The translations under genes were made by a program, and so were the position numbers. Of a stretch of DNA of 64,000 bases, positions 1 to 64,000 are shown piece by piece. The stretch's first letter is position 1, and each line of letters starts with the position of its first letter. The stretch is taken from the sequence record NC_048821.1; one strand, 5' to 3'. Below the pieces are notes generated by a model. It did no database searches and had not been told where the DNA came from. It saw nothing but the letters and a program-made list of their open reading frames with translations.

Positions 1-81
1 TTGCCTGATGGCACCCCATTCCAAAAAGCCTGGGTGGTAGGAGATTACTTATTTGGTCTCACCTTTAAAAAGACTCGATAA
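1..81 (+). CDS. 3' end of a gene starting upstream of the window
   Basis: Open frame LPDGTPFQKAWVVGDYLFGLTFKKTR ending TAA at 79-81. Confidence 0.5.
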   Translation: MPDGTPFQKAWVVGDYLFGLTFKKTR

Positions 82-102
82 GTAACTTTAGACTGTGCCT
101 TT

Positions 103-126
103 GAATTTTATTGATCAAAAAACTTC
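103..126. promoter_or_regulatory. Imperfect GATC-centred A/T-tract palindrome
   Basis: GAATTTTATTGATCAAAAAACTTC; shares TTGATCAAAAAACT with the perfect palindrome at 63637-63656. Confidence 0.4.
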
Positions 127-175
127 ACTCTCTCAAAAAAAGTGAAAACTCAGTAAAAATAATAAGGTACAGTCT

Positions 176-628
176 ATGAAAGCGTCACTAGCGGAAATGA
201 TTAAGCGTTTGGTAATCTCACAACACGGTATTAGTTTAGATGGGGAATTCGAAGTCAACTTTGACACCATCAAACAAAACCCAGATTATCCAGATCGTTT
301 CACGGCAGAGGGGTTTAACAACGGCAAACGAATTCCATTATCTTGGAAACGTGTAAGTATCACACCTAAACTCAATGACCTTTGTAACACCCAGGGTGAA
401 CGAAAGCATGGAGAAGAAGGGTTGTACTACGACGAAGGTGCCATGCATCATTATGTTGCTGTTCGTCCTAACCACAAGCTCGAAGACATTAACCGCTTAC
501 TAGGTTCTTCTTTTACGGAAGATCAACTCTTATTTAAACCGGAAGGTTTTGAAGGCCGTTGGGTATTAAACCACCCATGTTATTACGGTCGTATTTTCAC
601 CAACGTCTTGCTACCTGAAGCAAGCTAA
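176..628 (+). CDS. Hypothetical protein (150 aa)
   Basis: ORF with AAGGT SD; first of a four-gene run. Confidence 0.75.
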   Translation: MKASLAEMIKRLVISQHGISLDGEFEVNFDTIKQNPDYPDRFTAEGFNNGKRIPLSWKRVSITPKLNDLCNTQGERKHGEEGLYYDEGAMHHYVAVRPNHKLEDINRLLGSSFTEDQLLFKPEGFEGRWVLNHPCYYGRIFTNVLLPEAS

Positions 629-648
629 TAGATTAAGGTTTTATAACC

Positions 649-1173
649 ATGAGCAAGGAAATAATTTTTATAAAAATGGCAGAGGATTTTGCTAGTTCAG
701 TTGTCTCTCTACGTAAAAGCAGTGAGTCTGCTTGTTTGCGTGGAATCTCTACTCGGCTTAATGATGCTCGTCGTCAAGTACATCGTGAAGTAACACACCT
801 AGGGGCGAAACCGGGAACACTCACTGTTTCCAACTGCATTCAAATGACGGTTTTACCTAAAGGGTTTACTTCTACACTGAACACCAAACTCGGTCTCAAG
901 AACGGACTCAAGTACAAAGAGTTCCCTGTCACCAATGATTTGAAGCGGGTATTACCGGAAGAGTTTTTCCGTCATATTTGCGTAGAGTCTTACCGTCTTG
1001 CTAAAGAAGAAAATGGTAAGTACTTTACAGGTGAAGATTTACAAGAACGCTTTGTAGACCAACTCAATAATCATTTACCTGAAGACAGTCGTTTGGGATT
1101 AAGTGGGACGATATTCAACCCCCACACTCCTAGCGCGTCTTTTAACCTAGTGTTAACGGATTTGGTAGAATGA
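649..1173 (+). CDS. Hypothetical protein (174 aa)
   Basis: ORF, tight packing. Confidence 0.75.
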   Translation: MSKEIIFIKMAEDFASSVVSLRKSSESACLRGISTRLNDARRQVHREVTHLGAKPGTLTVSNCIQMTVLPKGFTSTLNTKLGLKNGLKYKEFPVTNDLKRVLPEEFFRHICVESYRLAKEENGKYFTGEDLQERFVDQLNNHLPEDSRLGLSGTIFNPHTPSASFNLVLTDLVE

Positions 1174-1174
1174 T

Positions 1175-1672
1175 ATGGATACTGACCTCCCTGACCTCCC
1201 TGATGACATAGACGTCTCCAGGTCGGCATTGTACTCGCACCAACAATACTGGTGTGTGGTGGAAAAACGGGAAGGTAAGTGGTTAGGTTACGTTGGTTCC
1301 TCCGGTAAGGGGAACCAACGTACCAAGTATGCTGCTTTTACTATTTTCCGACCAGTTCACTCTAACGATCTAGTTAGTGTGTTATTTGAATTCTTAACCA
1401 ACCAACATTTATTTAATCAGTTCAGTCGTCGAACTTACAAGTTCGTATTAGCGACTTTAAAACAATTACTCGACACTTTAGATGAAACAGAGTGGAAGGT
1501 AAATTATCGTAATCGTAAGGCATCCCTCTACTTAAAAGAAGGTCGTAAGATCGGATTGAAGGTAGCAGGTACACACAATCTTATTTTAAACATAGATGAC
1601 TGGAAACCAAGCATAGTAGATAAACGAGTCTTTCAGCATCATCACTTCATTAAGGAATCTTTCCATGCATAA
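1175..1672 (+). CDS. Hypothetical protein (165 aa)
   Basis: ORF, 1-nt gap from the previous gene. Confidence 0.75.
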   Translation: MDTDLPDLPDDIDVSRSALYSHQQYWCVVEKREGKWLGYVGSSGKGNQRTKYAAFTIFRPVHSNDLVSVLFEFLTNQHLFNQFSRRTYKFVLATLKQLLDTLDETEWKVNYRNRKASLYLKEGRKIGLKVAGTHNLILNIDDWKPSIVDKRVFQHHHFIKESFHA

Positions 1673-2156
1673 AGAAACTATTTTTAAGGGACGTCGTTTT
1701 TCTCTTAGCACACAAACCACTTCTACAATTGAATCAGAGATGAGTGGGAATTACGGGGTCTTAGTGATCTCCCTTGATAACGGTCAGGAAACTACCACCA
1801 TTAGACGCACTTATCCAAAAAGCTTCATCGACGGGTTTTATGGTAGTGAAGAATGGGGTCCGCAAAACTTAACCCAAATCTTATTGGGGTTATTCTTGAT
1901 TGAACCTAATGGTGTGATCACGCTAAGCCGCACACCTCGCACTTGTCTATCCATACTCATTAATGTATACCGTGAAGAGTTCTGCATCCAAGGTTGCTAC
2001 TTCTATACCAAGTTAGACTTCAGTATGGATTACGTTCGAATTTCTTCTCAAATCGAAGAAGACGTTATGATCGAAACCCCTAACATTCGTGAACTTACGA
2101 CCACGATGCTAACCGTGATCATGGAAGCTTCAGAACGTTACTCTAAAAAGCGATAA
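1665..2156 (+). CDS. Hypothetical protein (163 aa)
   Basis: ORF overlapping the previous stop; AAGGA SD. Confidence 0.75.
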   Translation: MHKETIFKGRRFSLSTQTTSTIESEMSGNYGVLVISLDNGQETTTIRRTYPKSFIDGFYGSEEWGPQNLTQILLGLFLIEPNGVITLSRTPRTCLSILINVYREEFCIQGCYFYTKLDFSMDYVRISSQIEEDVMIETPNIRELTTTMLTVIMEASERYSKKR

Positions 2157-2161
2157 ACATG

Positions 2162-2196
2162 TATAATCTCCTACCCACACAGGGTAGGAGATTATA
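2162..2196. terminator. Probable bidirectional intrinsic terminator
   Basis: 15-bp stem TATAATCTCCTACCC/GGGTAGGAGATTATA between convergent genes, T-tract downstream. Confidence 0.8.
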
Positions 2197-2210
2197 GTTA
2201 CTTTATTTTT

Positions 2211-4976
2211 TTAGAACAAATCCATAGGACTAGCGGAGGTAACAACTTTTGGTACGAATGCTGCTTCATCCCATAATACTTTATCAGGATCGAATAAATC
2301 CTCCGTACCAGCCACACCCACTAAGGTGACATCATCACCGTGTTGCACTGACATGATTTGTGCAACTTGCTGCTTACTCCACTCCATGATATCCAAGTTA
2401 CGACCAGTGACGTTTTCACGCCCATTGGTGTCTAACTCGAAAATGTATGCGAAGGTTGGCGCGGTTTGACCCTGACGGTGGACACGAGCAATGGTTTGAG
2501 TCATAATGTACTCTCGCCAAGGTGCGTTCATACACAACACCTGGTTAGCCATAAGTAGAGGATAACCGGTAGATAAAGATTTGAACGTCGTGATCAGAGG
2601 GTTCTTGGCATCCTTCAGTTCAAACTCTTTAACTAGACGATCTCGATCGTTTGTGTTTTCTCCGTAAACGAAGATAGTATCGTAACCCTGACGACTCAAG
2701 TAGTCATCACATTCGTAGACTACGTCAACGTGATCCGTAAAGATCAACGTTTTCTTTTCTACATGATCAATGTACTTAGGGAGATCGGCATATTCCACCA
2801 AAGCCTTAACAGCTTCGATACGAGCTTTACCCAACACGTTACCTAACGCTTCACCTTGTATCTTCAGACCAACGTATTTAACAATGGACTTAGCATTACG
2901 GAAGTGTTTGCGGTCAGTAGGTGCCATCCAAGTTTCGATATCCAACTCAATAGCCTTTGCACGTTTAGACAATTCCGCGTCAGTAAAGTTATTGTAACCT
3001 TCTTTACGGAATTTATTTACGATGGTGAGGTACTCATCTAATTCGGCTAAAGCTTGCAAGTCATTACGCTTACTACAATAAACACGATAATCGGAAATCA
3101 CTTGGTTAAAGTAATCAACGTATTTATCCATGTTGTTAGAGTAATACTTGTAGCGGTCTTGGATGTAAGTTTGCATCTGATTACGGATGGAATCCAAAGT
3201 GAAGTGTTCCGCATTAGGGACTTTAACCTTGACTCGTTCCGCAGGAGGTGCGTCACCCATACCGTCTAATACCGCAATGGTGTATTTCTCTGCACCGATA
3301 CGGTGAGCCAACAGCTCATTAAGTTTGTCGCGAGAACGACCATAACCGTCCAGAAAGGCTTTACGAACGTTACCCTTAAAGAACCCATCAATAAGACAAA
3401 AGACCGCGTACGACTCTTTACCAATGCCTTTAATAGGAGTACCTGACATAGGTAATGCGTCTGTGAACTTGTAGACTTCATTATACTCGATGAGTTTCTT
3501 AGTCCGTTTAGAGTTAGGGTCGTTGAAGTTGTGACATTCGTCGACGATCATTTTAAACGCAGGATTCCCGGCATTAAACTGATTAATCATTCTCATGTAT
3601 TTGTCACACAACGGATCCAACATAAACTCATAATGGATAAAGTAATACTCGTCGTCTTTTTGAGGGGGACGTCCCATTTTAGAATGCCAGAACTTCGGTG
3701 GTTTAACCCATACTTCATGTTTGATGTTATTGGTCATGTGGTTCGCCCACACTTCGTCAATCACGTTGAGAGGAACAAACCCAACAGTCTTACCTTTGGG
3801 TAACGATTCAGCCCACATCAAAGATAACGCCGTGTTATGGGTCACGATGTAGTCATCGGTGATGTAAAGATGATCAGGACCTTCCACCATTATACATTGG
3901 GTGAGTTGGTCTTCTTTTCGGGTGATGTTCTTGATTCGAATACGGTCAAGCCCTAAATGGGTTTCTACCAACCATCCATCAGATTCAGGGATTAACTTGG
4001 CGTGGTGACCTAGACTGCGAGCCACTTCTACCACTAAGTTAGCCAAGTGTTCGTCGTCAAAACGTCCATGAGCTTGACCTGGTTCTAGGACTCCGCGTAA
4101 CCAAGAATAACGTTCGTCGTTTGTGGTTTTGTGGATCAGGTCACGGTCATAACCGTTCTTAGCTCCTACACGAAGAGACATGCCTTGGTTAAACCAACTA
4201 GGGATGAGTTCTTCCGGTATGATAGAGTCGATCAAAGGTATGTAGTGAGGTTGGTCAGCGTAGGTGTCCATGATGTCTTGGGTTTCTTTTACTAACCATT
4301 CGCCATCAACATACACTTTCCATAAGTGCTCTGGGTTACACTGAGTTTTACGGCCATCTTCTAGTTCTACTTCAACGACTTCGGTAAGTCCCTGAGGATA
4401 GACACCCAATACCGTGGTATATCCTCCGTCCGGAGTCTCTATGACTTTACCACGATACATCTCACCCATGGTAGACCAACCACCTGGAACTTTGATTTTC
4501 GCATTTAATGGCTGAGCTTTACCACTACCTGCTTTACCGTCTAACAACAAACCTTTTAGGTGGTACGATTCTTTGCGGGAAGTGTATGTTTCTAGGAATC
4601 GGAGTTGTGGGTCCAGAGGTTTAAGTTTAACTGTGCGTTTTAACTTATTGTAATCAAACGTAGATGGTTTAGGGACCATGGTGTCCAGTATCCACGTCTC
4701 AGTTTGAATAAGCTCTTGAACTTTCTTTAGATCTCGACGATTCACCCGTGTACTTTTTAACTGCAAGAGTTTAGTTATTAGGTGATTGAGCTCCAAAAGG
4801 AAAAATGACTTGACTTCGAATTTACGTGAGTTAATTCGATTCATCATATACTTCGTTACGGTCGTGGTTCCGTAAAGTCTAATTATGTCCTGTTCGAAAG
4901 GTCGCCACGATAACCCGCTGATAATAGCACGATTATCGTCAACCTCGATACTAGGTCCGAATAAACCACTAAACAT
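2211..4976 (-). CDS. SF2 (SNF2/DEAD-like) helicase containing an intein
   Basis: Walker A GKAGSGK|T split by an intein; DECH motif II; SGTP motif III; C-terminal STG..L and QTIARVHRQGQ motifs. Confidence 0.9.
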   Translation of the reverse strand: MFSGLFGPSIEVDDNRAIISGLSWRPFEQDIIRLYGTTTVTKYMMNRINSRKFEVKSFFLLELNHLITKLLQLKSTRVNRRDLKKVQELIQTETWILDTMVPKPSTFDYNKLKRTVKLKPLDPQLRFLETYTSRKESYHLKGLLLDGKAGSGKAQPLNAKIKVPGGWSTMGEMYRGKVIETPDGGYTTVLGVYPQGLTEVVEVELEDGRKTQCNPEHLWKVYVDGEWLVKETQDIMDTYADQPHYIPLIDSIIPEELIPSWFNQGMSLRVGAKNGYDRDLIHKTTNDERYSWLRGVLEPGQAHGRFDDEHLANLVVEVARSLGHHAKLIPESDGWLVETHLGLDRIRIKNITRKEDQLTQCIMVEGPDHLYITDDYIVTHNTALSLMWAESLPKGKTVGFVPLNVIDEVWANHMTNNIKHEVWVKPPKFWHSKMGRPPQKDDEYYFIHYEFMLDPLCDKYMRMINQFNAGNPAFKMIVDECHNFNDPNSKRTKKLIEYNEVYKFTDALPMSGTPIKGIGKESYAVFCLIDGFFKGNVRKAFLDGYGRSRDKLNELLAHRIGAEKYTIAVLDGMGDAPPAERVKVKVPNAEHFTLDSIRNQMQTYIQDRYKYYSNNMDKYVDYFNQVISDYRVYCSKRNDLQALAELDEYLTIVNKFRKEGYNNFTDAELSKRAKAIELDIETWMAPTDRKHFRNAKSIVKYVGLKIQGEALGNVLGKARIEAVKALVEYADLPKYIDHVEKKTLIFTDHVDVVYECDDYLSRQGYDTIFVYGENTNDRDRLVKEFELKDAKNPLITTFKSLSTGYPLLMANQVLCMNAPWREYIMTQTIARVHRQGQTAPTFAYIFELDTNGRENVTGRNLDIMEWSKQQVAQIMSVQHGDDVTLVGVAGTEDLFDPDKVLWDEAAFVPKVVTSASPMDLF
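3834..4517 (-). mobile_element. Intein (228 aa, Ala1 start, class 3-type) with degenerate LAGLIDADG remnant
   Basis: Residues 154-381: starts AQPLNAKI, block B CNPEHLW, block F QCIMV, ends IVTHN followed by Thr(+1); inserted in the P-loop. Confidence 0.9.
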
Positions 4977-5023
4977 ATTAACCTCTTATTATAGTTTAAA
5001 TCAAAAAGAAAAAGGAAACTGAC

Positions 5024-6382
5024 ATGACTAAGTCAAAACCTAACCACGAACTTTGGAAACTGTTTGTCTACGTTGCGGAAGCACTCAGTGAACGCACATT
5101 CGTCATGCCGGTTATGGAACACGGGACTATGGCACTATCCCACACTGGTATTGACCCAGAAGACATGGAGATCACTATCAGTGAACACGAGTACTTGCCG
5201 ATGACTCGTATTCGTGTGGACTTCAACCTTCCAGTTGAATTGGAAGAGTACTTAAAGTCCGACGACCCGGCAATGCCTGCTGGAGCTAAAGATCTTAAGA
5301 AATGGTTCGATGAGCGCGGTCCTGTAGAGTACTTAATCTACAACGTGATGGTGAAAACCATTCTGGAACAACTTACCGAAATCCGCAAAGGTATGAGTGA
5401 AGCGACTACCTATGAAGATCAAACTAAGTTGAAAGAGCTGATCAAGTTCCTAGCCAACCTGAGCATGGAAGACGTCGCAGAAGATGTACGAAAACATCGT
5501 AACAAACATTACCCAATGGTAGTAAACCGTGTCTTTAATGTAACCGTTCAAGAACCATCTGATGAATGGATTGCAGAACACTTTGGTGACATGACAGCAC
5601 ACGACGTACAACACGTTGAGACTGTAGTAAACCGCAACGCTAAGCGTATTGCAGACAGTCTAGGTAAGATTGGTGATTTGGTCAACAACTGGTCTGGTAA
5701 GACTGAACAAGTCAAGGATAATGACTTATGGTTCTCACTCAACATCGAAGATCATAAAATCACTCTAGGCTTAGACTTCCAACCTTACCGTTCTGAATCA
5801 GATTTTGTTATTGAACGCTCCCCGGTCGATCTTGAAAAATGGGGTGAAGATAACAATGACCGTGATATCTTATCTAAGATCCAAAACCACATTGATGACA
5901 TGAATATTGTTATTGGTAACTTGCTGAATTACAACACTGGTTATGAAGTGTTGAACAAAGAAATTGAACAATTGTACATCCGTTCTATCCACCACCCTAT
6001 CGCTAAACACACTGTTCGTGTTTGGGGTTTTGATGATGTGTGTGAAGCAGGTCGTGCTAAGATTGATGAAGAGATTTCTTGGATGCTGGAAACCATCAAT
6101 GATCTATCGACTCAGATGTCTCGTGAAGTGAAGCTGGATATTTCTAACATGTACTTACACACTACACAAGACGGTGAAACTTTCATCTTGCCACACGACG
6201 AACAGTTAGTAGCAAAACGTTGTCAGACTTACTCAGGTACGTTCTACGATGCATTACAGCAACATCTGTACGATGTGGAGACTGAACTGTTTGCACCTTA
6301 CACTAACGTGAAGCCAGCTGATTTAGAGTCTAACAACGTCATCACCGAAGAAGACTTGCTTAACTCTCCTACCATCCATTAA
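5024..6382 (+). CDS. Hypothetical protein (452 aa)
   Basis: Long ORF with AAGGA SD; no recognised motif. Confidence 0.8.
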   Translation: MTKSKPNHELWKLFVYVAEALSERTFVMPVMEHGTMALSHTGIDPEDMEITISEHEYLPMTRIRVDFNLPVELEEYLKSDDPAMPAGAKDLKKWFDERGPVEYLIYNVMVKTILEQLTEIRKGMSEATTYEDQTKLKELIKFLANLSMEDVAEDVRKHRNKHYPMVVNRVFNVTVQEPSDEWIAEHFGDMTAHDVQHVETVVNRNAKRIADSLGKIGDLVNNWSGKTEQVKDNDLWFSLNIEDHKITLGLDFQPYRSESDFVIERSPVDLEKWGEDNNDRDILSKIQNHIDDMNIVIGNLLNYNTGYEVLNKEIEQLYIRSIHHPIAKHTVRVWGFDDVCEAGRAKIDEEISWMLETINDLSTQMSREVKLDISNMYLHTTQDGETFILPHDEQLVAKRCQTYSGTFYDALQQHLYDVETELFAPYTNVKPADLESNNVITEEDLLNSPTIH

Positions 6383-6433
6383 TAATGTTATGGGGACACG
6401 GTCCCCTTATCATTTAATTAACAGGAGACAATC

Positions 6434-6721
6434 ATGTCAGCGATTATTAATCATGCGGTAGCTTCAGGTAAAGTGGGTCGCGGTCAAGCTATTCAGGTTA
6501 ACGGTAAGTTCGATGGCTTAGCTCAACCGCATCTAGTGACTTTGTCTTTGGACGATAAAGTAGTGACAGAAGTTTACACAGACCAACAAGGTTACTTCAG
6601 TGCTGAGCTAGATTCCAAAGGTTTGAGTGTCGGTGCTCATACTGTATCTTACTTTCTAGAAGAAAACACTGAAGCAGGTCACGAGCACAAAGGTGACATT
6701 AAAGTTCGCGTGACTAAGTAA
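6434..6721 (+). CDS. Stand-alone Ig-like domain protein (95 aa)
   Basis: Beta-strand pattern VTLSLDDKVV..TDQQGYFSAELDSKGLSVGAHTV; AGGAG SD; hairpins on both sides. Confidence 0.65.
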   Translation: MSAIINHAVASGKVGRGQAIQVNGKFDGLAQPHLVTLSLDDKVVTEVYTDQQGYFSAELDSKGLSVGAHTVSYFLEENTEAGHEHKGDIKVRVTK

Positions 6722-6726
6722 CAGTT

Positions 6727-6764
6727 AATAACTCCCTACTCCTTCACGGGAGTAGGGAGTTATT
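6727..6764 (+). terminator. Intrinsic terminator (CTACTCC/GGAGTAG family)
   Basis: 16-bp stem, loop TTCACG, T-rich tail. Confidence 0.85.
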
Positions 6765-6785
6765 TGTTTTCTGTAAATTTTAACA

Positions 6786-6803
6786 GGTCTATATTACTAT
6801 GGT
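6786..6803 (+). promoter_or_regulatory. Putative early (virion RNAP) promoter
   Basis: TATATTAC at 6790-6797 followed by TATGGTG, after an A/T tract; matches the phiKZ-type early motif. Confidence 0.65.
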
Positions 6804-6852
6804 GTATGAATCCATACACTATTTATTTCATTTAATTTAAAGGATAAACATC

Positions 6853-7608
6853 ATGTCCAATAAACACATTAAAAACGTTATCACTTCAGGCCGTTACGTT
6901 CCAGAGAAAGGTAAGTTCGGTATTACTTTCACTATTATCGATTGTGAAGGTAAAGAAGTTTCCCTGCTCGTAAACAACGAAGAAGTTCATCGCAACTGGA
7001 TTAAAAGCGATCGTTCAGAACACCGAGTGGGTATTGACTTAGAACGCTTCGACCTCACACACTTCACGTTGAAAATCTTAGTACATAAAGACGGTAACCC
7101 TATCGAACTTAAGGGCTTCGAATACGACGTTGTTCCAGAGAGTGTCCTCGCATCGAAAAACATCATTTCGATAGGGGAGAACTTAAAATCGTTGAAACGT
7201 AACCTAGATATCATCACCCACATGGCGTTCCGTGCCAGAATGGATTTCAATAAAGAAAATCCTTCGATGAGAGAGAGCCGAGTCGGCACCAAGTTTTTAG
7301 AGTTCAGTACCCCAGAATTAGAGTACCTGTTCTTTGTACGTAACACCCGTAATAACGGAATGCCTTTGTTAACCATGTACTGTACAGACTTGAATGGCGC
7401 ACAACACGAAGTTAACTTCCGCCTAATGGGCTGGCAAGTAACTCGAGACAAAATCTTAAATACCGTCGCTAAGTCATCGGTGATGAAAGCACTAATTGAT
7501 TTATCTAAGCCTTCTGGCACTAAATCACTGTTACGTCTGGCGGACGATGAGCGATACAAAGAAACCTTACGTGAAACTCTATTAACTGTAACTCGTCATG
7601 AGAAATAA
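6853..7608 (+). CDS. Hypothetical protein (251 aa), beta-rich N-terminal domain
   Basis: ORF with AAGGA SD downstream of the early promoter. Confidence 0.75.
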   Translation: MSNKHIKNVITSGRYVPEKGKFGITFTIIDCEGKEVSLLVNNEEVHRNWIKSDRSEHRVGIDLERFDLTHFTLKILVHKDGNPIELKGFEYDVVPESVLASKNIISIGENLKSLKRNLDIITHMAFRARMDFNKENPSMRESRVGTKFLEFSTPELEYLFFVRNTRNNGMPLLTMYCTDLNGAQHEVNFRLMGWQVTRDKILNTVAKSSVMKALIDLSKPSGTKSLLRLADDERYKETLRETLLTVTRHEK

Positions 7609-7617
7609 GGAAATAAA

Positions 7618-9141
7618 ATGAATAAGAGTATTTTAGCGGCACTGGACGTTTTAGCGACTTCCGTGGAAATGCAAGAACGTCAACTCCAAATCCGCACAGG
7701 TAACCGAGAAATGTTACAAGGTGTTATTGCGGATGCCTTGCTCCCTGAAGAATACCGAGTGAATAACTTTGGTTACGGAGGGCGTGATGAAATTAAACTA
7801 GACCCAGTGTATCGATTAGTTCGTAATAATGATACCTGGGATGATTTCGATCTCCCTAAAGATAAGGAGGGGTGGGAATCATTATTGGATAAAGTTGATC
7901 CAGAGTTAAAGAAAAACGTCACAGTAACAGAACGTCTTACCCTAGACCTGGGTTGGGGTGTGGCTAAAATGGGACTTTGTAGTTTGGAGTGGGTTTATAC
8001 CTTCGTTGGGTTTGATGACTTTAATATCATGAAAACCATATTAAAGCCTAACCCGCTACTGGAAAACGAACTGAATCGTCGAGTCTTGGAGCTGGTGTCT
8101 AACGCACATGACAACACGAGTAATGAAAGAAAGAATTTCATTAACTCGACCAGCGGTGCTTTAAACCGTGCGGTGGATTTACGAAACACTTTAGTGGAGC
8201 GCGGGTTAATACCTTTCTTTGACAAATATAAAAAGGTTCAGGTTGCCTGGGGGCATGTGGATAAACTAATGTCCGGGGTCTCACAAATCCCAATCGATTT
8301 AAATAAGGACAAAGAACTCTTGTTATCTTTGTGTTATTTAAACTATAATTTGGTCGTGGGAGCAAACAATATGGTCGGGCTAACCGAATTCGATAATGGA
8401 AAGTACACTCCTATTGACTTTAACGACCCAGAACAGTTCACACCAAGTGTAGTGAAGGCATTAAACGAAATGCTGGACAAAGTGGACATTCCGGAAACTA
8501 CCGGTAATGTTCGATGGGAAAACCTGAGAGCGGTTCGAAACAATCGCCCGGACTACGGGTTCAGTCCTTGTCACGTTCTTACTATTCGAATTAAAGACAT
8601 GTCCGGTGAGCAACTGACTCGCGATATGTTTATCCACTCCAAGGAACCGTTAGACTCCAAGGTCTTAGGTAAATTAGCTAAGCAAACCCGGGAGTTCGTG
8701 TCTAATGAAACCGCCCTTATGTCTGCGACCACGGATAATTGTAACCTAGTAGAAGGTCACCTTATTAACTTTGTTGAAGCGTTTGGGTTATCCAACAACG
8801 TAGAGTTAAAGGTAACACGTCGTCACCAGGTGATCGTTTATCTTGGGGAAGACAAGACATACTCGTTTGAGTCACGTAAGGGAGTCTCTCCGGCCTTTAT
8901 TGATTTCATGCATAAACTATGTGGTGTTGAATTAAAACCTCTCCACGAGCTTCCTGAGGACCTTAAACAGGACTTAGGACCTTATACTTGTATGGACGCA
9001 AGACATACGACAGTTTTGTGTAAAACCAATGATGTCGAATTCCCTGAAACTCATCTCCTGGATCAAATCATAGATAGACTCAGTACTTCTGGAAACCTTA
9101 ACGAAGACTGGATTTATAACACCGTAAACGAAATCATTTAA
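7618..9141 (+). CDS. Hypothetical protein (507 aa)
   Basis: Long ORF, AAGGA SD. Confidence 0.8.
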   Translation: MNKSILAALDVLATSVEMQERQLQIRTGNREMLQGVIADALLPEEYRVNNFGYGGRDEIKLDPVYRLVRNNDTWDDFDLPKDKEGWESLLDKVDPELKKNVTVTERLTLDLGWGVAKMGLCSLEWVYTFVGFDDFNIMKTILKPNPLLENELNRRVLELVSNAHDNTSNERKNFINSTSGALNRAVDLRNTLVERGLIPFFDKYKKVQVAWGHVDKLMSGVSQIPIDLNKDKELLLSLCYLNYNLVVGANNMVGLTEFDNGKYTPIDFNDPEQFTPSVVKALNEMLDKVDIPETTGNVRWENLRAVRNNRPDYGFSPCHVLTIRIKDMSGEQLTRDMFIHSKEPLDSKVLGKLAKQTREFVSNETALMSATTDNCNLVEGHLINFVEAFGLSNNVELKVTRRHQVIVYLGEDKTYSFESRKGVSPAFIDFMHKLCGVELKPLHELPEDLKQDLGPYTCMDARHTTVLCKTNDVEFPETHLLDQIIDRLSTSGNLNEDWIYNTVNEII

Positions 9142-9190
9142 ACTCACCAAGGGGGTGTTGTCACCCCCATCTCTTGTAAGGATTATTCCA

Positions 9191-10282
9191 ATGAAAAAAC
9201 TGTACGCAGAACTTGACTACCGAATTCACCCGGCTTCAATCAACAACACACTTTACGTTTATGCAGATGAGAGTCTATTCGGTAAAACTCTGTTGGTTTA
9301 CGTTACCACGACGCTCGACGAGTTAGGGGAGCATGAAGAAGAACTTCCAGTGTTGGATCGCGGCACCACCGTGTACCATGAACTACTGGAGTCAGATATC
9401 ACCACCGTTAGTCTCCGCAGTACCAGCCTTCCTAAGGGTCATACTTACGAGGTGAATGTTCATGTGTTGGATGACAACGATGAATCGGTAGCTGAAGTTA
9501 AAGACCTTCTAGTTCATCATCCAGAAGACTTCGATCTAGAAAAACATTTGAAAAATAATGCTCAAACTACACTAGATCGATTTGAGGTCATTACTGGTGG
9601 ATTAAACTACTGGGGTGGTGAGGACGTTACGTTATTTGATTCTTACATCGCTGGTAGACAATTAGAGATCCGTTCGGTTGTGGGGCGTTGGGTGTTAACC
9701 ACTTACCTGGCTTTAGAGGAAATCGAAGTAGTAGACAGCGCGCCGACTTTCCAAGAACTCTTTAAACGTATTAAGGGGAATGGTGATCTGAAAGACATCA
9801 TAGACTCCGGTCTTTTATTTGAGCGTTTCATGTCACCTATTACTTTTGATAAGACCACAAAAGTTTTCAGTTCTCGTGTGCGTTTGATGGAGGACTTTGT
9901 CTTCAAAAATATCGACGACCACATCAAAGAAGTTCGAACGGTAGTCACCGCACAAGTTCCACCTGAAGTTGAAACAGAAGAAGACTTGGACAAATTCATT
10001 GAAGAAGTGAAAACTTCTATTAACCCTAAGTTTTCTATTTTAGATTACATGAGTTTTGTGGGTGAGTTGGAAGGCCGATTCGAAGAAGGGTTCGATCAAG
10101 TTATAGATCGTCGCTTGTTCTTAAATTTGTTTTCTTCTAACTTCGTTAAACACTTGAAGGGTTTCGATATCGAACCGGAATGGTTAGAGCGTGATTACTA
10201 CCTGTCCTTCCATCTCCGTGATGGTAAGTGGGAGTACGAAGGTAACCAGAATGTGAAGGAGCTACTGGAACATGTCTCATAA
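9191..10282 (+). CDS. Hypothetical protein, beta-rich N-terminal domain
   Basis: ATG at 9191 with AAGGA SD preferred over the track start at 9155. Confidence 0.75.
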   Translation: MKKLYAELDYRIHPASINNTLYVYADESLFGKTLLVYVTTTLDELGEHEEELPVLDRGTTVYHELLESDITTVSLRSTSLPKGHTYEVNVHVLDDNDESVAEVKDLLVHHPEDFDLEKHLKNNAQTTLDRFEVITGGLNYWGGEDVTLFDSYIAGRQLEIRSVVGRWVLTTYLALEEIEVVDSAPTFQELFKRIKGNGDLKDIIDSGLLFERFMSPITFDKTTKVFSSRVRLMEDFVFKNIDDHIKEVRTVVTAQVPPEVETEEDLDKFIEEVKTSINPKFSILDYMSFVGELEGRFEEGFDQVIDRRLFLNLFSSNFVKHLKGFDIEPEWLERDYYLSFHLRDGKWEYEGNQNVKELLEHVS

Positions 10283-10568
10283 ACCTTACTTCGATATAGT
10301 GAGCTTCAAAAGTTGGTTAGATGGTTGGTTTGCAACAAACCCTGAACCATCTAAACACGAAACTTACCCAACGTTAGTGGAGCACTACTCTGGGGCTTTT
10401 GGGAAAGCCATGCTTAAGCAGCTTCGTTCTTACGAAGACGTTGACAGTCGTTGGTTACACGACGCTTATGGGTTAACGTTTAGGCGGGATGAAAACCGAG
10501 AGTGGGTGGTGGGGTTTAACGAACTCGTTTGGGAGTTCCTTAATTCCTCTAGAAAGACATACATGTAA
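10272..10568 (+). CDS. Hypothetical protein (98 aa)
   Basis: ORF overlapping the previous stop; AAGGAG SD. Confidence 0.7.
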   Translation: MSHKPYFDIVSFKSWLDGWFATNPEPSKHETYPTLVEHYSGAFGKAMLKQLRSYEDVDSRWLHDAYGLTFRRDENREWVVGFNELVWEFLNSSRKTYM

Positions 10569-10624
10569 AATATAATCCGGGGGTCCATTGATAGGACCTC
10601 CTACTTTTATTAAGGGTTTATACC

Positions 10625-11137
10625 ATGCAGCAACCTGATATGAGACCAGCCATTGGTTTGTTCCTAACTTTGTACGGAGCGTTAAAGCGTTTTCGTGACA
10701 AAGAACCATCTATGAAAGAGTTATCTCAAGAATACAAAGACAATCGTTTCTGTAAAGAGCTAGTCAATTGTTTTGACCCGGCTTCTTACCGATTTAGTGT
10801 GTTCGACATCACTCTGGATTATTGGTACCACACCGATCTCAATAAAGAGATCGCATTAATCACCATTCGTGATGAGGGACAAGGTAATCACATGAATACC
10901 ATATCCCTAGATATCTCTGACCCCAATGTCACCTTAGAGGAACTGTGGTGTAACCTACTACACATCCTTGCTTTCCGTTACCCTGATACATTAACACGTA
11001 TTGCGGAATCCGGGAACGACATCCTGGAAAACTTCACCTTAAGTGAAACTTACGTACTCGGTGGTAAGCATCGTTTCAAAGAACCATTGCAAGAACTGTA
11101 CATTTCCCTAACCACTCCACTTTTAGATAACGAGTAA
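10625..11137 (+). CDS. Hypothetical protein (170 aa)
   Basis: ORF in an operon-like run. Confidence 0.7.
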   Translation: MQQPDMRPAIGLFLTLYGALKRFRDKEPSMKELSQEYKDNRFCKELVNCFDPASYRFSVFDITLDYWYHTDLNKEIALITIRDEGQGNHMNTISLDISDPNVTLEELWCNLLHILAFRYPDTLTRIAESGNDILENFTLSETYVLGGKHRFKEPLQELYISLTTPLLDNE

Positions 11138-11142
11138 TCGAC

Positions 11143-11922
11143 ATGAAAAAATTTAACATTGAATTGAACAAACAGATTCACCACGCAAGCGAAACCATTA
11201 CGGTACATCCGTCATGGCGCGATCTGGGTCCGTTAGAAGACCGTCACGAACTACACGGTACTTTATATATCAATGACGAAGTGGTGGCCGAAGGGTTTAA
11301 TATTGATGACGTGTCTTACACGATCCCTGAAGAAATGAACCTCAACAATGAAGATTACCGCATTAAGTTAATCATTCATCGAAACTACGATGTGTTCCTT
11401 GAATCCCATGAAGCGTGGCTTCGAACTGATACTCGATTAAGTGCTGAGATCAGTGACATGAATTTGAAGACTCGTGGTATGGAGTTCTTTGCAACTTTCA
11501 TCCAAGCACTCGCTTTAATGGCTCTTCGTTTAGATCGTGACGTAGAGCACCCAAGTGAGCGATATAAGTTGTTTGCCTGGGAGATTGGTCCTTGGTTCTT
11601 TGAACTTTATTGGTGTGTAGAGCGTAAAGCTTACGACCTCACTTATTGTCCTGCGAACGACATCGAGAACATTACTGCCATTGAAATAAAGTCTTCTGAG
11701 CACGTTGCGATCGGAGCAGCCTTATTGCCATTATTGGATTCTCCAGTAAAAGCTTGGGTTCTGCATCCTAACTTCCGTAAAGCAGTTATCGAAGAACCTC
11801 TGGGTAATAACTTAATGTATCATTACACTTTCCTTATGGCTCTAGCGAGTGCGAATAATCCTATCGCTAGTTTACCTAACGGAATCCGTGTTATCACCAG
11901 TATGGCTAGAAAGGTGAAATAA
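11143..11922 (+). CDS. Hypothetical protein (259 aa), beta-rich N-terminal domain
   Basis: ORF; stop overlaps the next start (TAATG). Confidence 0.75.
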   Translation: MKKFNIELNKQIHHASETITVHPSWRDLGPLEDRHELHGTLYINDEVVAEGFNIDDVSYTIPEEMNLNNEDYRIKLIIHRNYDVFLESHEAWLRTDTRLSAEISDMNLKTRGMEFFATFIQALALMALRLDRDVEHPSERYKLFAWEIGPWFFELYWCVERKAYDLTYCPANDIENITAIEIKSSEHVAIGAALLPLLDSPVKAWVLHPNFRKAVIEEPLGNNLMYHYTFLMALASANNPIASLPNGIRVITSMARKVK

Positions 11923-12596
11923 TGTTGATCAAAATTAATAAACCCCGGGTAATGCCCGGGGACTACATCCGAATAGAAACCACGCATTTTAAACACAGAC
12001 CCAATGTTACTTTAAATGCAGACTTGACTAACCGGAATACCGGAACTACACGAGCGGTTTACATCGCTAATTATCGTGTGGAAGATGGTTACGTGTCTTT
12101 CCTTGACACTAAAGGGTTAGAAACAGGTGATTATGACATAGTGGTTTGGCAGCGTGGTAATTACGGTAATCGAGCTGAAGCTAAATTCTCCATAGCTGAC
12201 GAAGCAATCCAAGATTATAAATTGCAGGCGCAAGTCAAAACGTTCCACTGGATACTGTGGAAGTGGTTAGAGTCCATTGACATCTACTCGTCTCCGGTTA
12301 AACTCCACGAACTGAATTTCTTGCCGGATGCGGAAGCTAAGACGTTGGGGATTAGTTTAGCTAAGAAGACTGGGTTGGTTAATATTAAAGTGGAAAACTT
12401 TAATGAGGACTTTGAAACTTTGTGCCGTATGTTGTCGGTCTACTATCCTACTATTGACGAGGTGATTCCAATGGACGACATGATAGACCTTCGCTGCCAC
12501 TTAGTTAACTTGGGTCAACTCAAGTATGACTTGGAAATCAATGCCCATCGCCTCACCAGCTTATTTCCACGAACCTTAACACTTTATACCAATTAA
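11922..12596 (+). CDS. Protein with N-terminal Ig-like domain (224 aa)
   Basis: KPRVMPGDYIRI...LDTKGLETGDYDIVV Ig-type pattern. Confidence 0.65.
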   Translation: MLIKINKPRVMPGDYIRIETTHFKHRPNVTLNADLTNRNTGTTRAVYIANYRVEDGYVSFLDTKGLETGDYDIVVWQRGNYGNRAEAKFSIADEAIQDYKLQAQVKTFHWILWKWLESIDIYSSPVKLHELNFLPDAEAKTLGISLAKKTGLVNIKVENFNEDFETLCRMLSVYYPTIDEVIPMDDMIDLRCHLVNLGQLKYDLEINAHRLTSLFPRTLTLYTN

Positions 12597-12607
12597 AGGA
12601 GTTTGAT

Positions 12608-13225
12608 GTGTTAATTAAGAAAATTGATAACACTGTCGCTTTACCTAGCGTTCAAGACGGTTACCGTCGCGGTATGATTATGCGTCATCAGGAAGAGCAA
12701 GGTACATTTCTGAGCATCACTATGATAGCGGGTCCGGGTACTCCGTTATTCCATTTAAGTAATGTGGTATGTGGTAACCCTGAAGAAGCGCTAGCTCAAT
12801 TAACTGCAATCGACCGAGATTATCGTACCGCAGAAGTGTACGGTGACTTCACACCAGAAGTAGTGAGCTACCTGAGGAAACATAATTACTATGTTAATCT
12901 GATTCCTTACCCACTGTTTCAAATGATCAAGGAACTCAAGATCCACCGAGTATATGACGTAGATGATTTAGAGTTCCAAGATCATGTCAAAATAGGTACG
13001 GTCTTTGAGTCTGATTCAGAATTGACTTATCAACAATCGGGAGACGCTTATGATAGTGTGGACGCGGTGTTGGTTAGTATCGAACCCATCAATACCTTTG
13101 AACGTTTGATGGCGGTGCTTAAACTCATTTCTACGAAAGTTAAGAAAGCCAACGTTTACATCCAGTGTGGGAATGGACTCTCCAAATTGATGACCGAAAA
13201 AGGAATGGTCCATCATGTCTATTGA
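12608..13225 (+). CDS. Hypothetical protein (205 aa)
   Basis: GTG start with AAGGAG SD. Confidence 0.7.
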   Translation: MLIKKIDNTVALPSVQDGYRRGMIMRHQEEQGTFLSITMIAGPGTPLFHLSNVVCGNPEEALAQLTAIDRDYRTAEVYGDFTPEVVSYLRKHNYYVNLIPYPLFQMIKELKIHRVYDVDDLEFQDHVKIGTVFESDSELTYQQSGDAYDSVDAVLVSIEPINTFERLMAVLKLISTKVKKANVYIQCGNGLSKLMTEKGMVHHVY

Positions 13226-13544
13226 GTTGAATCTGTGGGGTTACGATGAACTCGACCCTGAAGATTATCGTGCAGTAAGAGATCTTGACAGTCGTCACTA
13301 TGTTTATTGTCAGATCGAATACGACACGCATTCTGAAGAAAGTCATTTCTTTGGAGATACTTTTGATCACCATGTTCCAGTTATTGTCTTACGTCAACTA
13401 AGTGGTGAAGTGTTACTATCCCACATTCGTAAGTTAGAAACGTTGGATCGCAATCGTATCATAGTCTTCGTCCCTCAATACCAAGAGATGTTAGATGTTT
13501 TAGCAGATCATGGTTATGAAGTAAAACCAGCGGCTGGTGAATAA
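13215..13544 (+). CDS. Hypothetical protein (109 aa)
   Basis: Overlaps the previous stop; AAGGA SD. Confidence 0.7.
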   Translation: MSIELNLWGYDELDPEDYRAVRDLDSRHYVYCQIEYDTHSEESHFFGDTFDHHVPVIVLRQLSGEVLLSHIRKLETLDRNRIIVFVPQYQEMLDVLADHGYEVKPAAGE

Positions 13545-13552
13545 TAAAGGTA

Positions 13553-13585
13553 AGTACTCTCCTCCCATTACGGGAGGAGAGTACT
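13553..13585. terminator. Probable bidirectional terminator
   Basis: 14-bp stem AGTACTCTCCTCCC/GGGAGGAGAGTACT between convergent genes. Confidence 0.8.
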
Positions 13586-13606
13586 ATTATACCTGTTTTT
13601 TTTTTC

Positions 13607-14242
13607 TTAACTCTGAAGATTACGGAGTTGTTCTTCTAACACTGCGATGTATTTACGGTCAGCAATTTGTTCCGCCTCTAATTGCTTAACACGGATAGCA
13701 TCAGAGGGGTTCTTAGTGATAGCCGCTCGTCGAGTGTTTTCAAATACTTCGTTTTGTTCTTTAGAAACGTAAGTCTTAGTAGGGACGGTTCCTAAATGCA
13801 CTTCAGGGTCCTCAATACCCGTAATAGACGAAGTTTGATCTTTCAAGTAAGTCTGGAAAGTTTTTAACTCATCTTTTAAGGTAGGAGGTACAGCACCCAG
13901 ATCCACAATAAAACAGAGTCGCTCATAAATGACACCGTCAATCAGAGGGAAAGATTTAAAGTAGATGGAAGGGATGTGTAGGGTTGGGAGCCCAGGAGCG
14001 ATCAACGTCACAACAGCGCCGTCAGCTTGATCCAGTTGATCCATTAATGAAGCGGATTCTTCCGAAGTCATTCCTACGGGTTCACCTACTAATAAGTGGG
14101 TGTTAACCTTGGCAATGTTCAATTCATCTACGGTACGAATTGCTTCAACCGTATACATGTATTTGGGATCACATATTTGATCAAAAGGTGCTAAAGCAAC
14201 GAACGACCCACTGGCTCCAATTTGTGGGATGACGTTATTCAT
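13607..14242 (-). CDS. Probable conserved jumbo-phage virion protein (211 aa)
   Basis: ORF coupled to the 442-aa gene; position in the phiKZ-like core (recalled synteny). Confidence 0.55.
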   Translation of the reverse strand: MNNVIPQIGASGSFVALAPFDQICDPKYMYTVEAIRTVDELNIAKVNTHLLVGEPVGMTSEESASLMDQLDQADGAVVTLIAPGLPTLHIPSIYFKSFPLIDGVIYERLCFIVDLGAVPPTLKDELKTFQTYLKDQTSSITGIEDPEVHLGTVPTKTYVSKEQNEVFENTRRAAITKNPSDAIRVKQLEAEQIADRKYIAVLEEQLRNLQS

Positions 14243-15563
14243 TAATTACCCCGTCTTGTTTCATTTGCCACATGGTAGGACACAGGTAGTTGACTTTGTC
14301 AATGCGCTTAGTAACATATAGTAAACCATGACGTTCCAAGCGTTTAATCCCCGCTGGAGGAATGCCGTCAGGACGTACTACTTCAGCCGCAGACAAAAGA
14401 GATTCCATCTGTTTTACGAAGTGGTAGGTGTCTGGTTCAACACGACCGTTGTCCACGTCAATCGTACTTAAGATCTGATAATCTGGAACGACTTGTTTGA
14501 TCTTAATTTTCTCACCGTAGTTGTTTGGCTTAGCCACAAACGCCACTAAAGTGTTATTATACATGAACGGTACAGTTTGCAAGGATTTTATGAGGTCCTC
14601 GTTATTAACAGAAGGACAATACTTGGTGGGTAAGGCGAGTAAGGTTTCGTAATCACCGATAGGGGAGTACGTCGACGCTCTCTTAGTCTCGTTCGTGACA
14701 CCGACAGTGTTCCAATAAGGAACACAAGTAAACTCTAGTGGATTGAACAAATCAGGTAGGTGAGGTTCCCAAGTTGTTTCGCCGCTATCCGAGTTCGCTA
14801 GGATAGTGTCTTTAATGACTTCGTATATCTGTTCATCAGCGTCAGTGGCATTGCCATAAATGATGACAGTGAAGAATAGAGGAACGGTAACACCATTCGT
14901 GGTGTCCAGGAATTCAAACTTCACTGGCTTTCGTGCAGTGTACGGGTATTTCTGATCTGCGGTCAGTTCGTTAACGCGTCCCTGAATGCGATCGGCAGTT
15001 TCTTGTTGTAAACGCTCTTCTATTTCTAGATGATTGTGTACCAATAAGAAATCCATTTCTTCAGGAGGTAGAGGTAGCGCTACCAGGACCTCACGGTATG
15101 GGTAGCCGGATTCAAAGTGACCGGTTGCGTACCATACTCGAGCTGTTACCGGATCCGTAGTAGGGAAAGTCATCTCTACAAAAGACGGTAGGTAAATAAC
15201 GCTATTCGTTACCATTTCACCGACGCTAACAATTTCAATATCTTTTGTGAACGTGGCTCGGAGCTGTTGCAGGCACTCTTGGGCGTTTTGGCTCAAGTTG
15301 CCTTTCTTACCTTGGTCTAATAACCACGCGGTAATTTCGTTTTGACGATCAATCAGGTCGGGGTCTAGATAGACTTCTTCGCCTAATTGATTTTTGGAAT
15401 AGAAGTTGACCAAACTAGTGGTCCCGTCTTTACTTGGGTAAAAGTTTGGGTCCTTACTAAAGGTCATTTCCTGAGAGGTGAGTTCACCAATCGGGGACGT
15501 CACCAAAGGGTGTCGATCATGGAGTTCCGGAATACTTCCGAACGATAAGAAATTAACAGGCAT
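14235..15563 (-). CDS. Probable conserved jumbo-phage virion structural protein (442 aa)
   Basis: SPIGELT/FNPLEF..VPYW segments reminiscent of phiKZ-family virion proteins. Confidence 0.55.
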   Translation of the reverse strand: MPVNFLSFGSIPELHDRHPLVTSPIGELTSQEMTFSKDPNFYPSKDGTTSLVNFYSKNQLGEEVYLDPDLIDRQNEITAWLLDQGKKGNLSQNAQECLQQLRATFTKDIEIVSVGEMVTNSVIYLPSFVEMTFPTTDPVTARVWYATGHFESGYPYREVLVALPLPPEEMDFLLVHNHLEIEERLQQETADRIQGRVNELTADQKYPYTARKPVKFEFLDTTNGVTVPLFFTVIIYGNATDADEQIYEVIKDTILANSDSGETTWEPHLPDLFNPLEFTCVPYWNTVGVTNETKRASTYSPIGDYETLLALPTKYCPSVNNEDLIKSLQTVPFMYNNTLVAFVAKPNNYGEKIKIKQVVPDYQILSTIDVDNGRVEPDTYHFVKQMESLLSAAEVVRPDGIPPAGIKRLERHGLLYVTKRIDKVNYLCPTMWQMKQDGVINE

Positions 15564-15594
15564 AATAGTTTCCCACTAATAAAAACAATAAGGT

Positions 15595-16035
15595 GTGTTA
15601 GCGATGCAGATAGTTCTACAAGAACTGGCGGACCGTATCATAGAATCTGTGGTCCCGAAGGTTCAAGGAGAGACATACGGAGAAAAGATAAGGGTAGTTC
15701 TAAGGTGGACAATCTTCTACGCAACCATCGTGACGTGGCTGCTGTTTGGCTTAGGCATTCAGTATACTCACACGTTGTTGAAGAAGCAAGAATGGAAGGA
15801 AACCAGTGCGGTTATCCAACAAATCTTTGCAGTGGAGGACAACCCGTTAAAGTCATTCGTGACCATTAACCGGGGTTTGACCGCTCGATTAGAAACTATC
15901 CAAGACGAACACATCACAATTTTAAAAGAACGTGCAGTATTGGCTAGAGATAATGAAAGGTTAACTCGTGAAAATATTCAGCTTAAACGTTTGATCGATT
16001 CGAAACAGTGTTCTATTCAGAATGAAAATAAATAA
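15595..16035 (+). CDS. Single-pass membrane protein with C-terminal coiled coil
   Basis: Hydrophobic WTIFYATIVTWLLFGLGIQY then heptad-rich tail. Confidence 0.7.
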   Translation: MLAMQIVLQELADRIIESVVPKVQGETYGEKIRVVLRWTIFYATIVTWLLFGLGIQYTHTLLKKQEWKETSAVIQQIFAVEDNPLKSFVTINRGLTARLETIQDEHITILKERAVLARDNERLTRENIQLKRLIDSKQCSIQNENK

Positions 16036-16040
16036 GACCA

Positions 16041-16072
16041 TACTAGCCTGTTCCTTAGGGGACAGGTTAGTA
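16041..16072 (+). terminator. Hairpin/terminator
   Basis: 14-bp stem (two G-U pairs), loop TTAG. Confidence 0.6.
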
Positions 16073-16127
16073 TATTTCCACACAGGTGCAGATTTATAGG
16101 TTATCAATATAAACTAGTGGTATCAGA

Positions 16128-17660
16128 ATGACAACACTTAAAAAGAACATGGTGGTATATATCGGAGCTGGAACCACCACCTTCAAAAAGACGCGTCGTA
16201 CACCGGAACGTAAACAGTTCTATACGGCGTTGCACGGGTATACGTATAACCCGGAAGTCGAAGGTAAGAAGCAGCTCAAGAAAAACGTCCCAGCGACCAT
16301 GGGTTATTGGACGAGCTCTACCACTTCATCAGGGATTGTTGTTAACCAACAAGATATCATCGCTGGTTACTCTTCTTCAAGGGACGACGAATGCGAAGCC
16401 TGGGTGAGTTTATTAGAACAACTTCAAAATTACATTAGCTCCATCACTAAGGAAGTTGTAATTGAGAAGAAAGAGGAAGTGGAATACGATGTAGAGTGGA
16501 CACGAATTTTGTTCATTCCAGATTCACCTTTCTTTTATCGTGTTATGGAGATGACTGAAGGTCGTAAAGGCAAGTGTGATGATGTTCTCTTCAAACGTAT
16601 CAAGGTGGTTCAGGATTTCTTCAAACCTTACATGCCGGTTACTAAAAATGTAGACGTTAAAGTTGCATTCGTAAAGGGTGGTTTGGGGGCAAAGCGTCTA
16701 GGTGAAGAAATGGGGCTGGCGGATGTCATGACCTTATGGGGTGACCACCCAGAATGTTACGTCACTGCAACTCCTCTGAAAGAGTACGAAAACCCAGAAA
16801 CTGGTCTACCTAAAATCATCAGTGGTAACCGTTGGTATTTCCGTACCGGTAAAGGTACCGACTATTGGGATGAGATTGAGGGTTATCGTCGTTACCAGTT
16901 CGGTAAGGTGGAGAAAGGCAAACATTACTATGGCAAATTAACACCTGACGTGACCTACAGTGCTTTGTTTGTAAAAGAACCTATCCCATACTTCGATAAG
17001 TTGTTTAACTTCACTGAGGAACGTACAGACAACCCTCGTGAGTTAATGTGTACTGGTAACATGCAGTGCGTAACCAGTAAAGGGGTGGCTCGTCTCATCG
17101 ACAGTTATCCGGGGGTGAGAAAAGGTAAAGACTTAGTAGTGCCTTTTGTAGTGGGGACTAAGGAGGATCCAACCTTAGTTGAACTGATCGACCCACCAGG
17201 ACTGTCTTTCATGATTGTCGAGTCCATGGACCGTATTGACCTAACGTTCCGTTGCTGGAAGAACCGGGATGAGAACAATCGCTACGGGGAGTATCAGGAG
17301 TACTTCGACATTACTGACAAGTTCTTCGTTAAAGAGGCGAACAAAAAAGGTGACATTAAGTTAAAGTTGAATCCAGCCTTTAAACCTAGTGAAGCCATCA
17401 TTCGCCACACAGCACAACACCCTAAAGCGGTATGTCCTGTTCCTATCATGTTAAGCATTGGGTATGATGTTCCAGAACGAAACTGTTTTAACTCGATTAC
17501 GGACCCGGAAGTTAAAGTGTGGTTAAACTTGGATTACAGCAACGACCGTTGTTTGATCTATCGTACTATCATTGAAACTTCTGATTGGATTTACGTCTTT
17601 ACTTCGGCGTCGGCAAACGTTCGTGTATTGAATAAGAAAGAATTGGGTGAAAGTAAATAA
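16128..17660 (+). CDS. RNase H-like protein of phiKZ-like phages
   Basis: Size 510 aa, DS and LAD motifs, GNRWYF segment, position near UvsX. Confidence 0.55.
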   Translation: MTTLKKNMVVYIGAGTTTFKKTRRTPERKQFYTALHGYTYNPEVEGKKQLKKNVPATMGYWTSSTTSSGIVVNQQDIIAGYSSSRDDECEAWVSLLEQLQNYISSITKEVVIEKKEEVEYDVEWTRILFIPDSPFFYRVMEMTEGRKGKCDDVLFKRIKVVQDFFKPYMPVTKNVDVKVAFVKGGLGAKRLGEEMGLADVMTLWGDHPECYVTATPLKEYENPETGLPKIISGNRWYFRTGKGTDYWDEIEGYRRYQFGKVEKGKHYYGKLTPDVTYSALFVKEPIPYFDKLFNFTEERTDNPRELMCTGNMQCVTSKGVARLIDSYPGVRKGKDLVVPFVVGTKEDPTLVELIDPPGLSFMIVESMDRIDLTFRCWKNRDENNRYGEYQEYFDITDKFFVKEANKKGDIKLKLNPAFKPSEAIIRHTAQHPKAVCPVPIMLSIGYDVPERNCFNSITDPEVKVWLNLDYSNDRCLIYRTIIETSDWIYVFTSASANVRVLNKKELGESK

Positions 17661-17664
17661 GACG

Positions 17665-17695
17665 GAGGTAGGGTTCCCCCTACCTCTTCTTTTTT
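17665..17695 (+). terminator. Intrinsic terminator
   Basis: GAGGTAGGG-TTCC-CCCTACCTC then T-tract. Confidence 0.75.
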
Positions 17696-17710
17696 GTTTA
17701 TTGGTTATTT

Positions 17711-18562
17711 TTACCAAGACTCAACTGCATCACAATGTGCTTTAAGTACCGCAGACAATTCGTTTAACAGACCAACTACCGCTCCCGTTACGTTCATGTA
17801 ACGCTCGAATTCATCAAAGGTTTGTTTGAACTGATTGATCTCTCGTTCATCCAACACAATGTCGTTAGACAAAATTCGGTCTAATACCAGATCACCTAAC
17901 TCCGCATTGAGTTTAAGCTGGCGAGCGACGATTTCCACGTCTCGTGCTTTAACTAATTTAACACGTAGGTTAAAATCGTTAATCAAACCAAACATCTTAT
18001 CAAAAGAAGGGTATAAGTTTTCCAGTGGTTGAGTCATGGAACGTTTTGAGTCACCCAGTGTCTTGATGAATTTATCTAGATCATCAATCTGACGCGCTGT
18101 CCCAGAGATCGTATGACGGTAAGTGCCTCCCACCTTCCCCTTGGCTGCGATTTCTTTTAACCAGTCGTAGAAACGAGCTGAATCAGTTTTGAAACCATCT
18201 AATAAAGAAACACCTTGGGTGCACATCTTAACGTATGCGTCCCACGCCATCTTACGGTTATCGTAGTGCACAGGGATTGGTAGTTCACTTTCTGCTTTAG
18301 ATAGGTAGCTAAGTTTCTTTGCTTTACCTTGAGCTTTGCGATAATCGACCGTATGAATCGAAGAAGAAATGGCAGAAATCTTACGGTCTAGGTCCAAAGA
18401 CAAATTCTTTAGACGTAAACGGAATCCTTCAACAGGAGTTAAAAATTTAGGGATACCGAATGCTTCATTTCCGTCTACTCGCCCTTCCGATAGTAGACGT
18501 TCCAAGTAATAATTTTCCATGACTGTAATGCCTTTATATAGGTTAACTAACATAAAATTCAA
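17711..18562 (-). CDS. Probable virion protein, helical (about 270-283 aa)
   Basis: ORF between RNase H-like and UvsX genes as in the phiKZ-like core. Confidence 0.6.
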   Translation of the reverse strand: MNFMLVNLYKGITVMENYYLERLLSEGRVDGNEAFGIPKFLTPVEGFRLRLKNLSLDLDRKISAISSSIHTVDYRKAQGKAKKLSYLSKAESELPIPVHYDNRKMAWDAYVKMCTQGVSLLDGFKTDSARFYDWLKEIAAKGKVGGTYRHTISGTARQIDDLDKFIKTLGDSKRSMTQPLENLYPSFDKMFGLINDFNLRVKLVKARDVEIVARQLKLNAELGDLVLDRILSNDIVLDEREINQFKQTFDEFERYMNVTGAVVGLLNELSAVLKAHCDAVESW

Positions 18563-18576
18563 AAACAGAGGTAAGT

Positions 18577-20010
18577 ATGTCCACCGCTTTTAATTTCATT
18601 AACAAAATCGAATCTTCAGAATCGATTCAGATTGGTCTAAACTTCTCTCCAATCTACGACATCAATAACGGACGCTTCTTTGTCGGTAAAGATGACTTAG
18701 CGTACTGTAACGGTGGCGTGACTCCAAACAACGCAATTGCGGGTGGCTCAAATACTCAGAAAACAGGTATGTTAATCTTGAGCTGTTTAAGCTTCCTACA
18801 ACGCATCCCGCAAGGCATTATCATTTACGGTGATACGGAGGCGACTCTGGACATCGGTCGCCTTTCAGAAGCCGTGGATGCACGCTTTGGTGAGCCGGGT
18901 TACTTTAACCGTGAAATCCTAGGTAAACGTTTCATCTATCTAAGTTCCAACGATGGTTACGACGGTACTCAACTGCACAACATCATCAAAGACGCGTACA
19001 AAGAATTCCAAGACTCTAAAACAGATAAAAGTCGTTATATTGAAACCCCGTTCTACGATAAGTCAGGTAAGTTGATTTCTATCTACACACCTATCATGGT
19101 TATCACCGATTCCCTAGGCGAGCTTCGATTCAATGAAGCGTCTGTCAAGTTCCAAGAAGGTGATGTGGATGAAGGCGGTAAGAAACGTACTCGTGATATG
19201 GAGTTTGGTAACTTAAAACGTATCGTGTTCGAAGATGCTCACCACTTAGGTGGAGTCGCCGGCCTTAAACTTTGGTGGGTAGGTCAAACTACCGACGTTA
19301 TCAACATGGATGGTAAGCCTCAAGAGAAACAATCAACCTTTATTCGTCAAGGTAAAAAGATTGCTAAGTGTCCTAAAGCTATCTTGCAACTTCCTGCACA
19401 AGGTTACGAAATCATTCGTGGTTCAGCACTTAAATCTGACCAGCAATGGATGTATCCTAACCCACTAGGTCGTGACGTCATCATTGACGCAGACGCCCGT
19501 GAAAACCCAGACTTGCTCTCTTACGCCTACACCATGTTCCGTAACAAAGGCGGGTCTTCTGGCATCAGTGGTACGTTCATTGGTTCTCAGTCAGACGGTA
19601 TTCAGGAAGGTCTGTCTATGTACCATGCTCTAAAGACAAATGGTTACTTTGGTCTAGACGGTTCTAAGATTTCTCACGAGTGTACATTCCTACCGGGAGT
19701 TAAGGTGGGACGCACTACGGTTCGTAGTGTTATTGCTAAGAACCATAAGTTCTACCGCGCCATTACATTGATGTATCACATCATGGTCATGCAACGCCAG
19801 TGGTTACGTCTACCGGACCATTACCGCATGACACCGGAAGAAATCTACAAAGCCATTAAAGAGAAAGGTTTTGATTGGGATGAGTTATTAGACTCAGTTG
19901 ACTTCTGGCACACAAACCCAGATATCGATAAACCAACTATTACGGCGATGCAAATCTTCCGCTTAGCCACTGGTGAATCAAAAGCCACTGGTCGTCCTGC
20001 CAAGAAATAA
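18577..20010 (+). CDS. uvsX: UvsX/RecA-like recombinase
   Basis: P-loop AGGSNTQKT, YGDTE, Walker B VITDS; GAGGT SD. Confidence 0.8.
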   Translation: MSTAFNFINKIESSESIQIGLNFSPIYDINNGRFFVGKDDLAYCNGGVTPNNAIAGGSNTQKTGMLILSCLSFLQRIPQGIIIYGDTEATLDIGRLSEAVDARFGEPGYFNREILGKRFIYLSSNDGYDGTQLHNIIKDAYKEFQDSKTDKSRYIETPFYDKSGKLISIYTPIMVITDSLGELRFNEASVKFQEGDVDEGGKKRTRDMEFGNLKRIVFEDAHHLGGVAGLKLWWVGQTTDVINMDGKPQEKQSTFIRQGKKIAKCPKAILQLPAQGYEIIRGSALKSDQQWMYPNPLGRDVIIDADARENPDLLSYAYTMFRNKGGSSGISGTFIGSQSDGIQEGLSMYHALKTNGYFGLDGSKISHECTFLPGVKVGRTTVRSVIAKNHKFYRAITLMYHIMVMQRQWLRLPDHYRMTPEEIYKAIKEKGFDWDELLDSVDFWHTNPDIDKPTITAMQIFRLATGESKATGRPAKK

Positions 20011-20076
20011 ACATTTAAATATTATGGGGTGGTAATTCACCCCATCTTTTTTTACAGAATTCGGAGAATAATAACA

Positions 20077-20442
20077 ATGTCAGTCAACACTAAAAACATC
20101 CTGGTCATTTGTGACTCTGGTTTTGGTAACTTATGCGCCGAACCTCAGGATTATCTCAGTCGTCTCAAGGGAGTAGTTAGCGACCGCACTAACAACGACT
20201 TTCAGTTTCACACAGTAAGTGGTAAATACGGCATTGGAGAATTGGATCAAGACGTTAAAGTCTTGGACATCGAAGATCGTAATAAGACTTCATTTGTGCA
20301 AACTATCGAAAACCTGGTCGATCAAACCAGTGAACTTATCATTATTTCCGTTGTGGATCACGATGCCCACATCGAAGCTTTGGCTTCAGCATTGAGTGAA
20401 CGTTGTATCACTATCCGCCGCTACAAATACGAGAGGAAGTAA
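20077..20442 (+). CDS. Hypothetical alpha/beta protein (121 aa)
   Basis: ATG at 20077 after GGAG SD. Confidence 0.65.
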   Translation: MSVNTKNILVICDSGFGNLCAEPQDYLSRLKGVVSDRTNNDFQFHTVSGKYGIGELDQDVKVLDIEDRNKTSFVQTIENLVDQTSELIIISVVDHDAHIEALASALSERCITIRRYKYERK

Positions 20443-20443
20443 C

Positions 20444-21124
20444 ATGAAAAATCGTAACCGTAAGGCCGCCGAGCGTTACTGGCTTACATTGATGAAAGAA
20501 ATCACCGAGGGTGGTTACAACTATACTGTGTACAAAAACCTGTTTGACAAAATGGACGACGATCAGTTTGAAGAGTTCATGGTTCGTCTAGAAGCAGGTG
20601 GGATGTTATCTATTCATGTGGATAACATGAATCCAAAAGAATACCCAGTGTTTGACGTCATTACTAAGTTGAGTCGTGAACGTGGCTTAGAGCCAGAACA
20701 ACATCTTGTCTTTTATGATCAAGATACCGGACTCCGTTATGAAACACCTGAGACGTTCGTGGTTGGTACTGCTGAAACTCGTAAACAGCGTCAGATGTGG
20801 GTGAAGAAATTCGGTGCGGCTAAAGATGATTCTAAGATCGACGACTTAACCGGTCAAGTTTTTGGTGATTCTCGCGGCACAGGTATTTCTATTCCTGAGG
20901 TTCGTGTTCTTAAGACCTTAGGTTTAGATTTGACAGCGAAAGAACTCTACGGCGTTAAGGGTGGTGACTTAGGTGCACTGGACGAATACCGTAAAAGTAT
21001 TCAGGAAACAGGACACGCTACGGTGGAAGGGTCGCTTCGTCACGGCACTGGTGTGCGTTCTTTACAAACGGCTTCTATGTTGATGATGGGTCGTCACTTA
21101 GAAAACAACGTAGGAGAACGATAA
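20444..21124 (+). CDS. Virion RNA polymerase beta C-terminal fragment (phiKZ gp149-like)
   Basis: RKQRQMWVKK...IDDLTGQV...GISIPE resembles the bacterial beta C-terminal LTQQP..G...GEME region. Confidence 0.75.
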   Translation: MKNRNRKAAERYWLTLMKEITEGGYNYTVYKNLFDKMDDDQFEEFMVRLEAGGMLSIHVDNMNPKEYPVFDVITKLSRERGLEPEQHLVFYDQDTGLRYETPETFVVGTAETRKQRQMWVKKFGAAKDDSKIDDLTGQVFGDSRGTGISIPEVRVLKTLGLDLTAKELYGVKGGDLGALDEYRKSIQETGHATVEGSLRHGTGVRSLQTASMLMMGRHLENNVGER

Positions 21125-21639
21125 TGGACAAATACCCACACATTGCGCATTGGTTGAATGTCTGGTCTCGGGAACTTGCTGTACTGAAATGGAGTTTGAC
21201 GAGTGATCAAGACCGTCATCATTCTATCTTCCATTTAAGCGCCTTTACCGCCACAGAACCTTTGATTACCTTTGAAGAAACCTTCATTAGTTTCAAGGAA
21301 CAAATGTTGGCTGGTAACGATTCATCCACTGTTGTTACTGAACTTATGGAATTGTCCTTCCGCGTTAACAGCAAGTTGAACTTCACCGAGTTGCTTAAAG
21401 AGACCAAAGAACTTTACAAGGGTTTGGAAAAGGAATTTGATGGTCTTGGGTTAGTCTGGTTAAAGGAAGAATCTCCTTTGGTTATCTTCTGTCTATTGCA
21501 CCGAATTTATGCCATCGAGATATCAGCTCGTGTTAAAACGTATGAACCAGGAAAGCACAATCCGATGTTGGGTCCTTACCAACCTGCTTTAGAAGAATTA
21601 CTGGGTCTTCATACTAATCCTCCTAAGGAGGAAAAATAA
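21124..21639 (+). CDS. Hypothetical protein (171 aa)
   Basis: Coupled ORF (TAATG). Confidence 0.7.
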   Translation: MDKYPHIAHWLNVWSRELAVLKWSLTSDQDRHHSIFHLSAFTATEPLITFEETFISFKEQMLAGNDSSTVVTELMELSFRVNSKLNFTELLKETKELYKGLEKEFDGLGLVWLKEESPLVIFCLLHRIYAIEISARVKTYEPGKHNPMLGPYQPALEELLGLHTNPPKEEK

Positions 21640-22364
21640 TGGCCTTTAAAGTTCTTACTGACATAGACAGTCTTTTAGATACCAGACAAGGTACGTTGGA
21701 TGTTTTACTGGAACCGGTTAAAGAAACCTTTGATACTGTTTACGCTGATCTGTATTATAAGCGGGTATTGGATAAGTTCGACCGTGAACCTTTTGGTGTC
21801 ACTATGGATAACTACCGAACTGCTTTTAAGGACCGGGGTATTCATACCATCGTGAAGTCGAGACCAACTCGACTACTAAGAAATCTTTTTAACGTATTGG
21901 TGGACGCTGAAGCTTTAACAGGCAAACCTATTCGAGTGGAAGCTATAGAAATCACTGTCCTTACTCAACCCTATGATTTATCAGACGAAATCTTAAATGA
22001 CCTTAAGAAAATACTTGAAGGTAACTTGGGGTATCGTTGTAAGATTGAATTTGACCGACGTGAGCCTTCAAAGGTAACAGGGAGTTTTGTTTCTAACTTC
22101 ACTCATGTATTCATGTACCATTTACTTGGTGAAGCTTACCCGGAGTTTTCTAAAACGTTCGATCAAAGACCAAGTCCTGATACCAAACTCTTTATCCCTG
22201 CGGTATTCATTAAGGAGCCGGAGGAGGTTGGGATTTCACCAACTACCCAAATTCAGCGTGTTGGTTTGTTGTGGTCGGTACTCTGGACAGTTGTTCCTTT
22301 ACCACTGAAGTTCTTTGACGCGGTCTCATTAGAAGAACAACAAAAGTTAGAGGCAAGACTATGA
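21639..22364 (+). CDS. Conserved hypothetical protein (241 aa)
   Basis: Coupled ORF; N-terminal LTDIDSLLDTR. Confidence 0.7.
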   Translation: MAFKVLTDIDSLLDTRQGTLDVLLEPVKETFDTVYADLYYKRVLDKFDREPFGVTMDNYRTAFKDRGIHTIVKSRPTRLLRNLFNVLVDAEALTGKPIRVEAIEITVLTQPYDLSDEILNDLKKILEGNLGYRCKIEFDRREPSKVTGSFVSNFTHVFMYHLLGEAYPEFSKTFDQRPSPDTKLFIPAVFIKEPEEVGISPTTQIQRVGLLWSVLWTVVPLPLKFFDAVSLEEQQKLEARL

Positions 22365-22696
22365 CCGAACGCATTAAACCACCACCTTCCTTTGCACCTG
22401 CTTATTGCGCAATGTATCCGGAGTTGGTTACGATTGCCAGAGAACATGGTTGGGCTTTGACTGTCCTAGGTAGTATGAGTCGTGACTTTGATATGGTGTG
22501 TGTCCCTTGGACCGAAACACCACATGATCCCGAGTGTGTGGTTAACGGGTTTTGTGACACTTTCTCACTTGTCCAGATAGGTCAGCCGGACGTCTCACAC
22601 CATGGAAGATTGCGTTTCACTCTAAGCGTGGGTTGGGGAGAATGCTTCTTAGACCTTTCCTTTGTGCCACGATCAAGCGATGTTCATAGTGCGTAA
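22361..22696 (+). CDS. Small predicted nucleotidyltransferase-fold phage protein
   Basis: AREHGWALTVLGSMSRDFDMVCVPW: GS..RDxD motif. Confidence 0.5.
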   Translation: MTERIKPPPSFAPAYCAMYPELVTIAREHGWALTVLGSMSRDFDMVCVPWTETPHDPECVVNGFCDTFSLVQIGQPDVSHHGRLRFTLSVGWGECFLDLSFVPRSSDVHSA

Positions 22697-22714
22697 TTTG
22701 GGAATGCAATTATA

Positions 22715-22742
22715 TACTCCTACTCCCTTAGGAGTAGGAGTA
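22715..22742. terminator. Terminator (CTCCTACTCC/GGAGTAGGAG family)
   Basis: 12-bp stem followed by T-tract, between convergent genes. Confidence 0.85.
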
Positions 22743-22764
22743 CTTTTTTGGTTTCTCTATTTTT

Positions 22765-23262
22765 TTATACAGGGTTGCCATCAAAATCGAGGTAAGCTTG
22801 ACCTTGTTCCAATTCATCCGGACGGATCTTAGGTTGGTCTTCTAACAACTGATCCATATCCGCATCCATGTTCACGATAAACGAACCTTCACCCCAAGTT
22901 GGGATATGAATGTTCATTTGGTTCATGGTACCCATAGCTTCAATCAATTGGTTAAAGCTTGCTCGGTTTTCTTCTTTATCTTTAGCGCGTTCCGATTCTT
23001 TGCGGTCATCACGAACGGATTTTTCAAGAGCACCGATTAATGAATTTAACGCATCTAACAACTTAGGATCGTTTGGTCGTTTTAGGTAAGCGGCAGTAGC
23101 GTTATCGAGAATAAGACCACGGTGTTTTTGTATGGCTTGGATTAAAGCTTTTTGAGACGGGTCTTCTTCGTCTTTTTGGTTGGCTTTAAAGAGGGCTTGC
23201 AGGACACTTCTTACGGTTTCTTCGGAGGCGTCTGCGTTATAGGGTTTGTATTCATCTGACAT
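22765..23262 (-). CDS. Hypothetical helical protein (165 aa)
   Basis: ORF. Confidence 0.7.
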   Translation of the reverse strand: MSDEYKPYNADASEETVRSVLQALFKANQKDEEDPSQKALIQAIQKHRGLILDNATAAYLKRPNDPKLLDALNSLIGALEKSVRDDRKESERAKDKEENRASFNQLIEAMGTMNQMNIHIPTWGEGSFIVNMDADMDQLLEDQPKIRPDELEQGQAYLDFDGNPV

Positions 23263-23271
23263 AAATATTTT

Positions 23272-23291
23272 TAAACCTATATTACTTAGGT
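23272..23291 (+). promoter_or_regulatory. Putative early promoter
   Basis: AAACCTATATTACTTAGGT; TATATTAC at 23278-23285. Confidence 0.65.
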
Positions 23292-23329
23292 AGATAGACT
23301 ACCTTATTAAAAAGAAAAGGAGAGTAATT

Positions 23330-23941
23330 ATGAAAATGTTTTTGCGGTGGTTAGGGTTCTTAACTAGAAAGAAAAAAGAACCTCACACACTAATTACCGC
23401 CCAGGAAGAAGTAGAGCGCATTAAGACTATGATGAAACCAAGTAGTCTGACACCTATCAATGAAGTATTGCTCACTCTATACAATTTCCATCAGGAGTCC
23501 CCGTTCCGTTTCGTAGAAGATTTTTATACGTTACGCGAGGAAAGTGTAAAGACACATTGTAATACTTCTCTGGGGCTCGCACAGTTACTTTCAGAGGCAT
23601 TCAATTACCCATTCCGAAGAGTCATGGCGCAATACGAAATTGACCTTTCCGGTAAAACTGAGCGCCCTGTTATGTCGTGGTACTCGAACATAGGTTCGAT
23701 CGAATTAATTAATCATGATATGATGGAGTGGTGTCAGTTAGGAATGCGTGCTCACTTTGAACGTTCTGGGGAAGGGGACCCTGGGAATTACGATCAACCT
23801 ATAACTCAAAACCAAAAGGACTTTGTATTCAGTAGTGTATTCGTTAAGGTCTTAAATGACTACGTCGAGTTAATGGACTTGACCTTACGCACTCAACCGA
23901 GAGGTACGGACCTTGAGCAAACCAACCAACCACAAAGATAA
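23330..23941 (+). CDS. Hypothetical protein (203 aa)
   Basis: AAGGAG SD. Confidence 0.75.
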   Translation: MKMFLRWLGFLTRKKKEPHTLITAQEEVERIKTMMKPSSLTPINEVLLTLYNFHQESPFRFVEDFYTLREESVKTHCNTSLGLAQLLSEAFNYPFRRVMAQYEIDLSGKTERPVMSWYSNIGSIELINHDMMEWCQLGMRAHFERSGEGDPGNYDQPITQNQKDFVFSSVFVKVLNDYVELMDLTLRTQPRGTDLEQTNQPQR

Positions 23942-24329
23942 GTTAGACTTAGGCGTCGTCACTAAAAAATATACGGAGGACCGAGATTTAAAAGATCCAC
24001 CGGCACGCTTATTTAGAGCTTTGTTACGAAAGCTGGAATCACAAGGATTGAACATCTCTCAATTAACGTTACTCTTACAAGAGTATGTTAAGTGGGAAGT
24101 GACCACCGATGATCCTTTGAAAGCTAAGTCGGAACGTAACACCCTCATGGGGAATATCAGAGCCGCGTTCTTTAAGAACGACACTATGACATTTCCTAAA
24201 CTTTTAACTGGCCTGAGTATCCTACAGGTCAAGAAATATACCCTGACTCTAAAAGTTGAAATGGAGGATGGGAAAACCGTGGAAGTTTCTGAGACTGGAC
24301 GTGTGCACAACGCCAGGAATACGAAATAA
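23913..24329 (+). CDS. Hypothetical protein (138 aa)
   Basis: TTG start, GAGGT SD, followed by a terminator. Confidence 0.65.
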   Translation: MSKPTNHKDKLDLGVVTKKYTEDRDLKDPPARLFRALLRKLESQGLNISQLTLLLQEYVKWEVTTDDPLKAKSERNTLMGNIRAAFFKNDTMTFPKLLTGLSILQVKKYTLTLKVEMEDGKTVEVSETGRVHNARNTK

Positions 24330-24360
24330 CATGGTCTCGATCATTACGTAATGAAAGAAC

Positions 24361-24388
24361 GTGGGCGGTCCCTTAGGGGGACCGCCCA
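24361..24388 (+). terminator. Intrinsic terminator
   Basis: Perfect 12-bp GC stem GTGGGCGGTCCC/GGGACCGCCCAC. Confidence 0.8.
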
Positions 24389-24423
24389 CGAATTTTATGT
24401 TCCTTATTTTTTTGTAACGGTGT

Positions 24424-25560
24424 GTGACGATGAGTGAATTTAGTAACATACTCGACTCTTTCGATCCTTTTGAAGGTTTGTCTTCTACTGACCCAGTTAG
24501 TAAGAAGTCAAGTGAAATCCAAGGGGATGTATCGTCGATTCGTAAGAAAGCCACGAATCCGATCGACTCGAGTTCCAAAGATAACAACAAGGGTGTAGAA
24601 ACTGTAAAGCCTGAGAACGGTGCGTTAGACAAAACCCTCAACAGTTTTAAGTCTGATACGTTAGGTCATATCAGTGACAGTTACCAACAAAAAACTTCTA
24701 ACTTTACTTTAGATGATTTAGAACAATTGGCTAAAGTAGAAGGTGGTTCGTTGGGTCTGAACAAAGATTACGTGATGAGTGAACTCTCAGACACGTTAGG
24801 GTATAGCCTGGGTGACACTGAAGCCTTTAAAGGTGAAGCAGGAGATGAACTCTTTAAACGGTTCGTTCAGTTAACGGACCCCGACGGTGGAGCCTTACTG
24901 GATAAGAACGGCAATGAGTTAAGTTTTAAAGACGGCTGGCGGGATGGAACCACTGAGGGATTAATTTATTCCTTGGCTATGCGTGGTTATGACCTCTATG
25001 AGGAGGTCAAAGATTCGGCTTTAGAGGACTCGTTTGACGCCACCCAACTTTATTCAGCCGCACAATCTGGTATGGTGGAAGCCTACCGCCCCATCTATGA
25101 TAAAATCAAACCTGAGAGTAAAGCTCGGGACATGATGGTTAATGCGATTGAATACGTAATCAGAAACGGGGATTTCAACAGCTTAGTGGAAATGCTAAGC
25201 ATACTAGGGCAAAGTAACTACTCATTAGTAAAGCGCAACTATCCAAGTCTACCTAAAGACTTTCTGAGTAATTACTACCTAGATAAAAAGGTTTACCTTC
25301 ATGAACATCAAGCGCTCTCCGATCAACTGACTCAGACGTTATCTGACATCTATGGTCCAAGCTGGTATAAAGTCGGAACTGAACATGGTGAGGCTTACAA
25401 CGTACTCATTGGATCTAATTGTAGTCAAGACGCAGTGACCTTACTTTCTTTAAATGAAGACTTAGGTGTGTTAGTTTCGTTACAACATACCTTTACTGAG
25501 TTCCCTGCCGCTGAAGTGTTTTTTGAGCATTTCCCCGATACACCTAGAATTACATTGTAA
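24424..25560 (+). CDS. Probable virion structural protein (378 aa)
   Basis: ORF convergent on the tail-tip gene in the core block. Confidence 0.6.
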   Translation: MTMSEFSNILDSFDPFEGLSSTDPVSKKSSEIQGDVSSIRKKATNPIDSSSKDNNKGVETVKPENGALDKTLNSFKSDTLGHISDSYQQKTSNFTLDDLEQLAKVEGGSLGLNKDYVMSELSDTLGYSLGDTEAFKGEAGDELFKRFVQLTDPDGGALLDKNGNELSFKDGWRDGTTEGLIYSLAMRGYDLYEEVKDSALEDSFDATQLYSAAQSGMVEAYRPIYDKIKPESKARDMMVNAIEYVIRNGDFNSLVEMLSILGQSNYSLVKRNYPSLPKDFLSNYYLDKKVYLHEHQALSDQLTQTLSDIYGPSWYKVGTEHGEAYNVLIGSNCSQDAVTLLSLNEDLGVLVSLQHTFTEFPAAEVFFEHFPDTPRITL

Positions 25561-25562
25561 CT

Positions 25563-25596
25563 ATAACTCCTACTCCCTATTGGGAGTAGGAGTTAT
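25563..25596. terminator. Terminator (CTCCTACTCC/GGAGTAGGAG family)
   Basis: 15-bp perfect stem between convergent genes. Confidence 0.85.
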
Positions 25597-25609
25597 TACG
25601 TTATTTTTT

Positions 25610-27787
25610 TTACCTTGCTAGAGGTCTAACAAACACTTTAGATATATCACCGACTACCGAGTCCGCCACCATACCTGCGATGTTACCCGGAGCCACACTT
25701 TGCTTCCAGGACGTAACCTGAGTGGTCAAACGTCTGGATAACTGACTCCATCGAAGTAATGTGTCTAGGTAATCCGTTCCGGTAATACGTGTCAGGTAAG
25801 AGTTATAAGGACCAACGTCGGTCAACATACGTGATACTGCCGCTGCCGGGTTAGTTAAAGAGTTTAATAACCCAGAAGTACGTGAGATTGGAAGACTGAT
25901 GTATTTTTCCATGTCGACGAAAGTTAATTCGACGGTAATGTTCAAACACTTACGGTCTTTAGTCCAACCACCTACACCATCGCCAAAACGTATGGTTGCT
26001 GATTCTACCATACCTGTGCGTATAACTTGTCGTCCTTTAGAAAACACCTTACATAGGAATGGTGAAGTCTGAGCAGACGCACCCGCCGAGTTAGGGAAGA
26101 TCAAAGGTAACAGCATCGCAAACGGAGCCCACATGGTCGTTACCTGCGAATACAAAGAAGCGTAAGTCGATTTGAATTCGAACTTGTACGTTTCTCGGTG
26201 CAGGTTAGCTGAAGATTCACTCCAGTGTTCCGGTATATTAATGTGAGCGTTGTTTGTTAACGCTAAGGGGATGTTAACAATTGCCGCGGAACTCGCAACA
26301 CCGGCAATAGCGTCACGTGCCATGTTCATCACACCGTCAATAGGCGCTATGCCTGTTTGAGCATCCGCCATATCAAAACGGAAATCGTTCACTGACTTCA
26401 CAGCAGAGTTGAACTTGGATGCCATCGGTGACTGAGTAGTGGTGTTGGTGATGCTATCCGACACTGCACCTTGGTGATCGTGACGGAAGGTGATCGCATC
26501 AAAGCCACCATAGAGGGAGGTTTCCAGTAGATCTACTACGTCTCCCATCCAGCTACGGTCTTGGGTGTTGTCTTCGTAAGTAGCTTGTTGTTCGAAACCC
26601 TGATAGATGTTAGGCGTCGTTCCTGTAGACGGTGGACGATTTGAATCACCTGGGTGAGCGGGAGCTTGTCCACTTACCGAGTTGTTGGAAGATGGCGCTA
26701 CACCACCTTGGTTATTCTCATTACCGTATAACCCGGGTAAAGTACCTCCGCCTCCGGAACTGTACGACGTATTTGGCGTGGGTCTCGCATTTTCATACGC
26801 GTCTTTATCCAAGTAAGCTGAGTGTTTCTCCGGTGTATGTGGTTCTTCACTGCCATCGCCTCGAATCTTACCTACTGTATTTAACTCCTTATCCAGAAAT
26901 TGTTGTAAAGTGGTGTCGTAAGTTCCACCATCTCCAGGTCGAAAGTCTTTCATCTTTTGCTCGATGGCTTCAAATTTTTCGTCCGGAGAGTTGATCGCCG
27001 CATCGTCCAGTTTCTTTACTTCTTTCACAAAGTGTCTGAACTTTCTCACTCCTCGAGTCATCATCCGGGCTAAGTCGATAGTGCCGTCTTCATTTACTAC
27101 ATCGCCGAAGGTTTTAGAAAGTCTCGCAACTTCCTCTTGATATTCAGTTTTGTAAGAAGGGTCGATACCATTAACTGGGGATGTATCATCATACTTCATA
27201 GGAAGTACAGGTTTGATTGCACCCAAAGCCACCATGATGTCATTCAATACGTTGTTAGCGGACTGTAGATATAATCCGACCGCTGGTTTAACGTAATAGA
27301 ACTGGTTCTTAGGGGTGTTGGTTAACCAGTACAAAAACTGCATCCCGATAGAAACCAGCTGGATAGACGCGAAAGCAATCGTACCAACGGCTTGACCCAC
27401 ATAAAACATAAACCCCGGGGTTCGGCCTTTGTTAGCCATTACAGCAGCCACAGGATCAAACATGTTTGTGATAAATGTCAGTAGTCCAGTAAACTCAGCA
27501 ACCCCCGGAGTAATGGTAACTAAGGAAGCGTTCTCATCGAAGACTCGCTTATACTGGGTTCCCATCCCGCCTTCCTTCGATTCCATAAACTGAGTGAAAC
27601 GAGGGTCGGTAGCCGGAGAAAACTGAGGTAGGGGGTTTACATAACGATTGTCTCCCGGAGCTGAAGAAAAGAAGTTGTAATAGAGATCTTTATTGAGGTG
27701 ATCTCGGACGGTGACGTTTTCCACACCTGCCGCCATCAGTCGGAACGACTTCTTAATGAGGTCGCGGTCCGTGACTGTAACACTCAT
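25610..27787 (-). CDS. Tail tip/baseplate hub-like protein (phiKZ gp182-like)
   Basis: GDNRYVNPLPQFSPATDP, SPFLCKVFSKGR...GMVES; directly downstream of the tape-measure-like gene. Confidence 0.65.
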   Translation of the reverse strand: MSVTVTDRDLIKKSFRLMAAGVENVTVRDHLNKDLYYNFFSSAPGDNRYVNPLPQFSPATDPRFTQFMESKEGGMGTQYKRVFDENASLVTITPGVAEFTGLLTFITNMFDPVAAVMANKGRTPGFMFYVGQAVGTIAFASIQLVSIGMQFLYWLTNTPKNQFYYVKPAVGLYLQSANNVLNDIMVALGAIKPVLPMKYDDTSPVNGIDPSYKTEYQEEVARLSKTFGDVVNEDGTIDLARMMTRGVRKFRHFVKEVKKLDDAAINSPDEKFEAIEQKMKDFRPGDGGTYDTTLQQFLDKELNTVGKIRGDGSEEPHTPEKHSAYLDKDAYENARPTPNTSYSSGGGGTLPGLYGNENNQGGVAPSSNNSVSGQAPAHPGDSNRPPSTGTTPNIYQGFEQQATYEDNTQDRSWMGDVVDLLETSLYGGFDAITFRHDHQGAVSDSITNTTTQSPMASKFNSAVKSVNDFRFDMADAQTGIAPIDGVMNMARDAIAGVASSAAIVNIPLALTNNAHINIPEHWSESSANLHRETYKFEFKSTYASLYSQVTTMWAPFAMLLPLIFPNSAGASAQTSPFLCKVFSKGRQVIRTGMVESATIRFGDGVGGWTKDRKCLNITVELTFVDMEKYISLPISRTSGLLNSLTNPAAAVSRMLTDVGPYNSYLTRITGTDYLDTLLRWSQLSRRLTTQVTSWKQSVAPGNIAGMVADSVVGDISKVFVRPLAR

Positions 27788-27831
27788 GTTTGAGTCTCCT
27801 TAGAAATTTAGGGGGACGAATCCCCCTTACG

Positions 27832-30800
27832 TTAGGTTAATGATACAGAATCCTGTCGTACCCGGTTGGCTTTTTGATTACCTTCTTGGATAGCGTTGAG
27901 TATTCCCTGTAGGATTGCCGTTTGGCTAGTTAAAGCAGCTTCCGTCTCTGGTTTCATTGCCGCCTCTACTTTAAGTGGTTCTTGTGGAACCTCTTTGACT
28001 TTGGAACGCACTTGAGCTTCTATCGCTTCTTTAGCGATGTTGTACTCGTCGACCTTAGGTTTAGTAGGGGTAGGAACGTTACTTAGATCAGGAATCGATT
28101 TATCGTTAAACACTGAAGGATTACGGGACTGTTTAACTGCACTCGTTGCTGCCGCGGTGTTGTCTTCAAGAGACGGCGTCGCGGAAGGTTTGGTTGCCGT
28201 TAAAGCTCGTTCTTCCTTCGCCAACGAATCTTTAGGGAGCGCTGAAGCTAGAGCATTGCCCCGGGTGAATTTGTTGTCGACTAAAACTCCGTTCTTGTAT
28301 TGCTTTGATTTTTCTGCAATACGCTGTCCAACCCGATCTTCCATCTCGGACTTAGTCATGTGATTATCGACATAGTCGTTGATGTGTTTCTCGGTTTCGG
28401 ACATTCCCGGGGCTGAGTCGTAAGGTGTATTCTCTTCTTCTGACGGAGCTAGGTCTTTGGTGAGTTCACCGTTCAACAAATTATTCAGGTAATCGTTGTA
28501 CAGGCGTTCACGCTTACCCATTCCCGGCAACGCTTTACCACCGTTCAACCCACGAGCCGCAAAGCTAAAGTCACCGTGTTCTTTGATGGACTGCATTTGT
28601 GGTGAGTTTTCAAAGAACCAAATAGCGGTCTTAGCCATGGTCTCAGGATCTTCAGACACCATACGAGGGTTATTGACAATGTCGATACCCAAATCACTAG
28701 CAGCACGTTCGTAGTTATCTTTACCCGTTAATTGAACCAATCCACGACCACGATACAACCAGCCATCGTTAGGGGAATCCGTATTACCCAACCAGCCATT
28801 ATAAACAGCGTTGGCGAATGCAACGGGGCCTTGTCGGATGATCTCTTGGATCTGTGGAATATTAAACTGCTTCAACTTACGGAAGATGTTACGAGCTCTA
28901 GCCGCGTTTGTGTAACGCATGTTTTCTGCGGTATTGCGGTACCCACCAGTTTCGTAGTCAGTAAGTGCCAGCATCTCGGCAATCTGTCTTGGGTCGTCGT
29001 AACCTTTCTTGACCATCTCACGAATAAGAACCTTTGTGATCTGATCTTTGTTTAAGGACACACCTTTATCATCACCCGGTTTAAGCTTAACGTCAGTTTC
29101 GATATCTCGATTAACGTCAACTTTCACCTTACTTAGATCACTAGTCATCTCAGGAACAGGACTTGGTTGTTTACGACCAAATTGTTCTGAAATGTCTGGA
29201 GCGTTCTTAGGTTTATTAATGTTCAGGTTGTCTGGCAAACGATAGACAGACTGATCAGTACGATCTGGTGCTTTAACAGTACGACTCTGCTCTAAGTCAG
29301 GGTCTTTCAGTCTAGCTTGATTCGCTTTGACTTCCAGTGCTTGGAGCATGCGTTTCACACGAGTTGACATTCCTTCGGAACGTTCACCCTCAAATGGTGC
29401 TTCATCAACACTAAACAATCCTTTCACACGCTCATCAACAAAGACCTTAAGTTCCACAACCTGTTGAGCAAAACGGAACTGTGCAGTTGCTGATAACGTA
29501 CGCCACACTTTAGATGGATCGCCACCACGTTGGTTACGACACACTTGGTGCCAAGCTAACCAGACCGGTAAGAAACGATACTGGAACCAACGGATGGCTA
29601 GTTCTCTACCTTTTCTGGAAGTAACACGGAAAGCAGCACTGAAGGTTGCCCAGAATTCTTCCACTGTCCCGGTAAACTCAGAACGACCATTGGAGTAAGA
29701 AGTATAACGTTCCATCCAGCGCTCTAACTTAAGTACCGCTTCTACACGCCAAGGCATGTTGTCTTCGTTACCGTAAGCTGCTAAACGGAAAGCTGTAATG
29801 ATTTCAACCGGCTTATCCCCAGGGAGCATGTCAGAGATGTCAATCCCTTTAATGACTTCTGGTTGTTTAAACCAAGTATCTAACTTCTTCTGTTTCTCTT
29901 CATCGTTGTGATCACCGGTCAATCTCATCCAAGCACTTTCCAACATCCCTGCTTTCTCTACTTTCTTGATCTTAGAGTTAACGGTGTCGATGGTAAGGTC
30001 TTCCGACAGTTTCTTGGAATTAAGATTTGTGGTGTCGTATTCTTCCTTCATTTCATTTAAGTAACGAGCCACTTGTGCTTTGGTCTCTTCTGCACTCAAT
30101 GCGTACGTATCACGACTAATCCATAATTGGATTCGGTAAGGAGATGGGTTCATCATCCCTGCCTCATCGTGGGTTTGCTTAGCGATCAAAGGAACCGTGT
30201 TGTTCTTAAGCTTATCGTAATCCTCAAACTTATTAATATCCAGTTTTTGGAATTGAGCGTAGTAAGACAAATACACTGGTTTAAAACGGAGACTAAACCA
30301 CTGTAGTGTGTCTTGTTGACCTTGCTGCGTCTTGCGGTTATTCAGGAACGGTGTTATAAAGCGTTCTAACGGCGTTTCTCTAGAGAACCCTGCGTTACTA
30401 CCGGATAACTGAACATAGTCCTGTAGCTGCGTTTCTAGGCGTAATACATCATTGATCAGTTCTTCATCTTGATCATCTATACCGTACTGAGCCATACGAA
30501 GTTTTTGCTGGATAGTGAGATCATCAGAACTGAAGAACTTGTACGCCGCGTAACCCGCAAGTCCGACACCTGCCACACCCAAGGTGATCGGGTTTAACAA
30601 GAACGGTGCGGCGGCTGCTGCGATCCCTCCTAGAGAAGTTCCCGCCATCCCTGCGACCGCTGAACCTGTCGCTAACCAGCCTGCTGCTTCTAAACCCACA
30701 GAACCGTAGTCCAGGAGTTTATCTGCGGTAGAACCTTGTTCTACGTCAAAGCCATCACGAGCCGCATCGATAGCCATGTCACCGCCAAGCATCAGTGCGC

Positions 30801-33800
30801 CACCTAAACCAAACTTCGTCATGTTACTCATACGACCAAGTTTAGAGAAGCGACCAAATCTACCTCGCTTACCACGTTTACCTCGGCGACCGTCGCCGTC
30901 GGCACCACCGATACCATCAACGACAGCATCTTTAGTCCTACGCCCCAATAACGCACTGCTTAACAACTTACCTAAACTGAACAAACCTTTAGTGATCGTC
31001 CCGTTAAGTTTCATTAAGTTGGTGAACCCACCAATGCCAAGAGAAAGGAATTTCTTCATCAAAGCAAAGAGGCCACCACCAGCCATTCCGAGCAGTTTAC
31101 CTAAAATACCACCGTCTTGTTTCTTCTTACCGTCTTTATCATCCGGGTTAAGACTTTCGGCAATATCAATGACAGAGTCTTGGAACTGAGCTTGCTTGGC
31201 TTCTTTCTTACGACGGATTTTGTCAGCAAGAGAGTTCAAACGAATACCTTCAGTTGGTTTCTCGTCTTCATGTTCCCCCGTTCCTAAATCGTCAATGAAA
31301 GACTTCACTTTAGGACTGACTTTCTCCATCCCCGGCATCTTGGTATCAAGACCCCAATGACCAGCAATGAGACCGTAGATAGAATCAAGTCGATGAGTAA
31401 TAGGTTCATAACGATCACCGCCGATGTTACCCGCACGTTCGATGACGTGTTCGGAACCTAGGATAGCTGAACCTAGACGCTCCCTACCGTTTTCTTGTAA
31501 CCACTTAGCACCCTTACTCACCATTTTACCGAACGTACCAGTTGCACTTCTGGCTTTACCCAGTGACACACCACCGATGGTTTGAAGGTCGTTAAGGTCC
31601 TCAACAGAAACCAGTAAGTTTCCTTCCTGATCATAAACAGGACCTAAGATGTCACGCCATCCTAGGATCTCATTACCTTCCTCATCAAAGTACCAGCCGT
31701 TCTTGAATCCTCGACTTGTAAGTACAGGGTCTGGGTCACCTTTACGGTAAACATCCATTTGATCCAATCCGGTCTTGGCTTTATCAATTAATGACTTGGC
31801 CTTTCCTACTGGGTCGATTGCTTGGAACGTCTTACTGACAAATGATTTGAAACGATGTAAACCGTCTAGGATGATCTCTCTACCGTCAGGACCGAATAAT
31901 CGACCTGCCAGTCGTTTCCCACTGGCTGCGATCTCTGAAGCCCCTTGGGAGACGTCTATAACGGTACCTTTGATATCGGCCCAAGACTTGATCACTTTAC
32001 GAGACGCTTGGTCGTAATAATCACCCGCGTTTTTCTTAGCAGCGTATAGGACTTCGTTTCCGTCTTCGTCGTAAAGGTCTTCATCTTCAGCAGGGCTTGA
32101 CCCGGCATTACCTAACTTACTTAATTGACCATAAGCGGTTGCTACCGCCGCACCACCTGCTAACAGAGCTGCCGCTTTAGGGTTACTCATGGCTGTGACG
32201 CCAAGTCCACCTAACAGACCACCCAGTACCATCGGTTTATTGGCGATCAAAGCTTCCACGCCTTGGTTAAACAAGTCCGCTGGAACTACGGAACGTAAAC
32301 GTTCTAATAACGATTGTTTTTCTCGTTCTTCGACACGTTGCTGGTCAGTGATTTCCTTGGATGGTTGGTCTTCATCAATCCCCACCGTAGAAACGGATTT
32401 CAATTTCTTCAATAAAGAGATCTGTTCCATTTGGTACTGACTGATTTCAGCCAAGGTGGAGTTAGTCCCCTTTACCAAGTCTAACAACGGATCCATAACT
32501 AGCGCTTTTGTAGGATCTGCGTTTACCCCGATGGCGGGTAATGTTTTGGTGTTGTTTTGAATTTTAACTAAGGTGTCGATGATATTGCTGAGAGCACCAC
32601 TAACTTCTTCCTGCAAAGGGAGGGGGGAAGGAATAGATAAGTTAGATAGATTAGGAGATGACTTATTATTTCTTTTATGAAATATCTGATATAGATCATC
32701 TTTAGTAGGATAAGGTTCATCACTACCAATGGATAAGTCTTCGTTAATAGGGTTGCCGTTAATACGGTTGTTGAGTTGTTTCCAAATCAATTCCTGATTA
32801 ACGATCTCTTTATTAGAATCAGGATCAACACTAATAAACCCAGACGCCTTTAATCCCTCATCTAAACCAAGGCTACGAACCAAATCTATTTTGTCAGCAA
32901 TATTTGGTGTGTAGTTCTTTAATGAATCGGTACGAAGCGATAAACGATGCAATAGCTCTTGCCCTTCTGGGGTAGGGGCTGTTAAACGAGCCATAAGTCC
33001 GTCTAATGTGCTATCTTGAGTGCGTTCGATCATTTCATCAGTGATACTAAAACGACGTCTTACAAGTGCTTCTATCTCAGCAGCTTGTTCCTCGTTCATG
33101 TATTCGTCCGTTCCAATACCGATGTAATCGTAAGGGTTGAAGACGTTCCCCTTATCAGCTTCTCTTGCAAGTCGTTGTGCTAACGCATTACTTGCACTCT
33201 CGCTCAGTTCATTGTCCTTATCGATATCCCCCGCTATCGACTTAGCTGCATCCGCGTAAGTATTCAATTCCCATTCGGGGGTGATCATACGCTGAATCTG
33301 TTGATTTAAACGATCTGTAGTAGTGACCCTTGAGGTACGGTAATCGTAACGCAGTCTAGGAACATCATCTGACCCTGTGCGAATTTTCTCGATAGAGTGA
33401 TGGATTTCACTAAGCAGTGCAGGGATTTCTTCAGTCAAACTACGGGAGTCATGAACCGACCACACCGAGTTGTTCTTAAGGTCTTTAAGAGACTTCTCTT
33501 TAATCTGGTAAACGCTACCTTGGGACTCTTGGTAGTTTTCACCAACTAAGTTGAAGGCACCCCCTGCCGCACCTGTGGCTTTACGAACCGCTTGCCATAA
33601 TAACTTAGGCATTGGTTTAGCATTAGGTGGTAGTTCTTCTAGGTACTCCTCATAAGTCATGTGAGGTTGATCCATCATACCAGTTTCCTGATAATGACGA
33701 CCCATGACCGAACCCATGGCCTTAGTTGAGTACGACAACAAATCACCGAACTGACGGAGTTCCTTTTGAGTTTTGTCAAAAAGCTTAGCTTGATCTGGAT

Positions 33801-34902
33801 ACTTAGCACGCACCTTAGCGATCAAGTCACGACCTGCTTTTGTTTCAAAGAACTCTGGACCTCTGTCCACGACGAATTGCCCAAGCATCGAACCAATTAT
33901 CTCACCCGGAGAAACACCAGCGTCAGCGGACATCTCAGAGGCAAAACGTACATCCCCGACTAACTGAGTCATGATCGATAAAGAATCGTTAACACCATCT
34001 TTACTGATGATATTACCTAGGGCTTCACCAAACCCACCCGCTCTCGAGAACGTCGACTTCAAGATGTTGTCACGTAATCGACCTTTACTAGCTTGCAATA
34101 CAGAGGTCTTTTCGAAATCAGACATTGCAGTGTTTTTAACAACGTCTTTGATTTCTTTAATAATGCGGTGCTGAGAAGCTTCCATGAATTTGTAATACTT
34201 AGCATTAGTTAAGTATTGACGAGTCATCAAGTTTAACTTCATCGCTTCACGTTGACCATGGACCTTCATTTGGTATTGGTACAAACGCTGTAGGTTAGCA
34301 TTAACTTCAAACAGTTGTTCGTTGTTCTGTAACCCTGCCGACAATTGCTTAGAGCCAACACTACTCATCACTCGAGTAATAGCATCCGTGGATTCAACGT
34401 TTACTACGGATTGTTGTTCTAATGCTTCTAGCATGCGCTGTTGAGTGTCTTCTTCGACATCCCCCATGCGGAGTTGTTCTTCTCGGAACTCTCCGGTCTT
34501 TTCCCAATCACTAAAGTCTTTTTTACTGAACTCTTCGAGTCCGTCGACGATTTTATTGGGTAGACGATCGCGCAATGACTCGCTTAAAGAACCTGAAAGA
34601 AAAGCCAGATCTCCCATGAGGTCGACACTATTTTCTTTAAACTCTTTAAATGCTTCTTGTTTCTTACGATCCAGTTCGCGGTAGAAGTCAAAGGTTGTAC
34701 CAAACGAACTAGGAAGGATACGTCTTAATGTTTTAATTTTTGTGTCGGTATCACCGACAGTATTAGATTTTAGGGCAGAGAGAAATCCTTTGGAGACAGA
34801 CTTTAAGAACCCTTGATCTTTATTCCCGTCAAAATCAAAGTCAAAATCCATATCTCCATCAAGGAAATCATCTCCCCAATCATAATCTGATTCACTTGCC
34901 AT
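27832..34902 (-). CDS. Tape-measure-like tail protein with C-terminal GH19 lysozyme domain (phiKZ gp181 position)
   Basis: 2356 aa, hydrophobic Gly/Ala segments; ETGG..ENMRY..GWLYRGRGLVQLTGKDNY GH19 signature. Confidence 0.8.
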   Translation of the reverse strand: MASESDYDWGDDFLDGDMDFDFDFDGNKDQGFLKSVSKGFLSALKSNTVGDTDTKIKTLRRILPSSFGTTFDFYRELDRKKQEAFKEFKENSVDLMGDLAFLSGSLSESLRDRLPNKIVDGLEEFSKKDFSDWEKTGEFREEQLRMGDVEEDTQQRMLEALEQQSVVNVESTDAITRVMSSVGSKQLSAGLQNNEQLFEVNANLQRLYQYQMKVHGQREAMKLNLMTRQYLTNAKYYKFMEASQHRIIKEIKDVVKNTAMSDFEKTSVLQASKGRLRDNILKSTFSRAGGFGEALGNIISKDGVNDSLSIMTQLVGDVRFASEMSADAGVSPGEIIGSMLGQFVVDRGPEFFETKAGRDLIAKVRAKYPDQAKLFDKTQKELRQFGDLLSYSTKAMGSVMGRHYQETGMMDQPHMTYEEYLEELPPNAKPMPKLLWQAVRKATGAAGGAFNLVGENYQESQGSVYQIKEKSLKDLKNNSVWSVHDSRSLTEEIPALLSEIHHSIEKIRTGSDDVPRLRYDYRTSRVTTTDRLNQQIQRMITPEWELNTYADAAKSIAGDIDKDNELSESASNALAQRLAREADKGNVFNPYDYIGIGTDEYMNEEQAAEIEALVRRRFSITDEMIERTQDSTLDGLMARLTAPTPEGQELLHRLSLRTDSLKNYTPNIADKIDLVRSLGLDEGLKASGFISVDPDSNKEIVNQELIWKQLNNRINGNPINEDLSIGSDEPYPTKDDLYQIFHKRNNKSSPNLSNLSIPSPLPLQEEVSGALSNIIDTLVKIQNNTKTLPAIGVNADPTKALVMDPLLDLVKGTNSTLAEISQYQMEQISLLKKLKSVSTVGIDEDQPSKEITDQQRVEEREKQSLLERLRSVVPADLFNQGVEALIANKPMVLGGLLGGLGVTAMSNPKAAALLAGGAAVATAYGQLSKLGNAGSSPAEDEDLYDEDGNEVLYAAKKNAGDYYDQASRKVIKSWADIKGTVIDVSQGASEIAASGKRLAGRLFGPDGREIILDGLHRFKSFVSKTFQAIDPVGKAKSLIDKAKTGLDQMDVYRKGDPDPVLTSRGFKNGWYFDEEGNEILGWRDILGPVYDQEGNLLVSVEDLNDLQTIGGVSLGKARSATGTFGKMVSKGAKWLQENGRERLGSAILGSEHVIERAGNIGGDRYEPITHRLDSIYGLIAGHWGLDTKMPGMEKVSPKVKSFIDDLGTGEHEDEKPTEGIRLNSLADKIRRKKEAKQAQFQDSVIDIAESLNPDDKDGKKKQDGGILGKLLGMAGGGLFALMKKFLSLGIGGFTNLMKLNGTITKGLFSLGKLLSSALLGRRTKDAVVDGIGGADGDGRRGKRGKRGRFGRFSKLGRMSNMTKFGLGGALMLGGDMAIDAARDGFDVEQGSTADKLLDYGSVGLEAAGWLATGSAVAGMAGTSLGGIAAAAAPFLLNPITLGVAGVGLAGYAAYKFFSSDDLTIQQKLRMAQYGIDDQDEELINDVLRLETQLQDYVQLSGSNAGFSRETPLERFITPFLNNRKTQQGQQDTLQWFSLRFKPVYLSYYAQFQKLDINKFEDYDKLKNNTVPLIAKQTHDEAGMMNPSPYRIQLWISRDTYALSAEETKAQVARYLNEMKEEYDTTNLNSKKLSEDLTIDTVNSKIKKVEKAGMLESAWMRLTGDHNDEEKQKKLDTWFKQPEVIKGIDISDMLPGDKPVEIITAFRLAAYGNEDNMPWRVEAVLKLERWMERYTSYSNGRSEFTGTVEEFWATFSAAFRVTSRKGRELAIRWFQYRFLPVWLAWHQVCRNQRGGDPSKVWRTLSATAQFRFAQQVVELKVFVDERVKGLFSVDEAPFEGERSEGMSTRVKRMLQALEVKANQARLKDPDLEQSRTVKAPDRTDQSVYRLPDNLNINKPKNAPDISEQFGRKQPSPVPEMTSDLSKVKVDVNRDIETDVKLKPGDDKGVSLNKDQITKVLIREMVKKGYDDPRQIAEMLALTDYETGGYRNTAENMRYTNAARARNIFRKLKQFNIPQIQEIIRQGPVAFANAVYNGWLGNTDSPNDGWLYRGRGLVQLTGKDNYERAASDLGIDIVNNPRMVSEDPETMAKTAIWFFENSPQMQSIKEHGDFSFAARGLNGGKALPGMGKRERLYNDYLNNLLNGELTKDLAPSEEENTPYDSAPGMSETEKHINDYVDNHMTKSEMEDRVGQRIAEKSKQYKNGVLVDNKFTRGNALASALPKDSLAKEERALTATKPSATPSLEDNTAAATSAVKQSRNPSVFNDKSIPDLSNVPTPTKPKVDEYNIAKEAIEAQVRSKVKEVPQEPLKVEAAMKPETEAALTSQTAILQGILNAIQEGNQKANRVRQDSVSLT

Positions 34903-34923
34903 TTTGAAACCTCATGGTGTATT

Positions 34924-36354
34924 ATGAAACCGACTAACGTTTCTTTATTAAACCCAAGCAAGATAGCTTGGTCGCTGATGAGACCCGTGTCCTCAGCGGA
35001 TGTAAACGAGGGTTCTTCTACCAGTCTGCACCCAGACGGGTTGTATTCGGTAGAAACCTTCGGACGAGTTGGTAGTGCGGAACGTGATCGTAAGTTATCT
35101 TACATTGACGTAAAACTACCTATCTTTAACCCTACGTATTTCAAGGCCATGATTACACTCAAATCTTTATACTTGGGTATAATCAAAGGGACGGAATACG
35201 CCGTCTGGGATAGTGAGACTAAAGACTTCATAAAATCCAACTTGTTGGATGGAGAAACCGGTTACAGTTTCTTTATGCGTTACTTCAATGAGTTAGAACC
35301 GAAGTTAACGGAATCTTTCCGACGTAAAAAGAAAATCGAACTATTCCACACCTACCGACCTCAAGCACTTTGTAATAAAGTCATTGTTATTCCGGCAGGT
35401 TTGCGTGACGTGCAGTTTTCCCCAGATGGTCGTACCATTGAACCTGAGATCAACGAATACTACCGTAAGTTGTTGTTCCGAACCAAGGCAGTAGTGGTCG
35501 GTGAAGGGGAAGAAGATTCTCCGGTTTACGATAACTTGCGTTGGGGCGCGCAATCTAACTTCAACGACATCGATACTTATATCCAAGGATTGATGAAAGG
35601 TAAAACCGGTTTCTGGCAGAAGCGGGTTGCAACTCGTGGTGTAGTTGGTGGTACTCGTAACGTTATTTCGGCTCGTCATGTTTCTGTGGAAGACGCGGAT
35701 GCACCGAACAACGTCGACGTCAATACCACGGACATTGGTTTATACCAAGCTATGTTGGAGTTCCAGTACACTTGTCGTTACGGGATGTTAAATGGTTGGG
35801 TTCAGAACGTCTTCACCATTGGTTCTAACTTAGCTAAGCTGGTTAACCCTAAAACCTTTGAATACGAGTATAAGGAAGTCGACACTAAAGTAGTCGATAA
35901 ATGGATGACACCGGAAGGACTCACTCGTCTATTTAACGGATTTAAAGACAGTCACCTACGAGCTAAACCTATCATGATTGAAGGACTCTACATGGGTCTT
36001 ATTTACGATGATGGTGAAACAGTTAAAATCGTTGGTGATAAGTCTGAGATTGGTGATCGTGACGTCAAGCACTTGCGTCCTCTGACTTACATGGAGTTGT
36101 TCTACATTAGCTGTGGTAACTTGATTGAATCCAGAATGAGTCAAATCACACGTTACCCTATTACTGGTGTGGGTTCCATATACCCGTCTAAAATCAACCT
36201 CCGCACTACGATTCAGTCCAAACCTCGTATTCTCCTAGATGAATTCTGGGAAGAAGACAAACGTCTAAACAACTACCCTATTTTAACAGGTCGACCGAGT
36301 TACTTTGATGCCATGTCAGTTGACGGTTCTAGACTAGAACGTCTGGGTGGTGAC
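34924..36354 (+). CDS. Virion RNA polymerase beta' N-terminal subunit, exon 1 (phiKZ gp180-like)
   Basis: HPDGLYSVETFGRVG, VIVIPAGLRD, GTRNVIS, RYPITG; ends RLERLGGD at the first Asp of the catalytic motif, then TAA. Confidence 0.85.
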
Positions 36355-36383
36355 TAAGGAATTAGTGTCAAGTCCTTACCTAA

Positions 36384-36414
36384 CTTATTTTATAACAAAC
36401 GTTAAAATAAGGAG
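36384..36414 (+). promoter_or_regulatory. Hairpin overlapping the endonuclease Shine-Dalgarno
   Basis: CTTATTTT(AT)AAC-AAAC-GTTAAAATAAG stem covers the start of AAGGAG (36409-36414). Confidence 0.55.
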
Positions 36415-36420
36415 CTGGTA

Positions 36421-37671
36421 ATGGAAGTGAATTTTAAATTTAATGCGCGTGAATATACTTTAAAAGATGATTTGAATTTATATCGTGAAAATAAAGAAGT
36501 GGTTTTATTTGAAGACCTTTCCGAAGGAACCTTTTTCATTGAATCAGGTGTGAAGGTGTTTTTAGGTAAAGCAATCATGGAATATTGGAATAGGTGTTAT
36601 TTACCTAGAGAGTACTGGGATAAGATGAAAGTTGTCTTTAAAGACAAAGATAAACTGAACTTTACCCCCACTAACCTTTTTCCGTACTATAAAGAAAAAA
36701 TAGAACACCCAAGTATAAAGGGTTTTTACTTTATCCCTGGGGAAGAGTTAAATGTCATTAACTCTAAAGGTGAAGTTTACCAGCTTAAGAAAGATCGGTA
36801 CCGTTTACCCTATCTTGGTAAGGAAGGTGAAGATAATTCTAATTTTTACCCTTTTACGAGATGTGATGTTGTTAATAAAGATAATAGGTTATTGACACAC
36901 CGTTTAATAGGGTTGACATTCTGCGACCCACCTGAAGATTACCCAAACATGCACGTCGATCACAAAAATGGTGACAAACAAGATTTCTCCCAACTTAACC
37001 TGCAATGGTTGACCCCATATGAGAATATGATGAAAGGTGCGTATAAGGATGGAAATAATAAACAGGTTATTTCTGTTGATGTTTATGATAAGTTAACAAA
37101 AAACTCATCTTCTTATCCGAGTCTTTCTAACTTTGCAAACGTGTTAGGAGTAAATCCCACTTGTGTAATAAACGCTTTCAATACCCCTAATAAGACTTAT
37201 AAAGGGAGGTACGTTATCAAGGCGACTTCCGATAACACAACCTTTGAAGAATTGTTAGATTTAAAGAAAGTTAAGTACACTAACTTTGAAAGCATGAATT
37301 TAAAAACCGGTGAAGTTTTTAAATGGCGAAACGTCGACGAGTTTATAAAAAATAACGGTGGGGGGAGAGGAACGATACGAAAGGTTTTGGAGAACAAGAC
37401 TTCCGGAATTGTGCAGTGGCATATCTTTAGAAAACCGGGTGACTCATGGAACACACCTACCGACTACGACAAAGAAATTTATCGTAGGGGGTTGCAACCC
37501 ACGACAAAGGTCTATGAAATACAGGACCTTGCAAAAAATAAAACCCACATCTGTTATGGTAAAAAAGAATTAATCCAAATCATCCCTGATATAAATTCTA
37601 GAACTATTACCTTCGTAGTTCGAGAAAAGAGAAAGTATAAACAACGTTATTTAATTAAAACCTTGAACTAA
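36421..37671 (+). CDS. Intron-encoded HNH homing endonuclease with C-terminal NUMOD1-like repeats
   Basis: THRLIGLTF...VDHKNGDK...NLQWLTPYEN; three repeated VYD/MNL/IQD..T..Y/W modules; visibly AT-rich. Confidence 0.85.
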   Translation: MEVNFKFNAREYTLKDDLNLYRENKEVVLFEDLSEGTFFIESGVKVFLGKAIMEYWNRCYLPREYWDKMKVVFKDKDKLNFTPTNLFPYYKEKIEHPSIKGFYFIPGEELNVINSKGEVYQLKKDRYRLPYLGKEGEDNSNFYPFTRCDVVNKDNRLLTHRLIGLTFCDPPEDYPNMHVDHKNGDKQDFSQLNLQWLTPYENMMKGAYKDGNNKQVISVDVYDKLTKNSSSYPSLSNFANVLGVNPTCVINAFNTPNKTYKGRYVIKATSDNTTFEELLDLKKVKYTNFESMNLKTGEVFKWRNVDEFIKNNGGGRGTIRKVLENKTSGIVQWHIFRKPGDSWNTPTDYDKEIYRRGLQPTTKVYEIQDLAKNKTHICYGKKELIQIIPDINSRTITFVVREKRKYKQRYLIKTLN

Positions 37672-38074
37672 TTCAAGTCCCATTAGGCACGAAAGTCCTA
37701 GACCGTTTTCTCTTGAATTGCTGGGATGTCCACAAAAGCTTACAACCAAAGGGTGGCCTGAAAGGGCTCACACAACGACCTGAGGGTGTCGAAAGACAGA
37801 AACAATAGTAAGCCTGCTCTATGCTAACCAATAACGCTAAGGAGTGTATACAAGGGACGATCAGCAGCTACGCTTCCTAAGGGGATAACCTATGGAGCAA
37901 GTTCAACGACTAGGGCCTTGCCAGCCTGTACCTACTAGCAGAGTTTAGTGGGGAAGTGTGAGAATACCTAAGTCCTTATGGATATGGTAAAGATATAGTC
38001 TGTTCCCAGTTTAAGAGACAGGGCGGGTGTCTGAGCACACCGGCTACCTAAGCGATTAGGTGGTGGACAATAAG

Positions 38075-38239
38075 CAACTTAACAGTAACGGTATCGAGGC
38101 CGAAGATTCCATCAAACAAGCTTTAAAGCGTATGGGTGAACGTAGTTACTATATCACTGGTACAGGGTCATTTTTATATGAACCTATTGTTGAGCCTCAC
38201 GAATTCTTATTACGCGCTCTAACTAGCGGCTTGGAGTAA
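38075..38239 (+). CDS. Virion RNA polymerase beta' N-terminal subunit, exon 2 (54 aa, not in the ORF track)
   Basis: Open frame QLNSNGIEAEDSIKQALKRMGERSYYITGTGSFLYEPIVEPHEFLLRALTSGLE right after the intron 3' G; QL aligns with QM after NADFDGD. Confidence 0.75.
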   Translation, partial: QLNSNGIEAEDSIKQALKRMGERSYYITGTGSFLYEPIVEPHEFLLRALTSGLE

Positions 38240-38241
38240 AC

Positions 38242-41200
38242 ATGCAAGACCAACAACCTTTTTACTTAGGTGAAGAGATCGATGGATTAGAAGCCATGTA
38301 TCCTTTGTTTTTCAAAGAGTACGTACTTCGACGTAAAAATGATTTAACAAATCCAGCGTTCCACTCCTTAAGTGATATTGAACTCCCACGAGATTCAATC
38401 CTTTTTTACTACCCTAAACACACTAATGACTTAGGTCCCAGCAACCACGAACCTCTGATTAATAATTATCCGGATATTGTCAACATCGGGTTTGATAGTC
38501 ATTATGTGATTGAATCAGGTAAGGCGCGTCCGGCACCACTGGATGAGCGTAAACAAATCCAGAAATATCGTAACGGACACTATCGTTACAAATACGCACG
38601 CAACATTAAAACTCCTATGGGGCGTTCTAAGGAACTCGTGGTTATTAACAACGCTTTGGGTGTGTTAAAGTGGAACTACGTCCCTAACCGCTTCCTGGCC
38701 TTTGATAAAAGCTATAACCAGTTAGCGAGTCTGCTGGACGTAGTTAACCAAAATGCGGAAGGTAATAAACGACAACTATTCTTCCGAATGGAGTTACCTA
38801 ACCAAGTTCCTATCTTTACTAAGTTTACTGAGTACTTCCGACATTACGAGAAATGCTTCGAACTTAATAAAGAAGGAGAATTAGAGTTCACTGGTCCTAA
38901 CGACCAAGCTATTCGAGATTTAAAACGCACAGGGGCTTTCTGGTTGTTAGACTGGTTTGCTTGGCTGAGTGGTAAATACGAATACTCTTTGTTCAACCGT
39001 CTTAGTGATGACGCGTTGGAGCGTCTCAATATCGTGTTCACTAAACACGGTAAAGCGGTTATCCTGAAGCCTGGCTTATTACGTTCTTGGTTAGATGAAT
39101 TAAACAAGACCGTAAAGGTTGACGGAGAAGAACAAATCGATTACAATACCTCTCAGCGACAAAACGCTGTGAAACGTACTTTAGCAGTGTTCATGAGGAT
39201 GATCGCTCAAGCTAACGTAGAGGAGGTAGAACAACATGACGATGACACAACGTCTAAAGAGGCTAATACAAAAGAAAACGGGGATGGACCGATCGGGTCA
39301 CATGAATCCGAAGAAGAAGAACTTGGTGAGGAGATTGCCGACCTGGATTCTGCTGATGATTCTGATTTGTTCAATGATTTTCTCAATGGACGTAAAACTG
39401 ACGTTGATGGACTTCCTGGACAGTCAGGAGAAGAACCAAGCGGAGGTGGTTCAGGATCAGATTCAGAAACAACTGGATCTCAAGAAACTATCGAAAGCTG
39501 GACCGATGAATTAGACGACGCTGAGTTTGTGACTGAGGAGGTTCTTCAGCCAACCAGTCACAGCCGCATGGTGGATGAATCTCCGGAAGCCGGGATCCGA
39601 CGTGCCATTGAACGCAAGGCACGCGATGGTCAGTTAACTAAGTCACAGCAAGACTTCTTCTTACGTCAAGCGGAGCGCTATAAAGATCTCGCCATGCCTA
39701 ATGGTCAGACCTTAGAAGAGTTCATGCGTATTGATGAAGAGATGTTACGTAACTTACCAAGTAAAGTTGCACCAGAGATGGTCGGTGTTCAGGATACCTC
39801 TTATCTTGAATCTACCGTAGCGCACTTGAAGAAAGGTTACGTAGAACATTTCATGATGCGTGATATGGTGAAAGCCATCATCGCTGTACAACAAGCTGGT
39901 ATTTGTGTAACTAACTTTGAACAAGAAACCATACATAATGTCGACGGAACGTATGATGTGTTTAAAGTTCAATTCCACCCAGTTGGAGGTAAACCGGTTA
40001 CTCGTTCGTTCCGTATTGCTCGGGTCGATAAAGACGGTACCTTCACAGTAGACGGTAAAAAACGCACTAAAGCTTTACAGCGTATGGACTTACCTATCCG
40101 TAAGATGGATGACTACCGAGTGGGTCTGAACTCTTACTATGGTCGTAAGTTGATCATTAGTCGTTCTAAGATGGCTGCTGACGACTACGGACTTTGGTTA
40201 TCTAAACAAGTCCGTAAACGTGCACTGAAGGATGACTTTGAGTTATTCGTGGGTAACACTTACAGTAATCAATATGCGCTTCCTCGTACCTTTACCGCAT
40301 TGTCTCGTCGTTTTAAAGGAATTAAAACTAAAGATGTCGAGTTCGTGTTTGACGTCAAAGAGATCGTTAAACGTGATCCTACTTTGGAATCAAAGATGAC
40401 GGCTACTTCAGCAGTCATTGGCTTTAAAGGTAAGACTCCAGTGGTGATTGATGAGTACGGTAACTTGAAAGCTGGTAAGGAGGGCCTAGGTCCTATCGAA
40501 GCTTATTTGGGTATCGATATTCAGAAAGCACCGATGGATACCGCAAACGTAAACATCAACGGCTATCGCTTCCCAATGGGTGTGGTGCTAAGTTACTACT
40601 TTGGTTTCGATGAGTTACTGAAGATCCTTAAGGTCGAACCTAAAGTGATCCCAGGCGGAGTTCGAGTTAAGTTGGAATCCGATGAGTTCGCTTTACGTTG
40701 TGCTGACGAAACGCTGGTATTTAATCGACGTGACCCAATGACTTCATTGGTGTTTGGTGGTATGAGTAAGTTAAATAACTTACATTCCTTTAACCGAGTG
40801 GATATGAACGACCCTGGCATCTGGGTAACGGCTATCGACAACCCTAAGGTAAAACCATCTCACTTCCAAGAGATGACCAACATGTTCGACATGTTCATCG
40901 ACCCTATTACGCGAGATGAACTAAAACGTTTAGGTCACGCTACTAGCTTTGATTATTTGTTGATTGAAGCGACAGAGATGTTGCGTACCGAACAACACGA
41001 ACATGAAGTCGAAATCAAGGAACAACGATTCATCGGTTACGAATCTTTTGCTGGTTCTATCTATCATCAGATGACCTCATCTGCTCGCCAGTACTGGGGT
41101 AAAGCGATGGACGGTCGAGCTACGTTTGACCTCAACCCTGAATCGGTGATGATGGAAGCGTGCCTGAAAGATACGTCTGTTGATATGGTTCAAGAAGTTA

Positions 41201-42603
41201 ACCCGGTTCATGAACTTAAGGAACAGGAAACAGTAACCTTTGGTGGTAACAACGGTCGTAACGATGTATCCATGGTTCGTCGGACTCGTGGTCAGTTGCC
41301 AACTTACAAAGGTGTGATTTCGGAAGCAGGTAAAGACTCGAGCAAAGTCGGTTACGTAACTTATACTACTTCAAACCCTAAGATCACGGATTTCCGTGGT
41401 AACGTAGATTTAAGTCGTGACGTAGGTAATGCCGGTCTAGGCTCTGTGACTATGAACCTGATGCCGGGTGCGAACAAGGATGACCCTAAACGTACGTTAT
41501 TCTCAGGAGTTCAGCACTCACAGGGAACTAGTGCCGTTAACTACACACCTAACATCATGCGCTCTCCTTATGACCTTGTAGTCGCTCACCGTACTTCAGA
41601 ACTCTACTCTAAACCTGCTAAGCAAAACGGTAAGGTTTTAGAGGTGACTTCGGAAGGTATGAAAATCGAGTACGAAGATGGTACCATCGACACTTATCCA
41701 TTAGGGATTAAGTTAGGGGATGCGGCTGGTGAAGTTCACCGACATAACCGTGTCACTGATTTAGTTGCCGGGGATACGTTCAAGGCGGGAGAAATCCTTG
41801 GTTGGGATGAGGTTTATTTCCAACGAGATATGGTTAACCCTCGTCAAGTGGTTTGGAAGTGTGGGGTGATGACACGCATTGCTCTTATTGAGAACCAGTT
41901 CACGTTCGAGGACTCTATCGAAATCTCTAAAGAGTTTGCAGAAGAAACTAAAACGTCGTACATCTTGGGTAATAAGTTCTACTTAGGTTTTGACCAAGGT
42001 CTGAAGATGCACGTGGATATTGGTGATGAAGTAGACTACGATACGATTTTATGTCACATCGAGGATGCGTCCTTGGTTGGTGTAGAAGAAGATCCTGAAG
42101 ATGATTTCGGTGTTCTGGACCGAATGGGCACTCGTCAAGAGAAAAGTAACCATCATGGTAAAGTGGTGAAAATCGACGTTCGTTATAACGGTAACTTAGA
42201 AGACATGTCAGAACCATTGCGTAAGTTTGTGGCTAAACACGATCGACTACGTAAGCGTTCAGCAGCAATTACTGGAGATGGTATCGTGAGCGGCAACGTT
42301 GCAGGTGGTCGTGGTATGCGTGAATCTCTTGAACCGGGACAAGTCTCTATTGAAGTCTTTGTAGAAGAATTCATCGAAACGTCTACTGTTGATAAGTTCG
42401 TTATCGGTAACCAGATGAAAGGTACGGTTGGGAACATCTTCCCTAACGAGTACTTTACCAAAGATGGACGTAAAATCCAAATACTGTTCTCTTTCAAATC
42501 CCTGTTCAACCGAATGGTACTGAGCCTTCGTGACAAACTAGTGACTAACGAATTGGTCGCTCACTCAACAAAACAAATGATCGATATCTATCGAGGTAAT
42601 TAA
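38242..42603 (+). CDS. Virion RNA polymerase beta N-terminal/large subunit (phiKZ gp178-like)
   Basis: 1453 aa; GVISEAGKDSSKVG, FEDSIEIS, DKFVIGNQMKGTV (KxxxRxGQKG equivalent). Confidence 0.9.
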   Translation: MQDQQPFYLGEEIDGLEAMYPLFFKEYVLRRKNDLTNPAFHSLSDIELPRDSILFYYPKHTNDLGPSNHEPLINNYPDIVNIGFDSHYVIESGKARPAPLDERKQIQKYRNGHYRYKYARNIKTPMGRSKELVVINNALGVLKWNYVPNRFLAFDKSYNQLASLLDVVNQNAEGNKRQLFFRMELPNQVPIFTKFTEYFRHYEKCFELNKEGELEFTGPNDQAIRDLKRTGAFWLLDWFAWLSGKYEYSLFNRLSDDALERLNIVFTKHGKAVILKPGLLRSWLDELNKTVKVDGEEQIDYNTSQRQNAVKRTLAVFMRMIAQANVEEVEQHDDDTTSKEANTKENGDGPIGSHESEEEELGEEIADLDSADDSDLFNDFLNGRKTDVDGLPGQSGEEPSGGGSGSDSETTGSQETIESWTDELDDAEFVTEEVLQPTSHSRMVDESPEAGIRRAIERKARDGQLTKSQQDFFLRQAERYKDLAMPNGQTLEEFMRIDEEMLRNLPSKVAPEMVGVQDTSYLESTVAHLKKGYVEHFMMRDMVKAIIAVQQAGICVTNFEQETIHNVDGTYDVFKVQFHPVGGKPVTRSFRIARVDKDGTFTVDGKKRTKALQRMDLPIRKMDDYRVGLNSYYGRKLIISRSKMAADDYGLWLSKQVRKRALKDDFELFVGNTYSNQYALPRTFTALSRRFKGIKTKDVEFVFDVKEIVKRDPTLESKMTATSAVIGFKGKTPVVIDEYGNLKAGKEGLGPIEAYLGIDIQKAPMDTANVNINGYRFPMGVVLSYYFGFDELLKILKVEPKVIPGGVRVKLESDEFALRCADETLVFNRRDPMTSLVFGGMSKLNNLHSFNRVDMNDPGIWVTAIDNPKVKPSHFQEMTNMFDMFIDPITRDELKRLGHATSFDYLLIEATEMLRTEQHEHEVEIKEQRFIGYESFAGSIYHQMTSSARQYWGKAMDGRATFDLNPESVMMEACLKDTSVDMVQEVNPVHELKEQETVTFGGNNGRNDVSMVRRTRGQLPTYKGVISEAGKDSSKVGYVTYTTSNPKITDFRGNVDLSRDVGNAGLGSVTMNLMPGANKDDPKRTLFSGVQHSQGTSAVNYTPNIMRSPYDLVVAHRTSELYSKPAKQNGKVLEVTSEGMKIEYEDGTIDTYPLGIKLGDAAGEVHRHNRVTDLVAGDTFKAGEILGWDEVYFQRDMVNPRQVVWKCGVMTRIALIENQFTFEDSIEISKEFAEETKTSYILGNKFYLGFDQGLKMHVDIGDEVDYDTILCHIEDASLVGVEEDPEDDFGVLDRMGTRQEKSNHHGKVVKIDVRYNGNLEDMSEPLRKFVAKHDRLRKRSAAITGDGIVSGNVAGGRGMRESLEPGQVSIEVFVEEFIETSTVDKFVIGNQMKGTVGNIFPNEYFTKDGRKIQILFSFKSLFNRMVLSLRDKLVTNELVAHSTKQMIDIYRGN

Positions 42604-42604
42604 A

Positions 42605-43459
42605 ATGTCATTCGCGTTAATTGGCGCTGTAAAACGTATCCAGTTAGGTTGTTTAATCGCTGGCACGTACAACAGCAGTATTGACGGCATTTGGGGTAAG
42701 GGTAGCCATACGGCTGCCCTTGGTCTTTTTAATGTCGTTTCAAGTAAAGAAGAATTAGTGGATATCCCGGCATGGTCAAAAGCCATTGACGTAGTTAAAG
42801 GGTTCCAACGTAATGCTCAACTAACAGGCTTTTACATTGGTCGTGTTGACGGTATCTGGGGCAAAGGCAGTCAAGCAGCCTTAGATAACTTAGTCCTAGC
42901 CAGTCGTCGTTTTAACGGTCAACCTGATTTAGATCTGGCATGGTCTGAACGTGTTTGTCCTGAATTCACCCGCATTGTTAAAGAGTGGGTTGAGGCTCGA
43001 GGTTACGAACACCATGTTGGTGACTACGTGATGTCGATTATGGCGTTTGAGTCAGGTCGTACATTCGATCCTTCTATCCAGAACCAGGGTGGAAGTAATG
43101 CCTTTGGTTTAATTCAGTTCATGGCACCAGCTGCGCAAGACCTAGGATACAAATTAGATGAGATCCGCAACATGGGTCAAATCGAACAACTAGAGAAATG
43201 CGTGTTACCTTACTTCGACATGCGTGCCCGCCGTAAACCTATGCGTAATTTAGAAGACTTTTACTTGAGTGTTCTCTATCCGGCTTATGTGGGTAAAGCG
43301 TTAGATGAAGTTTTATTCCAAGAAGGTAGCGTAGGTTATCGCCAGAACCGTGGTTTGGACAAAAACAAAGACGGCAATATTCTAGTGGGTGAGATCGCCG
43401 AAACGATCTACCGCATGTATTACGAAGGCATGAAGCCTAAGAACCGGAGCATCATTTAA
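42605..43459 (+). CDS. Endolysin: two peptidoglycan-binding repeats plus lytic transglycosylase/lysozyme-like domain
   Basis: IDGIWGKGS and VDGIWGKGS repeats; MAFESGRTF...GLIQFM. Confidence 0.8.
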   Translation: MSFALIGAVKRIQLGCLIAGTYNSSIDGIWGKGSHTAALGLFNVVSSKEELVDIPAWSKAIDVVKGFQRNAQLTGFYIGRVDGIWGKGSQAALDNLVLASRRFNGQPDLDLAWSERVCPEFTRIVKEWVEARGYEHHVGDYVMSIMAFESGRTFDPSIQNQGGSNAFGLIQFMAPAAQDLGYKLDEIRNMGQIEQLEKCVLPYFDMRARRKPMRNLEDFYLSVLYPAYVGKALDEVLFQEGSVGYRQNRGLDKNKDGNILVGEIAETIYRMYYEGMKPKNRSII

Positions 43460-43620
43460 TGAATAAACCTGAACAATACGTTGAGGATGTTTTAGTTATT
43501 GCGAACATCCAAGAAGTAGCACGTGGTGTGCTAACTAAAATTGGTTTGGAAGTTCTTCCTCCTGTGGAAGATTCCAAGGTTGTTGAAATTGTTTCTAAAG
43601 CAATTAAAGAGGAAGCGTAA
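43459..43620 (+). CDS. Small protein (53 aa, not in the ORF track)
   Basis: TAATG overlap with the endolysin stop; fills the gap to the next gene: MNKPEQYVEDVLVIANIQEVARGVLTKIGLEVLPPVEDSKVVEIVSKAIKEEA. Confidence 0.65.
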   Translation: MNKPEQYVEDVLVIANIQEVARGVLTKIGLEVLPPVEDSKVVEIVSKAIKEEA

Positions 43621-43622
43621 TC

Positions 43623-45116
43623 ATGATTAGTACTAACTCAGTCTTGGTGGCGGCTCCGATTGCTTTATCCCGTCAAGAAAAAGAACATTCTCTTTTAGAA
43701 CACACTGCTGACTTCATCCACTCTTTAGTGGAAGTGAGTACAGGTGGCACACCATTGACGCCAGAAAACTTAGTAAAGGAAGTACCGGCTGGCACTGGTG
43801 CTACAAGTGATCATACGCCGTTGCAGAACCAATCGGTTGACATGATCGCTGAAGGTGTTAATCGTGCGTTTACACAAATCCGTACTTACTTGCGTCCAAT
43901 GGATGCGGAAATCCGTGAAGGTGTTCATCGCATTTATACGCCAACTAGTGCTATCACTGCTGTACATAACAACTTGTTCATCAGCTACGTCGAACTAGAC
44001 CATCCGTTCTTTGACTCTAACTTCTTCCCAACTAAAACACCGGACACTGTTTTTGACTACGAAAACTTCGCAGCTAAAAACTTGAAGCAATGGTCGGACC
44101 GTTTCCCTGTATTGGATGAAGAAGGTGTTGCGAAGTTACTACAAACAGCAAGTGAAGACCTCCACGCTCAAGTCGATCTAGAGCGCGCCACCGAAGTCTA
44201 CAATGAGTGTTTCGTTACAGGCAATTGGGAATTGTTGTTTAACGTTAACAACGGAGTCTTTGAACTTGGTAATGTGCGAAAGAACGCGAGTAACCTAGCT
44301 CAAGCGTACATCATTGCTTCACGCCTTGATGTAGAAGAGAATGTACTGGAAGGTGTGAGTCGCATGACTCTGGACCAATACCGTGGTTATATCCACCAAA
44401 TCCTTTCAGTGACAACTCACGCCTTACAACGTCTTCGTCACAACAACCGTGAACTGGCAAAACTCAAGCTCCCTGTCCTAAAAGTGGATATGGCTGATCG
44501 AGTTTATGAATACGGTACCGTTTCTGGAGACTTGACAGTAGGTTTGACCGACGCGGCAATTGCTGAACTTGAAGCAACAGATACTACGTTATCTGAAGTG
44601 TTAGTGGGTTACGCCAAGGCTTGTTACGATAAAGGTGGTGCAGGTTCTTTACCACTACCGCTTTCTGACGTTCAAGGTTACGTCTCAATTTACCGTGAAT
44701 ACATCGGCATGGTGAAATCTAAGATCATCTCTGAATCGGAATCCCGTGTTAAACAGGTGGTTGAAAACGCCGTAGTGAACTTCCAGAAGAAACACGGTGA
44801 GCTCAGCGACCGCCTTAAAGGTACCGAAGGTGATCTACCTTACCGTCGTCTATACGACTCAGTAAAAGACGTAGCGGACACTTGGGTGGCTCAATACAAA
44901 GAACGTGTTGTTAACCAAAACGTTCCCGTTGACGAGTTCCTAGCGCGTCCTCAGTTATCCATTGCTGTGGCTCGTAAACTAGGTATGGTGTTGGCAGCGG
45001 ATATTCTAGAGCGATCTGTGGTCACTAACGATATGTCGTTAGAACAACAACGTGTCAAACTTGCCGAAGCAGTCACTGAGTGTATTGTTCGCCTGTGCCT
45101 AGGTCGTTACCTTTAA
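43623..45116 (+). CDS. Probable head/virion protein (497 aa)
   Basis: Position between vRNAP beta and the protease as in phiKZ-like phages. Confidence 0.6.
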   Translation: MISTNSVLVAAPIALSRQEKEHSLLEHTADFIHSLVEVSTGGTPLTPENLVKEVPAGTGATSDHTPLQNQSVDMIAEGVNRAFTQIRTYLRPMDAEIREGVHRIYTPTSAITAVHNNLFISYVELDHPFFDSNFFPTKTPDTVFDYENFAAKNLKQWSDRFPVLDEEGVAKLLQTASEDLHAQVDLERATEVYNECFVTGNWELLFNVNNGVFELGNVRKNASNLAQAYIIASRLDVEENVLEGVSRMTLDQYRGYIHQILSVTTHALQRLRHNNRELAKLKLPVLKVDMADRVYEYGTVSGDLTVGLTDAAIAELEATDTTLSEVLVGYAKACYDKGGAGSLPLPLSDVQGYVSIYREYIGMVKSKIISESESRVKQVVENAVVNFQKKHGELSDRLKGTEGDLPYRRLYDSVKDVADTWVAQYKERVVNQNVPVDEFLARPQLSIAVARKLGMVLAADILERSVVTNDMSLEQQRVKLAEAVTECIVRLCLGRYL

Positions 45117-45132
45117 TACAAGGACGGGATAG

Positions 45133-45867
45133 ATGGAACCCAATAAACTTACCCGTAACCAACTATTAAACCGTAAGGTCCTTAAAGTCCTAGAGGACGG
45201 TTCCGTTGTTGCTACCCGACACTTAGTCGGGTACATTCCTCAACGCTTTGTAGAATCCAGCTTAGCTACAGTCACAGACGTTGTAGAGACCATCGGTGCG
45301 ATTGGGTTTGTTGATCCTAAGACAGACCAATACTTCAGTATCTTTGTGCAGAGTAAATTCACGCTAATGCCAAGCAACATGGGTGAAGAATCTGTAGACG
45401 GGCAACGTTACTTAACTATGGAGTTCGAAGAAGGCGATTTAGTCTTTAAGAGTTTGAGTAGTATCCAAGATGCGAACTTAAACTTCTTTTTCTATCGTGA
45501 ATTCTCTTGGTTAAGTAAACTCCCGTGGTACACAGACTCGAGCAAAGTCCGCAGTATGTTCGACCGATCTAAGACAATCACTGGACGAGTAGTGGGAAGT
45601 TCTCCAGCGGTATTCCGTGTCTTAACCTCTTTAAACGAGCGAGACCCAGACGACCCTAACCAAGCTTATCGTTACTCTAAAGCGATCGTCGAAGGACGCC
45701 CTCCACTCACCGTTGGTCTCAACAACGGTAGCTTGCTGATTGACGGCACTTACAACCGTTTGATAGGTGGTTACGACCAAGATAACTTGATCATGGCGGT
45801 ATTGGAAAAAGATACTAAAGTGACAGCAGAAGAATTAATTATCAAAGGTGGTTTTGCTGATGAGTAA
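45133..45867 (+). CDS. Conserved virion protein, candidate small vRNAP-associated subunit (244 aa)
   Basis: Position immediately upstream of the prohead protease; RLIGGY motif; assignment by recalled synteny. Confidence 0.45.
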   Translation: MEPNKLTRNQLLNRKVLKVLEDGSVVATRHLVGYIPQRFVESSLATVTDVVETIGAIGFVDPKTDQYFSIFVQSKFTLMPSNMGEESVDGQRYLTMEFEEGDLVFKSLSSIQDANLNFFFYREFSWLSKLPWYTDSSKVRSMFDRSKTITGRVVGSSPAVFRVLTSLNERDPDDPNQAYRYSKAIVEGRPPLTVGLNNGSLLIDGTYNRLIGGYDQDNLIMAVLEKDTKVTAEELIIKGGFADE

Positions 45868-46756
45868 CACACTAACATACGGTAACATCGAATTAGCGAT
45901 GGCCGAGAACAAAGGGGTATTAAAACCCAACGCTGACGGCTACTACCGTATAGCAGGTGGTGGTTTTAACATTCCTAACCGTTTGGGTATCACGTACCGA
46001 ATGAACCAATATTTACTGTCTTGTTTAGAACAAGGCGATACAGTAGGTAGTGGTAGTGATCTTCGTCGTCGTATTGAACGCGGCGAAGCTTACATGGAAA
46101 TGAACCATCCAGTTCAGTGGTTCTATGAAAAGATCGATGGTAAAGTCGTCCGTACTCAAATCACCGATTTGATGACATGGATCAATCGACTTAAAACTAT
46201 CGACATGGATCGAGTTTGTGCTAGCATTGGTGAAATCCACCCAGACTTCAGTAAGTTCGATCCTCGCACTTTGAATGGCCCTGTGACGTTCGATATTGAA
46301 GCGATGCCTCACGGTCCTTTCGGTCACATGTTCAAAGAAAACCTGGACACACCGAAAATGGGCACTGCTGTTAGTATCCGTACCGTAACAGCTCCTCAAC
46401 AGTTTGGTTCAGTGGTTCGTGAAGTCGAATACTGGACTGGTTTGGACTGGGTACCTGAACCTGGATTTGCAGAAGCAACTAAGTACCGCACTGGAGTTTC
46501 TCAAGTAGGTGGTTTAGAGTCTTTGATGCAAGACCTAGGACACCGCGATGAAAACACTGGGTTAACTGTATCAGCGGCTGAATCCATCGAACTTATGGAA
46601 GCAGCATTAGGTAACAAGAACCAAATCGTTACTCGTGAAGGTATGGAATCGTTTAACCAACTTAACGACATGCTGGCAACGCTTAAGAAAAATCACCATA
46701 TTGTTGATGGTAAGCGTGAGGTAGTTAAGTCGGTCAATCCAATGACTCTGTTCTAG
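45860..46756 (+). CDS. Prohead serine protease (phiKZ gp175-like)
   Basis: YMEMNHP, TAVSIRT, DWVPEPG motifs. Confidence 0.85.
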   Translation: MSNTLTYGNIELAMAENKGVLKPNADGYYRIAGGGFNIPNRLGITYRMNQYLLSCLEQGDTVGSGSDLRRRIERGEAYMEMNHPVQWFYEKIDGKVVRTQITDLMTWINRLKTIDMDRVCASIGEIHPDFSKFDPRTLNGPVTFDIEAMPHGPFGHMFKENLDTPKMGTAVSIRTVTAPQQFGSVVREVEYWTGLDWVPEPGFAEATKYRTGVSQVGGLESLMQDLGHRDENTGLTVSAAESIELMEAALGNKNQIVTREGMESFNQLNDMLATLKKNHHIVDGKREVVKSVNPMTLF

Positions 46757-46865
46757 ACCTTATTAAGTGGGCGGGGTTTCCCGTCCTCTTCTTTGCTTTT
46801 AATAAATTTTTACTTGGGTGGTTAATATATTGGTAACTACTCTAATTCAAAAAAGGAACACGTAA

Positions 46866-47531
46866 ATGTACGTATCATACACACAAAAACTGGCTATCAT
46901 CTCTACCATGGCATCGGTGCGCGGCGAAGTGATGATCATAAAAGGTTTAGAAGAAGGCGGGCGTACTGTTTGGAACAACTATCGTGACAAGGCTACTGGT
47001 TCTCACTTGATCGAAGGCGTTGCGTTCAGTAACTTGAAAACAGAGTCTTTGAAGTCGTTCTCAGCCGCAGTACTGAAACTGGCTTTCGACGCCAAAGGTA
47101 AAGTACTAAACGGTTACAGCGATGACATGATTGTCGAGAAACACGACCGTTTCACTTCAACTATTTCTCGCCTAGCAGCAGTGAACAATCTTACTTTTGA
47201 ACGAGCGTTTTCTACTATCATGTCTACGGTTGTCGGTTACGATCAAACTATGGTTGAATCCATTCTGGAAATGAATGAAACCAAAGAAGACATTGCTAAA
47301 CTGACATTTGAACACGGCATCCGCAAACATGGTCTAGCTGACGCAGAATACGCCGACGTGATGGTAGTGAGTGCTTTGGACCCAGAACTTATCGAGCAAC
47401 TGCATGAACAACGTGACTTGTTCTGGAACGAAGCTTTAAATAACGTTGCAGGTAAAGACTACCTAGATGCTTTCGAGATGGTTAAAGACATTATTACTGT
47501 ACGTGTAGTTCAACCTAACACTTTACAGTAA
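46866..47531 (+). CDS. Hypothetical protein (221 aa)
   Basis: AAGGA SD. Confidence 0.75.
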   Translation: MYVSYTQKLAIISTMASVRGEVMIIKGLEEGGRTVWNNYRDKATGSHLIEGVAFSNLKTESLKSFSAAVLKLAFDAKGKVLNGYSDDMIVEKHDRFTSTISRLAAVNNLTFERAFSTIMSTVVGYDQTMVESILEMNETKEDIAKLTFEHGIRKHGLADAEYADVMVVSALDPELIEQLHEQRDLFWNEALNNVAGKDYLDAFEMVKDIITVRVVQPNTLQ

Positions 47532-47545
47532 TTGCTAAATATTTT

Positions 47546-47566
47546 TAAACCTATATAACTTAGGTG
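47546..47566 (+). promoter_or_regulatory. Putative early promoter
   Basis: AAACCTATATAACTTAGGTG. Confidence 0.65.
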
Positions 47567-47643
47567 AAGAAAGACCACAGCGTCAAGGGATAGGTCATCA
47601 ACTGATTCCCTTTTATTATCATTAATCGTAATCGAGGTTACTC

Positions 47644-48090
47644 ATGTCTAAAGAAACTCAACCAAACTACTCTGATCTTCAAAAATCGCTTATTGAAAAT
47701 CTAAAGAAAAATCACGAATACAACAAAGCGACCAATGTGGTAGTTTTTGATGCTGACAAACTAGAGATGCCGGAGGGTGTAACTAGCGACACGATTCAAA
47801 ACCACGTGAACTACTTTAACCAGTTAAGCGGTGCGGTGGAAGTGACTAACGCCGAAATCACACGCGAATTACATAAAGAGAACGAAGAACACCTCATGAC
47901 CGAAGGTACACTAAACCTTCCTGGGTTGACGTTCAACACCCAACACAACCTCCGTATAGAAGTTGGTGATGACACACTTTATGGCGGTAGTACAACCATG
48001 ACGGACTTCCAACACACGGAAGAAGCTTCGGATTGGTTGGCGGCTCAGCGAGAGTCAAATGAATCTTTAGCACGTAAGTTGTTTAGCTAA
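47644..48090 (+). CDS. Hypothetical acidic protein (148 aa), apparently monocistronic
   Basis: Own promoter and terminator; GAGGT SD. Confidence 0.75.
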   Translation: MSKETQPNYSDLQKSLIENLKKNHEYNKATNVVVFDADKLEMPEGVTSDTIQNHVNYFNQLSGAVEVTNAEITRELHKENEEHLMTEGTLNLPGLTFNTQHNLRIEVGDDTLYGGSTTMTDFQHTEEASDWLAAQRESNESLARKLFS

Positions 48091-48096
48091 GCATCT

Positions 48097-48126
48097 GACC
48101 TCTACTCCTTCACGGGAGTAGGGGTT
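48097..48126 (+). terminator. Terminator (CTACTCC/GGAGTAG family)
   Basis: Stem with the same TTCACG loop as 6743-6748. Confidence 0.8.
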
Positions 48127-48164
48127 CTATTTGCTTTCTTATTTTTTTACTTATAGTTCTTTTC

Positions 48165-48184
48165 AAATCTATATAACCTAAGTG
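48165..48184 (+). promoter_or_regulatory. Putative early promoter
   Basis: AAATCTATATAACCTAAGTG. Confidence 0.65.
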
Positions 48185-48234
48185 AATAACAATGTGTTAT
48201 TCATCATTCATTAACCTTTACTAAGGAAATATTT

Positions 48235-48678
48235 ATGTACATTACTATCGCAGTTATTGCGCTACTTTTCGTAGCGTGGGTTGTTTACTCTTACCATAAT
48301 CGAATCGATGCTTACGAGTACGGTGGAAGTATTTTTGGTAATCGTGTTTCACTTACCTTCAAGACCAAACAAGGTGACCATCACATCATCCTAGAGTTGG
48401 GTCAGCATGACGAAGAACATCGGTATGACGGAGATACATTAATCATCACTCGTGCGGTAGCGGATGCTGAGTGTCTTCGTAGATCGTTCACCGTTAAAGA
48501 CATTCGAGAAAGCGGCCCGGCTGGTGAGTTCCTTTACAAAATCATGACTGATAATCTTGAGGACGAAGACTTCATGTTCCGTCATGCTTCAAGCATGCGT
48601 AAATTACGTAAGTACGTGCTTTCAAACTTCATGACGTTACAACTACGTCACTTGTATACCAAGCAAGTTGTTTTGTAA
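48235..48678 (+). CDS. N-terminally membrane-anchored protein (147 aa)
   Basis: YITIAVIALLFVAWVVY. Confidence 0.75.
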   Translation: MYITIAVIALLFVAWVVYSYHNRIDAYEYGGSIFGNRVSLTFKTKQGDHHIILELGQHDEEHRYDGDTLIITRAVADAECLRRSFTVKDIRESGPAGEFLYKIMTDNLEDEDFMFRHASSMRKLRKYVLSNFMTLQLRHLYTKQVVL

Positions 48679-48739
48679 GCACTAAAGTAATTCGATAGGA
48701 GGAACTCCCTCCTATCTTTTTAGAGCAAGTGAGGTTATC

Positions 48740-48847
48740 ATGATTAAACTATTTTTCTTTCTATTCGTCGCCTACTACTTCATTAAGTTTATTCGAACTT
48801 GGTGGCGAGCTTTAAATAATTTCAACAAACTTTTCAATAAGGATTAA
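48740..48847 (+). CDS. Small membrane peptide (35 aa, not in the ORF track)
   Basis: GAGGT SD; MIKLFFFLFVAYYFIKFIRTWWRALNNFNKLFNKD. Confidence 0.55.
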   Translation: MIKLFFFLFVAYYFIKFIRTWWRALNNFNKLFNKD

Positions 48848-48851
48848 GTCC

Positions 48852-49325
48852 ATGAACCTATTAGTTATTCTACCAATCACTCTTCTTGCTCTAGTACTTT
48901 GCATTGTAGTTTACCGTCAATACAACGTAGACGGTGTTGAATCACTATTTATGCGTTGGTTCGATACTGGTGATCGTTTTACAGTAGCAGTTTACAATAC
49001 TGAAACAAACGACCACGAACTAACTCTTATGGTGGTACGTGACCGTACTCGCCCTACTGAGTTAGTATATGACAACGACAACAAATCATACGTACTTTCA
49101 TTAGGTACAAACCCACGTGAGCCTTACGAGACTCACATGCGCGCTCTAGAAGCTTTACAGTACAACCAAATCGAACGTGAAGGTAAAGAACACATCCTTT
49201 ACAAAGATCTTGAGATCATCCGTATGATCATGACCGATACTGTGGACCCTCGCTTCAACGAACAAACTAAAGATCAATTCGAGACGGTACGTAAACAATA
49301 CGCACACTTCTTGGACAGCATGTAA
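48852..49325 (+). CDS. N-terminally membrane-anchored protein (157 aa)
   Basis: LLVILPITLLALVLCIVVY. Confidence 0.75.
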   Translation: MNLLVILPITLLALVLCIVVYRQYNVDGVESLFMRWFDTGDRFTVAVYNTETNDHELTLMVVRDRTRPTELVYDNDNKSYVLSLGTNPREPYETHMRALEALQYNQIEREGKEHILYKDLEIIRMIMTDTVDPRFNEQTKDQFETVRKQYAHFLDSM

Positions 49326-49353
49326 TACCACCGATAATAAAAGAGAAATAATT

Positions 49354-50013
49354 ATGGAATTCACAACTTTACAAGCAGCGTTAGCTATCATCTTTACTTT
49401 AAGCGTTGTGGCGCTTTACACTTACTTTAACGGGTTACGTCGTGACCCTAATAAAAGTTTCACCTTCGAAGTAACCAATACACGTGGTGTTATTATTGTG
49501 AAAGCGTGCAATGCCATAAGACCGGAGCTTGGGTTTGAAGCGCATTTCTATCCAACTAAAAGAGAGAAAGTGGAAGAGTTTGTTAAAAGCATTGACGGGG
49601 AGGAGTTGGAAATCTTTGCTTTCCGTGAAGGTCGTCAACGTCCAGCCTACGCTAAACCTCACATGCAACAATACTTCGGAAAGCGTGTCTACACGTTCCG
49701 TGGTGTGAATACTGACTCTCATTACTTGGACATTAACTTGTTGGGTGAACAGATCATCGACATTTGTTTGCAACAACAATTAACTACGTCTGAAGACCGT
49801 GTCAAGTTTGATATGGGTCTGTTACGTGATCTATTGTTTGGATTCGAATACGAAGAGATGCAATTAGCTTCACAAGTGTATTCACCGGAGATGTTTAACT
49901 CTATCGTATCAGCGAGCAAAGAGTTCTCCAAAGTGAACGCATTGAGTTACAAAATCCAATCGGATTCTGTTCAACCTAAAGTTTCATACAAGTGGTTGCA
50001 ACAACCAGCATGA
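49354..50013 (+). CDS. N-terminally membrane-anchored protein (219 aa)
   Basis: AALAIIFTLSVVALYTYF. Confidence 0.75.
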   Translation: MEFTTLQAALAIIFTLSVVALYTYFNGLRRDPNKSFTFEVTNTRGVIIVKACNAIRPELGFEAHFYPTKREKVEEFVKSIDGEELEIFAFREGRQRPAYAKPHMQQYFGKRVYTFRGVNTDSHYLDINLLGEQIIDICLQQQLTTSEDRVKFDMGLLRDLLFGFEYEEMQLASQVYSPEMFNSIVSASKEFSKVNALSYKIQSDSVQPKVSYKWLQQPA

Positions 50014-50492
50014 CTTTAATGTGGATGGGATTATTGGTCGTGGTTTTAGTGGGGGCGGGGATACACGCCCTCAATACTAAATACCATGGTGTTGGTGACT
50101 TTTATTACGTTACCTTGAGGACAGAGGAAGCCGGAAGATTGGTGCTCAATTTCGAGTGCTCTGACTCCAACAAGTCTTTCTCTTTAGTGTTAATTTCTAA
50201 TGGATTAGAAAACGTCTTAGATGAAGAATTGAACACCAGCAGTGACTCGTCCACTACTTATTTGAGTTACTACACTGGTAAACATTTCTACACGGGTATC
50301 ATGAACCAGATTCAAACGTGTCTCTATCTAAGTAGAGGAGACCGTCAACTGAAAGAAAGGTTATTGATAGTCCATGATCTAATCGCTCTAATCTATCGTC
50401 AGCAAGACACGATGCGAATCACTGATAAAGGTAACTTTGAAGTGGGGTATCGTGCAGCTAGGTGTATCAAGGCTTTAGGGAGAATACCATGA
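50010..50492 (+). CDS. N-terminally membrane-anchored protein
   Basis: ATGA overlap at 50010; MTLMWMGLLVVVLVGAGI. Confidence 0.7.
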   Translation: MTLMWMGLLVVVLVGAGIHALNTKYHGVGDFYYVTLRTEEAGRLVLNFECSDSNKSFSLVLISNGLENVLDEELNTSSDSSTTYLSYYTGKHFYTGIMNQIQTCLYLSRGDRQLKERLLIVHDLIALIYRQQDTMRITDKGNFEVGYRAARCIKALGRIP

Positions 50493-51007
50493 TCTTTGTA
50501 TTAACGTTTATCACATTACTGACCGTCGGGTCTTTATTTTCAGCAGATCAATACCAACCAATTTACATTTTTATGATCTTAGTAGTTTCAGCAGGATGGT
50601 GCATTATGAAACTACTCGACAATAAATCTCAAAAGCGTTTCCGCGTTAACGCCGTTCGTAAGGATGACGTAACTCGTTTTGAGATTTATGATCATAACGA
50701 CAAGGTTAAGTTCGTACTAGTCGTTATGGAGAACACGGAGGGGTATAGTTTATTAGAACGAGATTATCATTCTTTAAACTCTTTAACTTGGTGCACTCCT
50801 AATCAAGAACGCGACTCTTTGAATTTAGTCAAACTCCTTAGTTCATTGGACGAGTCGGAGCGCAATACCGTCACTGAACAATTCTTTAACTTACTGTTGG
50901 TGCTGACCCACCAAAAACCCGTCATCAGTCATACTTGTTATGAAGACTACTCGATCTCTGAATCCGCAAAAGAACAGTTTGCGAGTTCGCTTCGTCTGGC
51001 TCTTTAA
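50489..51007 (+). CDS. Membrane protein with two N-terminal TM segments
   Basis: ATGA overlap at 50489; two hydrophobic stretches. Confidence 0.7.
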   Translation: MIFVLTFITLLTVGSLFSADQYQPIYIFMILVVSAGWCIMKLLDNKSQKRFRVNAVRKDDVTRFEIYDHNDKVKFVLVVMENTEGYSLLERDYHSLNSLTWCTPNQERDSLNLVKLLSSLDESERNTVTEQFFNLLLVLTHQKPVISHTCYEDYSISESAKEQFASSLRLAL

Positions 51008-51045
51008 TAAGCGCTGATGTTCAATATACTCAGAAGGAAACAATA

Positions 51046-51522
51046 ATGAAAAGTAAATTCTCTTGTTTATTACTCATGTGCATCAGCATGGCTGTGTCAG
51101 CAGACTACGTTGTACTGGATCAAACCTCCACACAAAAATGGGAGTATAATCCAGGTAAGGACGCTTTCACCTACCAATTCAATTATCAAGTTAATCGTTC
51201 ATTGGAATTGAGTTTCTTTTGTGACCCTATCCAGGGTGAAGGGAAATTTAAATTAATACTGGATGGGCGTATATATGAAGAGAAAGATTTGGGTAAGTTG
51301 TATGGCTATGATTCGTACTACGACTTGGCTCAGAACATGGGGTTCGCTCCAGGTGAATGGAACTACGGTGACTTCGCTCATTTCTTCGCACAATACGAAA
51401 CCATATGGTTTACTGATAAGGATGGGAAGGAACTCACTTCTTTCCCCAACGACAACAGGATGGCGGCTAATGAACTTTTCTCATTCAGAAAAGAGTGTCG
51501 TGCAGTTGTGCTAGATAAATAA
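51046..51522 (+). CDS. Secreted/periplasmic protein (158 aa)
   Basis: Signal peptide MKSKFSCLLLMCISMAVSA. Confidence 0.7.
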   Translation: MKSKFSCLLLMCISMAVSADYVVLDQTSTQKWEYNPGKDAFTYQFNYQVNRSLELSFFCDPIQGEGKFKLILDGRIYEEKDLGKLYGYDSYYDLAQNMGFAPGEWNYGDFAHFFAQYETIWFTDKDGKELTSFPNDNRMAANELFSFRKECRAVVLDK

Positions 51523-51601
51523 TAATTAAAAAGGCTGATGTAGGGAGGTGGGTTATCCACCTCCCGTTCTTTTACACTTTATTTTTTTACTAAATATTAT
51601 T

Positions 51602-51621
51602 AAATCTATATTATCAAAGTG
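51602..51621 (+). promoter_or_regulatory. Putative early promoter (variant)
   Basis: AAATCTATATTATCAAAGTG after a hairpin and T-tract. Confidence 0.5.
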
Positions 51622-51623
51622 TT

Positions 51624-52445
51624 ATGAGACTTAGTTTTCTTAAGGAAGCAACTATGAAAGAACGCATCGACAAATATCAAGCCAGGTTTTTATGGTTAGC
51701 TGAGCAAGCTGGAATTACCGTTAATAAACCTATTGTAGGTTTTTGCACATCAAGTATTAACAAGAACGACTCCGCACACAATCTAGAACATGTGTTAGCG
51801 GTTGTAAAGCTCGGGGTGGAGCTAGGAATAAAGAAGGGATACTACGGCACCAAAGAAATGCTAATCGTCTACTACGGATGTTTGATGCACGATTTAGGTT
51901 GCCGTTGGGATAGAGCTTCGCATCATGTGGAGTCCGCTATATTAGCAGAGGAATTACTAACTTCATTTGGTGGTAAGGAATTAACTGGGGAACAAATAGC
52001 ACAAGTGGGACTGTGTTGTTTGGAACACCGCAGTAGTTATAAAGGTGGTCCGACTACGGAACTTAGTACCTTGGTGGCTTTAGCGGACCGAGGTAAACCT
52101 AACTTTCCTTTATACGTAATGCGGAGTTTCTTGTTTCGTTGTAAGGAAGAGTTGACCCAACGTCAAATGACTAACGAGATCTACAACCACTTGTTAGAAA
52201 AGTTTGGTCGTTCGGAAGGTTATAACTGGGATAGCTATCCTAGTAGTGGATTGGATTTGTTTGCTGAAGATTGGCGGACTTTTGATCGACTACTCCTACG
52301 CAAAAACGTAAATTCATTAGTCAATACCTACACTGAACAGTACAACCGAACGGGATTAGTTCGTCCGGTTGAGCACATAGACACCCACTACATGGGGTTG
52401 TGGGGTAAACGTAATAATGACCGTAAGATACGGTTTAAGGGATAA
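51624..52445 (+). CDS. HD-domain phosphohydrolase
   Basis: AHNLEH...MHDLG...HH...EHR...ALADRG; the true start may be the ATG at 51654. Confidence 0.85.
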   Translation: MRLSFLKEATMKERIDKYQARFLWLAEQAGITVNKPIVGFCTSSINKNDSAHNLEHVLAVVKLGVELGIKKGYYGTKEMLIVYYGCLMHDLGCRWDRASHHVESAILAEELLTSFGGKELTGEQIAQVGLCCLEHRSSYKGGPTTELSTLVALADRGKPNFPLYVMRSFLFRCKEELTQRQMTNEIYNHLLEKFGRSEGYNWDSYPSSGLDLFAEDWRTFDRLLLRKNVNSLVNTYTEQYNRTGLVRPVEHIDTHYMGLWGKRNNDRKIRFKG

Positions 52446-52448
52446 AGA

Positions 52449-53357
52449 GTGATTTATACAAACTTCAAAGAACTGGGCCAGCGTGTACTTAATGAAGGTG
52501 AGGTTATCCATAACCAACGCACTGGTAAAAACTGCCTTACGGTAATTAATGCGGACCTAACGTATCATAATGACTTAGGCGCTGTACCAGCTAATACTCT
52601 TCGCCAATCACCTTTCTATTTAGGTGTTGGTGAACTATTAGGTTACTGGAAGGGGTTAATGAATGCCGCGGATTTTCGTGCTTTGATGACTAAGTCTTGG
52701 GATGCGAATGCCAACGAAAATAAAGCGTGGTTAAATAACCCCAACCGTCTTGGTGAAGATGACATGGGTGTGGTTTACGGTGCAGTTGCCAACCATTGGC
52801 CGATCATGGAGTTTGTGAATCGGTCAGCGCGCATTAAGGATGACGGTACTTTAGATTTACGTCATTCTGGCGAAATTGATATACTGCACAAGATCTATAC
52901 GGATTTAAGTAATGGTCTGGATGATCGTGGTGAGATCCTTAACTTCTGGAATCCGGGGATGTTTGATTTAGGATGTTTACGTCCTTGTATGTATTCCCAC
53001 CACTGGTCACTGGTAAACGATAACATGTACCTGAACTCAACGCAACGCTCAGCGGATTTAGGATTGGGCGTAAGCTCCAACATGATTCAAGTTTTCTTGA
53101 GCAATGCGCTGATGGCACAGATTACAGGTCATCATGCTAAAGAGTCTTATCATAAGCTGGTTAACGTACATTTGTATGAAGACCAAATTGACCTGTTCCG
53201 TGGTGAGATGGAGCGAGAACCTTTGGAAGCACCTACGTTGTGGATTAACCCAGACATTAAAACGCTGGAGGACGTTCGCACTTGGGTAACTCCTAAAGAC
53301 TTCAAGCTTATCGACTACAAGCATCACGACAAAATCGTGTATCCGTTTACCGTTTAG
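52449..53357 (+). CDS. thyA: Thymidylate synthase
   Basis: RTG..., LRPCMY catalytic Cys, QRSAD..LG..SN, NVHLYEDQ. Confidence 0.95.
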   Translation: MIYTNFKELGQRVLNEGEVIHNQRTGKNCLTVINADLTYHNDLGAVPANTLRQSPFYLGVGELLGYWKGLMNAADFRALMTKSWDANANENKAWLNNPNRLGEDDMGVVYGAVANHWPIMEFVNRSARIKDDGTLDLRHSGEIDILHKIYTDLSNGLDDRGEILNFWNPGMFDLGCLRPCMYSHHWSLVNDNMYLNSTQRSADLGLGVSSNMIQVFLSNALMAQITGHHAKESYHKLVNVHLYEDQIDLFRGEMEREPLEAPTLWINPDIKTLEDVRTWVTPKDFKLIDYKHHDKIVYPFTV

Positions 53358-53370
53358 TTGATTAAATCAG

Positions 53371-53400
53371 GTGGGTCCTTCGGGACCCACTCCTTTTTTG
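53371..53400 (+). terminator. Intrinsic terminator
   Basis: GTGGGTCC-TTCG-GGACCCAC then T-tract. Confidence 0.85.
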
Positions 53401-53429
53401 CACTTTAAAAATTTATTAAGGATGTTTCC

Positions 53430-53879
53430 ATGCAAACTGAACCAAATAAGTTTGAATCAGAAAAGATTCGTTATCAAAGAAACAAAAAGTCAATTCTGGA
53501 ACGCTGCGATGTTTCATGTCGGGAGGTCATCCAGTCATTAAACCAATGTTGTTATCTGGGGACAAGATACTGCTGTGAGGGACATGAGACTAACGACAAT
53601 GTAGTTTATTCCATCCAAATGGTTTACCGTAATGAAGCATTTGAAAAACTTATTATGTTGTATCACCTGCTCACTGATGCTTTTGACGAACCCAATGTCG
53701 TTGAAATGAAGTTTGCAAGAAAAAGAACAACAGTCAGCAACAATAATGCCCTGCACGTAGTTACCTTCTTTGTACGTCGTGATACTTACAAGAAACCTAG
53801 CGCTGATGAAGTCTCTCAAATTTTCATGAATTGGATTGAGACTTACCGTGTTAGCGAACCGACTCATTTCTATTCATGA
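53430..53879 (+). CDS. Hypothetical protein with TRYCCEGH motif (149 aa)
   Basis: ORF with AAGGA SD. Confidence 0.7.
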   Translation: MQTEPNKFESEKIRYQRNKKSILERCDVSCREVIQSLNQCCYLGTRYCCEGHETNDNVVYSIQMVYRNEAFEKLIMLYHLLTDAFDEPNVVEMKFARKRTTVSNNNALHVVTFFVRRDTYKKPSADEVSQIFMNWIETYRVSEPTHFYS

Positions 53880-53885
53880 GGTTAA

Positions 53886-54524
53886 ATGATGAAAAATTTC
53901 TACATGCAAATAAACGACGACAACTTCCGTGTTCAGTTTACTTCCGACCGAGACAGTTATTGGACTTGCGAAACCAGAGGTGGGAAACCCGTCTGGAGAG
54001 ATAAGCTGAAATATCATCCGGAAGAAGGTGAACCCGAACGGGTGATGTTCGGTAGTCGACTGCTGTACGATAACGTTATGGATTTGTCATGTAACGACAT
54101 GCTAGATGCTGCCAAAGTTTTTGGTCTCGATGAATTGAAACCGGGCACTTACAAGATCCGACCTCCTGGTTGTTATTTCTACGAGGTAGGTTTAACTTAT
54201 TGGTATGGCATTACTGAATCGGGCCGAGTCATAGCAGTGACGCTATCTAAATCTAACTTGACCATTGAAGAATATGATAAAGAAGGGAACTACTTTATCG
54301 ACCCGGATAATGAAGGCACGCGTGTGGCTGAAGCGGTTGGGATTTTCTCTGCCGAGGAAACGCTACTTTGGGTGATGATGGTCGTCATGCGACCTGAGGT
54401 ACCTAAGATGTTAAAAAGTTATTATCGTCCTGACGACACTATATCTATCCATACGGTAAATTACAGTGAAGGTCTGATCGAGGAATGGGTCGGTAAATTT
54501 GAAAAAGCATTGGAGGAATTGTAA
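53886..54524 (+). CDS. Degenerate Ntn-hydrolase-like subunit A1
   Basis: Paralogue of 55235..55879; shares DML...FGL...PGTY with the Thr1 proteins. Confidence 0.6.
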   Translation: MMKNFYMQINDDNFRVQFTSDRDSYWTCETRGGKPVWRDKLKYHPEEGEPERVMFGSRLLYDNVMDLSCNDMLDAAKVFGLDELKPGTYKIRPPGCYFYEVGLTYWYGITESGRVIAVTLSKSNLTIEEYDKEGNYFIDPDNEGTRVAEAVGIFSAEETLLWVMMVVMRPEVPKMLKSYYRPDDTISIHTVNYSEGLIEEWVGKFEKALEEL

Positions 54525-55231
54525 TGACCATCGTCGTTTTCCATAAAGGTACTTTCATGGCCGATTCATTAAGTCGTCACGGTGCCGAATTAGAAGCAGA
54601 ACATCGAGGTCGAGAGGCTTCCAAATCACATCTTAAGATTTATCCGGTTCCTGAAGACGTGCCTAAGTTTGATGACGGAAGCGGTACGTTAAAGACTCCG
54701 GACTTCATGGGTTCAGCTGGATCGACTTTCGCTATTCGGGTGACTACACTTTTTTTAAGTGACTTGTTGACTCCGTTCGGACTAACTAATTTCGTTCCCG
54801 GAACTTATAACTTACAAACCTGCAATTTACAAGTAAACACTAATCGTGTTGCATGGTTTTTATTCCGGGTAGGTGAACAATGTTTCCGGGTTGAATACGA
54901 AGGGAACAAACTCATCATCGGTGAATTAAAAGACGCCGACATCATTGGGAGTGCCAAGGGTTCATATAACTTTTTATTGAAAGTGTTGTATGACACCTTT
55001 AATCCTCCGCTTAATAAGAAGTTTGTTGCGTTGAACTTTTTGTTGTTGTCGGGCATCGACGAAACCATTGGTGGTGATCTTTGGGTGGTAAACAAAGGTG
55101 AAAGAGAAATTACCGCGTCATCTCCCAAACTTAGTGATAAAGTTAAAAAGAAACTGGTCAAGGATTATCGTGAGAATTTGTACAAAAAAGCTAATCTCAC
55201 TTTACCTGTTGAAGAAAAGAAAGAGGATTAA
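54524..55231 (+). CDS. Proteasome-beta/HslV-like Ntn hydrolase B1
   Basis: (M)TIVV..G.FMADS...LKI...GSAG...IGSA...DETIGG. Confidence 0.7.
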   Translation: MTIVVFHKGTFMADSLSRHGAELEAEHRGREASKSHLKIYPVPEDVPKFDDGSGTLKTPDFMGSAGSTFAIRVTTLFLSDLLTPFGLTNFVPGTYNLQTCNLQVNTNRVAWFLFRVGEQCFRVEYEGNKLIIGELKDADIIGSAKGSYNFLLKVLYDTFNPPLNKKFVALNFLLLSGIDETIGGDLWVVNKGEREITASSPKLSDKVKKKLVKDYRENLYKKANLTLPVEEKKED

Positions 55232-55234
55232 ACA

Positions 55235-55879
55235 ATGTCCATAATCAGTGTAGACAGAAGCGGGTTCATGGTTACCGCCGTTACTGAGCGCGGTCCCTTT
55301 TGGTGCATGACGACTTCCGCTAGTCGCCCTGTCTGGAGCAAAGACTTCCCTATTGAACGTGAGGAAGGCGTACCAGAACATGTGATTTATGGTGCGGCTT
55401 ACGACGATGGTGAAGGGAAAGATTTTTCTTCTAATGAATTTTACGACATCATGTGGTTGTATCAAGTTGAAAAGTTAGAGGAAGGGACGTATCCACTCCG
55501 TCACCCACTTATGGTGCACAGTAAGATGGGAGAGCATCGCTGGGCTGGTTTAACTAACAAAGGTACTTTAGTTACCTTAAAACTTAACGACAGAAATTTG
55601 GAGATTAAGTTTTACGATGTTAGCGACGGTGGCAGTTATCTCATTGACAATGACCAAGAGAAAGGTCTTCCGATCGCAAGCGAAGTTGTTGGGGTTATAG
55701 ACGGTCCCGAAAGTTTGCAATGGGGGATGTTAGCTAGCCTCAGAAAGGACACCCCTAAGTTAGCCAAGGTGTTTTCTACTGATCGAGACATAAGTGTTGT
55801 AATGTCCATGAATCCAAAACCTGAAACATTAGATAGTTGGGTGACTGCTCTGGATGAAAAGCTAGGAGAATTAGTATGA
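55235..55879 (+). CDS. Degenerate Ntn-hydrolase-like subunit A2
   Basis: Paralogue of A1 (W...RPVW...EEG.PE.V..G). Confidence 0.6.
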   Translation: MSIISVDRSGFMVTAVTERGPFWCMTTSASRPVWSKDFPIEREEGVPEHVIYGAAYDDGEGKDFSSNEFYDIMWLYQVEKLEEGTYPLRHPLMVHSKMGEHRWAGLTNKGTLVTLKLNDRNLEIKFYDVSDGGSYLIDNDQEKGLPIASEVVGVIDGPESLQWGMLASLRKDTPKLAKVFSTDRDISVVMSMNPKPETLDSWVTALDEKLGELV

Positions 55880-56592
55880 CTTTAGTTGTTGGATTTTTAG
55901 GTGACATGATGGCTGATTCTAAGGCGATGAGCTGCGCCGAAGAGTTAGAACGTCGTCCTCGGGTTGCCACGCATGATCATCTTAAGATCATGCCCGCACC
56001 TAACTTGACCCCTCCTTATGTTGATGAAGAAGGAACAGAGCATGTTCCAGACTTTATGGGAGTGGCAGGGAACACTAATGCAGTAGAGATGCTTAAGTTA
56101 GACCCCACGGATATGTTAGGTTTGTTTGGTTTGGAGAAATTCATTCCTGGTGAATACAACATGTCTTTGATCAATTTTAACATGGATACTGACATCTCTT
56201 TAAAAGTCATGTTCCGTGTTGGTGAGAAATTCTTTACCGTGGGATTTGACGGTTCTTCTTTGGAGATCTCTAAATTAACCAACTATGTTTCTATGGGTAG
56301 TGGTGCTGGACCTTTCCGCGTCCTAACTAAGATGCTCTTTGATGACAAGGGGGTGACAGGTCAAGATCTCGCGACTACCTTTAAACTACTCATGTTATCA
56401 GGTGCGGATGTAACCGTAGGAGGAAAATTCCAATTCCTGTTATCCGGAAAGGATAACGTTTTTAGCGAGACACCTAAGATCACTCAAGAAGACCGAGAGA
56501 AATTAGTAAAGCGTTACAAAGAGACGCTTTACAAACTAAGCGGTCACGAACTCCCTAAAGAAGCGGAAGAGGAAAAGATTGAGAAGGAGTAG
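55876..56592 (+). CDS. Proteasome-beta/HslV-like Ntn hydrolase B2
   Basis: (M)TLVV..GDMMADS...LKI...GVAG...MGSGA...DVTVGG. Confidence 0.75.
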   Translation: MTLVVGFLGDMMADSKAMSCAEELERRPRVATHDHLKIMPAPNLTPPYVDEEGTEHVPDFMGVAGNTNAVEMLKLDPTDMLGLFGLEKFIPGEYNMSLINFNMDTDISLKVMFRVGEKFFTVGFDGSSLEISKLTNYVSMGSGAGPFRVLTKMLFDDKGVTGQDLATTFKLLMLSGADVTVGGKFQFLLSGKDNVFSETPKITQEDREKLVKRYKETLYKLSGHELPKEAEEEKIEKE

Positions 56593-56595
56593 GGT

Positions 56596-57165
56596 ATGAA
56601 GGAAAACACCATCAAGTTGGTGTTACTGGACGTGATCAAAGCTTACCACTCATACCTTGGAAACGAGGTATGGGAGGAAACCCTATTGAAAGCCAACAAT
56701 GGGGATTGCATCTGGATAGCTCAACTTACGGCGTATGTGCTCAGACATGCGTTTGATTTTTCGATAGACATACAGAGTTCCCCTCACCATACATTCTTAG
56801 TGTATGACGGAAAGGTTTACGATTCTCTTAACTTTAACGGCGGAGATGTATTCAGTCTCCCCTTTTACGGAGTATCAAGTAAATGTCGAAAGGAAGTTTC
56901 TCCTCTGGATTACTTTCATTTGGAACCTTGGGATGAAGATATCTATTCGGTAATTCACCATGTATGTAATCATTATGGAATAATCCCCATGGGGAACGTG
57001 GGGTATGATTTTGGGAATCCTAAACCCATCGCTATTATTAGTAGTGCGGAAGAACAAAATCGTTTAGAGATTATGGACATTGATGTTGAGTATCGAATTT
57101 CAGCTGGATACGAGACGGAACATGTGCATGTTGTTGAAGTTAAAGATAATAACCTAGGTAATTAA
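56596..57165 (+). CDS. Transglutaminase/papain-like Cys-His-Asp domain protein
   Basis: NNGDC...HHTF..YDGKVYD. Confidence 0.6.
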   Translation: MKENTIKLVLLDVIKAYHSYLGNEVWEETLLKANNGDCIWIAQLTAYVLRHAFDFSIDIQSSPHHTFLVYDGKVYDSLNFNGGDVFSLPFYGVSSKCRKEVSPLDYFHLEPWDEDIYSVIHHVCNHYGIIPMGNVGYDFGNPKPIAIISSAEEQNRLEIMDIDVEYRISAGYETEHVHVVEVKDNNLGN

Positions 57166-57167
57166 GA

Positions 57168-57560
57168 ATGTTGTTCACAGTCGGTGCGTTAATTAAAAAT
57201 GCGGAAGGTAAACTATTGATCCAAAATCATAAAAAGATTGGTGGGTTAACCATCCCTAGTGGTAAATTGGATGATAACGAACGTGACGTGGTTGGACTGA
57301 CCCGAGAATTGAAAGAGGAATTGGGCGTAACAACCCTTTGGGTTGGTAAGCGTTTAGGTAAGTGGCGACAGACCTACGAGGGTTTAGGTGTTGTCGATCA
57401 AGCTCTATACGAAGTGGTGTTAAACGAAGAACCTCGAAACATGGAACCAAACAAACACACTTCCCAAACTTGGATGTCCATTGAGGAGATCAAATCAAGT
57501 GGGGAGAAACTCAGCGGATATTTAACTAAAGTTTTAGAACTGGAGAAAACAAATGAGTAA
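57168..57560 (+). CDS. Nudix hydrolase
   Basis: Nudix box GKLDDNERDVVGLTRELKEELG. Confidence 0.9.
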   Translation: MLFTVGALIKNAEGKLLIQNHKKIGGLTIPSGKLDDNERDVVGLTRELKEELGVTTLWVGKRLGKWRQTYEGLGVVDQALYEVVLNEEPRNMEPNKHTSQTWMSIEEIKSSGEKLSGYLTKVLELEKTNE

Positions 57561-58815
57561 ACAAATTAAAGAATTAATGTACCAACTGGTCGATTCATTC
57601 TCGATTATTGCTAACCTTAAACACCATAAAGCGGTTCAGTATTTGAACAGCGGGCATTGTTACGCGGTGGCGACGTTAGCACAACACATCTTAAAAGAGA
57701 AATATGACATCACAGTGAACTTGAAGTCTCACCCACATCATAGTTTCTTTGAATATGACGGTGTCTACTACGATACTTTGTTTCCGGTAGGTTATCCACT
57801 ACACCCTTCTGAGGTGTGGCGTATGGAAGAGGCTCGGTGTCGTAAGACTTTAGATGACTGGGCGTTTGGAGAGTGCATGATGGTTAACCCAGACCCAACT
57901 ATCATCGCTTGGGTGGAGTACGTTACGGAAAGACTCGGAATCAGTCAACCTAAGTTTTACTGGGAGATGATAGAAACTTTCGAAGATCGTTCTACTTATG
58001 ATAAGAAAGCAACTCGTAAAGTCTACCATCACAAACTAGGCAAGTACCGTCGTAAGGTTAAACGTTACCGTCTCCGAGCATGGAAGTTCCGTAACGTAGA
58101 ATGGAAAACGTTCATGATTGGTTGGATGGCGGAGTTTACCCCTTATCCGGAAGATCTTTGGGTGGATTTAGAAGTCATTGAATACGATAAGTGGGTGAAG
58201 AAAGTAATCTCTACCGTTTACCCTCCTTACGAAGAAGTGATGGAGAAGTGTTTTGGTGACGATGTCTTTGACTCCCCTAATGTTCAAGCGATGGGTCGAT
58301 TAAGTGACATCTGTACAGGTGGTGAAGTGGGGTTTAAGCGGGACAACCTTTGGGGTGTATGTGCCAGCACTGGTCTCGAGTTAAGTGCTTCTATGGAAGT
58401 GAAGTCTCCTGTGGGACCCCTAGAGGTTTCGGAGGAAGTGGATAAAATACTGGAAGACGCAGCACAGCACTTGAATGAGAAACACCAACAGTCTAGTTTC
58501 CCTCGTGGTTGTTCTGCTAACGTCAAAATGTACGATGATGCTTGTTATCAACATTACATGAATGCACGGTCTGAAGCCCCAGGTCTTTTGAACTTGACAT
58601 GTCATCACTGGAAGGTAATCGACGAGGCTTGCAAAAGAATAAAGGACGGGGAAGTCTTTGATCCTAAAAGAGTGCTTACATTAGGTTCACCTGATAAACT
58701 AGAAGATGATCCTAAACGTGTACTCTTTGCCGTCGAAGATAACGAGGGTAAAGTGAGCTACACGAGTGATCGAGAAGCGTGGTTAAATAGGGACTCCGGT
58801 GACTGCGAGGAATAA
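57553..58815 (+). CDS. Multidomain protein with N-terminal Cys-His-Asp domain (420 aa)
   Basis: NSGHC...HHSF..YDGVYYD, paralogous to 56596..57165. Confidence 0.6.
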   Translation: MSKQIKELMYQLVDSFSIIANLKHHKAVQYLNSGHCYAVATLAQHILKEKYDITVNLKSHPHHSFFEYDGVYYDTLFPVGYPLHPSEVWRMEEARCRKTLDDWAFGECMMVNPDPTIIAWVEYVTERLGISQPKFYWEMIETFEDRSTYDKKATRKVYHHKLGKYRRKVKRYRLRAWKFRNVEWKTFMIGWMAEFTPYPEDLWVDLEVIEYDKWVKKVISTVYPPYEEVMEKCFGDDVFDSPNVQAMGRLSDICTGGEVGFKRDNLWGVCASTGLELSASMEVKSPVGPLEVSEEVDKILEDAAQHLNEKHQQSSFPRGCSANVKMYDDACYQHYMNARSEAPGLLNLTCHHWKVIDEACKRIKDGEVFDPKRVLTLGSPDKLEDDPKRVLFAVEDNEGKVSYTSDREAWLNRDSGDCEE

Positions 58816-58836
58816 CATCGTATGTAAGGAGAATCT

Positions 58837-59043
58837 ATGAGTAAACTAGCAATAGCGGCTGTGGTGGCCGCTACTTTATCAGCACCACATCCACTAACAA
58901 TAACGCGTGATTGGGAAGAAAGTTTTGACTACGACTTTCTTGCAACTGAGTTAAGAAGACCGCCTCTCAAAATCAACGCGGTTGGCACGAGTAGTCAGAA
59001 CAACATACGTCATTTTTATTATTACATTAGAAGGAACAACTGA
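58837..59043 (+). CDS. Small protein with signal-like N-terminus (68 aa)
   Basis: AAGGAG SD; KLAIAAVVAATLSA. Confidence 0.6.
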   Translation: MSKLAIAAVVAATLSAPHPLTITRDWEESFDYDFLATELRRPPLKINAVGTSSQNNIRHFYYYIRRNN

Positions 59044-59044
59044 G

Positions 59045-59416
59045 ATGTTTAAAAAGGAAAACTTGAAGATTCTTGTTATAGGGGTAGTGTTAGCGATCAG
59101 TTATCAGGTTGCCCTGAGCCTGGTGCCCAATACTTATGAATCAGAAGGCGAAATTGTCAATATCCGCGAGGAGGTTCATCAGATCGATGTCATTAACTTT
59201 CCAACCGTCGGTGAGAGTAAACGTGTCGAACCAGAAAGTCACTCCTTCGTACGCTATGAGATAGAAGTCTTAATAAACAGAAAGATAGTCTCTTGCATAT
59301 TAAAGGAAGAACAATACGGTTTGTTAAACGGGACTAATTTCGTTAACATGTCTTATGAGATGATGGACAACGGTGAGTACCGTTGCATGAATTTGAAACC
59401 TGCTGAGGACGTGTAA
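59045..59416 (+). CDS. Membrane-anchored beta-barrel/OB-like protein
   Basis: ATG at 59045 after AAGGA SD; TM segment then two Cys. Confidence 0.65.
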   Translation: MFKKENLKILVIGVVLAISYQVALSLVPNTYESEGEIVNIREEVHQIDVINFPTVGESKRVEPESHSFVRYEIEVLINRKIVSCILKEEQYGLLNGTNFVNMSYEMMDNGEYRCMNLKPAEDV

Positions 59417-59715
59417 TGAAAACCAGTACTAGTTGGGTGTGTCGAGCTGTTTCTGCTTCCCTGATCACTGCACTGTCGTTGTTCATAATTTGGTGTGCGG
59501 TCAATTACCAGATATTCATTGTGGAAGGTTATGTTACCGATGTGTTTAAAGTTGATGGTTCTGAGTACGATTACTTCATTCGAACGGAAGTGGATTTATT
59601 CCAATGTCGGATTGGGGAAGAAGAACATCTCATCATTGGGGAGGAGCGTCACTTGAGTGTTATGTATGGTGAGTACCCAACCGGAGAACGGACTTGTCTC
59701 TATATCGGTATTTAA
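59416..59715 (+). CDS. Membrane-anchored beta-barrel/OB-like protein (paralogue)
   Basis: TAATG coupling; TM segment then the same strand and Cys pattern. Confidence 0.65.
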   Translation: MKTSTSWVCRAVSASLITALSLFIIWCAVNYQIFIVEGYVTDVFKVDGSEYDYFIRTEVDLFQCRIGEEEHLIIGEERHLSVMYGEYPTGERTCLYIGI

Positions 59716-59730
59716 CATACAGTTACTTTC

Positions 59731-59750
59731 AAATCTATATAACCTAGGTG
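59731..59750 (+). promoter_or_regulatory. Putative early promoter
   Basis: AAATCTATATAACCTAGGTG. Confidence 0.7.
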
Positions 59751-59793
59751 TTAAGTAACTATCTTTCATTAACCTTTAATAAGGAATATCACC

Positions 59794-60057
59794 ATGGACT
59801 TTCTAAAAGAAAAAGCTACTGTCAATGAACTTCGTGTAATCAAAGCTGTCACTGGTCTAGCTATCGGTGGTGTTTCAATCGCGATGAATGAAGAACTTCC
59901 AGTAGGCAAGCTTGCTTGTACCGCAGCAGGTACTACGATGGCAGTCATGAATACTTCAGAAAGAGACACTCGTCGTCTAGGTGCTCGTGAAAATGCTATC
60001 TGGGAAACTGTAGGTAGTGTTGCGCTTGTTAGTATCGTCGGAAGCCTATTCTCATAA
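59794..60057 (+). CDS. Small hydrophobic membrane protein (87 aa)
   Basis: Three Gly/Ala-rich hydrophobic segments; AAGGA SD. Confidence 0.65.
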   Translation: MDFLKEKATVNELRVIKAVTGLAIGGVSIAMNEELPVGKLACTAAGTTMAVMNTSERDTRRLGARENAIWETVGSVALVSIVGSLFS

Positions 60058-60077
60058 ATCTTTAAAAGGAACCTGTC

Positions 60078-60479
60078 ATGGAAAACTTCATCTACAATGG
60101 GATCAACTACATGGACCTTGTGAAAGCAAGCGTTGGTGAACACACTATCTATATCAGTAAATGGGATGTAGAAAAGAAGATCAAAAACGATGTTATTCAA
60201 CTTACAGAAGAACGTCCAACTGAGTTCAACACAGAACTCCATATTGAAATTAACTTGACTATTTATTCAAGTGTGATTGTTCATGTGGTTGATTCCTTGC
60301 AAGCTCTGGAGATTGCTAAAGAGCTTTCTTCTAAGCTTAGTAAAGAAGTTACCATTTATTCACATGCTCGTCATTTAGCTCGATTCCTAAAAGGTGAGCA
60401 GGTCGGTCAGGTGAAAACATTGGACGATTTCTATACGAACATCACTGAAGAACAACGAGCACTGACTCGCTTAAAATAA
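60078..60479 (+). CDS. Hypothetical protein (133 aa)
   Basis: AAGGA SD. Confidence 0.7.
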   Translation: MENFIYNGINYMDLVKASVGEHTIYISKWDVEKKIKNDVIQLTEERPTEFNTELHIEINLTIYSSVIVHVVDSLQALEIAKELSSKLSKEVTIYSHARHLARFLKGEQVGQVKTLDDFYTNITEEQRALTRLK

Positions 60480-60494
60480 ACAGAATGCAGAAAA

Positions 60495-60523
60495 CCTCCT
60501 ACTACCCAATGGGTAGTAGGAGG
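60495..60523. terminator. Terminator (related hairpin family)
   Basis: 13-bp stem CCTCCTACTACCC/GGGTAGTAGGAGG between convergent genes. Confidence 0.8.
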
Positions 60524-60558
60524 AACCTTTCAGTTTATTTTTTTTTTCGTTCAGGTTA

Positions 60559-61458
60559 TTAAACCATCACGTTTTTGTTCTTCACTTTAGAAGCACGGTC
60601 TTTCATCTGCTCCATGATACCAGTATCACGAAGAGACTCAAGTACTGCCGTACGATCTTTAAAGCCAGACGGAATGCTGGAACCGATGTTGTTATACAAC
60701 GGTAGTTTCTTCAAGAAAGTACGAGCAACTTCACGTACCGCCAGAGTATCGAACTCCGTCAAACCTGTGTATTCCATGTTGATCTCACGGATTTGACCAG
60801 CTTCGTCTTTGTTACGACGAATACCCACTTCTACAGTCGAACGAGGCATGACCGCTAGAGTCATGGCGGCGTGAGCGATGTCACGCATGTTTTCTGTAGT
60901 GTTGAACATCAGTAGTGTGGCTGAACGTTCATCGATAAGTAGGTCACCCGGCTCACTCAGAACAACAGCACGCGGAGCACCGATGTCGGTATCGTGACCA
61001 CACCATTTCACCCAGATAGAGTGTAGGTTAGTGAAGACTTCACCTACGACGTCATTGCCTTGGAATGAAATAGGGCCTAGGGTGCGAGTACCACCAGTAG
61101 GCACGCTTAACGTACGACCAGACCAACGAACATCACCGAACTCTAGTTCAGTACGGTCCGTTGGACCTTGCCATGTACGGGCACGTGTTTCAAACCACGC
61201 TTTAGCCAACGCATGCAGATAGTTACCCGCAGGTAGACGACTGAATAGCGCAGGAGTGGACATCACGAAACACCAACCTTGTTGGTCAATGTGTGGATGT
61301 TCACTAACGTAAGCGTAGGAATCCGGCGCAAAGCCGTATTGACCACCTTGAGTGCCGTCCAACGTAGCGCGATCGCCTTTGTCGGTGTTGGCAAAGAAGG
61401 CAGACGAGTTAGACAGGATTGTCTTATTGCCGCGATGCGGCTGGTTAGAAGCTGCCAT
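60559..61458 (-). CDS. Tail tube protein (phiKZ gp30-like)
   Basis: 299 aa, directly downstream of the sheath; GGQYGFAPD and REINMEYTG segments. Confidence 0.75.
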   Translation of the reverse strand: MAASNQPHRGNKTILSNSSAFFANTDKGDRATLDGTQGGQYGFAPDSYAYVSEHPHIDQQGWCFVMSTPALFSRLPAGNYLHALAKAWFETRARTWQGPTDRTELEFGDVRWSGRTLSVPTGGTRTLGPISFQGNDVVGEVFTNLHSIWVKWCGHDTDIGAPRAVVLSEPGDLLIDERSATLLMFNTTENMRDIAHAAMTLAVMPRSTVEVGIRRNKDEAGQIREINMEYTGLTEFDTLAVREVARTFLKKLPLYNNIGSSIPSGFKDRTAVLESLRDTGIMEQMKDRASKVKNKNVMV

Positions 61459-61463
61459 CTAAA

Positions 61464-63602
61464 TTACCCCTCAGCTGCCAAGTCTTGCTCGTTGCGGGCA
61501 ACGAGAGACATATCCATCATGTACTTACCTTTACGGAAAGCAACATAACCTGTTACGTAAAGAACGGAACGAGAATCCGCAGCACCTTCGTTGTACGTAG
61601 GTTCAACCACTATATCTTCGAACATTGTCCCTAGGTTTTCACGACATTTCGTTTCAGCACGATCTTTAACGATCGCCGCGTATTCTTCTGCCGTGATGGT
61701 GGTGTCGCCAGAAACCAACGTCCACGTATCTGCGATGATCTTCTCAACGTTTACCGCAGTGAACACCGTAGTCCAGTCCTTAAGAACTGAATCTTGGTGA
61801 GGGTAAATAGTTGGAAGCGCAGGACGGTAAAGTTGTTCTTGGTTGTACGGACGTAAAGTACAAGCACCACTGTCGAAGTTGTTTGCTGCGTTAGGATCCG
61901 CTTCCAAATCTACTGTTGGGTCGTACATAGTACGAAGTAGACGGTTGTTAGCGTGATCTGGAGAATTCGCTTTTAGCAACTGACCTTGAGAGTTACCACC
62001 GAACAATGCCATGGCGTAAGCAAGGTCCAGTACATGAGAGAAACGCTCGCCAGACTCTTCATTGATCTTAGCCATTTCCCACATTGCAATCATCGCACGA
62101 CATGCAGGTGTACCATATTTCTCTGATTCAGGGAACAGACGAAGACGGTTAGTGATGTACGTTTGACGAGAGTAGTGTTCTTCGATGGTTGCTTCTTTTA
62201 GCCATTCTGCCGAAGCAAAGATCGCCGCATGGTCTTTACGAGACGCAAGAAGTTGGATCAGTTCGTCAACGATCTCTGAGTTGAAACCAACATCAAAGAT
62301 GATAGATTGACGGTTACGAGTCCAGTCCAAGATCTCTAGAGACTTGCGGTACTTCATGATATCTTCAAGGTATAACGCTTGAGTTACCTGCCACGCATCC
62401 TTACGGTTCAACTCTTCCACCGGACCTTTCTCAGGATCGAAGTTGTAAGAACGAGAAAGTGTCACACCTTCTGGTACCGAACGATCTTTAGTAAGGAAAG
62501 GAGAAATACCGCCCGTAGCGTCTAGCTGAGCACCCATGTTGAACAATCGAGTAGGCGCATCTACTTCGATTGCGTAGTAAGGGATGCCTTCGTGGTTTAC
62601 AGCAGTCAGTGGGTTGATTTGTTTGTAAGGCTTAACACCTTCCAAGTAAACCAAGTTTTCTGGCTTAGCTGCTTCTTCGACACTGAATAGGTCTTTACAC
62701 AGAGCTTCAATAGACTCGTGGTAAACGTGAGCTTCGTAGAACGGAGCAGCACGTGGAGTCATTGGACGGTTAGCTGTTGCACCTGTGTAAGCACCGATCG
62801 CTTCTTTAACACCGTAACGAACGTTGTTAGCACGAGTGTCAAACAAAGTGAACTGCACTTCTTCAGTATTGATCAGTGTTTTAGCAATCACGGGAGTGCC
62901 GTAGATTGATTTCTCGTACAACTTCATGTTGAACGGGAAGACACCGAACTGAGATACAAACTCAGCAATACGAGAGAAGTCCGCTGAACCAGAGATACCT
63001 GCATAGTGACCCATGCGGTTGTAGATATCACCGATGCCCGCCGGTAGCTCGTAAAGTGGATAGATGGTGAAACCAGGTTCACCTTCTGCACCTTCACCAG
63101 TAATCGGTTTCAAACCTTTGTACTCAGTATCAGTGATATCAAGTAACATCGGAGTAATTTTACGACCTGGTAAAGTTACGTCACCTGAGTCTACCGGAAT
63201 ACGAGCACCGTTGTCATCAAGTACGAATTGTTGAGCTGCGTCACGCTGGTATTGCTGAATGTCTCCAGCAGTAACTTTAACGCCCACTGCCACACGAGCA
63301 ATCTCGTTGTTTGCTGTTAGACGACGCATGCCTAGTGAAGCCTGACCACCACTAGCTAGAGTTTGGATCAGTGCCGCGATCGGGTTGTAGTACGGACCAT
63401 CAGTATCTTGGATATCCCCATAGAGATCAGCCAAGTCACTCACGTTGATGTACTTTTGTCCGAGAGGTCCTTTAGGAGTAACCGCACTAATAACTGGGAA
63501 GTTACAAGGGTAGGAAGCGAGCTGAGGAGACACGATAGGACGTGAATCATCGCCGATACCTTGGTTACGGACTTGTCCCGGAACTATAGATGTAAAGGAC
63601 AT
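61464..63602 (-). CDS. Tail sheath protein (phiKZ gp29-like)
   Basis: 712 aa; TPKGP, DVGF, GTPACRA, YRPALPTIYP...SVL. Confidence 0.8.
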   Translation of the reverse strand: MSFTSIVPGQVRNQGIGDDSRPIVSPQLASYPCNFPVISAVTPKGPLGQKYINVSDLADLYGDIQDTDGPYYNPIAALIQTLASGGQASLGMRRLTANNEIARVAVGVKVTAGDIQQYQRDAAQQFVLDDNGARIPVDSGDVTLPGRKITPMLLDITDTEYKGLKPITGEGAEGEPGFTIYPLYELPAGIGDIYNRMGHYAGISGSADFSRIAEFVSQFGVFPFNMKLYEKSIYGTPVIAKTLINTEEVQFTLFDTRANNVRYGVKEAIGAYTGATANRPMTPRAAPFYEAHVYHESIEALCKDLFSVEEAAKPENLVYLEGVKPYKQINPLTAVNHEGIPYYAIEVDAPTRLFNMGAQLDATGGISPFLTKDRSVPEGVTLSRSYNFDPEKGPVEELNRKDAWQVTQALYLEDIMKYRKSLEILDWTRNRQSIIFDVGFNSEIVDELIQLLASRKDHAAIFASAEWLKEATIEEHYSRQTYITNRLRLFPESEKYGTPACRAMIAMWEMAKINEESGERFSHVLDLAYAMALFGGNSQGQLLKANSPDHANNRLLRTMYDPTVDLEADPNAANNFDSGACTLRPYNQEQLYRPALPTIYPHQDSVLKDWTTVFTAVNVEKIIADTWTLVSGDTTITAEEYAAIVKDRAETKCRENLGTMFEDIVVEPTYNEGAADSRSVLYVTGYVAFRKGKYMMDMSLVARNEQDLAAEG

Positions 63603-63636
63603 AAATAACTCCGTTGGTTATTGTTTGTTAACTACA

Positions 63637-63656
63637 AGTTTTTTGATCAAAAAACT
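63637..63656. promoter_or_regulatory. Perfect 20-bp palindrome in a divergent intergenic region
   Basis: AGTTTTTTGATCAAAAAACT. Confidence 0.5.
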
Positions 63657-63747
63657 CACTTCCCATCAATCGTATGACAGGAAACACTGTCTTATAACTG
63701 AAACGTAGAAAGTAAGTTTCTACATAGGATTCAATACGGAGTTTATC

Positions 63748-64000
63748 ATGTTTTCTAATGCTTACGACACATACGTGGGTAAACCATTAGCACACCTAGA
63801 CCACGTCCCTTCTACGCTGAAACGTTTAGCGTTAATGAAAGACTTGGTAGACATGGGTGACGGTGTGCACACTATTAACCACAATAATGGTCAAGGTATC
63901 CCTTTCCTTAACTTCCCTCTCTCTATGGTGGGTCTAAACCGCAAACCAATTACGGTAATGGATGATCGCCCCTACACAAACAAAAACGGTCTGGTGACTA
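63748..64000 (+). CDS. 5' part of a conserved virion protein divergent from the sheath (runs off the window)
   Basis: GGAG SD; MFSNAYDTYVG...ITVMDDRPY, open to the window end. Confidence 0.7.
   Translation, partial: MFSNAYDTYVGKPLAHLDHVPSTLKRLALMKDLVDMGDGVHTINHNNGQGIPFLNFPLSMVGLNRKPITVMDDRPYTNKNGLVT

Follow-up and report, generated by a model that had tools for sequence, protein, structure and literature searches.

A hybrid group I intron recorded in place of catalytic codons in the virion RNA polymerase beta' gene of Photobacterium phage PDCC-1

Introduction

The stretch of 64,000 nucleotides analysed here (the window, record NC_048821.1) comes from the jumbo phage Photobacterium phage PDCC-1. 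Virion RNA polymerase is essential in phiKZ-like phages, and the gene of one of its subunits is interrupted in this window by an intron at the catalytic loop. How can the two exons lack codons that the relatives of the phage keep, and where did these codons go? An earlier note, made from the letters alone, had read the locus as a beta' gene split by a group I intron with the residues xDGD missing, and explained it either by a micro-exon supplied from elsewhere or by the collapse of a two-intron locus. All that the note gave as observed was confirmed, and the split motif, the missing residues and, in essence, the collapsed locus held up in our analysis; the external micro-exon, and a preference of the intron guide for an exon ending in GGGAT, did not. 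The features of the locus are listed in Table 1.

Table 1. Features of the interrupted beta' locus (positions in the window; a slash marks a splice site)
Feature	Position	Strand	Description	Basis
Exon 1, virion RNA polymerase beta'-like N-terminal subunit	34924..36354	+	477 codons; last residues LGGD, last codon GAC	ORF list, PHROG 2986
P1 5' strand	36352..36355	+	GAC/U; pairs with AGUC 37676-37679	RNAduplex
Hybrid group I intron	36355..38074	+	1720 nt	5' boundary by TSL-2019 homology, 3' boundary by VP4B homology; RF00028 match
Site-A module	36355..37700	+	5' splice site, P1/P1a strands, HNH gene, P2 5' strand and loop	Identical to Vibrio phage 2 TSL-2019 intron
P1a 5' strand	36359..36372	+	GAAUUAGU(G)UCAAG; pairs across the ORF with 37662-37674 (CUUGA ACUAAUUC)	RNAduplex
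Predicted HNH homing-endonuclease gene	36421..37671	+	416 aa	Pfam HNH_3, PHROG 59
Internal guide sequence	37676..37679	+	AGUC, in second TCAAGTCC copy, directly 5' of P2	Duplex predictions
Hybrid P2	37680..37708	+	5' strand CAUUAGG (site-A type), 3' strand CCUAGACCG (site-C type); 5 bp only	
Shared 17-mer	37684..37700	+	TAGGCACGAAAGTCCTA, P2 loop and inner stem; crossover inside	Common to TSL-2019, VP4B and EL introns
Site-C ribozyme core (P3-P9.2) and 3' splice site	37701..38074	+	Ends at G38074	VP4B-like
Exon 2	38075..38239	+	QLNSNGIEAED...SGLE, then stop	ORF list, PHROG 2986, alignment with intron-free relatives
Next virion RNA polymerase subunit gene (context)	38242..42603	+	1453 aa	PHROG 3148, E 0

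The gene and its exons

The gene was assigned, as the earlier note proposed, to the beta'-like N-terminal subunit of virion RNA polymerase, on profile matches and gene order. Exon 1 matched PHROG 2986 ('RNA polymerase beta subunit', E 1.6e-200) over profile positions 5-484, and exon 2 matched the same profile over positions 491-539. No Pfam family was significant for this subunit, and a PDB search with its single sequence gave no match, so that a profile was needed; the profile from 14 intact homologues matched the AR9 beta' chain 7S01_d (E 2.5e-6), with DHDGD aligned with DYDGD. Synteny with a 2356-aa virion lysin-like protein agrees with all relatives, and a whole-genome scan found one copy of the virion beta' gene in the PDCC-1 record.

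The open reading frame of exon 1 (34924-36357) ends in ...SVDGSRLERLGGD with the codons GGT GAC TAA, the stop (36355-36357) being made of intron bases downstream of the exon. The 3' splice site after G38074 (…GGACAATAAG/CAACTT) was fixed by homology: Vibrio phage VP4B has the same intron 3' end followed by the same exon, so exon 2 opens with CAA CTT as first read. The terminal omega G is present, and the introns of ZKP1 and FishSpeaker end in …GGACAACAGG/CAA and …GGACAAAGAG/CAA. In the RefSeq annotation the exons are separate genes, the endonuclease is hypothetical, and the CDS gp151 has a wrong start, an intronic GTG at 38060.

The missing catalytic motif

Intron-free relatives read LGGD-[Y/F]DGD-QLNSN at the motif, not GGDQL. 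Approximately 48 relatives were read through the motif region from one exon into the other, and all of them have D-x-D-G-D; the motif does not vary within the 14-sequence alignment, and PDCC-1 alone is without it. PDCC-1 encodes only the first Asp, and the 12 bases for x-D-G-D are absent. No GAYGGNGAY occurs on either strand of 36300-38100, in agreement with the manual scan of the earlier note, and none of 55,000 possible single-splice joins gave D.DGD in any frame. As recorded, the beta' gene is predicted to be unable to yield an active enzyme. A 5' splice site one base downstream (GACT/) combined with a 3' site at GTGG/ACAATAAG would give GGDYNKQL; this candidate was rejected, as it has no DGD and that tail is intronic in VP4B.

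It might be argued that the sequence is correct and clonal and that the enzyme stays active although two of the three catalytic Asp residues are gone, or borrows the non-virion beta', given the viability of the phage and the record as the sole source of data. We regard this as scarcely credible: besides the conservation of DxDGD described above, all multisubunit RNA polymerases coordinate their catalytic Mg through this Asp triad, and tblastn detected no similarity between the two beta' paralogues (virion and non-virion) of PDCC-1.

Structure of the intron

The covariance model of group I introns (RF00028) matched 37660-38023 with 38.7 bits and E 7.7e-8, below the Rfam gathering score of 50; a scan of the window at the gathering threshold gave no match, and the E-value mode was needed to find the intron. 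The introns of close relatives exceed that score, with 63.8 (L057), 53.9 (FishSpeaker), 51.7 (TSL-2019) and 51.2 (VP4B). RNAalifold on seven family members gave 91 pairs, 51 of them with compensatory changes, and none is broken in PDCC-1. Together with the HNH_3 reading frame inside it, these data bear out the group I intron placed in the DxDGD loop by the earlier note. Only one ribozyme was detected at the locus by nhmmer, and the two copies of TCAAGTCC that had been noticed are present at 36368 and 37673. The first lies in the P1a 5' strand and the second holds the guide. This 8-mer occurs three times in the window against 2.3 expected, which is not significant, and the repeat was rejected as a target-site duplication.

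P1 uses only GAU of the exon (GAC here) with GUC at 37677-37679, and the guide does not favour an exon ending in GGGAT. The pair at the cleavage site is C-G in PDCC-1 and not the usual U-G wobble, and the base at position -1 is C, where all 15 other family introns have U. GUCC at the guide is invariant in all seven aligned ribozymes, and by RNAduplex the design of P1 and P1a is the same in nine family members. The P1a strands pair with 13 bp (-16.1 kcal/mol); as they do so across the reading frame, the HNH gene lies in the P1a terminal loop, with its stop codon (37669-37671) within the P1a 3' strand.

The protein encoded in this loop is a predicted I-HmuI-like homing endonuclease. Its HNH_3 domain (residues 160-204) scored 45 bits against a Pfam cut-off of 24.8, and the protein matched PHROG 59 with E 3e-22. 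It is 28-34% identical to the intron reading frames of EL, FishSpeaker and ZKP1, and 40% identical to that of an intron inserted after the first Asp codon (site A) in contig L087, described below.

P2 has two strands of different type. Its local fold reached -5.7 kcal/mol, against -9.0 to -13.2 in nine relatives with matching strands, and it is the sole uncompensated difference in paired columns between PDCC-1 and VP4B. With C for U at the splice site and a mismatched P2, the hybrid intron is, as judged from its sequence, without signs of adaptation.

Two parent introns and the crossover

The intron aligns with two different parents. The intron of TSL-2019 lies after the first Asp codon (site A, GGD/YDGDQL), and that of VP4B after the third (site C, GGDYDGD/QL); the 12 bases for two of the three catalytic Asp residues are absent because these insertion sites are 12 bases apart. 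From 36355 to 37700 PDCC-1 is 100% identical to TSL-2019. This exact match of 1346 nt is the longest in 49 kb aligned to TSL-2019 (87.8% identity), the next being 665 nt, and it sits within flanks of 80-95% identity; it runs from the first base of the intron to the final base of the shared 17-mer. The HNH proteins of both phages are 100% identical.

From 37701 to 38074 the sequence is 89.8% identical to the VP4B intron versus approximately 62% to that of TSL-2019, and the last 33 nt of the intron are identical in PDCC-1 and VP4B. The flanking genes reverse this pattern, with 70-78% identity to VP4B and 89-92% to TSL-2019. The core differs from VP4B at 56 positions, of which 45 are unpaired; four pairs are fully compensatory and none is disruptive, and the site-C ribozyme is judged to have been under structural constraint until the fusion.

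PDCC-1 equals TSL-2019 to 37700 and is VP4B-like from 37701, which places the crossover within the 17-mer. The P2 5' strand of the module pairs perfectly with the 3' strand of TSL-2019 and not with that of PDCC-1, and from this complementarity the direction of transfer would follow. The codon for the first Asp is GAC in all relatives without a site-A intron except VP4B (GAT); for this reason, and with C at -1, the end of exon 1 in PDCC-1 has the look of an allele in which splicing at this point was never required.

Searches of GenBank phages, IMG/VR and JGI metagenomes gave no further case of the hybrid. The exact 5' start of the intron occurred in IMG/VR only in PDCC-1 and TSL-2019, and searches with the HNH protein in JGI metagenomes and with the HNH alignment in IMG/VR gave nothing new. 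A search for raw reads or an independent assembly of PDCC-1 found neither; exact-protein look-ups gave the GenBank and RefSeq records only.

Search for the missing codons elsewhere

The micro-exon could in principle come from elsewhere, by trans-splicing or from a second intron half outside the window, which was the first idea of the earlier note. The missing codons are all that speaks for it, and it is extremely improbable. A profile of the intron family (nhmmer, whole record, E<=10) found two ribozymes only, the second being a complete, ordinary cis intron in the non-virion beta' gene (NAD/FDGDQM). None of the 27 GAYGGNGAY sites located by regular expression in the whole record adjoins intron ends, except that in exon 2 of the non-virion beta' gene, and blastn against the whole record found nothing left of a 5' intron part of VP4B type. 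The 12 missing bases are thus absent from the locus and from the vicinity of any ribozyme in the genome.

Insertion sites and twin introns in relatives

The 15 bases that encode the D-x-D-G-D loop of beta' in jumbo phages are the target of a family of group I introns, some of which carry an I-HmuI-like HNH gene. At least four insertion sites (A after Asp1, B after Asp2, D after Gly and C after Asp3) were found within these 15 bases; taking isolates, metagenomes and SRA assemblies together, approximately 35 independent alleles use them. Because P1 needs only the exon bases GAU, every insertion site follows U; the site-D intron of contig L068 pairs with GAUGGU and not with GAU alone. Site-C introns carry HNH genes in ZKP1, FishSpeaker and the second intron of L087 and have no ORF in VP4B and L086, and the module of P1 and reading frame appears to be exchangeable among introns.

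Two contigs carry twin introns. L087 (Logan contig of a related phage, ERR11042258) reads exon 1-GAT, a site-A intron with HNH gene, TTTGACGGTGAT, then a site-C intron with HNH gene, TTTGACGGTGAT being a 12-nt micro-exon that encodes FDGD. L068 (OGVK01003917.1) has tandem introns around a 9-nt micro-exon, CACGATGGT. Both have two ribozymes and U at -1 at both 5' splice sites. They share with PDCC-1 the gene, the motif and the families of intron and HNH protein, whereas in PDCC-1 there is a single ribozyme, the micro-exon is missing and the base at -1 is C. The insertion sites of L087 are precisely A and C, those of the PDCC-1 parents, so that the uncollapsed twin form is found in nature and the collapsed two-intron locus of the earlier note was essentially right, as a fusion of a site-A with a site-C intron. 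The first intron of L087 joins a C-type P2 to a TSL-like core, which suggests that junctions recur at the P2 17-mer.

The twin form raises the question of whether the collapse happened only in silico. The true locus would then be a site-A intron with HNH gene, a 12-nt micro-exon and a site-C intron, the P2 regions having been joined in assembly or manual finishing with loss of approximately 490 nt. Such an arrangement is that of L087, the phage would be viable, the dropped piece would be below 500 nt, a size often filtered out, and the mismatched P2 would be an artefact, both real P2 stems being intact. We consider this unlikely, though it weighs more than the other alternatives to a real hybrid. 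Only 17 bases are identical between the P2 regions, with approximately 62% identity between the ribozymes, which is below usual k-mer and overlap lengths, so that an assembler would need real reads across the junction; for the same reason, molecules with the recorded junction were probably present physically in the sequenced DNA. Moreover, a functional site-A intron is expected with U at -1, as in seven of seven site-A introns, while the record has C.

A second possible fault of the record, or of a subpopulation, is a slip between the imperfect repeats GGTGAYTA...GGTGAYTA that removed 12 nt. Exon 1 would truly end in ...GGT GGT GAC TAY GAY GGN GAT/TAAGG, the hybrid would be a complete site-C intron, and TAYGAYGGNGAT would be expected between 36354 and 36355. 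With only GAU and U required by P1, site C would be open to the site-A module; HNH-bearing introns exist at that site (see above), and GAC at the first Asp would be accounted for. However, short-read assemblers make no 12-nt deletions without supporting reads, a real deletion of this kind would be as lethal as the hybrid, and the module would have been swapped through 9-nt microhomology and not through the long homology of exon 1. We hold this explanation very unlikely.

Proposed origin of the hybrid intron

The sequence fits either a real null allele or a fault of the record. On balance we lean to a real hybrid intron, fused by recombination from the 5' part of a site-A intron and the 3' part of a site-C intron. 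In the PDCC-1 lineage there would first have been a site-C intron lacking an ORF, as in VP4B and L086. The same allele would then have been invaded by an HNH-bearing site-A intron, one identical to the TSL-2019 intron. The left end of the exchange may have been resolved at the junction of exon 1 and intron, and the right end not in exon 2 but within the 17-mer that is conserved in the P2 loop. Lost between them would be the site-A ribozyme (if ever present) and the 5' portion of the site-C intron, along with the 12-nt micro-exon that encodes x-D-G-D. The outcome would be a single intron with its 5' splice site after the first Asp and its 3' splice site before Gln, and splicing, if any, would yield LGGD-QLNSN, a catalytically dead subunit.

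The end points, from which the mechanism is read, point to homing-type or homologous recombination in vivo. Tentatively, the event may be described as an intron collision, in which the HNH intron entered an allele occupied 12 nt away and repair in the P2 loop excised the catalytic micro-exon; we offer this as a possibility with less confidence than the hybrid itself. Against the hybrid as sole allele, PDCC-1 forms plaques, and a clonal stock with only the hybrid should not propagate. Infectious phage presumably carry, or are helped by, a form that keeps the micro-exon, most simply the twin introns.

Comparison with known systems

Goodrich-Blair and Shub, whose work is in the reference list of PMC11620839, reportedly described introns in the DNA polymerase genes of phages SPO1 and SP82 with I-HmuI and I-HmuII. 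As in PDCC-1, the phage group I introns have HNH nicking endonucleases in a peripheral loop, the introns contend for an occupied allele, and reading frame and ribozyme evolve independently. The SPO1 and SP82 introns, however, stand at one site, so that replacement is harmless, whereas the PDCC-1 sites are 12 nt apart and exchange removes coding sequence.

Phage PhiPA3, a nucleus-forming jumbo phage, carries in a virion RNA polymerase gene the gp210 intron, a group I intron with an HNH nicking endonuclease that acts on competing phages (Birkholz et al. 2024, PMC11620839). The PDCC-1 intron is an element of this kind and follows its logic: both sit where a chimallivirus encodes conserved Asp residues of a virion RNA polymerase subunit that is essential (PMC11620839). 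The PhiPA3 element is a single intact intron in the beta subunit, and the PDCC-1 element is a hybrid in the catalytic loop of beta'; fusion of two introns or loss of exon codons is not described for the PhiPA3 element (PMC11620839). Several group I introns stand close together in each of the genes orf142 and nrdE of Staphylococcus phage Twort (Landthaler and Shub 1999, 2002; cited in PMC11620839 and PMC12908238). As far as these citing papers present the Twort genes, the micro-exons of L068 (9 nt) and L087 (12 nt) are much shorter, and PDCC-1 represents fusion at the DNA level and not exon skipping at the RNA level.

Significance

The universal Mg-binding loop of beta' seems to be a hot spot for mobile introns, and the micro-exons of 9 and 12 nt between twin introns indicate how tight such packing can get. 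The deposited PDCC-1 genome is a RefSeq reference with an apparently dead virion RNA polymerase at this locus, which merits re-examination. If the hybrid is real, it would show directly that intron competition can destroy a host gene, and would bear on intron endonucleases as weapons between co-infecting jumbo phages (PMC11620839). If the collision took place as proposed, homing into an occupied neighbouring site would kill an essential gene, and twin-intron loci would be rare survivors; were such events frequent, clustered sites would make mobile introns weapons against both intron-bearing and intron-free competitors.

The split subunit gene

The protein of exon 1 of the split gene was 100% identical to that of Photobacterium phage PDCC-1 (MN562221 / NC_048821; record coordinate = window coordinate + 124000), a jumbo phage of 237.5 kb (Gorgonvirinae, Aphroditevirus) whose gene products include a nuclear-shell protein and PhuZ. 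The split gene had the same two neighbours in the same order in all relatives. A profile of 14 intact homologues matched the polymerase beta' chain of phage AR9 (7S01_d, E 2.5e-6), with DHDGD of the profile aligned to DYDGD of AR9, and the split subunit is beta'-like. From the synteny and the annotation of one relative, we infer that it belongs to the virion and not to the non-virion enzyme.

The catalytic motif of this subunit had been read as split by a group I intron with the residues xDGD missing, and both points held: an RF00028 match and an HNH_3 ORF lay between the two exons (Table), no GAYGGNGAY was found in the beta' locus, 55,000 possible exon joins, read in all frames, never gave D.DGD, and exon 1 covered positions 5-484 and exon 2 positions 491-539 of the PHROG 2986 profile. 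Intron-free Aphrodite1, phiKT1019, pTD1, USC-1, Klebsiella phage Miami and 24 IMG/VR contigs read LGGD-[Y/F/H]DGD-QLNSN, not GGDQL. D-x-D-G-D was present in every one of the 37 loci examined, with PDCC-1 as the sole exception. Judged by sequence, two of the three aspartates that bind Mg have no codon in the gene as recorded.

In RefSeq and GenBank no intron is annotated, the HNH endonuclease is a "hypothetical protein", CDS gp151 (38060-38239) begins at GTG 38060 within the intron, and each exon is entered as an "RNA polymerase beta subunit" gene of its own.

Table. Features of the split gene of PDCC-1 (window coordinates) and related introns. Sites A, B, D and C follow Asp1, Asp2, Gly and Asp3 of D-x-D-G-D.
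Feature	Position	Description
2356-aa virion protein with glycoside hydrolase 19 domain		minus strand; neighbour of beta'-like N-terminal subunit gene
beta'-like N-terminal subunit		between 2356-aa virion protein and 1453-aa RNA polymerase subunit
1453-aa RNA polymerase subunit		after beta'-like N-terminal subunit
Exon 1	34924-36354	ends LGGD, GGT GAC, then TAA
HNH_3 ORF	36421-37671	within intron
Group I ribozyme	37660-38023	RF00028, 38.7 bits, E 7.7e-8, under gathering score
Exon 2	begins 38075	CAA CTT (QLNSN...)
P1	36352-36355 with 37676-37679	predicted pairing
P1a	36359-36372 with 37662-37674	predicted pairing
Vibrio phage 2 TSL-2019 intron	site A	exon 1 end GGC GAT; exon 2 start TAT GAT GGT GAC CAA; HNH gene present
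Pseudomonas phage EL intron	site B	exon 1 end DSDHD; exon 2 start GDQL; HNH gene present
Vibrio phage VP4B intron	site C	exon 1 end ...GAT TAT GAC GGT GAT; exon 2 start CAA CTT AAC; ORF-less, 497 nt

Parentage of the intron

The PDCC-1 intron is a fusion of two introns, because identity turns from TSL-2019 to VP4B inside TAGGCACGAAAGTCCTA (37684-37700), a P2 17-mer common to the introns of TSL-2019, EL and VP4B. Against TSL-2019, the flanks were 80-95% identical, the region 36355-37700, which starts at the first base of the intron, was 100% identical, including the HNH protein, and the ribozyme then only about 60%. From 37701 onward, identity to the VP4B intron was 89.8%, and the final 33 nt were the same. 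The flanking genes showed 88.7% and 91.7% identity to TSL-2019 versus 78.2% and 69.5% to VP4B. The site-A intron gave the 5' splice site, P1/P1a and the ORF of the hybrid; the site-C intron gave the P2 3' strand, the core and the 3' splice site. Sites A and C are separated by 12 nt, exactly the 12 nt absent from PDCC-1.

The 1346-nt exact run was the longest between PDCC-1 and TSL-2019 (49 kb aligned, 87.8%), the runner-up being 665 nt. Further TSL-2019-identical stretches of 324-665 nt stood out of this 87.8% background at 48682-49346, 60045-60508, 58252-58682 and 59390-59713, and segment exchange between these lineages, whose isolates come from Mexico and Australia, appears to be frequent.

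Several features suggest that the hybrid is unadapted. PDCC-1 has C at -1, whereas the 15 other introns examined all have U there, at site A (TSL-2019, first introns of contigs L068 and L087, contigs L088, L091 and L092, and the one in PDCC-1's non-virion beta' gene), site B (EL and contig L057), site C (VP4B, FishSpeaker, ZKP1, contig L086 and the second L087 intron) and site D (second L068 intron). Since the Asp1 codon was GAC in all relatives without a site-A intron save VP4B (GAT), the end of the PDCC-1 exon resembles that of a recipient in which splicing at this point had never been needed. The P2 5' strand CAUUAGG paired perfectly with CCUAAUG of TSL-2019 and poorly with CCUAGACCG of PDCC-1, which shows that the 5' module is native to the site-A intron; the local P2 fold was -5.7 kcal/mol in PDCC-1 versus -9.0 to -13.2 in nine relatives. 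The 1346-nt module carried zero substitutions against TSL-2019 since the fusion. Between the site-C ribozyme and VP4B 56 columns differed, of which 45 were unpaired; four pairs were fully compensatory and the sole uncompensated change was at the P2 junction. The site-C ribozyme was probably functional until the fusion.

Ribozyme structure

Seven aligned family ribozymes gave a group I-like consensus fold of 91 pairs, with compensatory changes in 51 (RNAalifold); the P3/P7 pseudoknot is outside what this program can draw, and the P7 strands were invariant. The bases immediately preceding P2 were predicted to pair with the 5' splice-site region in nine introns: in P1, GAU of the exon together with 1-3 bases of the intron faces (N)GUC, and P1a lies past an internal loop with the ORF, where present, in its terminal loop. 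P1 reads GAU alone, so all three Asp codons would be usable as 5' splice site. The earlier note had counted two guide-like copies of TCAAGTCC; by the predicted P1 and P1a pairings, the copy just before P2 would be the true guide, while the first would give UCAAG to P1a.

The HNH stop codon (37669-37671) lies within the P1a 3' strand. CUUGA (37662-37666) can pair with UCAAG of the first copy (long-range P1a) or of the second (local hairpin), and this hairpin at the stop codon (37662-37680) was what cmscan had drawn as P1. The alternative pairings are a possible switch tying endonuclease translation to ribozyme folding. The invariant GUCC immediately ahead of P2 (37677-37680), which holds the guide, is complementary to GGAC (38065-38068), six bases ahead of the 3' splice site; RNAalifold paired them in six of the seven introns, both sides being unvarying and hence without covariation evidence, and the pairing might position the 3' site or be an alternative to P1. 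The intron tail TTAGGTGGTGGAC (38053-38068), also found in VP4B, is much like the exon-1 end of relatives (phiKT1019: TTAGGTGGTGAC), which may be chance or a relic, as the tail is the 3' strand of P9.2.

Twin-intron loci

Scanning metagenomes for the 17-mer revealed contig L068 (OGVK01003917.1; locus 113-960) with introns at sites A and D, ordered as ...LDSD (GAT), intron 122-547, a 9-nt micro-exon CACGATGGT (HDG, 548-556), intron 557-951 and GAT CAA TTA (DQL...). Both introns were detected by RF00028 and the family profile, and P1 of the second (GAUGGU with GCCAUC) takes six of the nine micro-exon bases.

The exon-1 protein search found about 30 truncated exon-1 proteins in SRA and ENA assemblies (among P0004-P0115), whose C-termini fall at sites A, B, D and C. 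This intron family thus makes wide use of the 15 nt that code for the catalytic loop as an insertion hot spot. One truncated allele, P0005 on L087 (Logan contig ERR11042258_7836), was 73% identical to PDCC-1 and belonged to an A + C twin locus (2958-5534): GGC GCT GAT was followed by a site-A intron that carries an HNH gene and a ribozyme and ends GTGGACAATCTG, then TTT GAC GGT GAT, and a second intron opening ATTTTAAGTG, which held a second HNH-like gene and the contig end. The 12-nt micro-exon was TTTGACGGTGAT (FDGD, 4688-4699). In L086, an exon-1 protein 89% identical to that of PDCC-1 preceded an ORF-less VP4B-like intron at site C.

The first L087 intron (4276-4692) had a C-type P2 (CCGGCUAGG...CCUAGACCG) joined to a TSL-2019-like core, so the P2 17-mer looks like a recurrent recombination junction in the family.

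Source of the missing codons and origin of the hybrid

The suggestion that a micro-exon is supplied from elsewhere or by trans-splicing was not borne out in the whole PDCC-1 record, which was read in pieces. The beta'-like subunit gene was single copy, and the family profile found two ribozymes at E<=10, the second being a complete ORF-less intron, likewise of this family, that splits the non-virion beta' gene (site-A equivalent; 7590-7981 of L009, a piece of the record), intact, with U at -1 and the junction ...SNFNAD / FDGDQMTLFF. No GAYGGNGAY adjoined intron ends in the record besides that of the non-virion beta' exon. RefSeq gives the non-virion beta' exons as separate genes (gp005 and gp006; record 7590-7981, outside the window).

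The other earlier suggestion, a collapsed two-intron locus, gained an uncollapsed A + C counterpart with a 12-nt micro-exon in L087; PDCC-1 itself has one ribozyme at the locus. The anatomy and parentage of the hybrid were established directly. As to its origin, a site-A HNH intron would have entered an allele already holding a site-C intron, and an exchange resolved within the P2 17-mer would have deleted the micro-exon. Alternatively, the two P2 loops of a twin locus might have recombined and so collapsed it.

The virion polymerase is essential in phiKZ-like phages, and PDCC-1 is a viable isolate, so a recorded gene lacking two Mg-binding aspartates presents a paradox. We lean towards molecules with the hybrid junction being truly present in the sequenced DNA, because an identity of 17 nt is too short to be bridged by an assembler without spanning reads; the micro-exon-bearing form would then have to coexist. 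The point about the 17 nt speaks against a purely in-silico collapse, which we regard as rather unlikely, and that a site-C hybrid lost 12 nt seems improbable.

Competition between introns is known from SPO1/SP82, and genes with multiple introns from phage Twort. An HNH-bearing group I intron is known in a jumbo-phage virion polymerase gene, PhiPA3 gp210 (PMC11620839), but it lies in the beta subunit, whereas that of PDCC-1 lies in the beta' catalytic loop. The value of the finding lies partly in correcting a reference genome. We believe that a hot spot with four insertion sites in the beta' catalytic loop is new, as are micro-exons of 9 and 12 nt and the fusion of two neighbouring introns with loss of coding sequence.

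Follow-up and report, generated by a model that had tools for sequence, protein, structure and literature searches.

In 2021, Fuchs, Alva & Lupas reported proteasome homologues from phages and bacteria, PPH, AAH and CPH among them (PMC8665760). PPH, AAH, CPH, PMI-4 and DAH are divergent proteasome-fold proteins found in Caudoviricetes with conserved Thr1, Asp17, Lys33 and Gly47, without propeptides and without AAA+ partners (PMC8665760). In the same study 22 clusters were distinguished, with no phage-only family in the table; no informative gene contexts or co-occurrence were reported, and no coupled inactive paralogue was described (PMC8665760). PPH, the proteasome homologue of phages and hosts, has about 140 aa, is devoid of H2 and clusters with BPH and HslV (PMC8665760). 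Phage proteins of the proteasome fold are known but functionally blank, and none has been found with an informative gene context.

The locus analysed here belongs to Photobacterium phage PDCC-1, a jumbo phage infecting marine Vibrio/Photobacterium (Chimalliviridae, Gorgonvirinae), and lies in a window of 64,000 nucleotides from record NC_048821.1. The Chimalliviridae are a family of nucleus-forming phages. Two proteins, here called A and B, are encoded side by side in two copies. The original prediction had seen in them an inactive N-terminal-nucleophile (Ntn) protein paired with an apparently active one of the same fold, in duplicate, and the predicted fold and the residues of B together with the homology of A and B bear this out. 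Like the homologues of Fuchs and coworkers, B combines a divergent, in this case predicted, proteasome fold and conserved counterparts of Thr1, Asp17, Lys33 and Gly47 with the lack of a propeptide and of an AAA+ partner. Having 231-262 aa in the 17 copies collected and an H5 helix, it misfits PPH in a comparison by size and description alone. The implied novelty has to be tempered, since phage proteasome homologues had already been described in 2021 (PMC8665760); what looks new is the B family with its coupled inactive partner, and no report of a phage proteasome homologue with such a partner was found in the literature.

The best structural matches of B are the alpha and beta subunits of the 20S proteasome (MEROPS T1A, PF00227), with which it shares the order Thr1, Asp/Glu17, Lys33, Gly47, Gly-Ser129-Gly and an H5-like C-terminal helix. 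Each system also has an inactive homologue beside the active subunit, A and B being paired by their gene organisation. B differs from the 20S subunits by the lack of a significant sequence match and of a propeptide, by much shorter H1 and H2 and by an insertion around S3/S4, and A differs in having no alpha-type N-terminal extension and in its derivation from B rather than from alpha subunits, which are a separate ancient lineage. With HslV (ClpQ), B has in common the bacterial or phage setting, the Met-Thr start with a Thr that in B, too, would be exposed by removal of Met, and, under relaxed alignment, T, D, K, AG and GSG at matching places. However, HslV is a homo-dodecamer encoded by a single gene, whereas B is always preceded by an obligate-looking inactive partner, is about 60 residues longer and has no adjoining HslU-type ATPase.

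A further counterpart was found in Pseudomonas phage Noxifer, likewise of jumbo size, whose genes include PhuZ and split RNA polymerase genes of the phiKZ type. Its gp305 (201 aa), likely the Noxifer protein matched by the B2 model in BFVD (E 4.9e-7), starts with MTTIA and carries AADS, RKI, SGAG, GTG and D..SGG motifs in order, but has no detectable sequence similarity to it. In this one phage and at the sequence level, neither gp304 nor gp306 showed profile-level similarity to gp305, A or B, and no dead-paralogue partner was evident.

Gene organisation, neighbourhood and distribution

ORF analysis of the window placed all four genes on the + strand in the order A1-B1-A2-B2. A1 spans 53886..54524 (212 aa, PHROG 33796; the GenBank start is 53889, one codon downstream of the ORF start at 53886), B1 54524..55231 (235 aa, PHROG 25187), A2 55235..55879 (214 aa) and B2 55876..56592 (238 aa). 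A1 and A2 are 30% identical (E 1e-33), and B1 and B2 39% (E 6e-51). The A1/B1 junction (54512..54529, +; TTGGAGGAATTGTAATGACCA) comprises a GGAGGA Shine-Dalgarno-like motif in the 3′ end of A1, the sequence TAATG at 54521-54526, in which the A1 stop abuts the B1 start, and the Thr codon. At the A2/B2 junction (55864..55881, +; AGCTAGGAGAATTAGTATGACTT) a GGAG motif is followed by ATGA at 55876-55879, where the ATG of B2 overlaps the TGA of A2, and by the Thr codon; B1 and A2 are separated by a spacer of 3 nt. The gene order and both overlapping junctions were thus present as originally described.

A survey of A-B synteny in jumbo phages, which had been proposed as a check, covered 10 genomes or contigs with 17 B genes in all. 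The order was always A then B, with A immediately 5′ of B, an overlapping stop and start and a GAG/GGAG motif (17/17). Judging from these junctions A and B are translationally coupled. Because the A stop overlaps the B start everywhere and the pair was duplicated and lost as a unit, production in near-equal amounts and assembly into a hetero-oligomer are most likely.

The arrangement A-B-A-B occurs in PDCC-1, USC-1, both TSL-2019 phages, phiKT1019 and three metagenomic contigs, and a single A-B pair in pTD1, VP4B and phiKT1028; in Aphrodite1, A1 and B1 were lost together and A2-B2 was kept. By these searches, the module was found only in Gorgonvirinae-type jumbo phages of Vibrio and Photobacterium. 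The family is tiny, with only 13 matching clusters among 1.84 billion representatives, and a metagenome scan for it returned nothing. A word-indexed homology search retrieved near-identical orthologues only and missed even the paralogue within the window. The deep branches of the A and B trees were without resolution and neither distinguished a single ancient duplication from recurrent duplication nor gave a basis for a mirror-tree comparison.

A terminator-like hairpin after thyA (53370..53391, +; 6 of the 9 bp of the stem are GC pairs, and a T run comes next) is likely the upstream boundary of a transcription unit comprising a 149-aa ORF and A1-B1-A2-B2. No comparably strong + strand hairpin was present downstream up to position 60000. 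Sigma-70 promoter-like sites occurred at chance level; such a scan is uninformative where a phage brings RNA polymerases of its own. Besides unknowns, the recognisable neighbours in the window are HD, ThyA and Nudix proteins and two weakly YunG-like proteins. The latter share a real conserved Cys/His/Asp pattern, for which a link to transglutaminase-like peptidases is only a lead; they matched no PDB sequence.

Catalytic residues and predicted fold of B

Each of the 17 B proteins, and not only B1 and B2 as originally noted, starts with Met-Thr and leaves a propeptide no space. The ATGs of B1 and B2 lie 7 and 6 codons, respectively, past an in-frame stop, and neither stretch offers another start codon, so that a propeptide is impossible for both. 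T2, K37, G65, G92, G141-S142 and G183 are invariant among the 17 copies; position 14 is D in 16/17 and E in the remaining one, G182 is kept in 16/17 and G143 in 15/17. In B1 these positions correspond to Thr2 (54527-54529), Asp14 (54563-54565), Lys38 (54635-54637), Ala65-Gly66 (54716-54721), Gly142-Ser143-Ala144 (54947-54955) and Gly183-Gly184 (55070-55075), and in B2 to Thr2 (55879-55881), Asp14 (55915-55917), Lys37 (55984-55986), Ala64-Gly65 (56065-56070), Gly141-Ser142-Gly143 (56296-56304), Asp178 (56407-56409) and Gly182-Gly183 (56419-56424), all on the + strand. The set T, D/E, K, G and GS in proteasome order is kept down to 23% identity (range 23-39%). Of the hallmark motifs that had been assigned to B, this set is real and conserved, but the D of the 'D...GG' motif, the equivalent of Asp166, did not hold up as a hallmark, being acidic (D/E) in only 12/17.

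No sequence-profile method ties B significantly to the proteasome family. Scans of A1, B1, A2, B2 and 14 B members against Pfam, NCBIfam and PADLOC gave nothing relevant, the 14 B members matching no Pfam family at E<=10, PF00227 included, and PDB sequence searches with single sequences and with 10- and 17-sequence profiles returned chance matches only. B did not match phrog_1040 ('peptidase HslV family'), to which E. coli HslV matches at 1e-22. In hhalign against HslV profiles, B reached a score of about 25 at a probability of 6-8%, barely over the shuffle maximum of 18-22. The profile consisted of gammaproteobacterial HslVs (74-99% identity) and four Firmicute sequences, and the result was still non-significant once the latter had joined. 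In the alignment with E. coli HslV, itself of low significance, the conserved residues of B line up with T1, D17, K33, AG(G) and GSG.

The connection is made by predicted structure. The AF2 model of B2 (pLDDT 73, pTM 0.73), built from only 10 sequences, was compared with the PDB by Foldseek, the check that had been suggested for B, and a proteasome-type fold was returned. There were 167 matches at E<=1e-3 (best 1.8e-5, TM 0.40-0.49, rmsd 7-10 Å), the best 50 of which were all 20S proteasome alpha and beta chains with probability 1.00. The model has the alpha-beta-beta-alpha core of proteasome-like Ntn hydrolases, with short H1/H2 and modest TM, and its order of elements, S1-S2...H1-H2-S-S-S-S-H3-H4-S-S-H5, fits the proteasome-like fold; loops 17-34 and 98-104 are of low confidence and the H1 and H2 helices are unusually short. 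The USC-1 orthologue has an independent model in BFVD that agrees with it (TM 0.89), and the structural matches in BFVD also included a phage protein annotated as HslV. Based on this model, B appears to be a very divergent Ntn hydrolase of the proteasome-beta/HslV type, its activity being predicted.

A as a catalytically dead paralogue of B

The homology of A1 and A2 to B, which had been proposed from shared internal motifs, was recovered at the profile level. Local hhalign of the A and B families, with 17 diverse sequences each, gave a probability of 96.8%, an E-value of 2.7e-10 and a score of 71.6 over 206 collinear columns; a reversed alignment and 30 column shuffles scored 9-19, with shuffle probabilities of <=1%. 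BLASTP between A and B revealed no homology, and profiles of 10 sequences gave a weak signal (probability 9.5%), which became significant only once divergent members, obtained from an exhaustive HMMER search and the contigs carrying them, had joined the alignments. Most of the signal comes from the central segment holding the DML..FGL..F.PG.Y and NLxI motifs (score 41.7), and the N- and C-terminal thirds each exceeded all of their own shuffles. HMMER with the A HMM retrieved B2 at 4e-8 and B1 at 5e-6, and the B2 model structurally matched a TSL-2019 protein of 211 aa, which is as long as the A1 orthologue (E 5.9e-5). The AF2 model of A2 (pLDDT 57) was too poor to serve as a fold test of A, and its Foldseek result was uninformative.

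The alignment starts at residue 1, and A retains the complete fold length down to the C-terminal helix. As had been noted for Thr1 and GSG, the catalytic residues are missing from A: every catalytic column of B is lost and occupied by variable residues. The invariant Thr2, K, G and GS of B are exactly what its paralogue has lost. The A genes are under strong purifying selection (dN/dS 0.05-0.10; 0.08-0.10 for A1), which argues that A is functional. An alpha-type N-terminal helical extension was looked for in A and not found, and A gave no hhalign signal against the HslV profile. Since A has no such extension, aligns from residue 1 and has B as its only detectable relative, it is a lineage-specific dead copy of B. 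The term 'alpha/beta-type' used in the original prediction holds by analogy only, because A derives from B and not from alpha subunits, and the active/inactive pairing appears, from these alignments, to have arisen independently of the proteasome subunits. Dead paralogues kept as partners after duplication are established in ClpP/ClpR hetero-rings and in the inactive beta subunits of eukaryotes, and by analogy A is closer to an inactive eukaryotic beta subunit or to ClpR than to an alpha subunit. The fold of ClpP is unrelated to that of B, and physical association is established in both of those systems, whereas that of A and B is suggested by their genes.

Possible nature of the A-B product

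We consider it probable, at roughly 0.6, that A and B form a hetero-oligomer with B as threonine peptidase and A as non-catalytic partner, present in PDCC-1 as two diverged copies of the module. With no propeptide in front of it, the Thr of B should become residue 1 through the action of host methionine aminopeptidase. Counterparts of Asp17, Lys33, Gly47 and the Gly-Ser129-Gly loop are retained, and hydrolytic activity is predicted. The gene organisation suggests that A and B assemble, with B acting as the threonine peptidase of the assembly and A serving for scaffolding, gating or substrate binding; the active/inactive subunit pairing of proteasomes would in this way have been reinvented independently. 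One pair suffices in related phages, and A1B1 and A2B2 are for this reason probably separate isoforms with different specificities.

The strongest competitor, although unlikely, is a small specific enzyme rather than a chambered protease, either a heterodimer or a monomer with a regulator. It could be a connectase-like transpeptidase or ligase, a deconjugase, a peptidase for site-specific processing, or an amidohydrolase whose small-molecule substrate is connected with the nucleotide-metabolism genes nearby. Around S3/S4, beside Lys37, B has an insertion of about 20 residues in which prolines are conserved; it appears as gaps in the HslV alignment and is modelled at pLDDT <50 (17-34). Connectase, likewise a proteasome-like protein with Thr1, is elaborated at S3/S4 beside its active site, where its specificity insertion lies, and several proteasome homologues look incompatible with rings (PMC8665760). 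Connectase is monomeric, archaeal, without an inactive partner and devoid of H1/H2. B has both of these helices, which make ring contacts in 20S particles, but they are very short in the model, and this favours a small enzyme. H3, H4 and the long H5, stabilisers of ring stacking, are retained in B, however, and its catalytic set is the full proteasome one. The lack of an adjacent partner ATPase noted in the original prediction, which also fits a small enzyme, was confirmed, as none of the adjacent genes scanned matched an ATPase family, including HslU-type unfoldases. The module always adjoins thyA and usually also DHFR, HD and Nudix genes, but this may be no more than the effect of a block of early or middle genes, and no small-molecule enzyme of the Thr-Ntn type was among the best 50 of the 167 fold matches.

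It is quite improbable that B is a protease working as a homo-oligomer in the manner of HslV, possibly with an unfoldase such as HslU taken from the host, and that A, rather than being a stoichiometric subunit, is an assembly chaperone, inhibitor or timing regulator of B or a protein of separate function. HslV, Anbu and BPH are homo-oligomers (PMC8665760). An HslV homology search and genome scan yielded gammaproteobacterial HslVs only, including those of P. damselae, which shows that the host genus has an HslV of its own and so presumably HslU. HslV matches obtained by tblastn in the phage collection were rejected as phage genes; they look host-derived, being located on bacterial genome contigs and in records labelled UNVERIFIED. 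Evolution has been somewhat faster in A than in B (30% vs 39% identity between paralogues; 25% vs 36% to pTD1), which also favours this reading. Against this stand the strict A-then-B order, the overlap in 17/17 and the joint duplication and loss, all expected of obligate partners, as well as the whole fold length retained in A and the lack in B of significant HslV similarity that would suggest a conserved HslU interface.

That B stands outside the proteasome family, with fold match and motif order due to coincidence or modelling artefact and A and B being two diverged versions of a structural or regulatory protein specific to phages, is highly improbable: the missing profile link to any Ntn family, TM-scores <0.5 and a model resting on a shallow alignment are outweighed by the 167 concordant fold matches, the independent BFVD model, an invariant Thr2 that no propeptide can precede, invariant K, G and GS at the expected ordinal positions and the loss of the same residues in A.

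Within the A-B hetero-oligomer, a ring-shaped, self-compartmentalising particle of two subunits, whose division arose recently and independently in the phage lineage and whose isoforms A1B1 and A2B2 differ in specificity in remodelling the host or phage proteome, is a tentative extension to which we give odds well short of even. If this were true, no heteromeric proteasome-like machine would have been known from viruses before, and the path by which a homomeric ancestor gave rise to the alpha/beta proteasome would have been replayed in nature. A hetero-oligomer of any shape would be an independent and evolutionarily young case of a homomeric Ntn protease gaining a non-catalytic partner, the same transition that yielded alpha/beta proteasomes, in a system small enough for experimental reconstruction. 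To the phage proteasome homologues, A-B adds the clue of an obligate-looking dead paralogue made from the same message, in a unit that was duplicated again. The locus also illustrates that families invisible to Pfam and HMMER can be placed by structure prediction and synteny, and a threonine protease would join the repertoire of the nucleus-forming jumbo phages.

Organisation and distribution of the duplicated gene pair

The window matched Photobacterium phage PDCC-1 (MN562221, 237.5 kb) at 100% identity, and window positions correspond to positions in that record minus 124,000. PDCC-1 is a member of Aphroditevirus, Gorgonvirinae, which NCBI taxonomy places in the Chimalliviridae, the nucleus-forming jumbo phages. 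Four tandem genes, all four annotated as hypothetical in the PDCC-1 record, were found as + strand ORFs at exactly the positions of the original prediction: A1 (53886-54524, 212 aa), B1 (54524-55231, 235 aa), A2 (55235-55879, 214 aa) and B2 (55876-56592, 238 aa), B being a proteasome-beta/HslV-like Ntn protein and A its inactive paralogue. The proposed coupling of each A to its B was borne out by the junctions TAATG (A1/B1) and ATGA (A2/B2), a GGAG-type motif lies within the 3′ end of both A genes, and a 3-nt spacer separates B1 from A2. Both B proteins start with Met-Thr, as had been noted, and have no propeptide, because in-frame stops precede the ATG by 7 (B1) and 6 (B2) codons with no other start codon between. 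A1 and A2 share 30% identity (E 1e-33) and B1 and B2 39% (E 6e-51); no further A/B paralogue was detected among all window ORFs with an A HMM (HMMER).

In tblastn searches A and B were found in the same 15 phage records, all from Vibrio or Photobacterium jumbo phages of ~236-242 kb within Gorgonvirinae. An exhaustive HMMER search of 1.84 billion representative proteins with the B profile matched only 13 clusters, and the JGI metagenome contigs gave no B match. The contigs surrounding eight divergent B proteins were retrieved, six in all, and the A-B synteny held on each of them: A, a gene of 205-215 aa, lies directly 5′ of B with overlapping stop and start (the copy on L010 is partial). The order A-B-A-B is found in PDCC-1, USC-1, both TSL-2019 phages, phiKT1019 and three metagenomic contigs, and a single A-B pair in pTD1, VP4B, phiKT1028 and contigs L009 and L014, the usual gene order being DHFR, HD, ThyA, small ORF, A-B(-A-B), a gene of ~190-205 aa, Nudix and a large ORF. 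Aphrodite1 has no counterpart of window 53532-55000, which takes in the whole of A1 plus ~160 codons (about two-thirds) from the start of B1, and has kept A2-B2 at 93-94% identity; therefore, the two genes are gained and lost together, and phages can dispense with pair 1. In the Aphrodite1 record (L099, MG720308, 3672-4869), a 48-aa C-terminal remnant of B1 is annotated as a CDS and the intact A2 gene carries no annotation.

Predicted fold and putative active site of B and the origin of A

Sequence searches against Pfam, NCBIfam, PADLOC and the PDB returned nothing for B or A, and PHROGs assigned them to phrog_25187 and phrog_33796, respectively, neither with an assigned function. In the AlphaFold2 model of B2 (pLDDT 73, pTM 0.73; input alignment of 10 sequences), strands and helices follow one another as in proteasome beta subunits, with an H5-like helix at the C-terminus. 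The proposed Ntn fold was supported by Foldseek, which returned 167 PDB matches at E<=1e-3 (best 1.8e-5); the best 50 of these were all 20S proteasome alpha or beta chains (probability 1.00, TM 0.40-0.49). The BFVD search matched an independent model, that of the USC-1 orthologue, at TM 0.89, together with a phage protein annotated as HslV and uncharacterised proteins of the jumbo phages Noxifer, 201phi2-1 and several Erwinia phages. H3, H4 and H5 appear to be retained in the model and H1/H2 to be short, and a proline-rich extra segment near Lys37 is poorly modelled. The fold assignment is drawn from one model of moderate confidence with modest TM-scores.

The hallmark residues were confirmed in 17 B sequences (down to 23% identity): Met1-Thr2, Lys37, Gly65, Gly92, Gly141-Ser142 and Gly183 are invariant, and position 14 is Asp in 16 and Glu in one. 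In profile comparisons with E. coli HslV, the conserved residues fall in register with Thr1, Asp17, Lys33, AG(G) and GSG, in alignments that are non-significant (score ~25, probability 6-8%, shuffle maximum 18-22). With this fold match and these catalytic residues, B fits the proteasome-like family as Fuchs, Alva and Lupas define it by structure and active site; by sequence profiles it falls outside on every criterion. We consider B to be a proteasome-type Ntn protein with a probability of roughly 0.9, and it would be catalytically active. The B C-termini carry low-complexity tails after the H5-like helix (window 55200-55231 and 56550-56592; also L007, L008 and L009). Aphroditevirus has acidic tails (EEKKED, EEEKIEKE); those of pTD1, VP4B and several copies from metagenomes are strongly Lys-rich (KPAKKAKKKSKAK...).

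A and B were not connected by BLASTP, and profiles of 10 sequences gave a probability of only 9.5%. When each family was represented by 17 diverse sequences, a local hhalign comparison gave 96.8% (score 71.6, E 2.7e-10), with 206 collinear columns spanning B 1-221 and A 1-213; 30 column shuffles and the reversed alignment scored 9-19. Scored separately, the middle part (B 75-135, A 67-128), where the motifs originally proposed as shared are located, reached 41.7, and the two terminal thirds reached ~17 apiece, more than any of their own shuffles; the three scores sum to the full-length score. Independently, the A HMM retrieved B2 (4e-8) and B1 (5e-6) among all window ORFs in HMMER, in agreement with the predicted homology. 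The B2 model additionally matched a 211-aa protein of phage 2 TSL-2019 (E 5.9e-5), which, from organism and length only (211 aa is the annotated length of the TSL-2019 A1 orthologue), is taken to be that orthologue. The A2 model (pLDDT 57) was too poor to inform on the fold.

As predicted, A lacks Thr1 and GSG, and when aligned with B it has kept none of the catalytic positions: the Thr1 column holds S/M/P/F/A/G, the Asp17, Lys33 and Gly47 columns are variable and the Ser129 column is mostly Asp. The structural Gly92 (B)/Gly84 (A) is invariant in both families, and A is under strong purifying selection (dN/dS 0.05-0.10; 0.06 in the unsaturated Aphrodite1 comparison), as is B. No similarity of A to HslV was detectable by profile comparison. 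Judged from its sequence, A is a lineage-specific dead copy of B and not an alpha-subunit orthologue. Thus, the inactive/active pairing of homologues stands, but the alpha/beta type does not, as A has no N-terminal extension and derives from B.

Neighbouring genes

A 189-aa protein (56596-57165) and the N-terminal ~100 aa of a 420-aa protein (57553-58815; weak Pfam Phage_YunG-like match) are paralogues (E 1e-11), without PDB sequence match; their genes flank the Nudix gene and follow A-B on most related contigs. In eight syntenic copies N34, G36, C38, A42, H64, H65, G72, D76 and G82 are invariant, a set resembling the Cys-His-Asp site of papain- or transglutaminase-like enzymes. A possible parallel is found in bacterial Anbu operons, where a proteasome homologue is accompanied by a transglutaminase-like protein. 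Between thyA and A1 lies a Cys-rich ORF of 149 aa (53430-53879; phrog_7413, no assigned function); a counterpart occupies this position in TSL-2019, pTD1 and contig L014, and L015 lacks it. Two strong terminator-like hairpins, with a 10 bp stem (51543-51565) and a 9 bp stem (53370-53391), each followed by a T run, bracket the HD-thyA gene pair; terminator-like sites overall numbered 14, above the shuffle expectation of 6.8. On L009, the contig that diverges most, the gene immediately 3′ of B encodes thymidylate synthase (2023-3434) and is in two pieces; the small ORF between them weakly matches an I-TevI DNA-binding domain, which suggests a homing-endonuclease intron. Elsewhere, window 26001-32000 is richer in GC (0.46-0.47, against about 0.42), has a negative GC skew and coincides with a very long − strand ORF of about 2,350 codons (27835-34911).

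Possible function and relation to known families

B, a Thr-Ntn protein that appears competent, and A, its pseudo-enzyme paralogue, form a conserved pair whose members are translationally coupled and have been duplicated and lost together. A and B would be made in near-equimolar amounts and assemble into a hetero-oligomer, in which B, after Met removal, would hydrolyse peptide bonds and A could serve as scaffold, gate or substrate recruiter. A1B1 and A2B2 would be separate isoforms, because one pair suffices elsewhere. The assembly may be a ring or chamber or, alternatively, a connectase-type enzyme that is small and specific. No partner ATPase was found among the neighbouring genes scanned, as anticipated; the host encodes its own HslV and therefore presumably HslU.

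Beyond Gorgonvirinae the survey was minimal and covered one phage, Pseudomonas phage Noxifer, whose proteasome-like gene product gp305 (201 aa) carries the motifs MTTIA..AADS..RKI..SGAG..GTG..D..SGG. Profile comparisons linked the products of the adjacent genes neither to gp305 nor to A or B, and therefore no dead-paralogue partner is evident in Noxifer. The start of gp305 overlaps the stop of the upstream gp304 (166 aa) by 4 nt (L109 9053-10155); gp304 has no profile-level similarity to gp305, A or B. In the phage collection, tblastn with E. coli HslV matched only contigs of bacterial genomes and records that are short or marked UNVERIFIED, at 52-98% identity (OR844988, OR849164, OR846616, MT835528, AGRM01000004 and others), which look like host-derived sequence, not phage genes.

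Of the 22 new proteasome-like families reported by Fuchs et al. (2021; PMC8665760), several (PPH, AAH, CPH, PMI-4, DAH) occur in phages, and by the authors' account none has a propeptide, AAA+ partner or informative gene context. B does not match phrog_1040, the phage 'peptidase HslV family' of PHROGs. No description of the Gorgonvirinae A-B pair was found in the literature and phage proteasome homologues are known; therefore, B appears to represent a new, very divergent proteasome-like family of a known kind, as compared with the Fuchs et al. families by description only. What sets it apart is that B is coupled to an inactive paralogue and that this two-gene unit has been duplicated.
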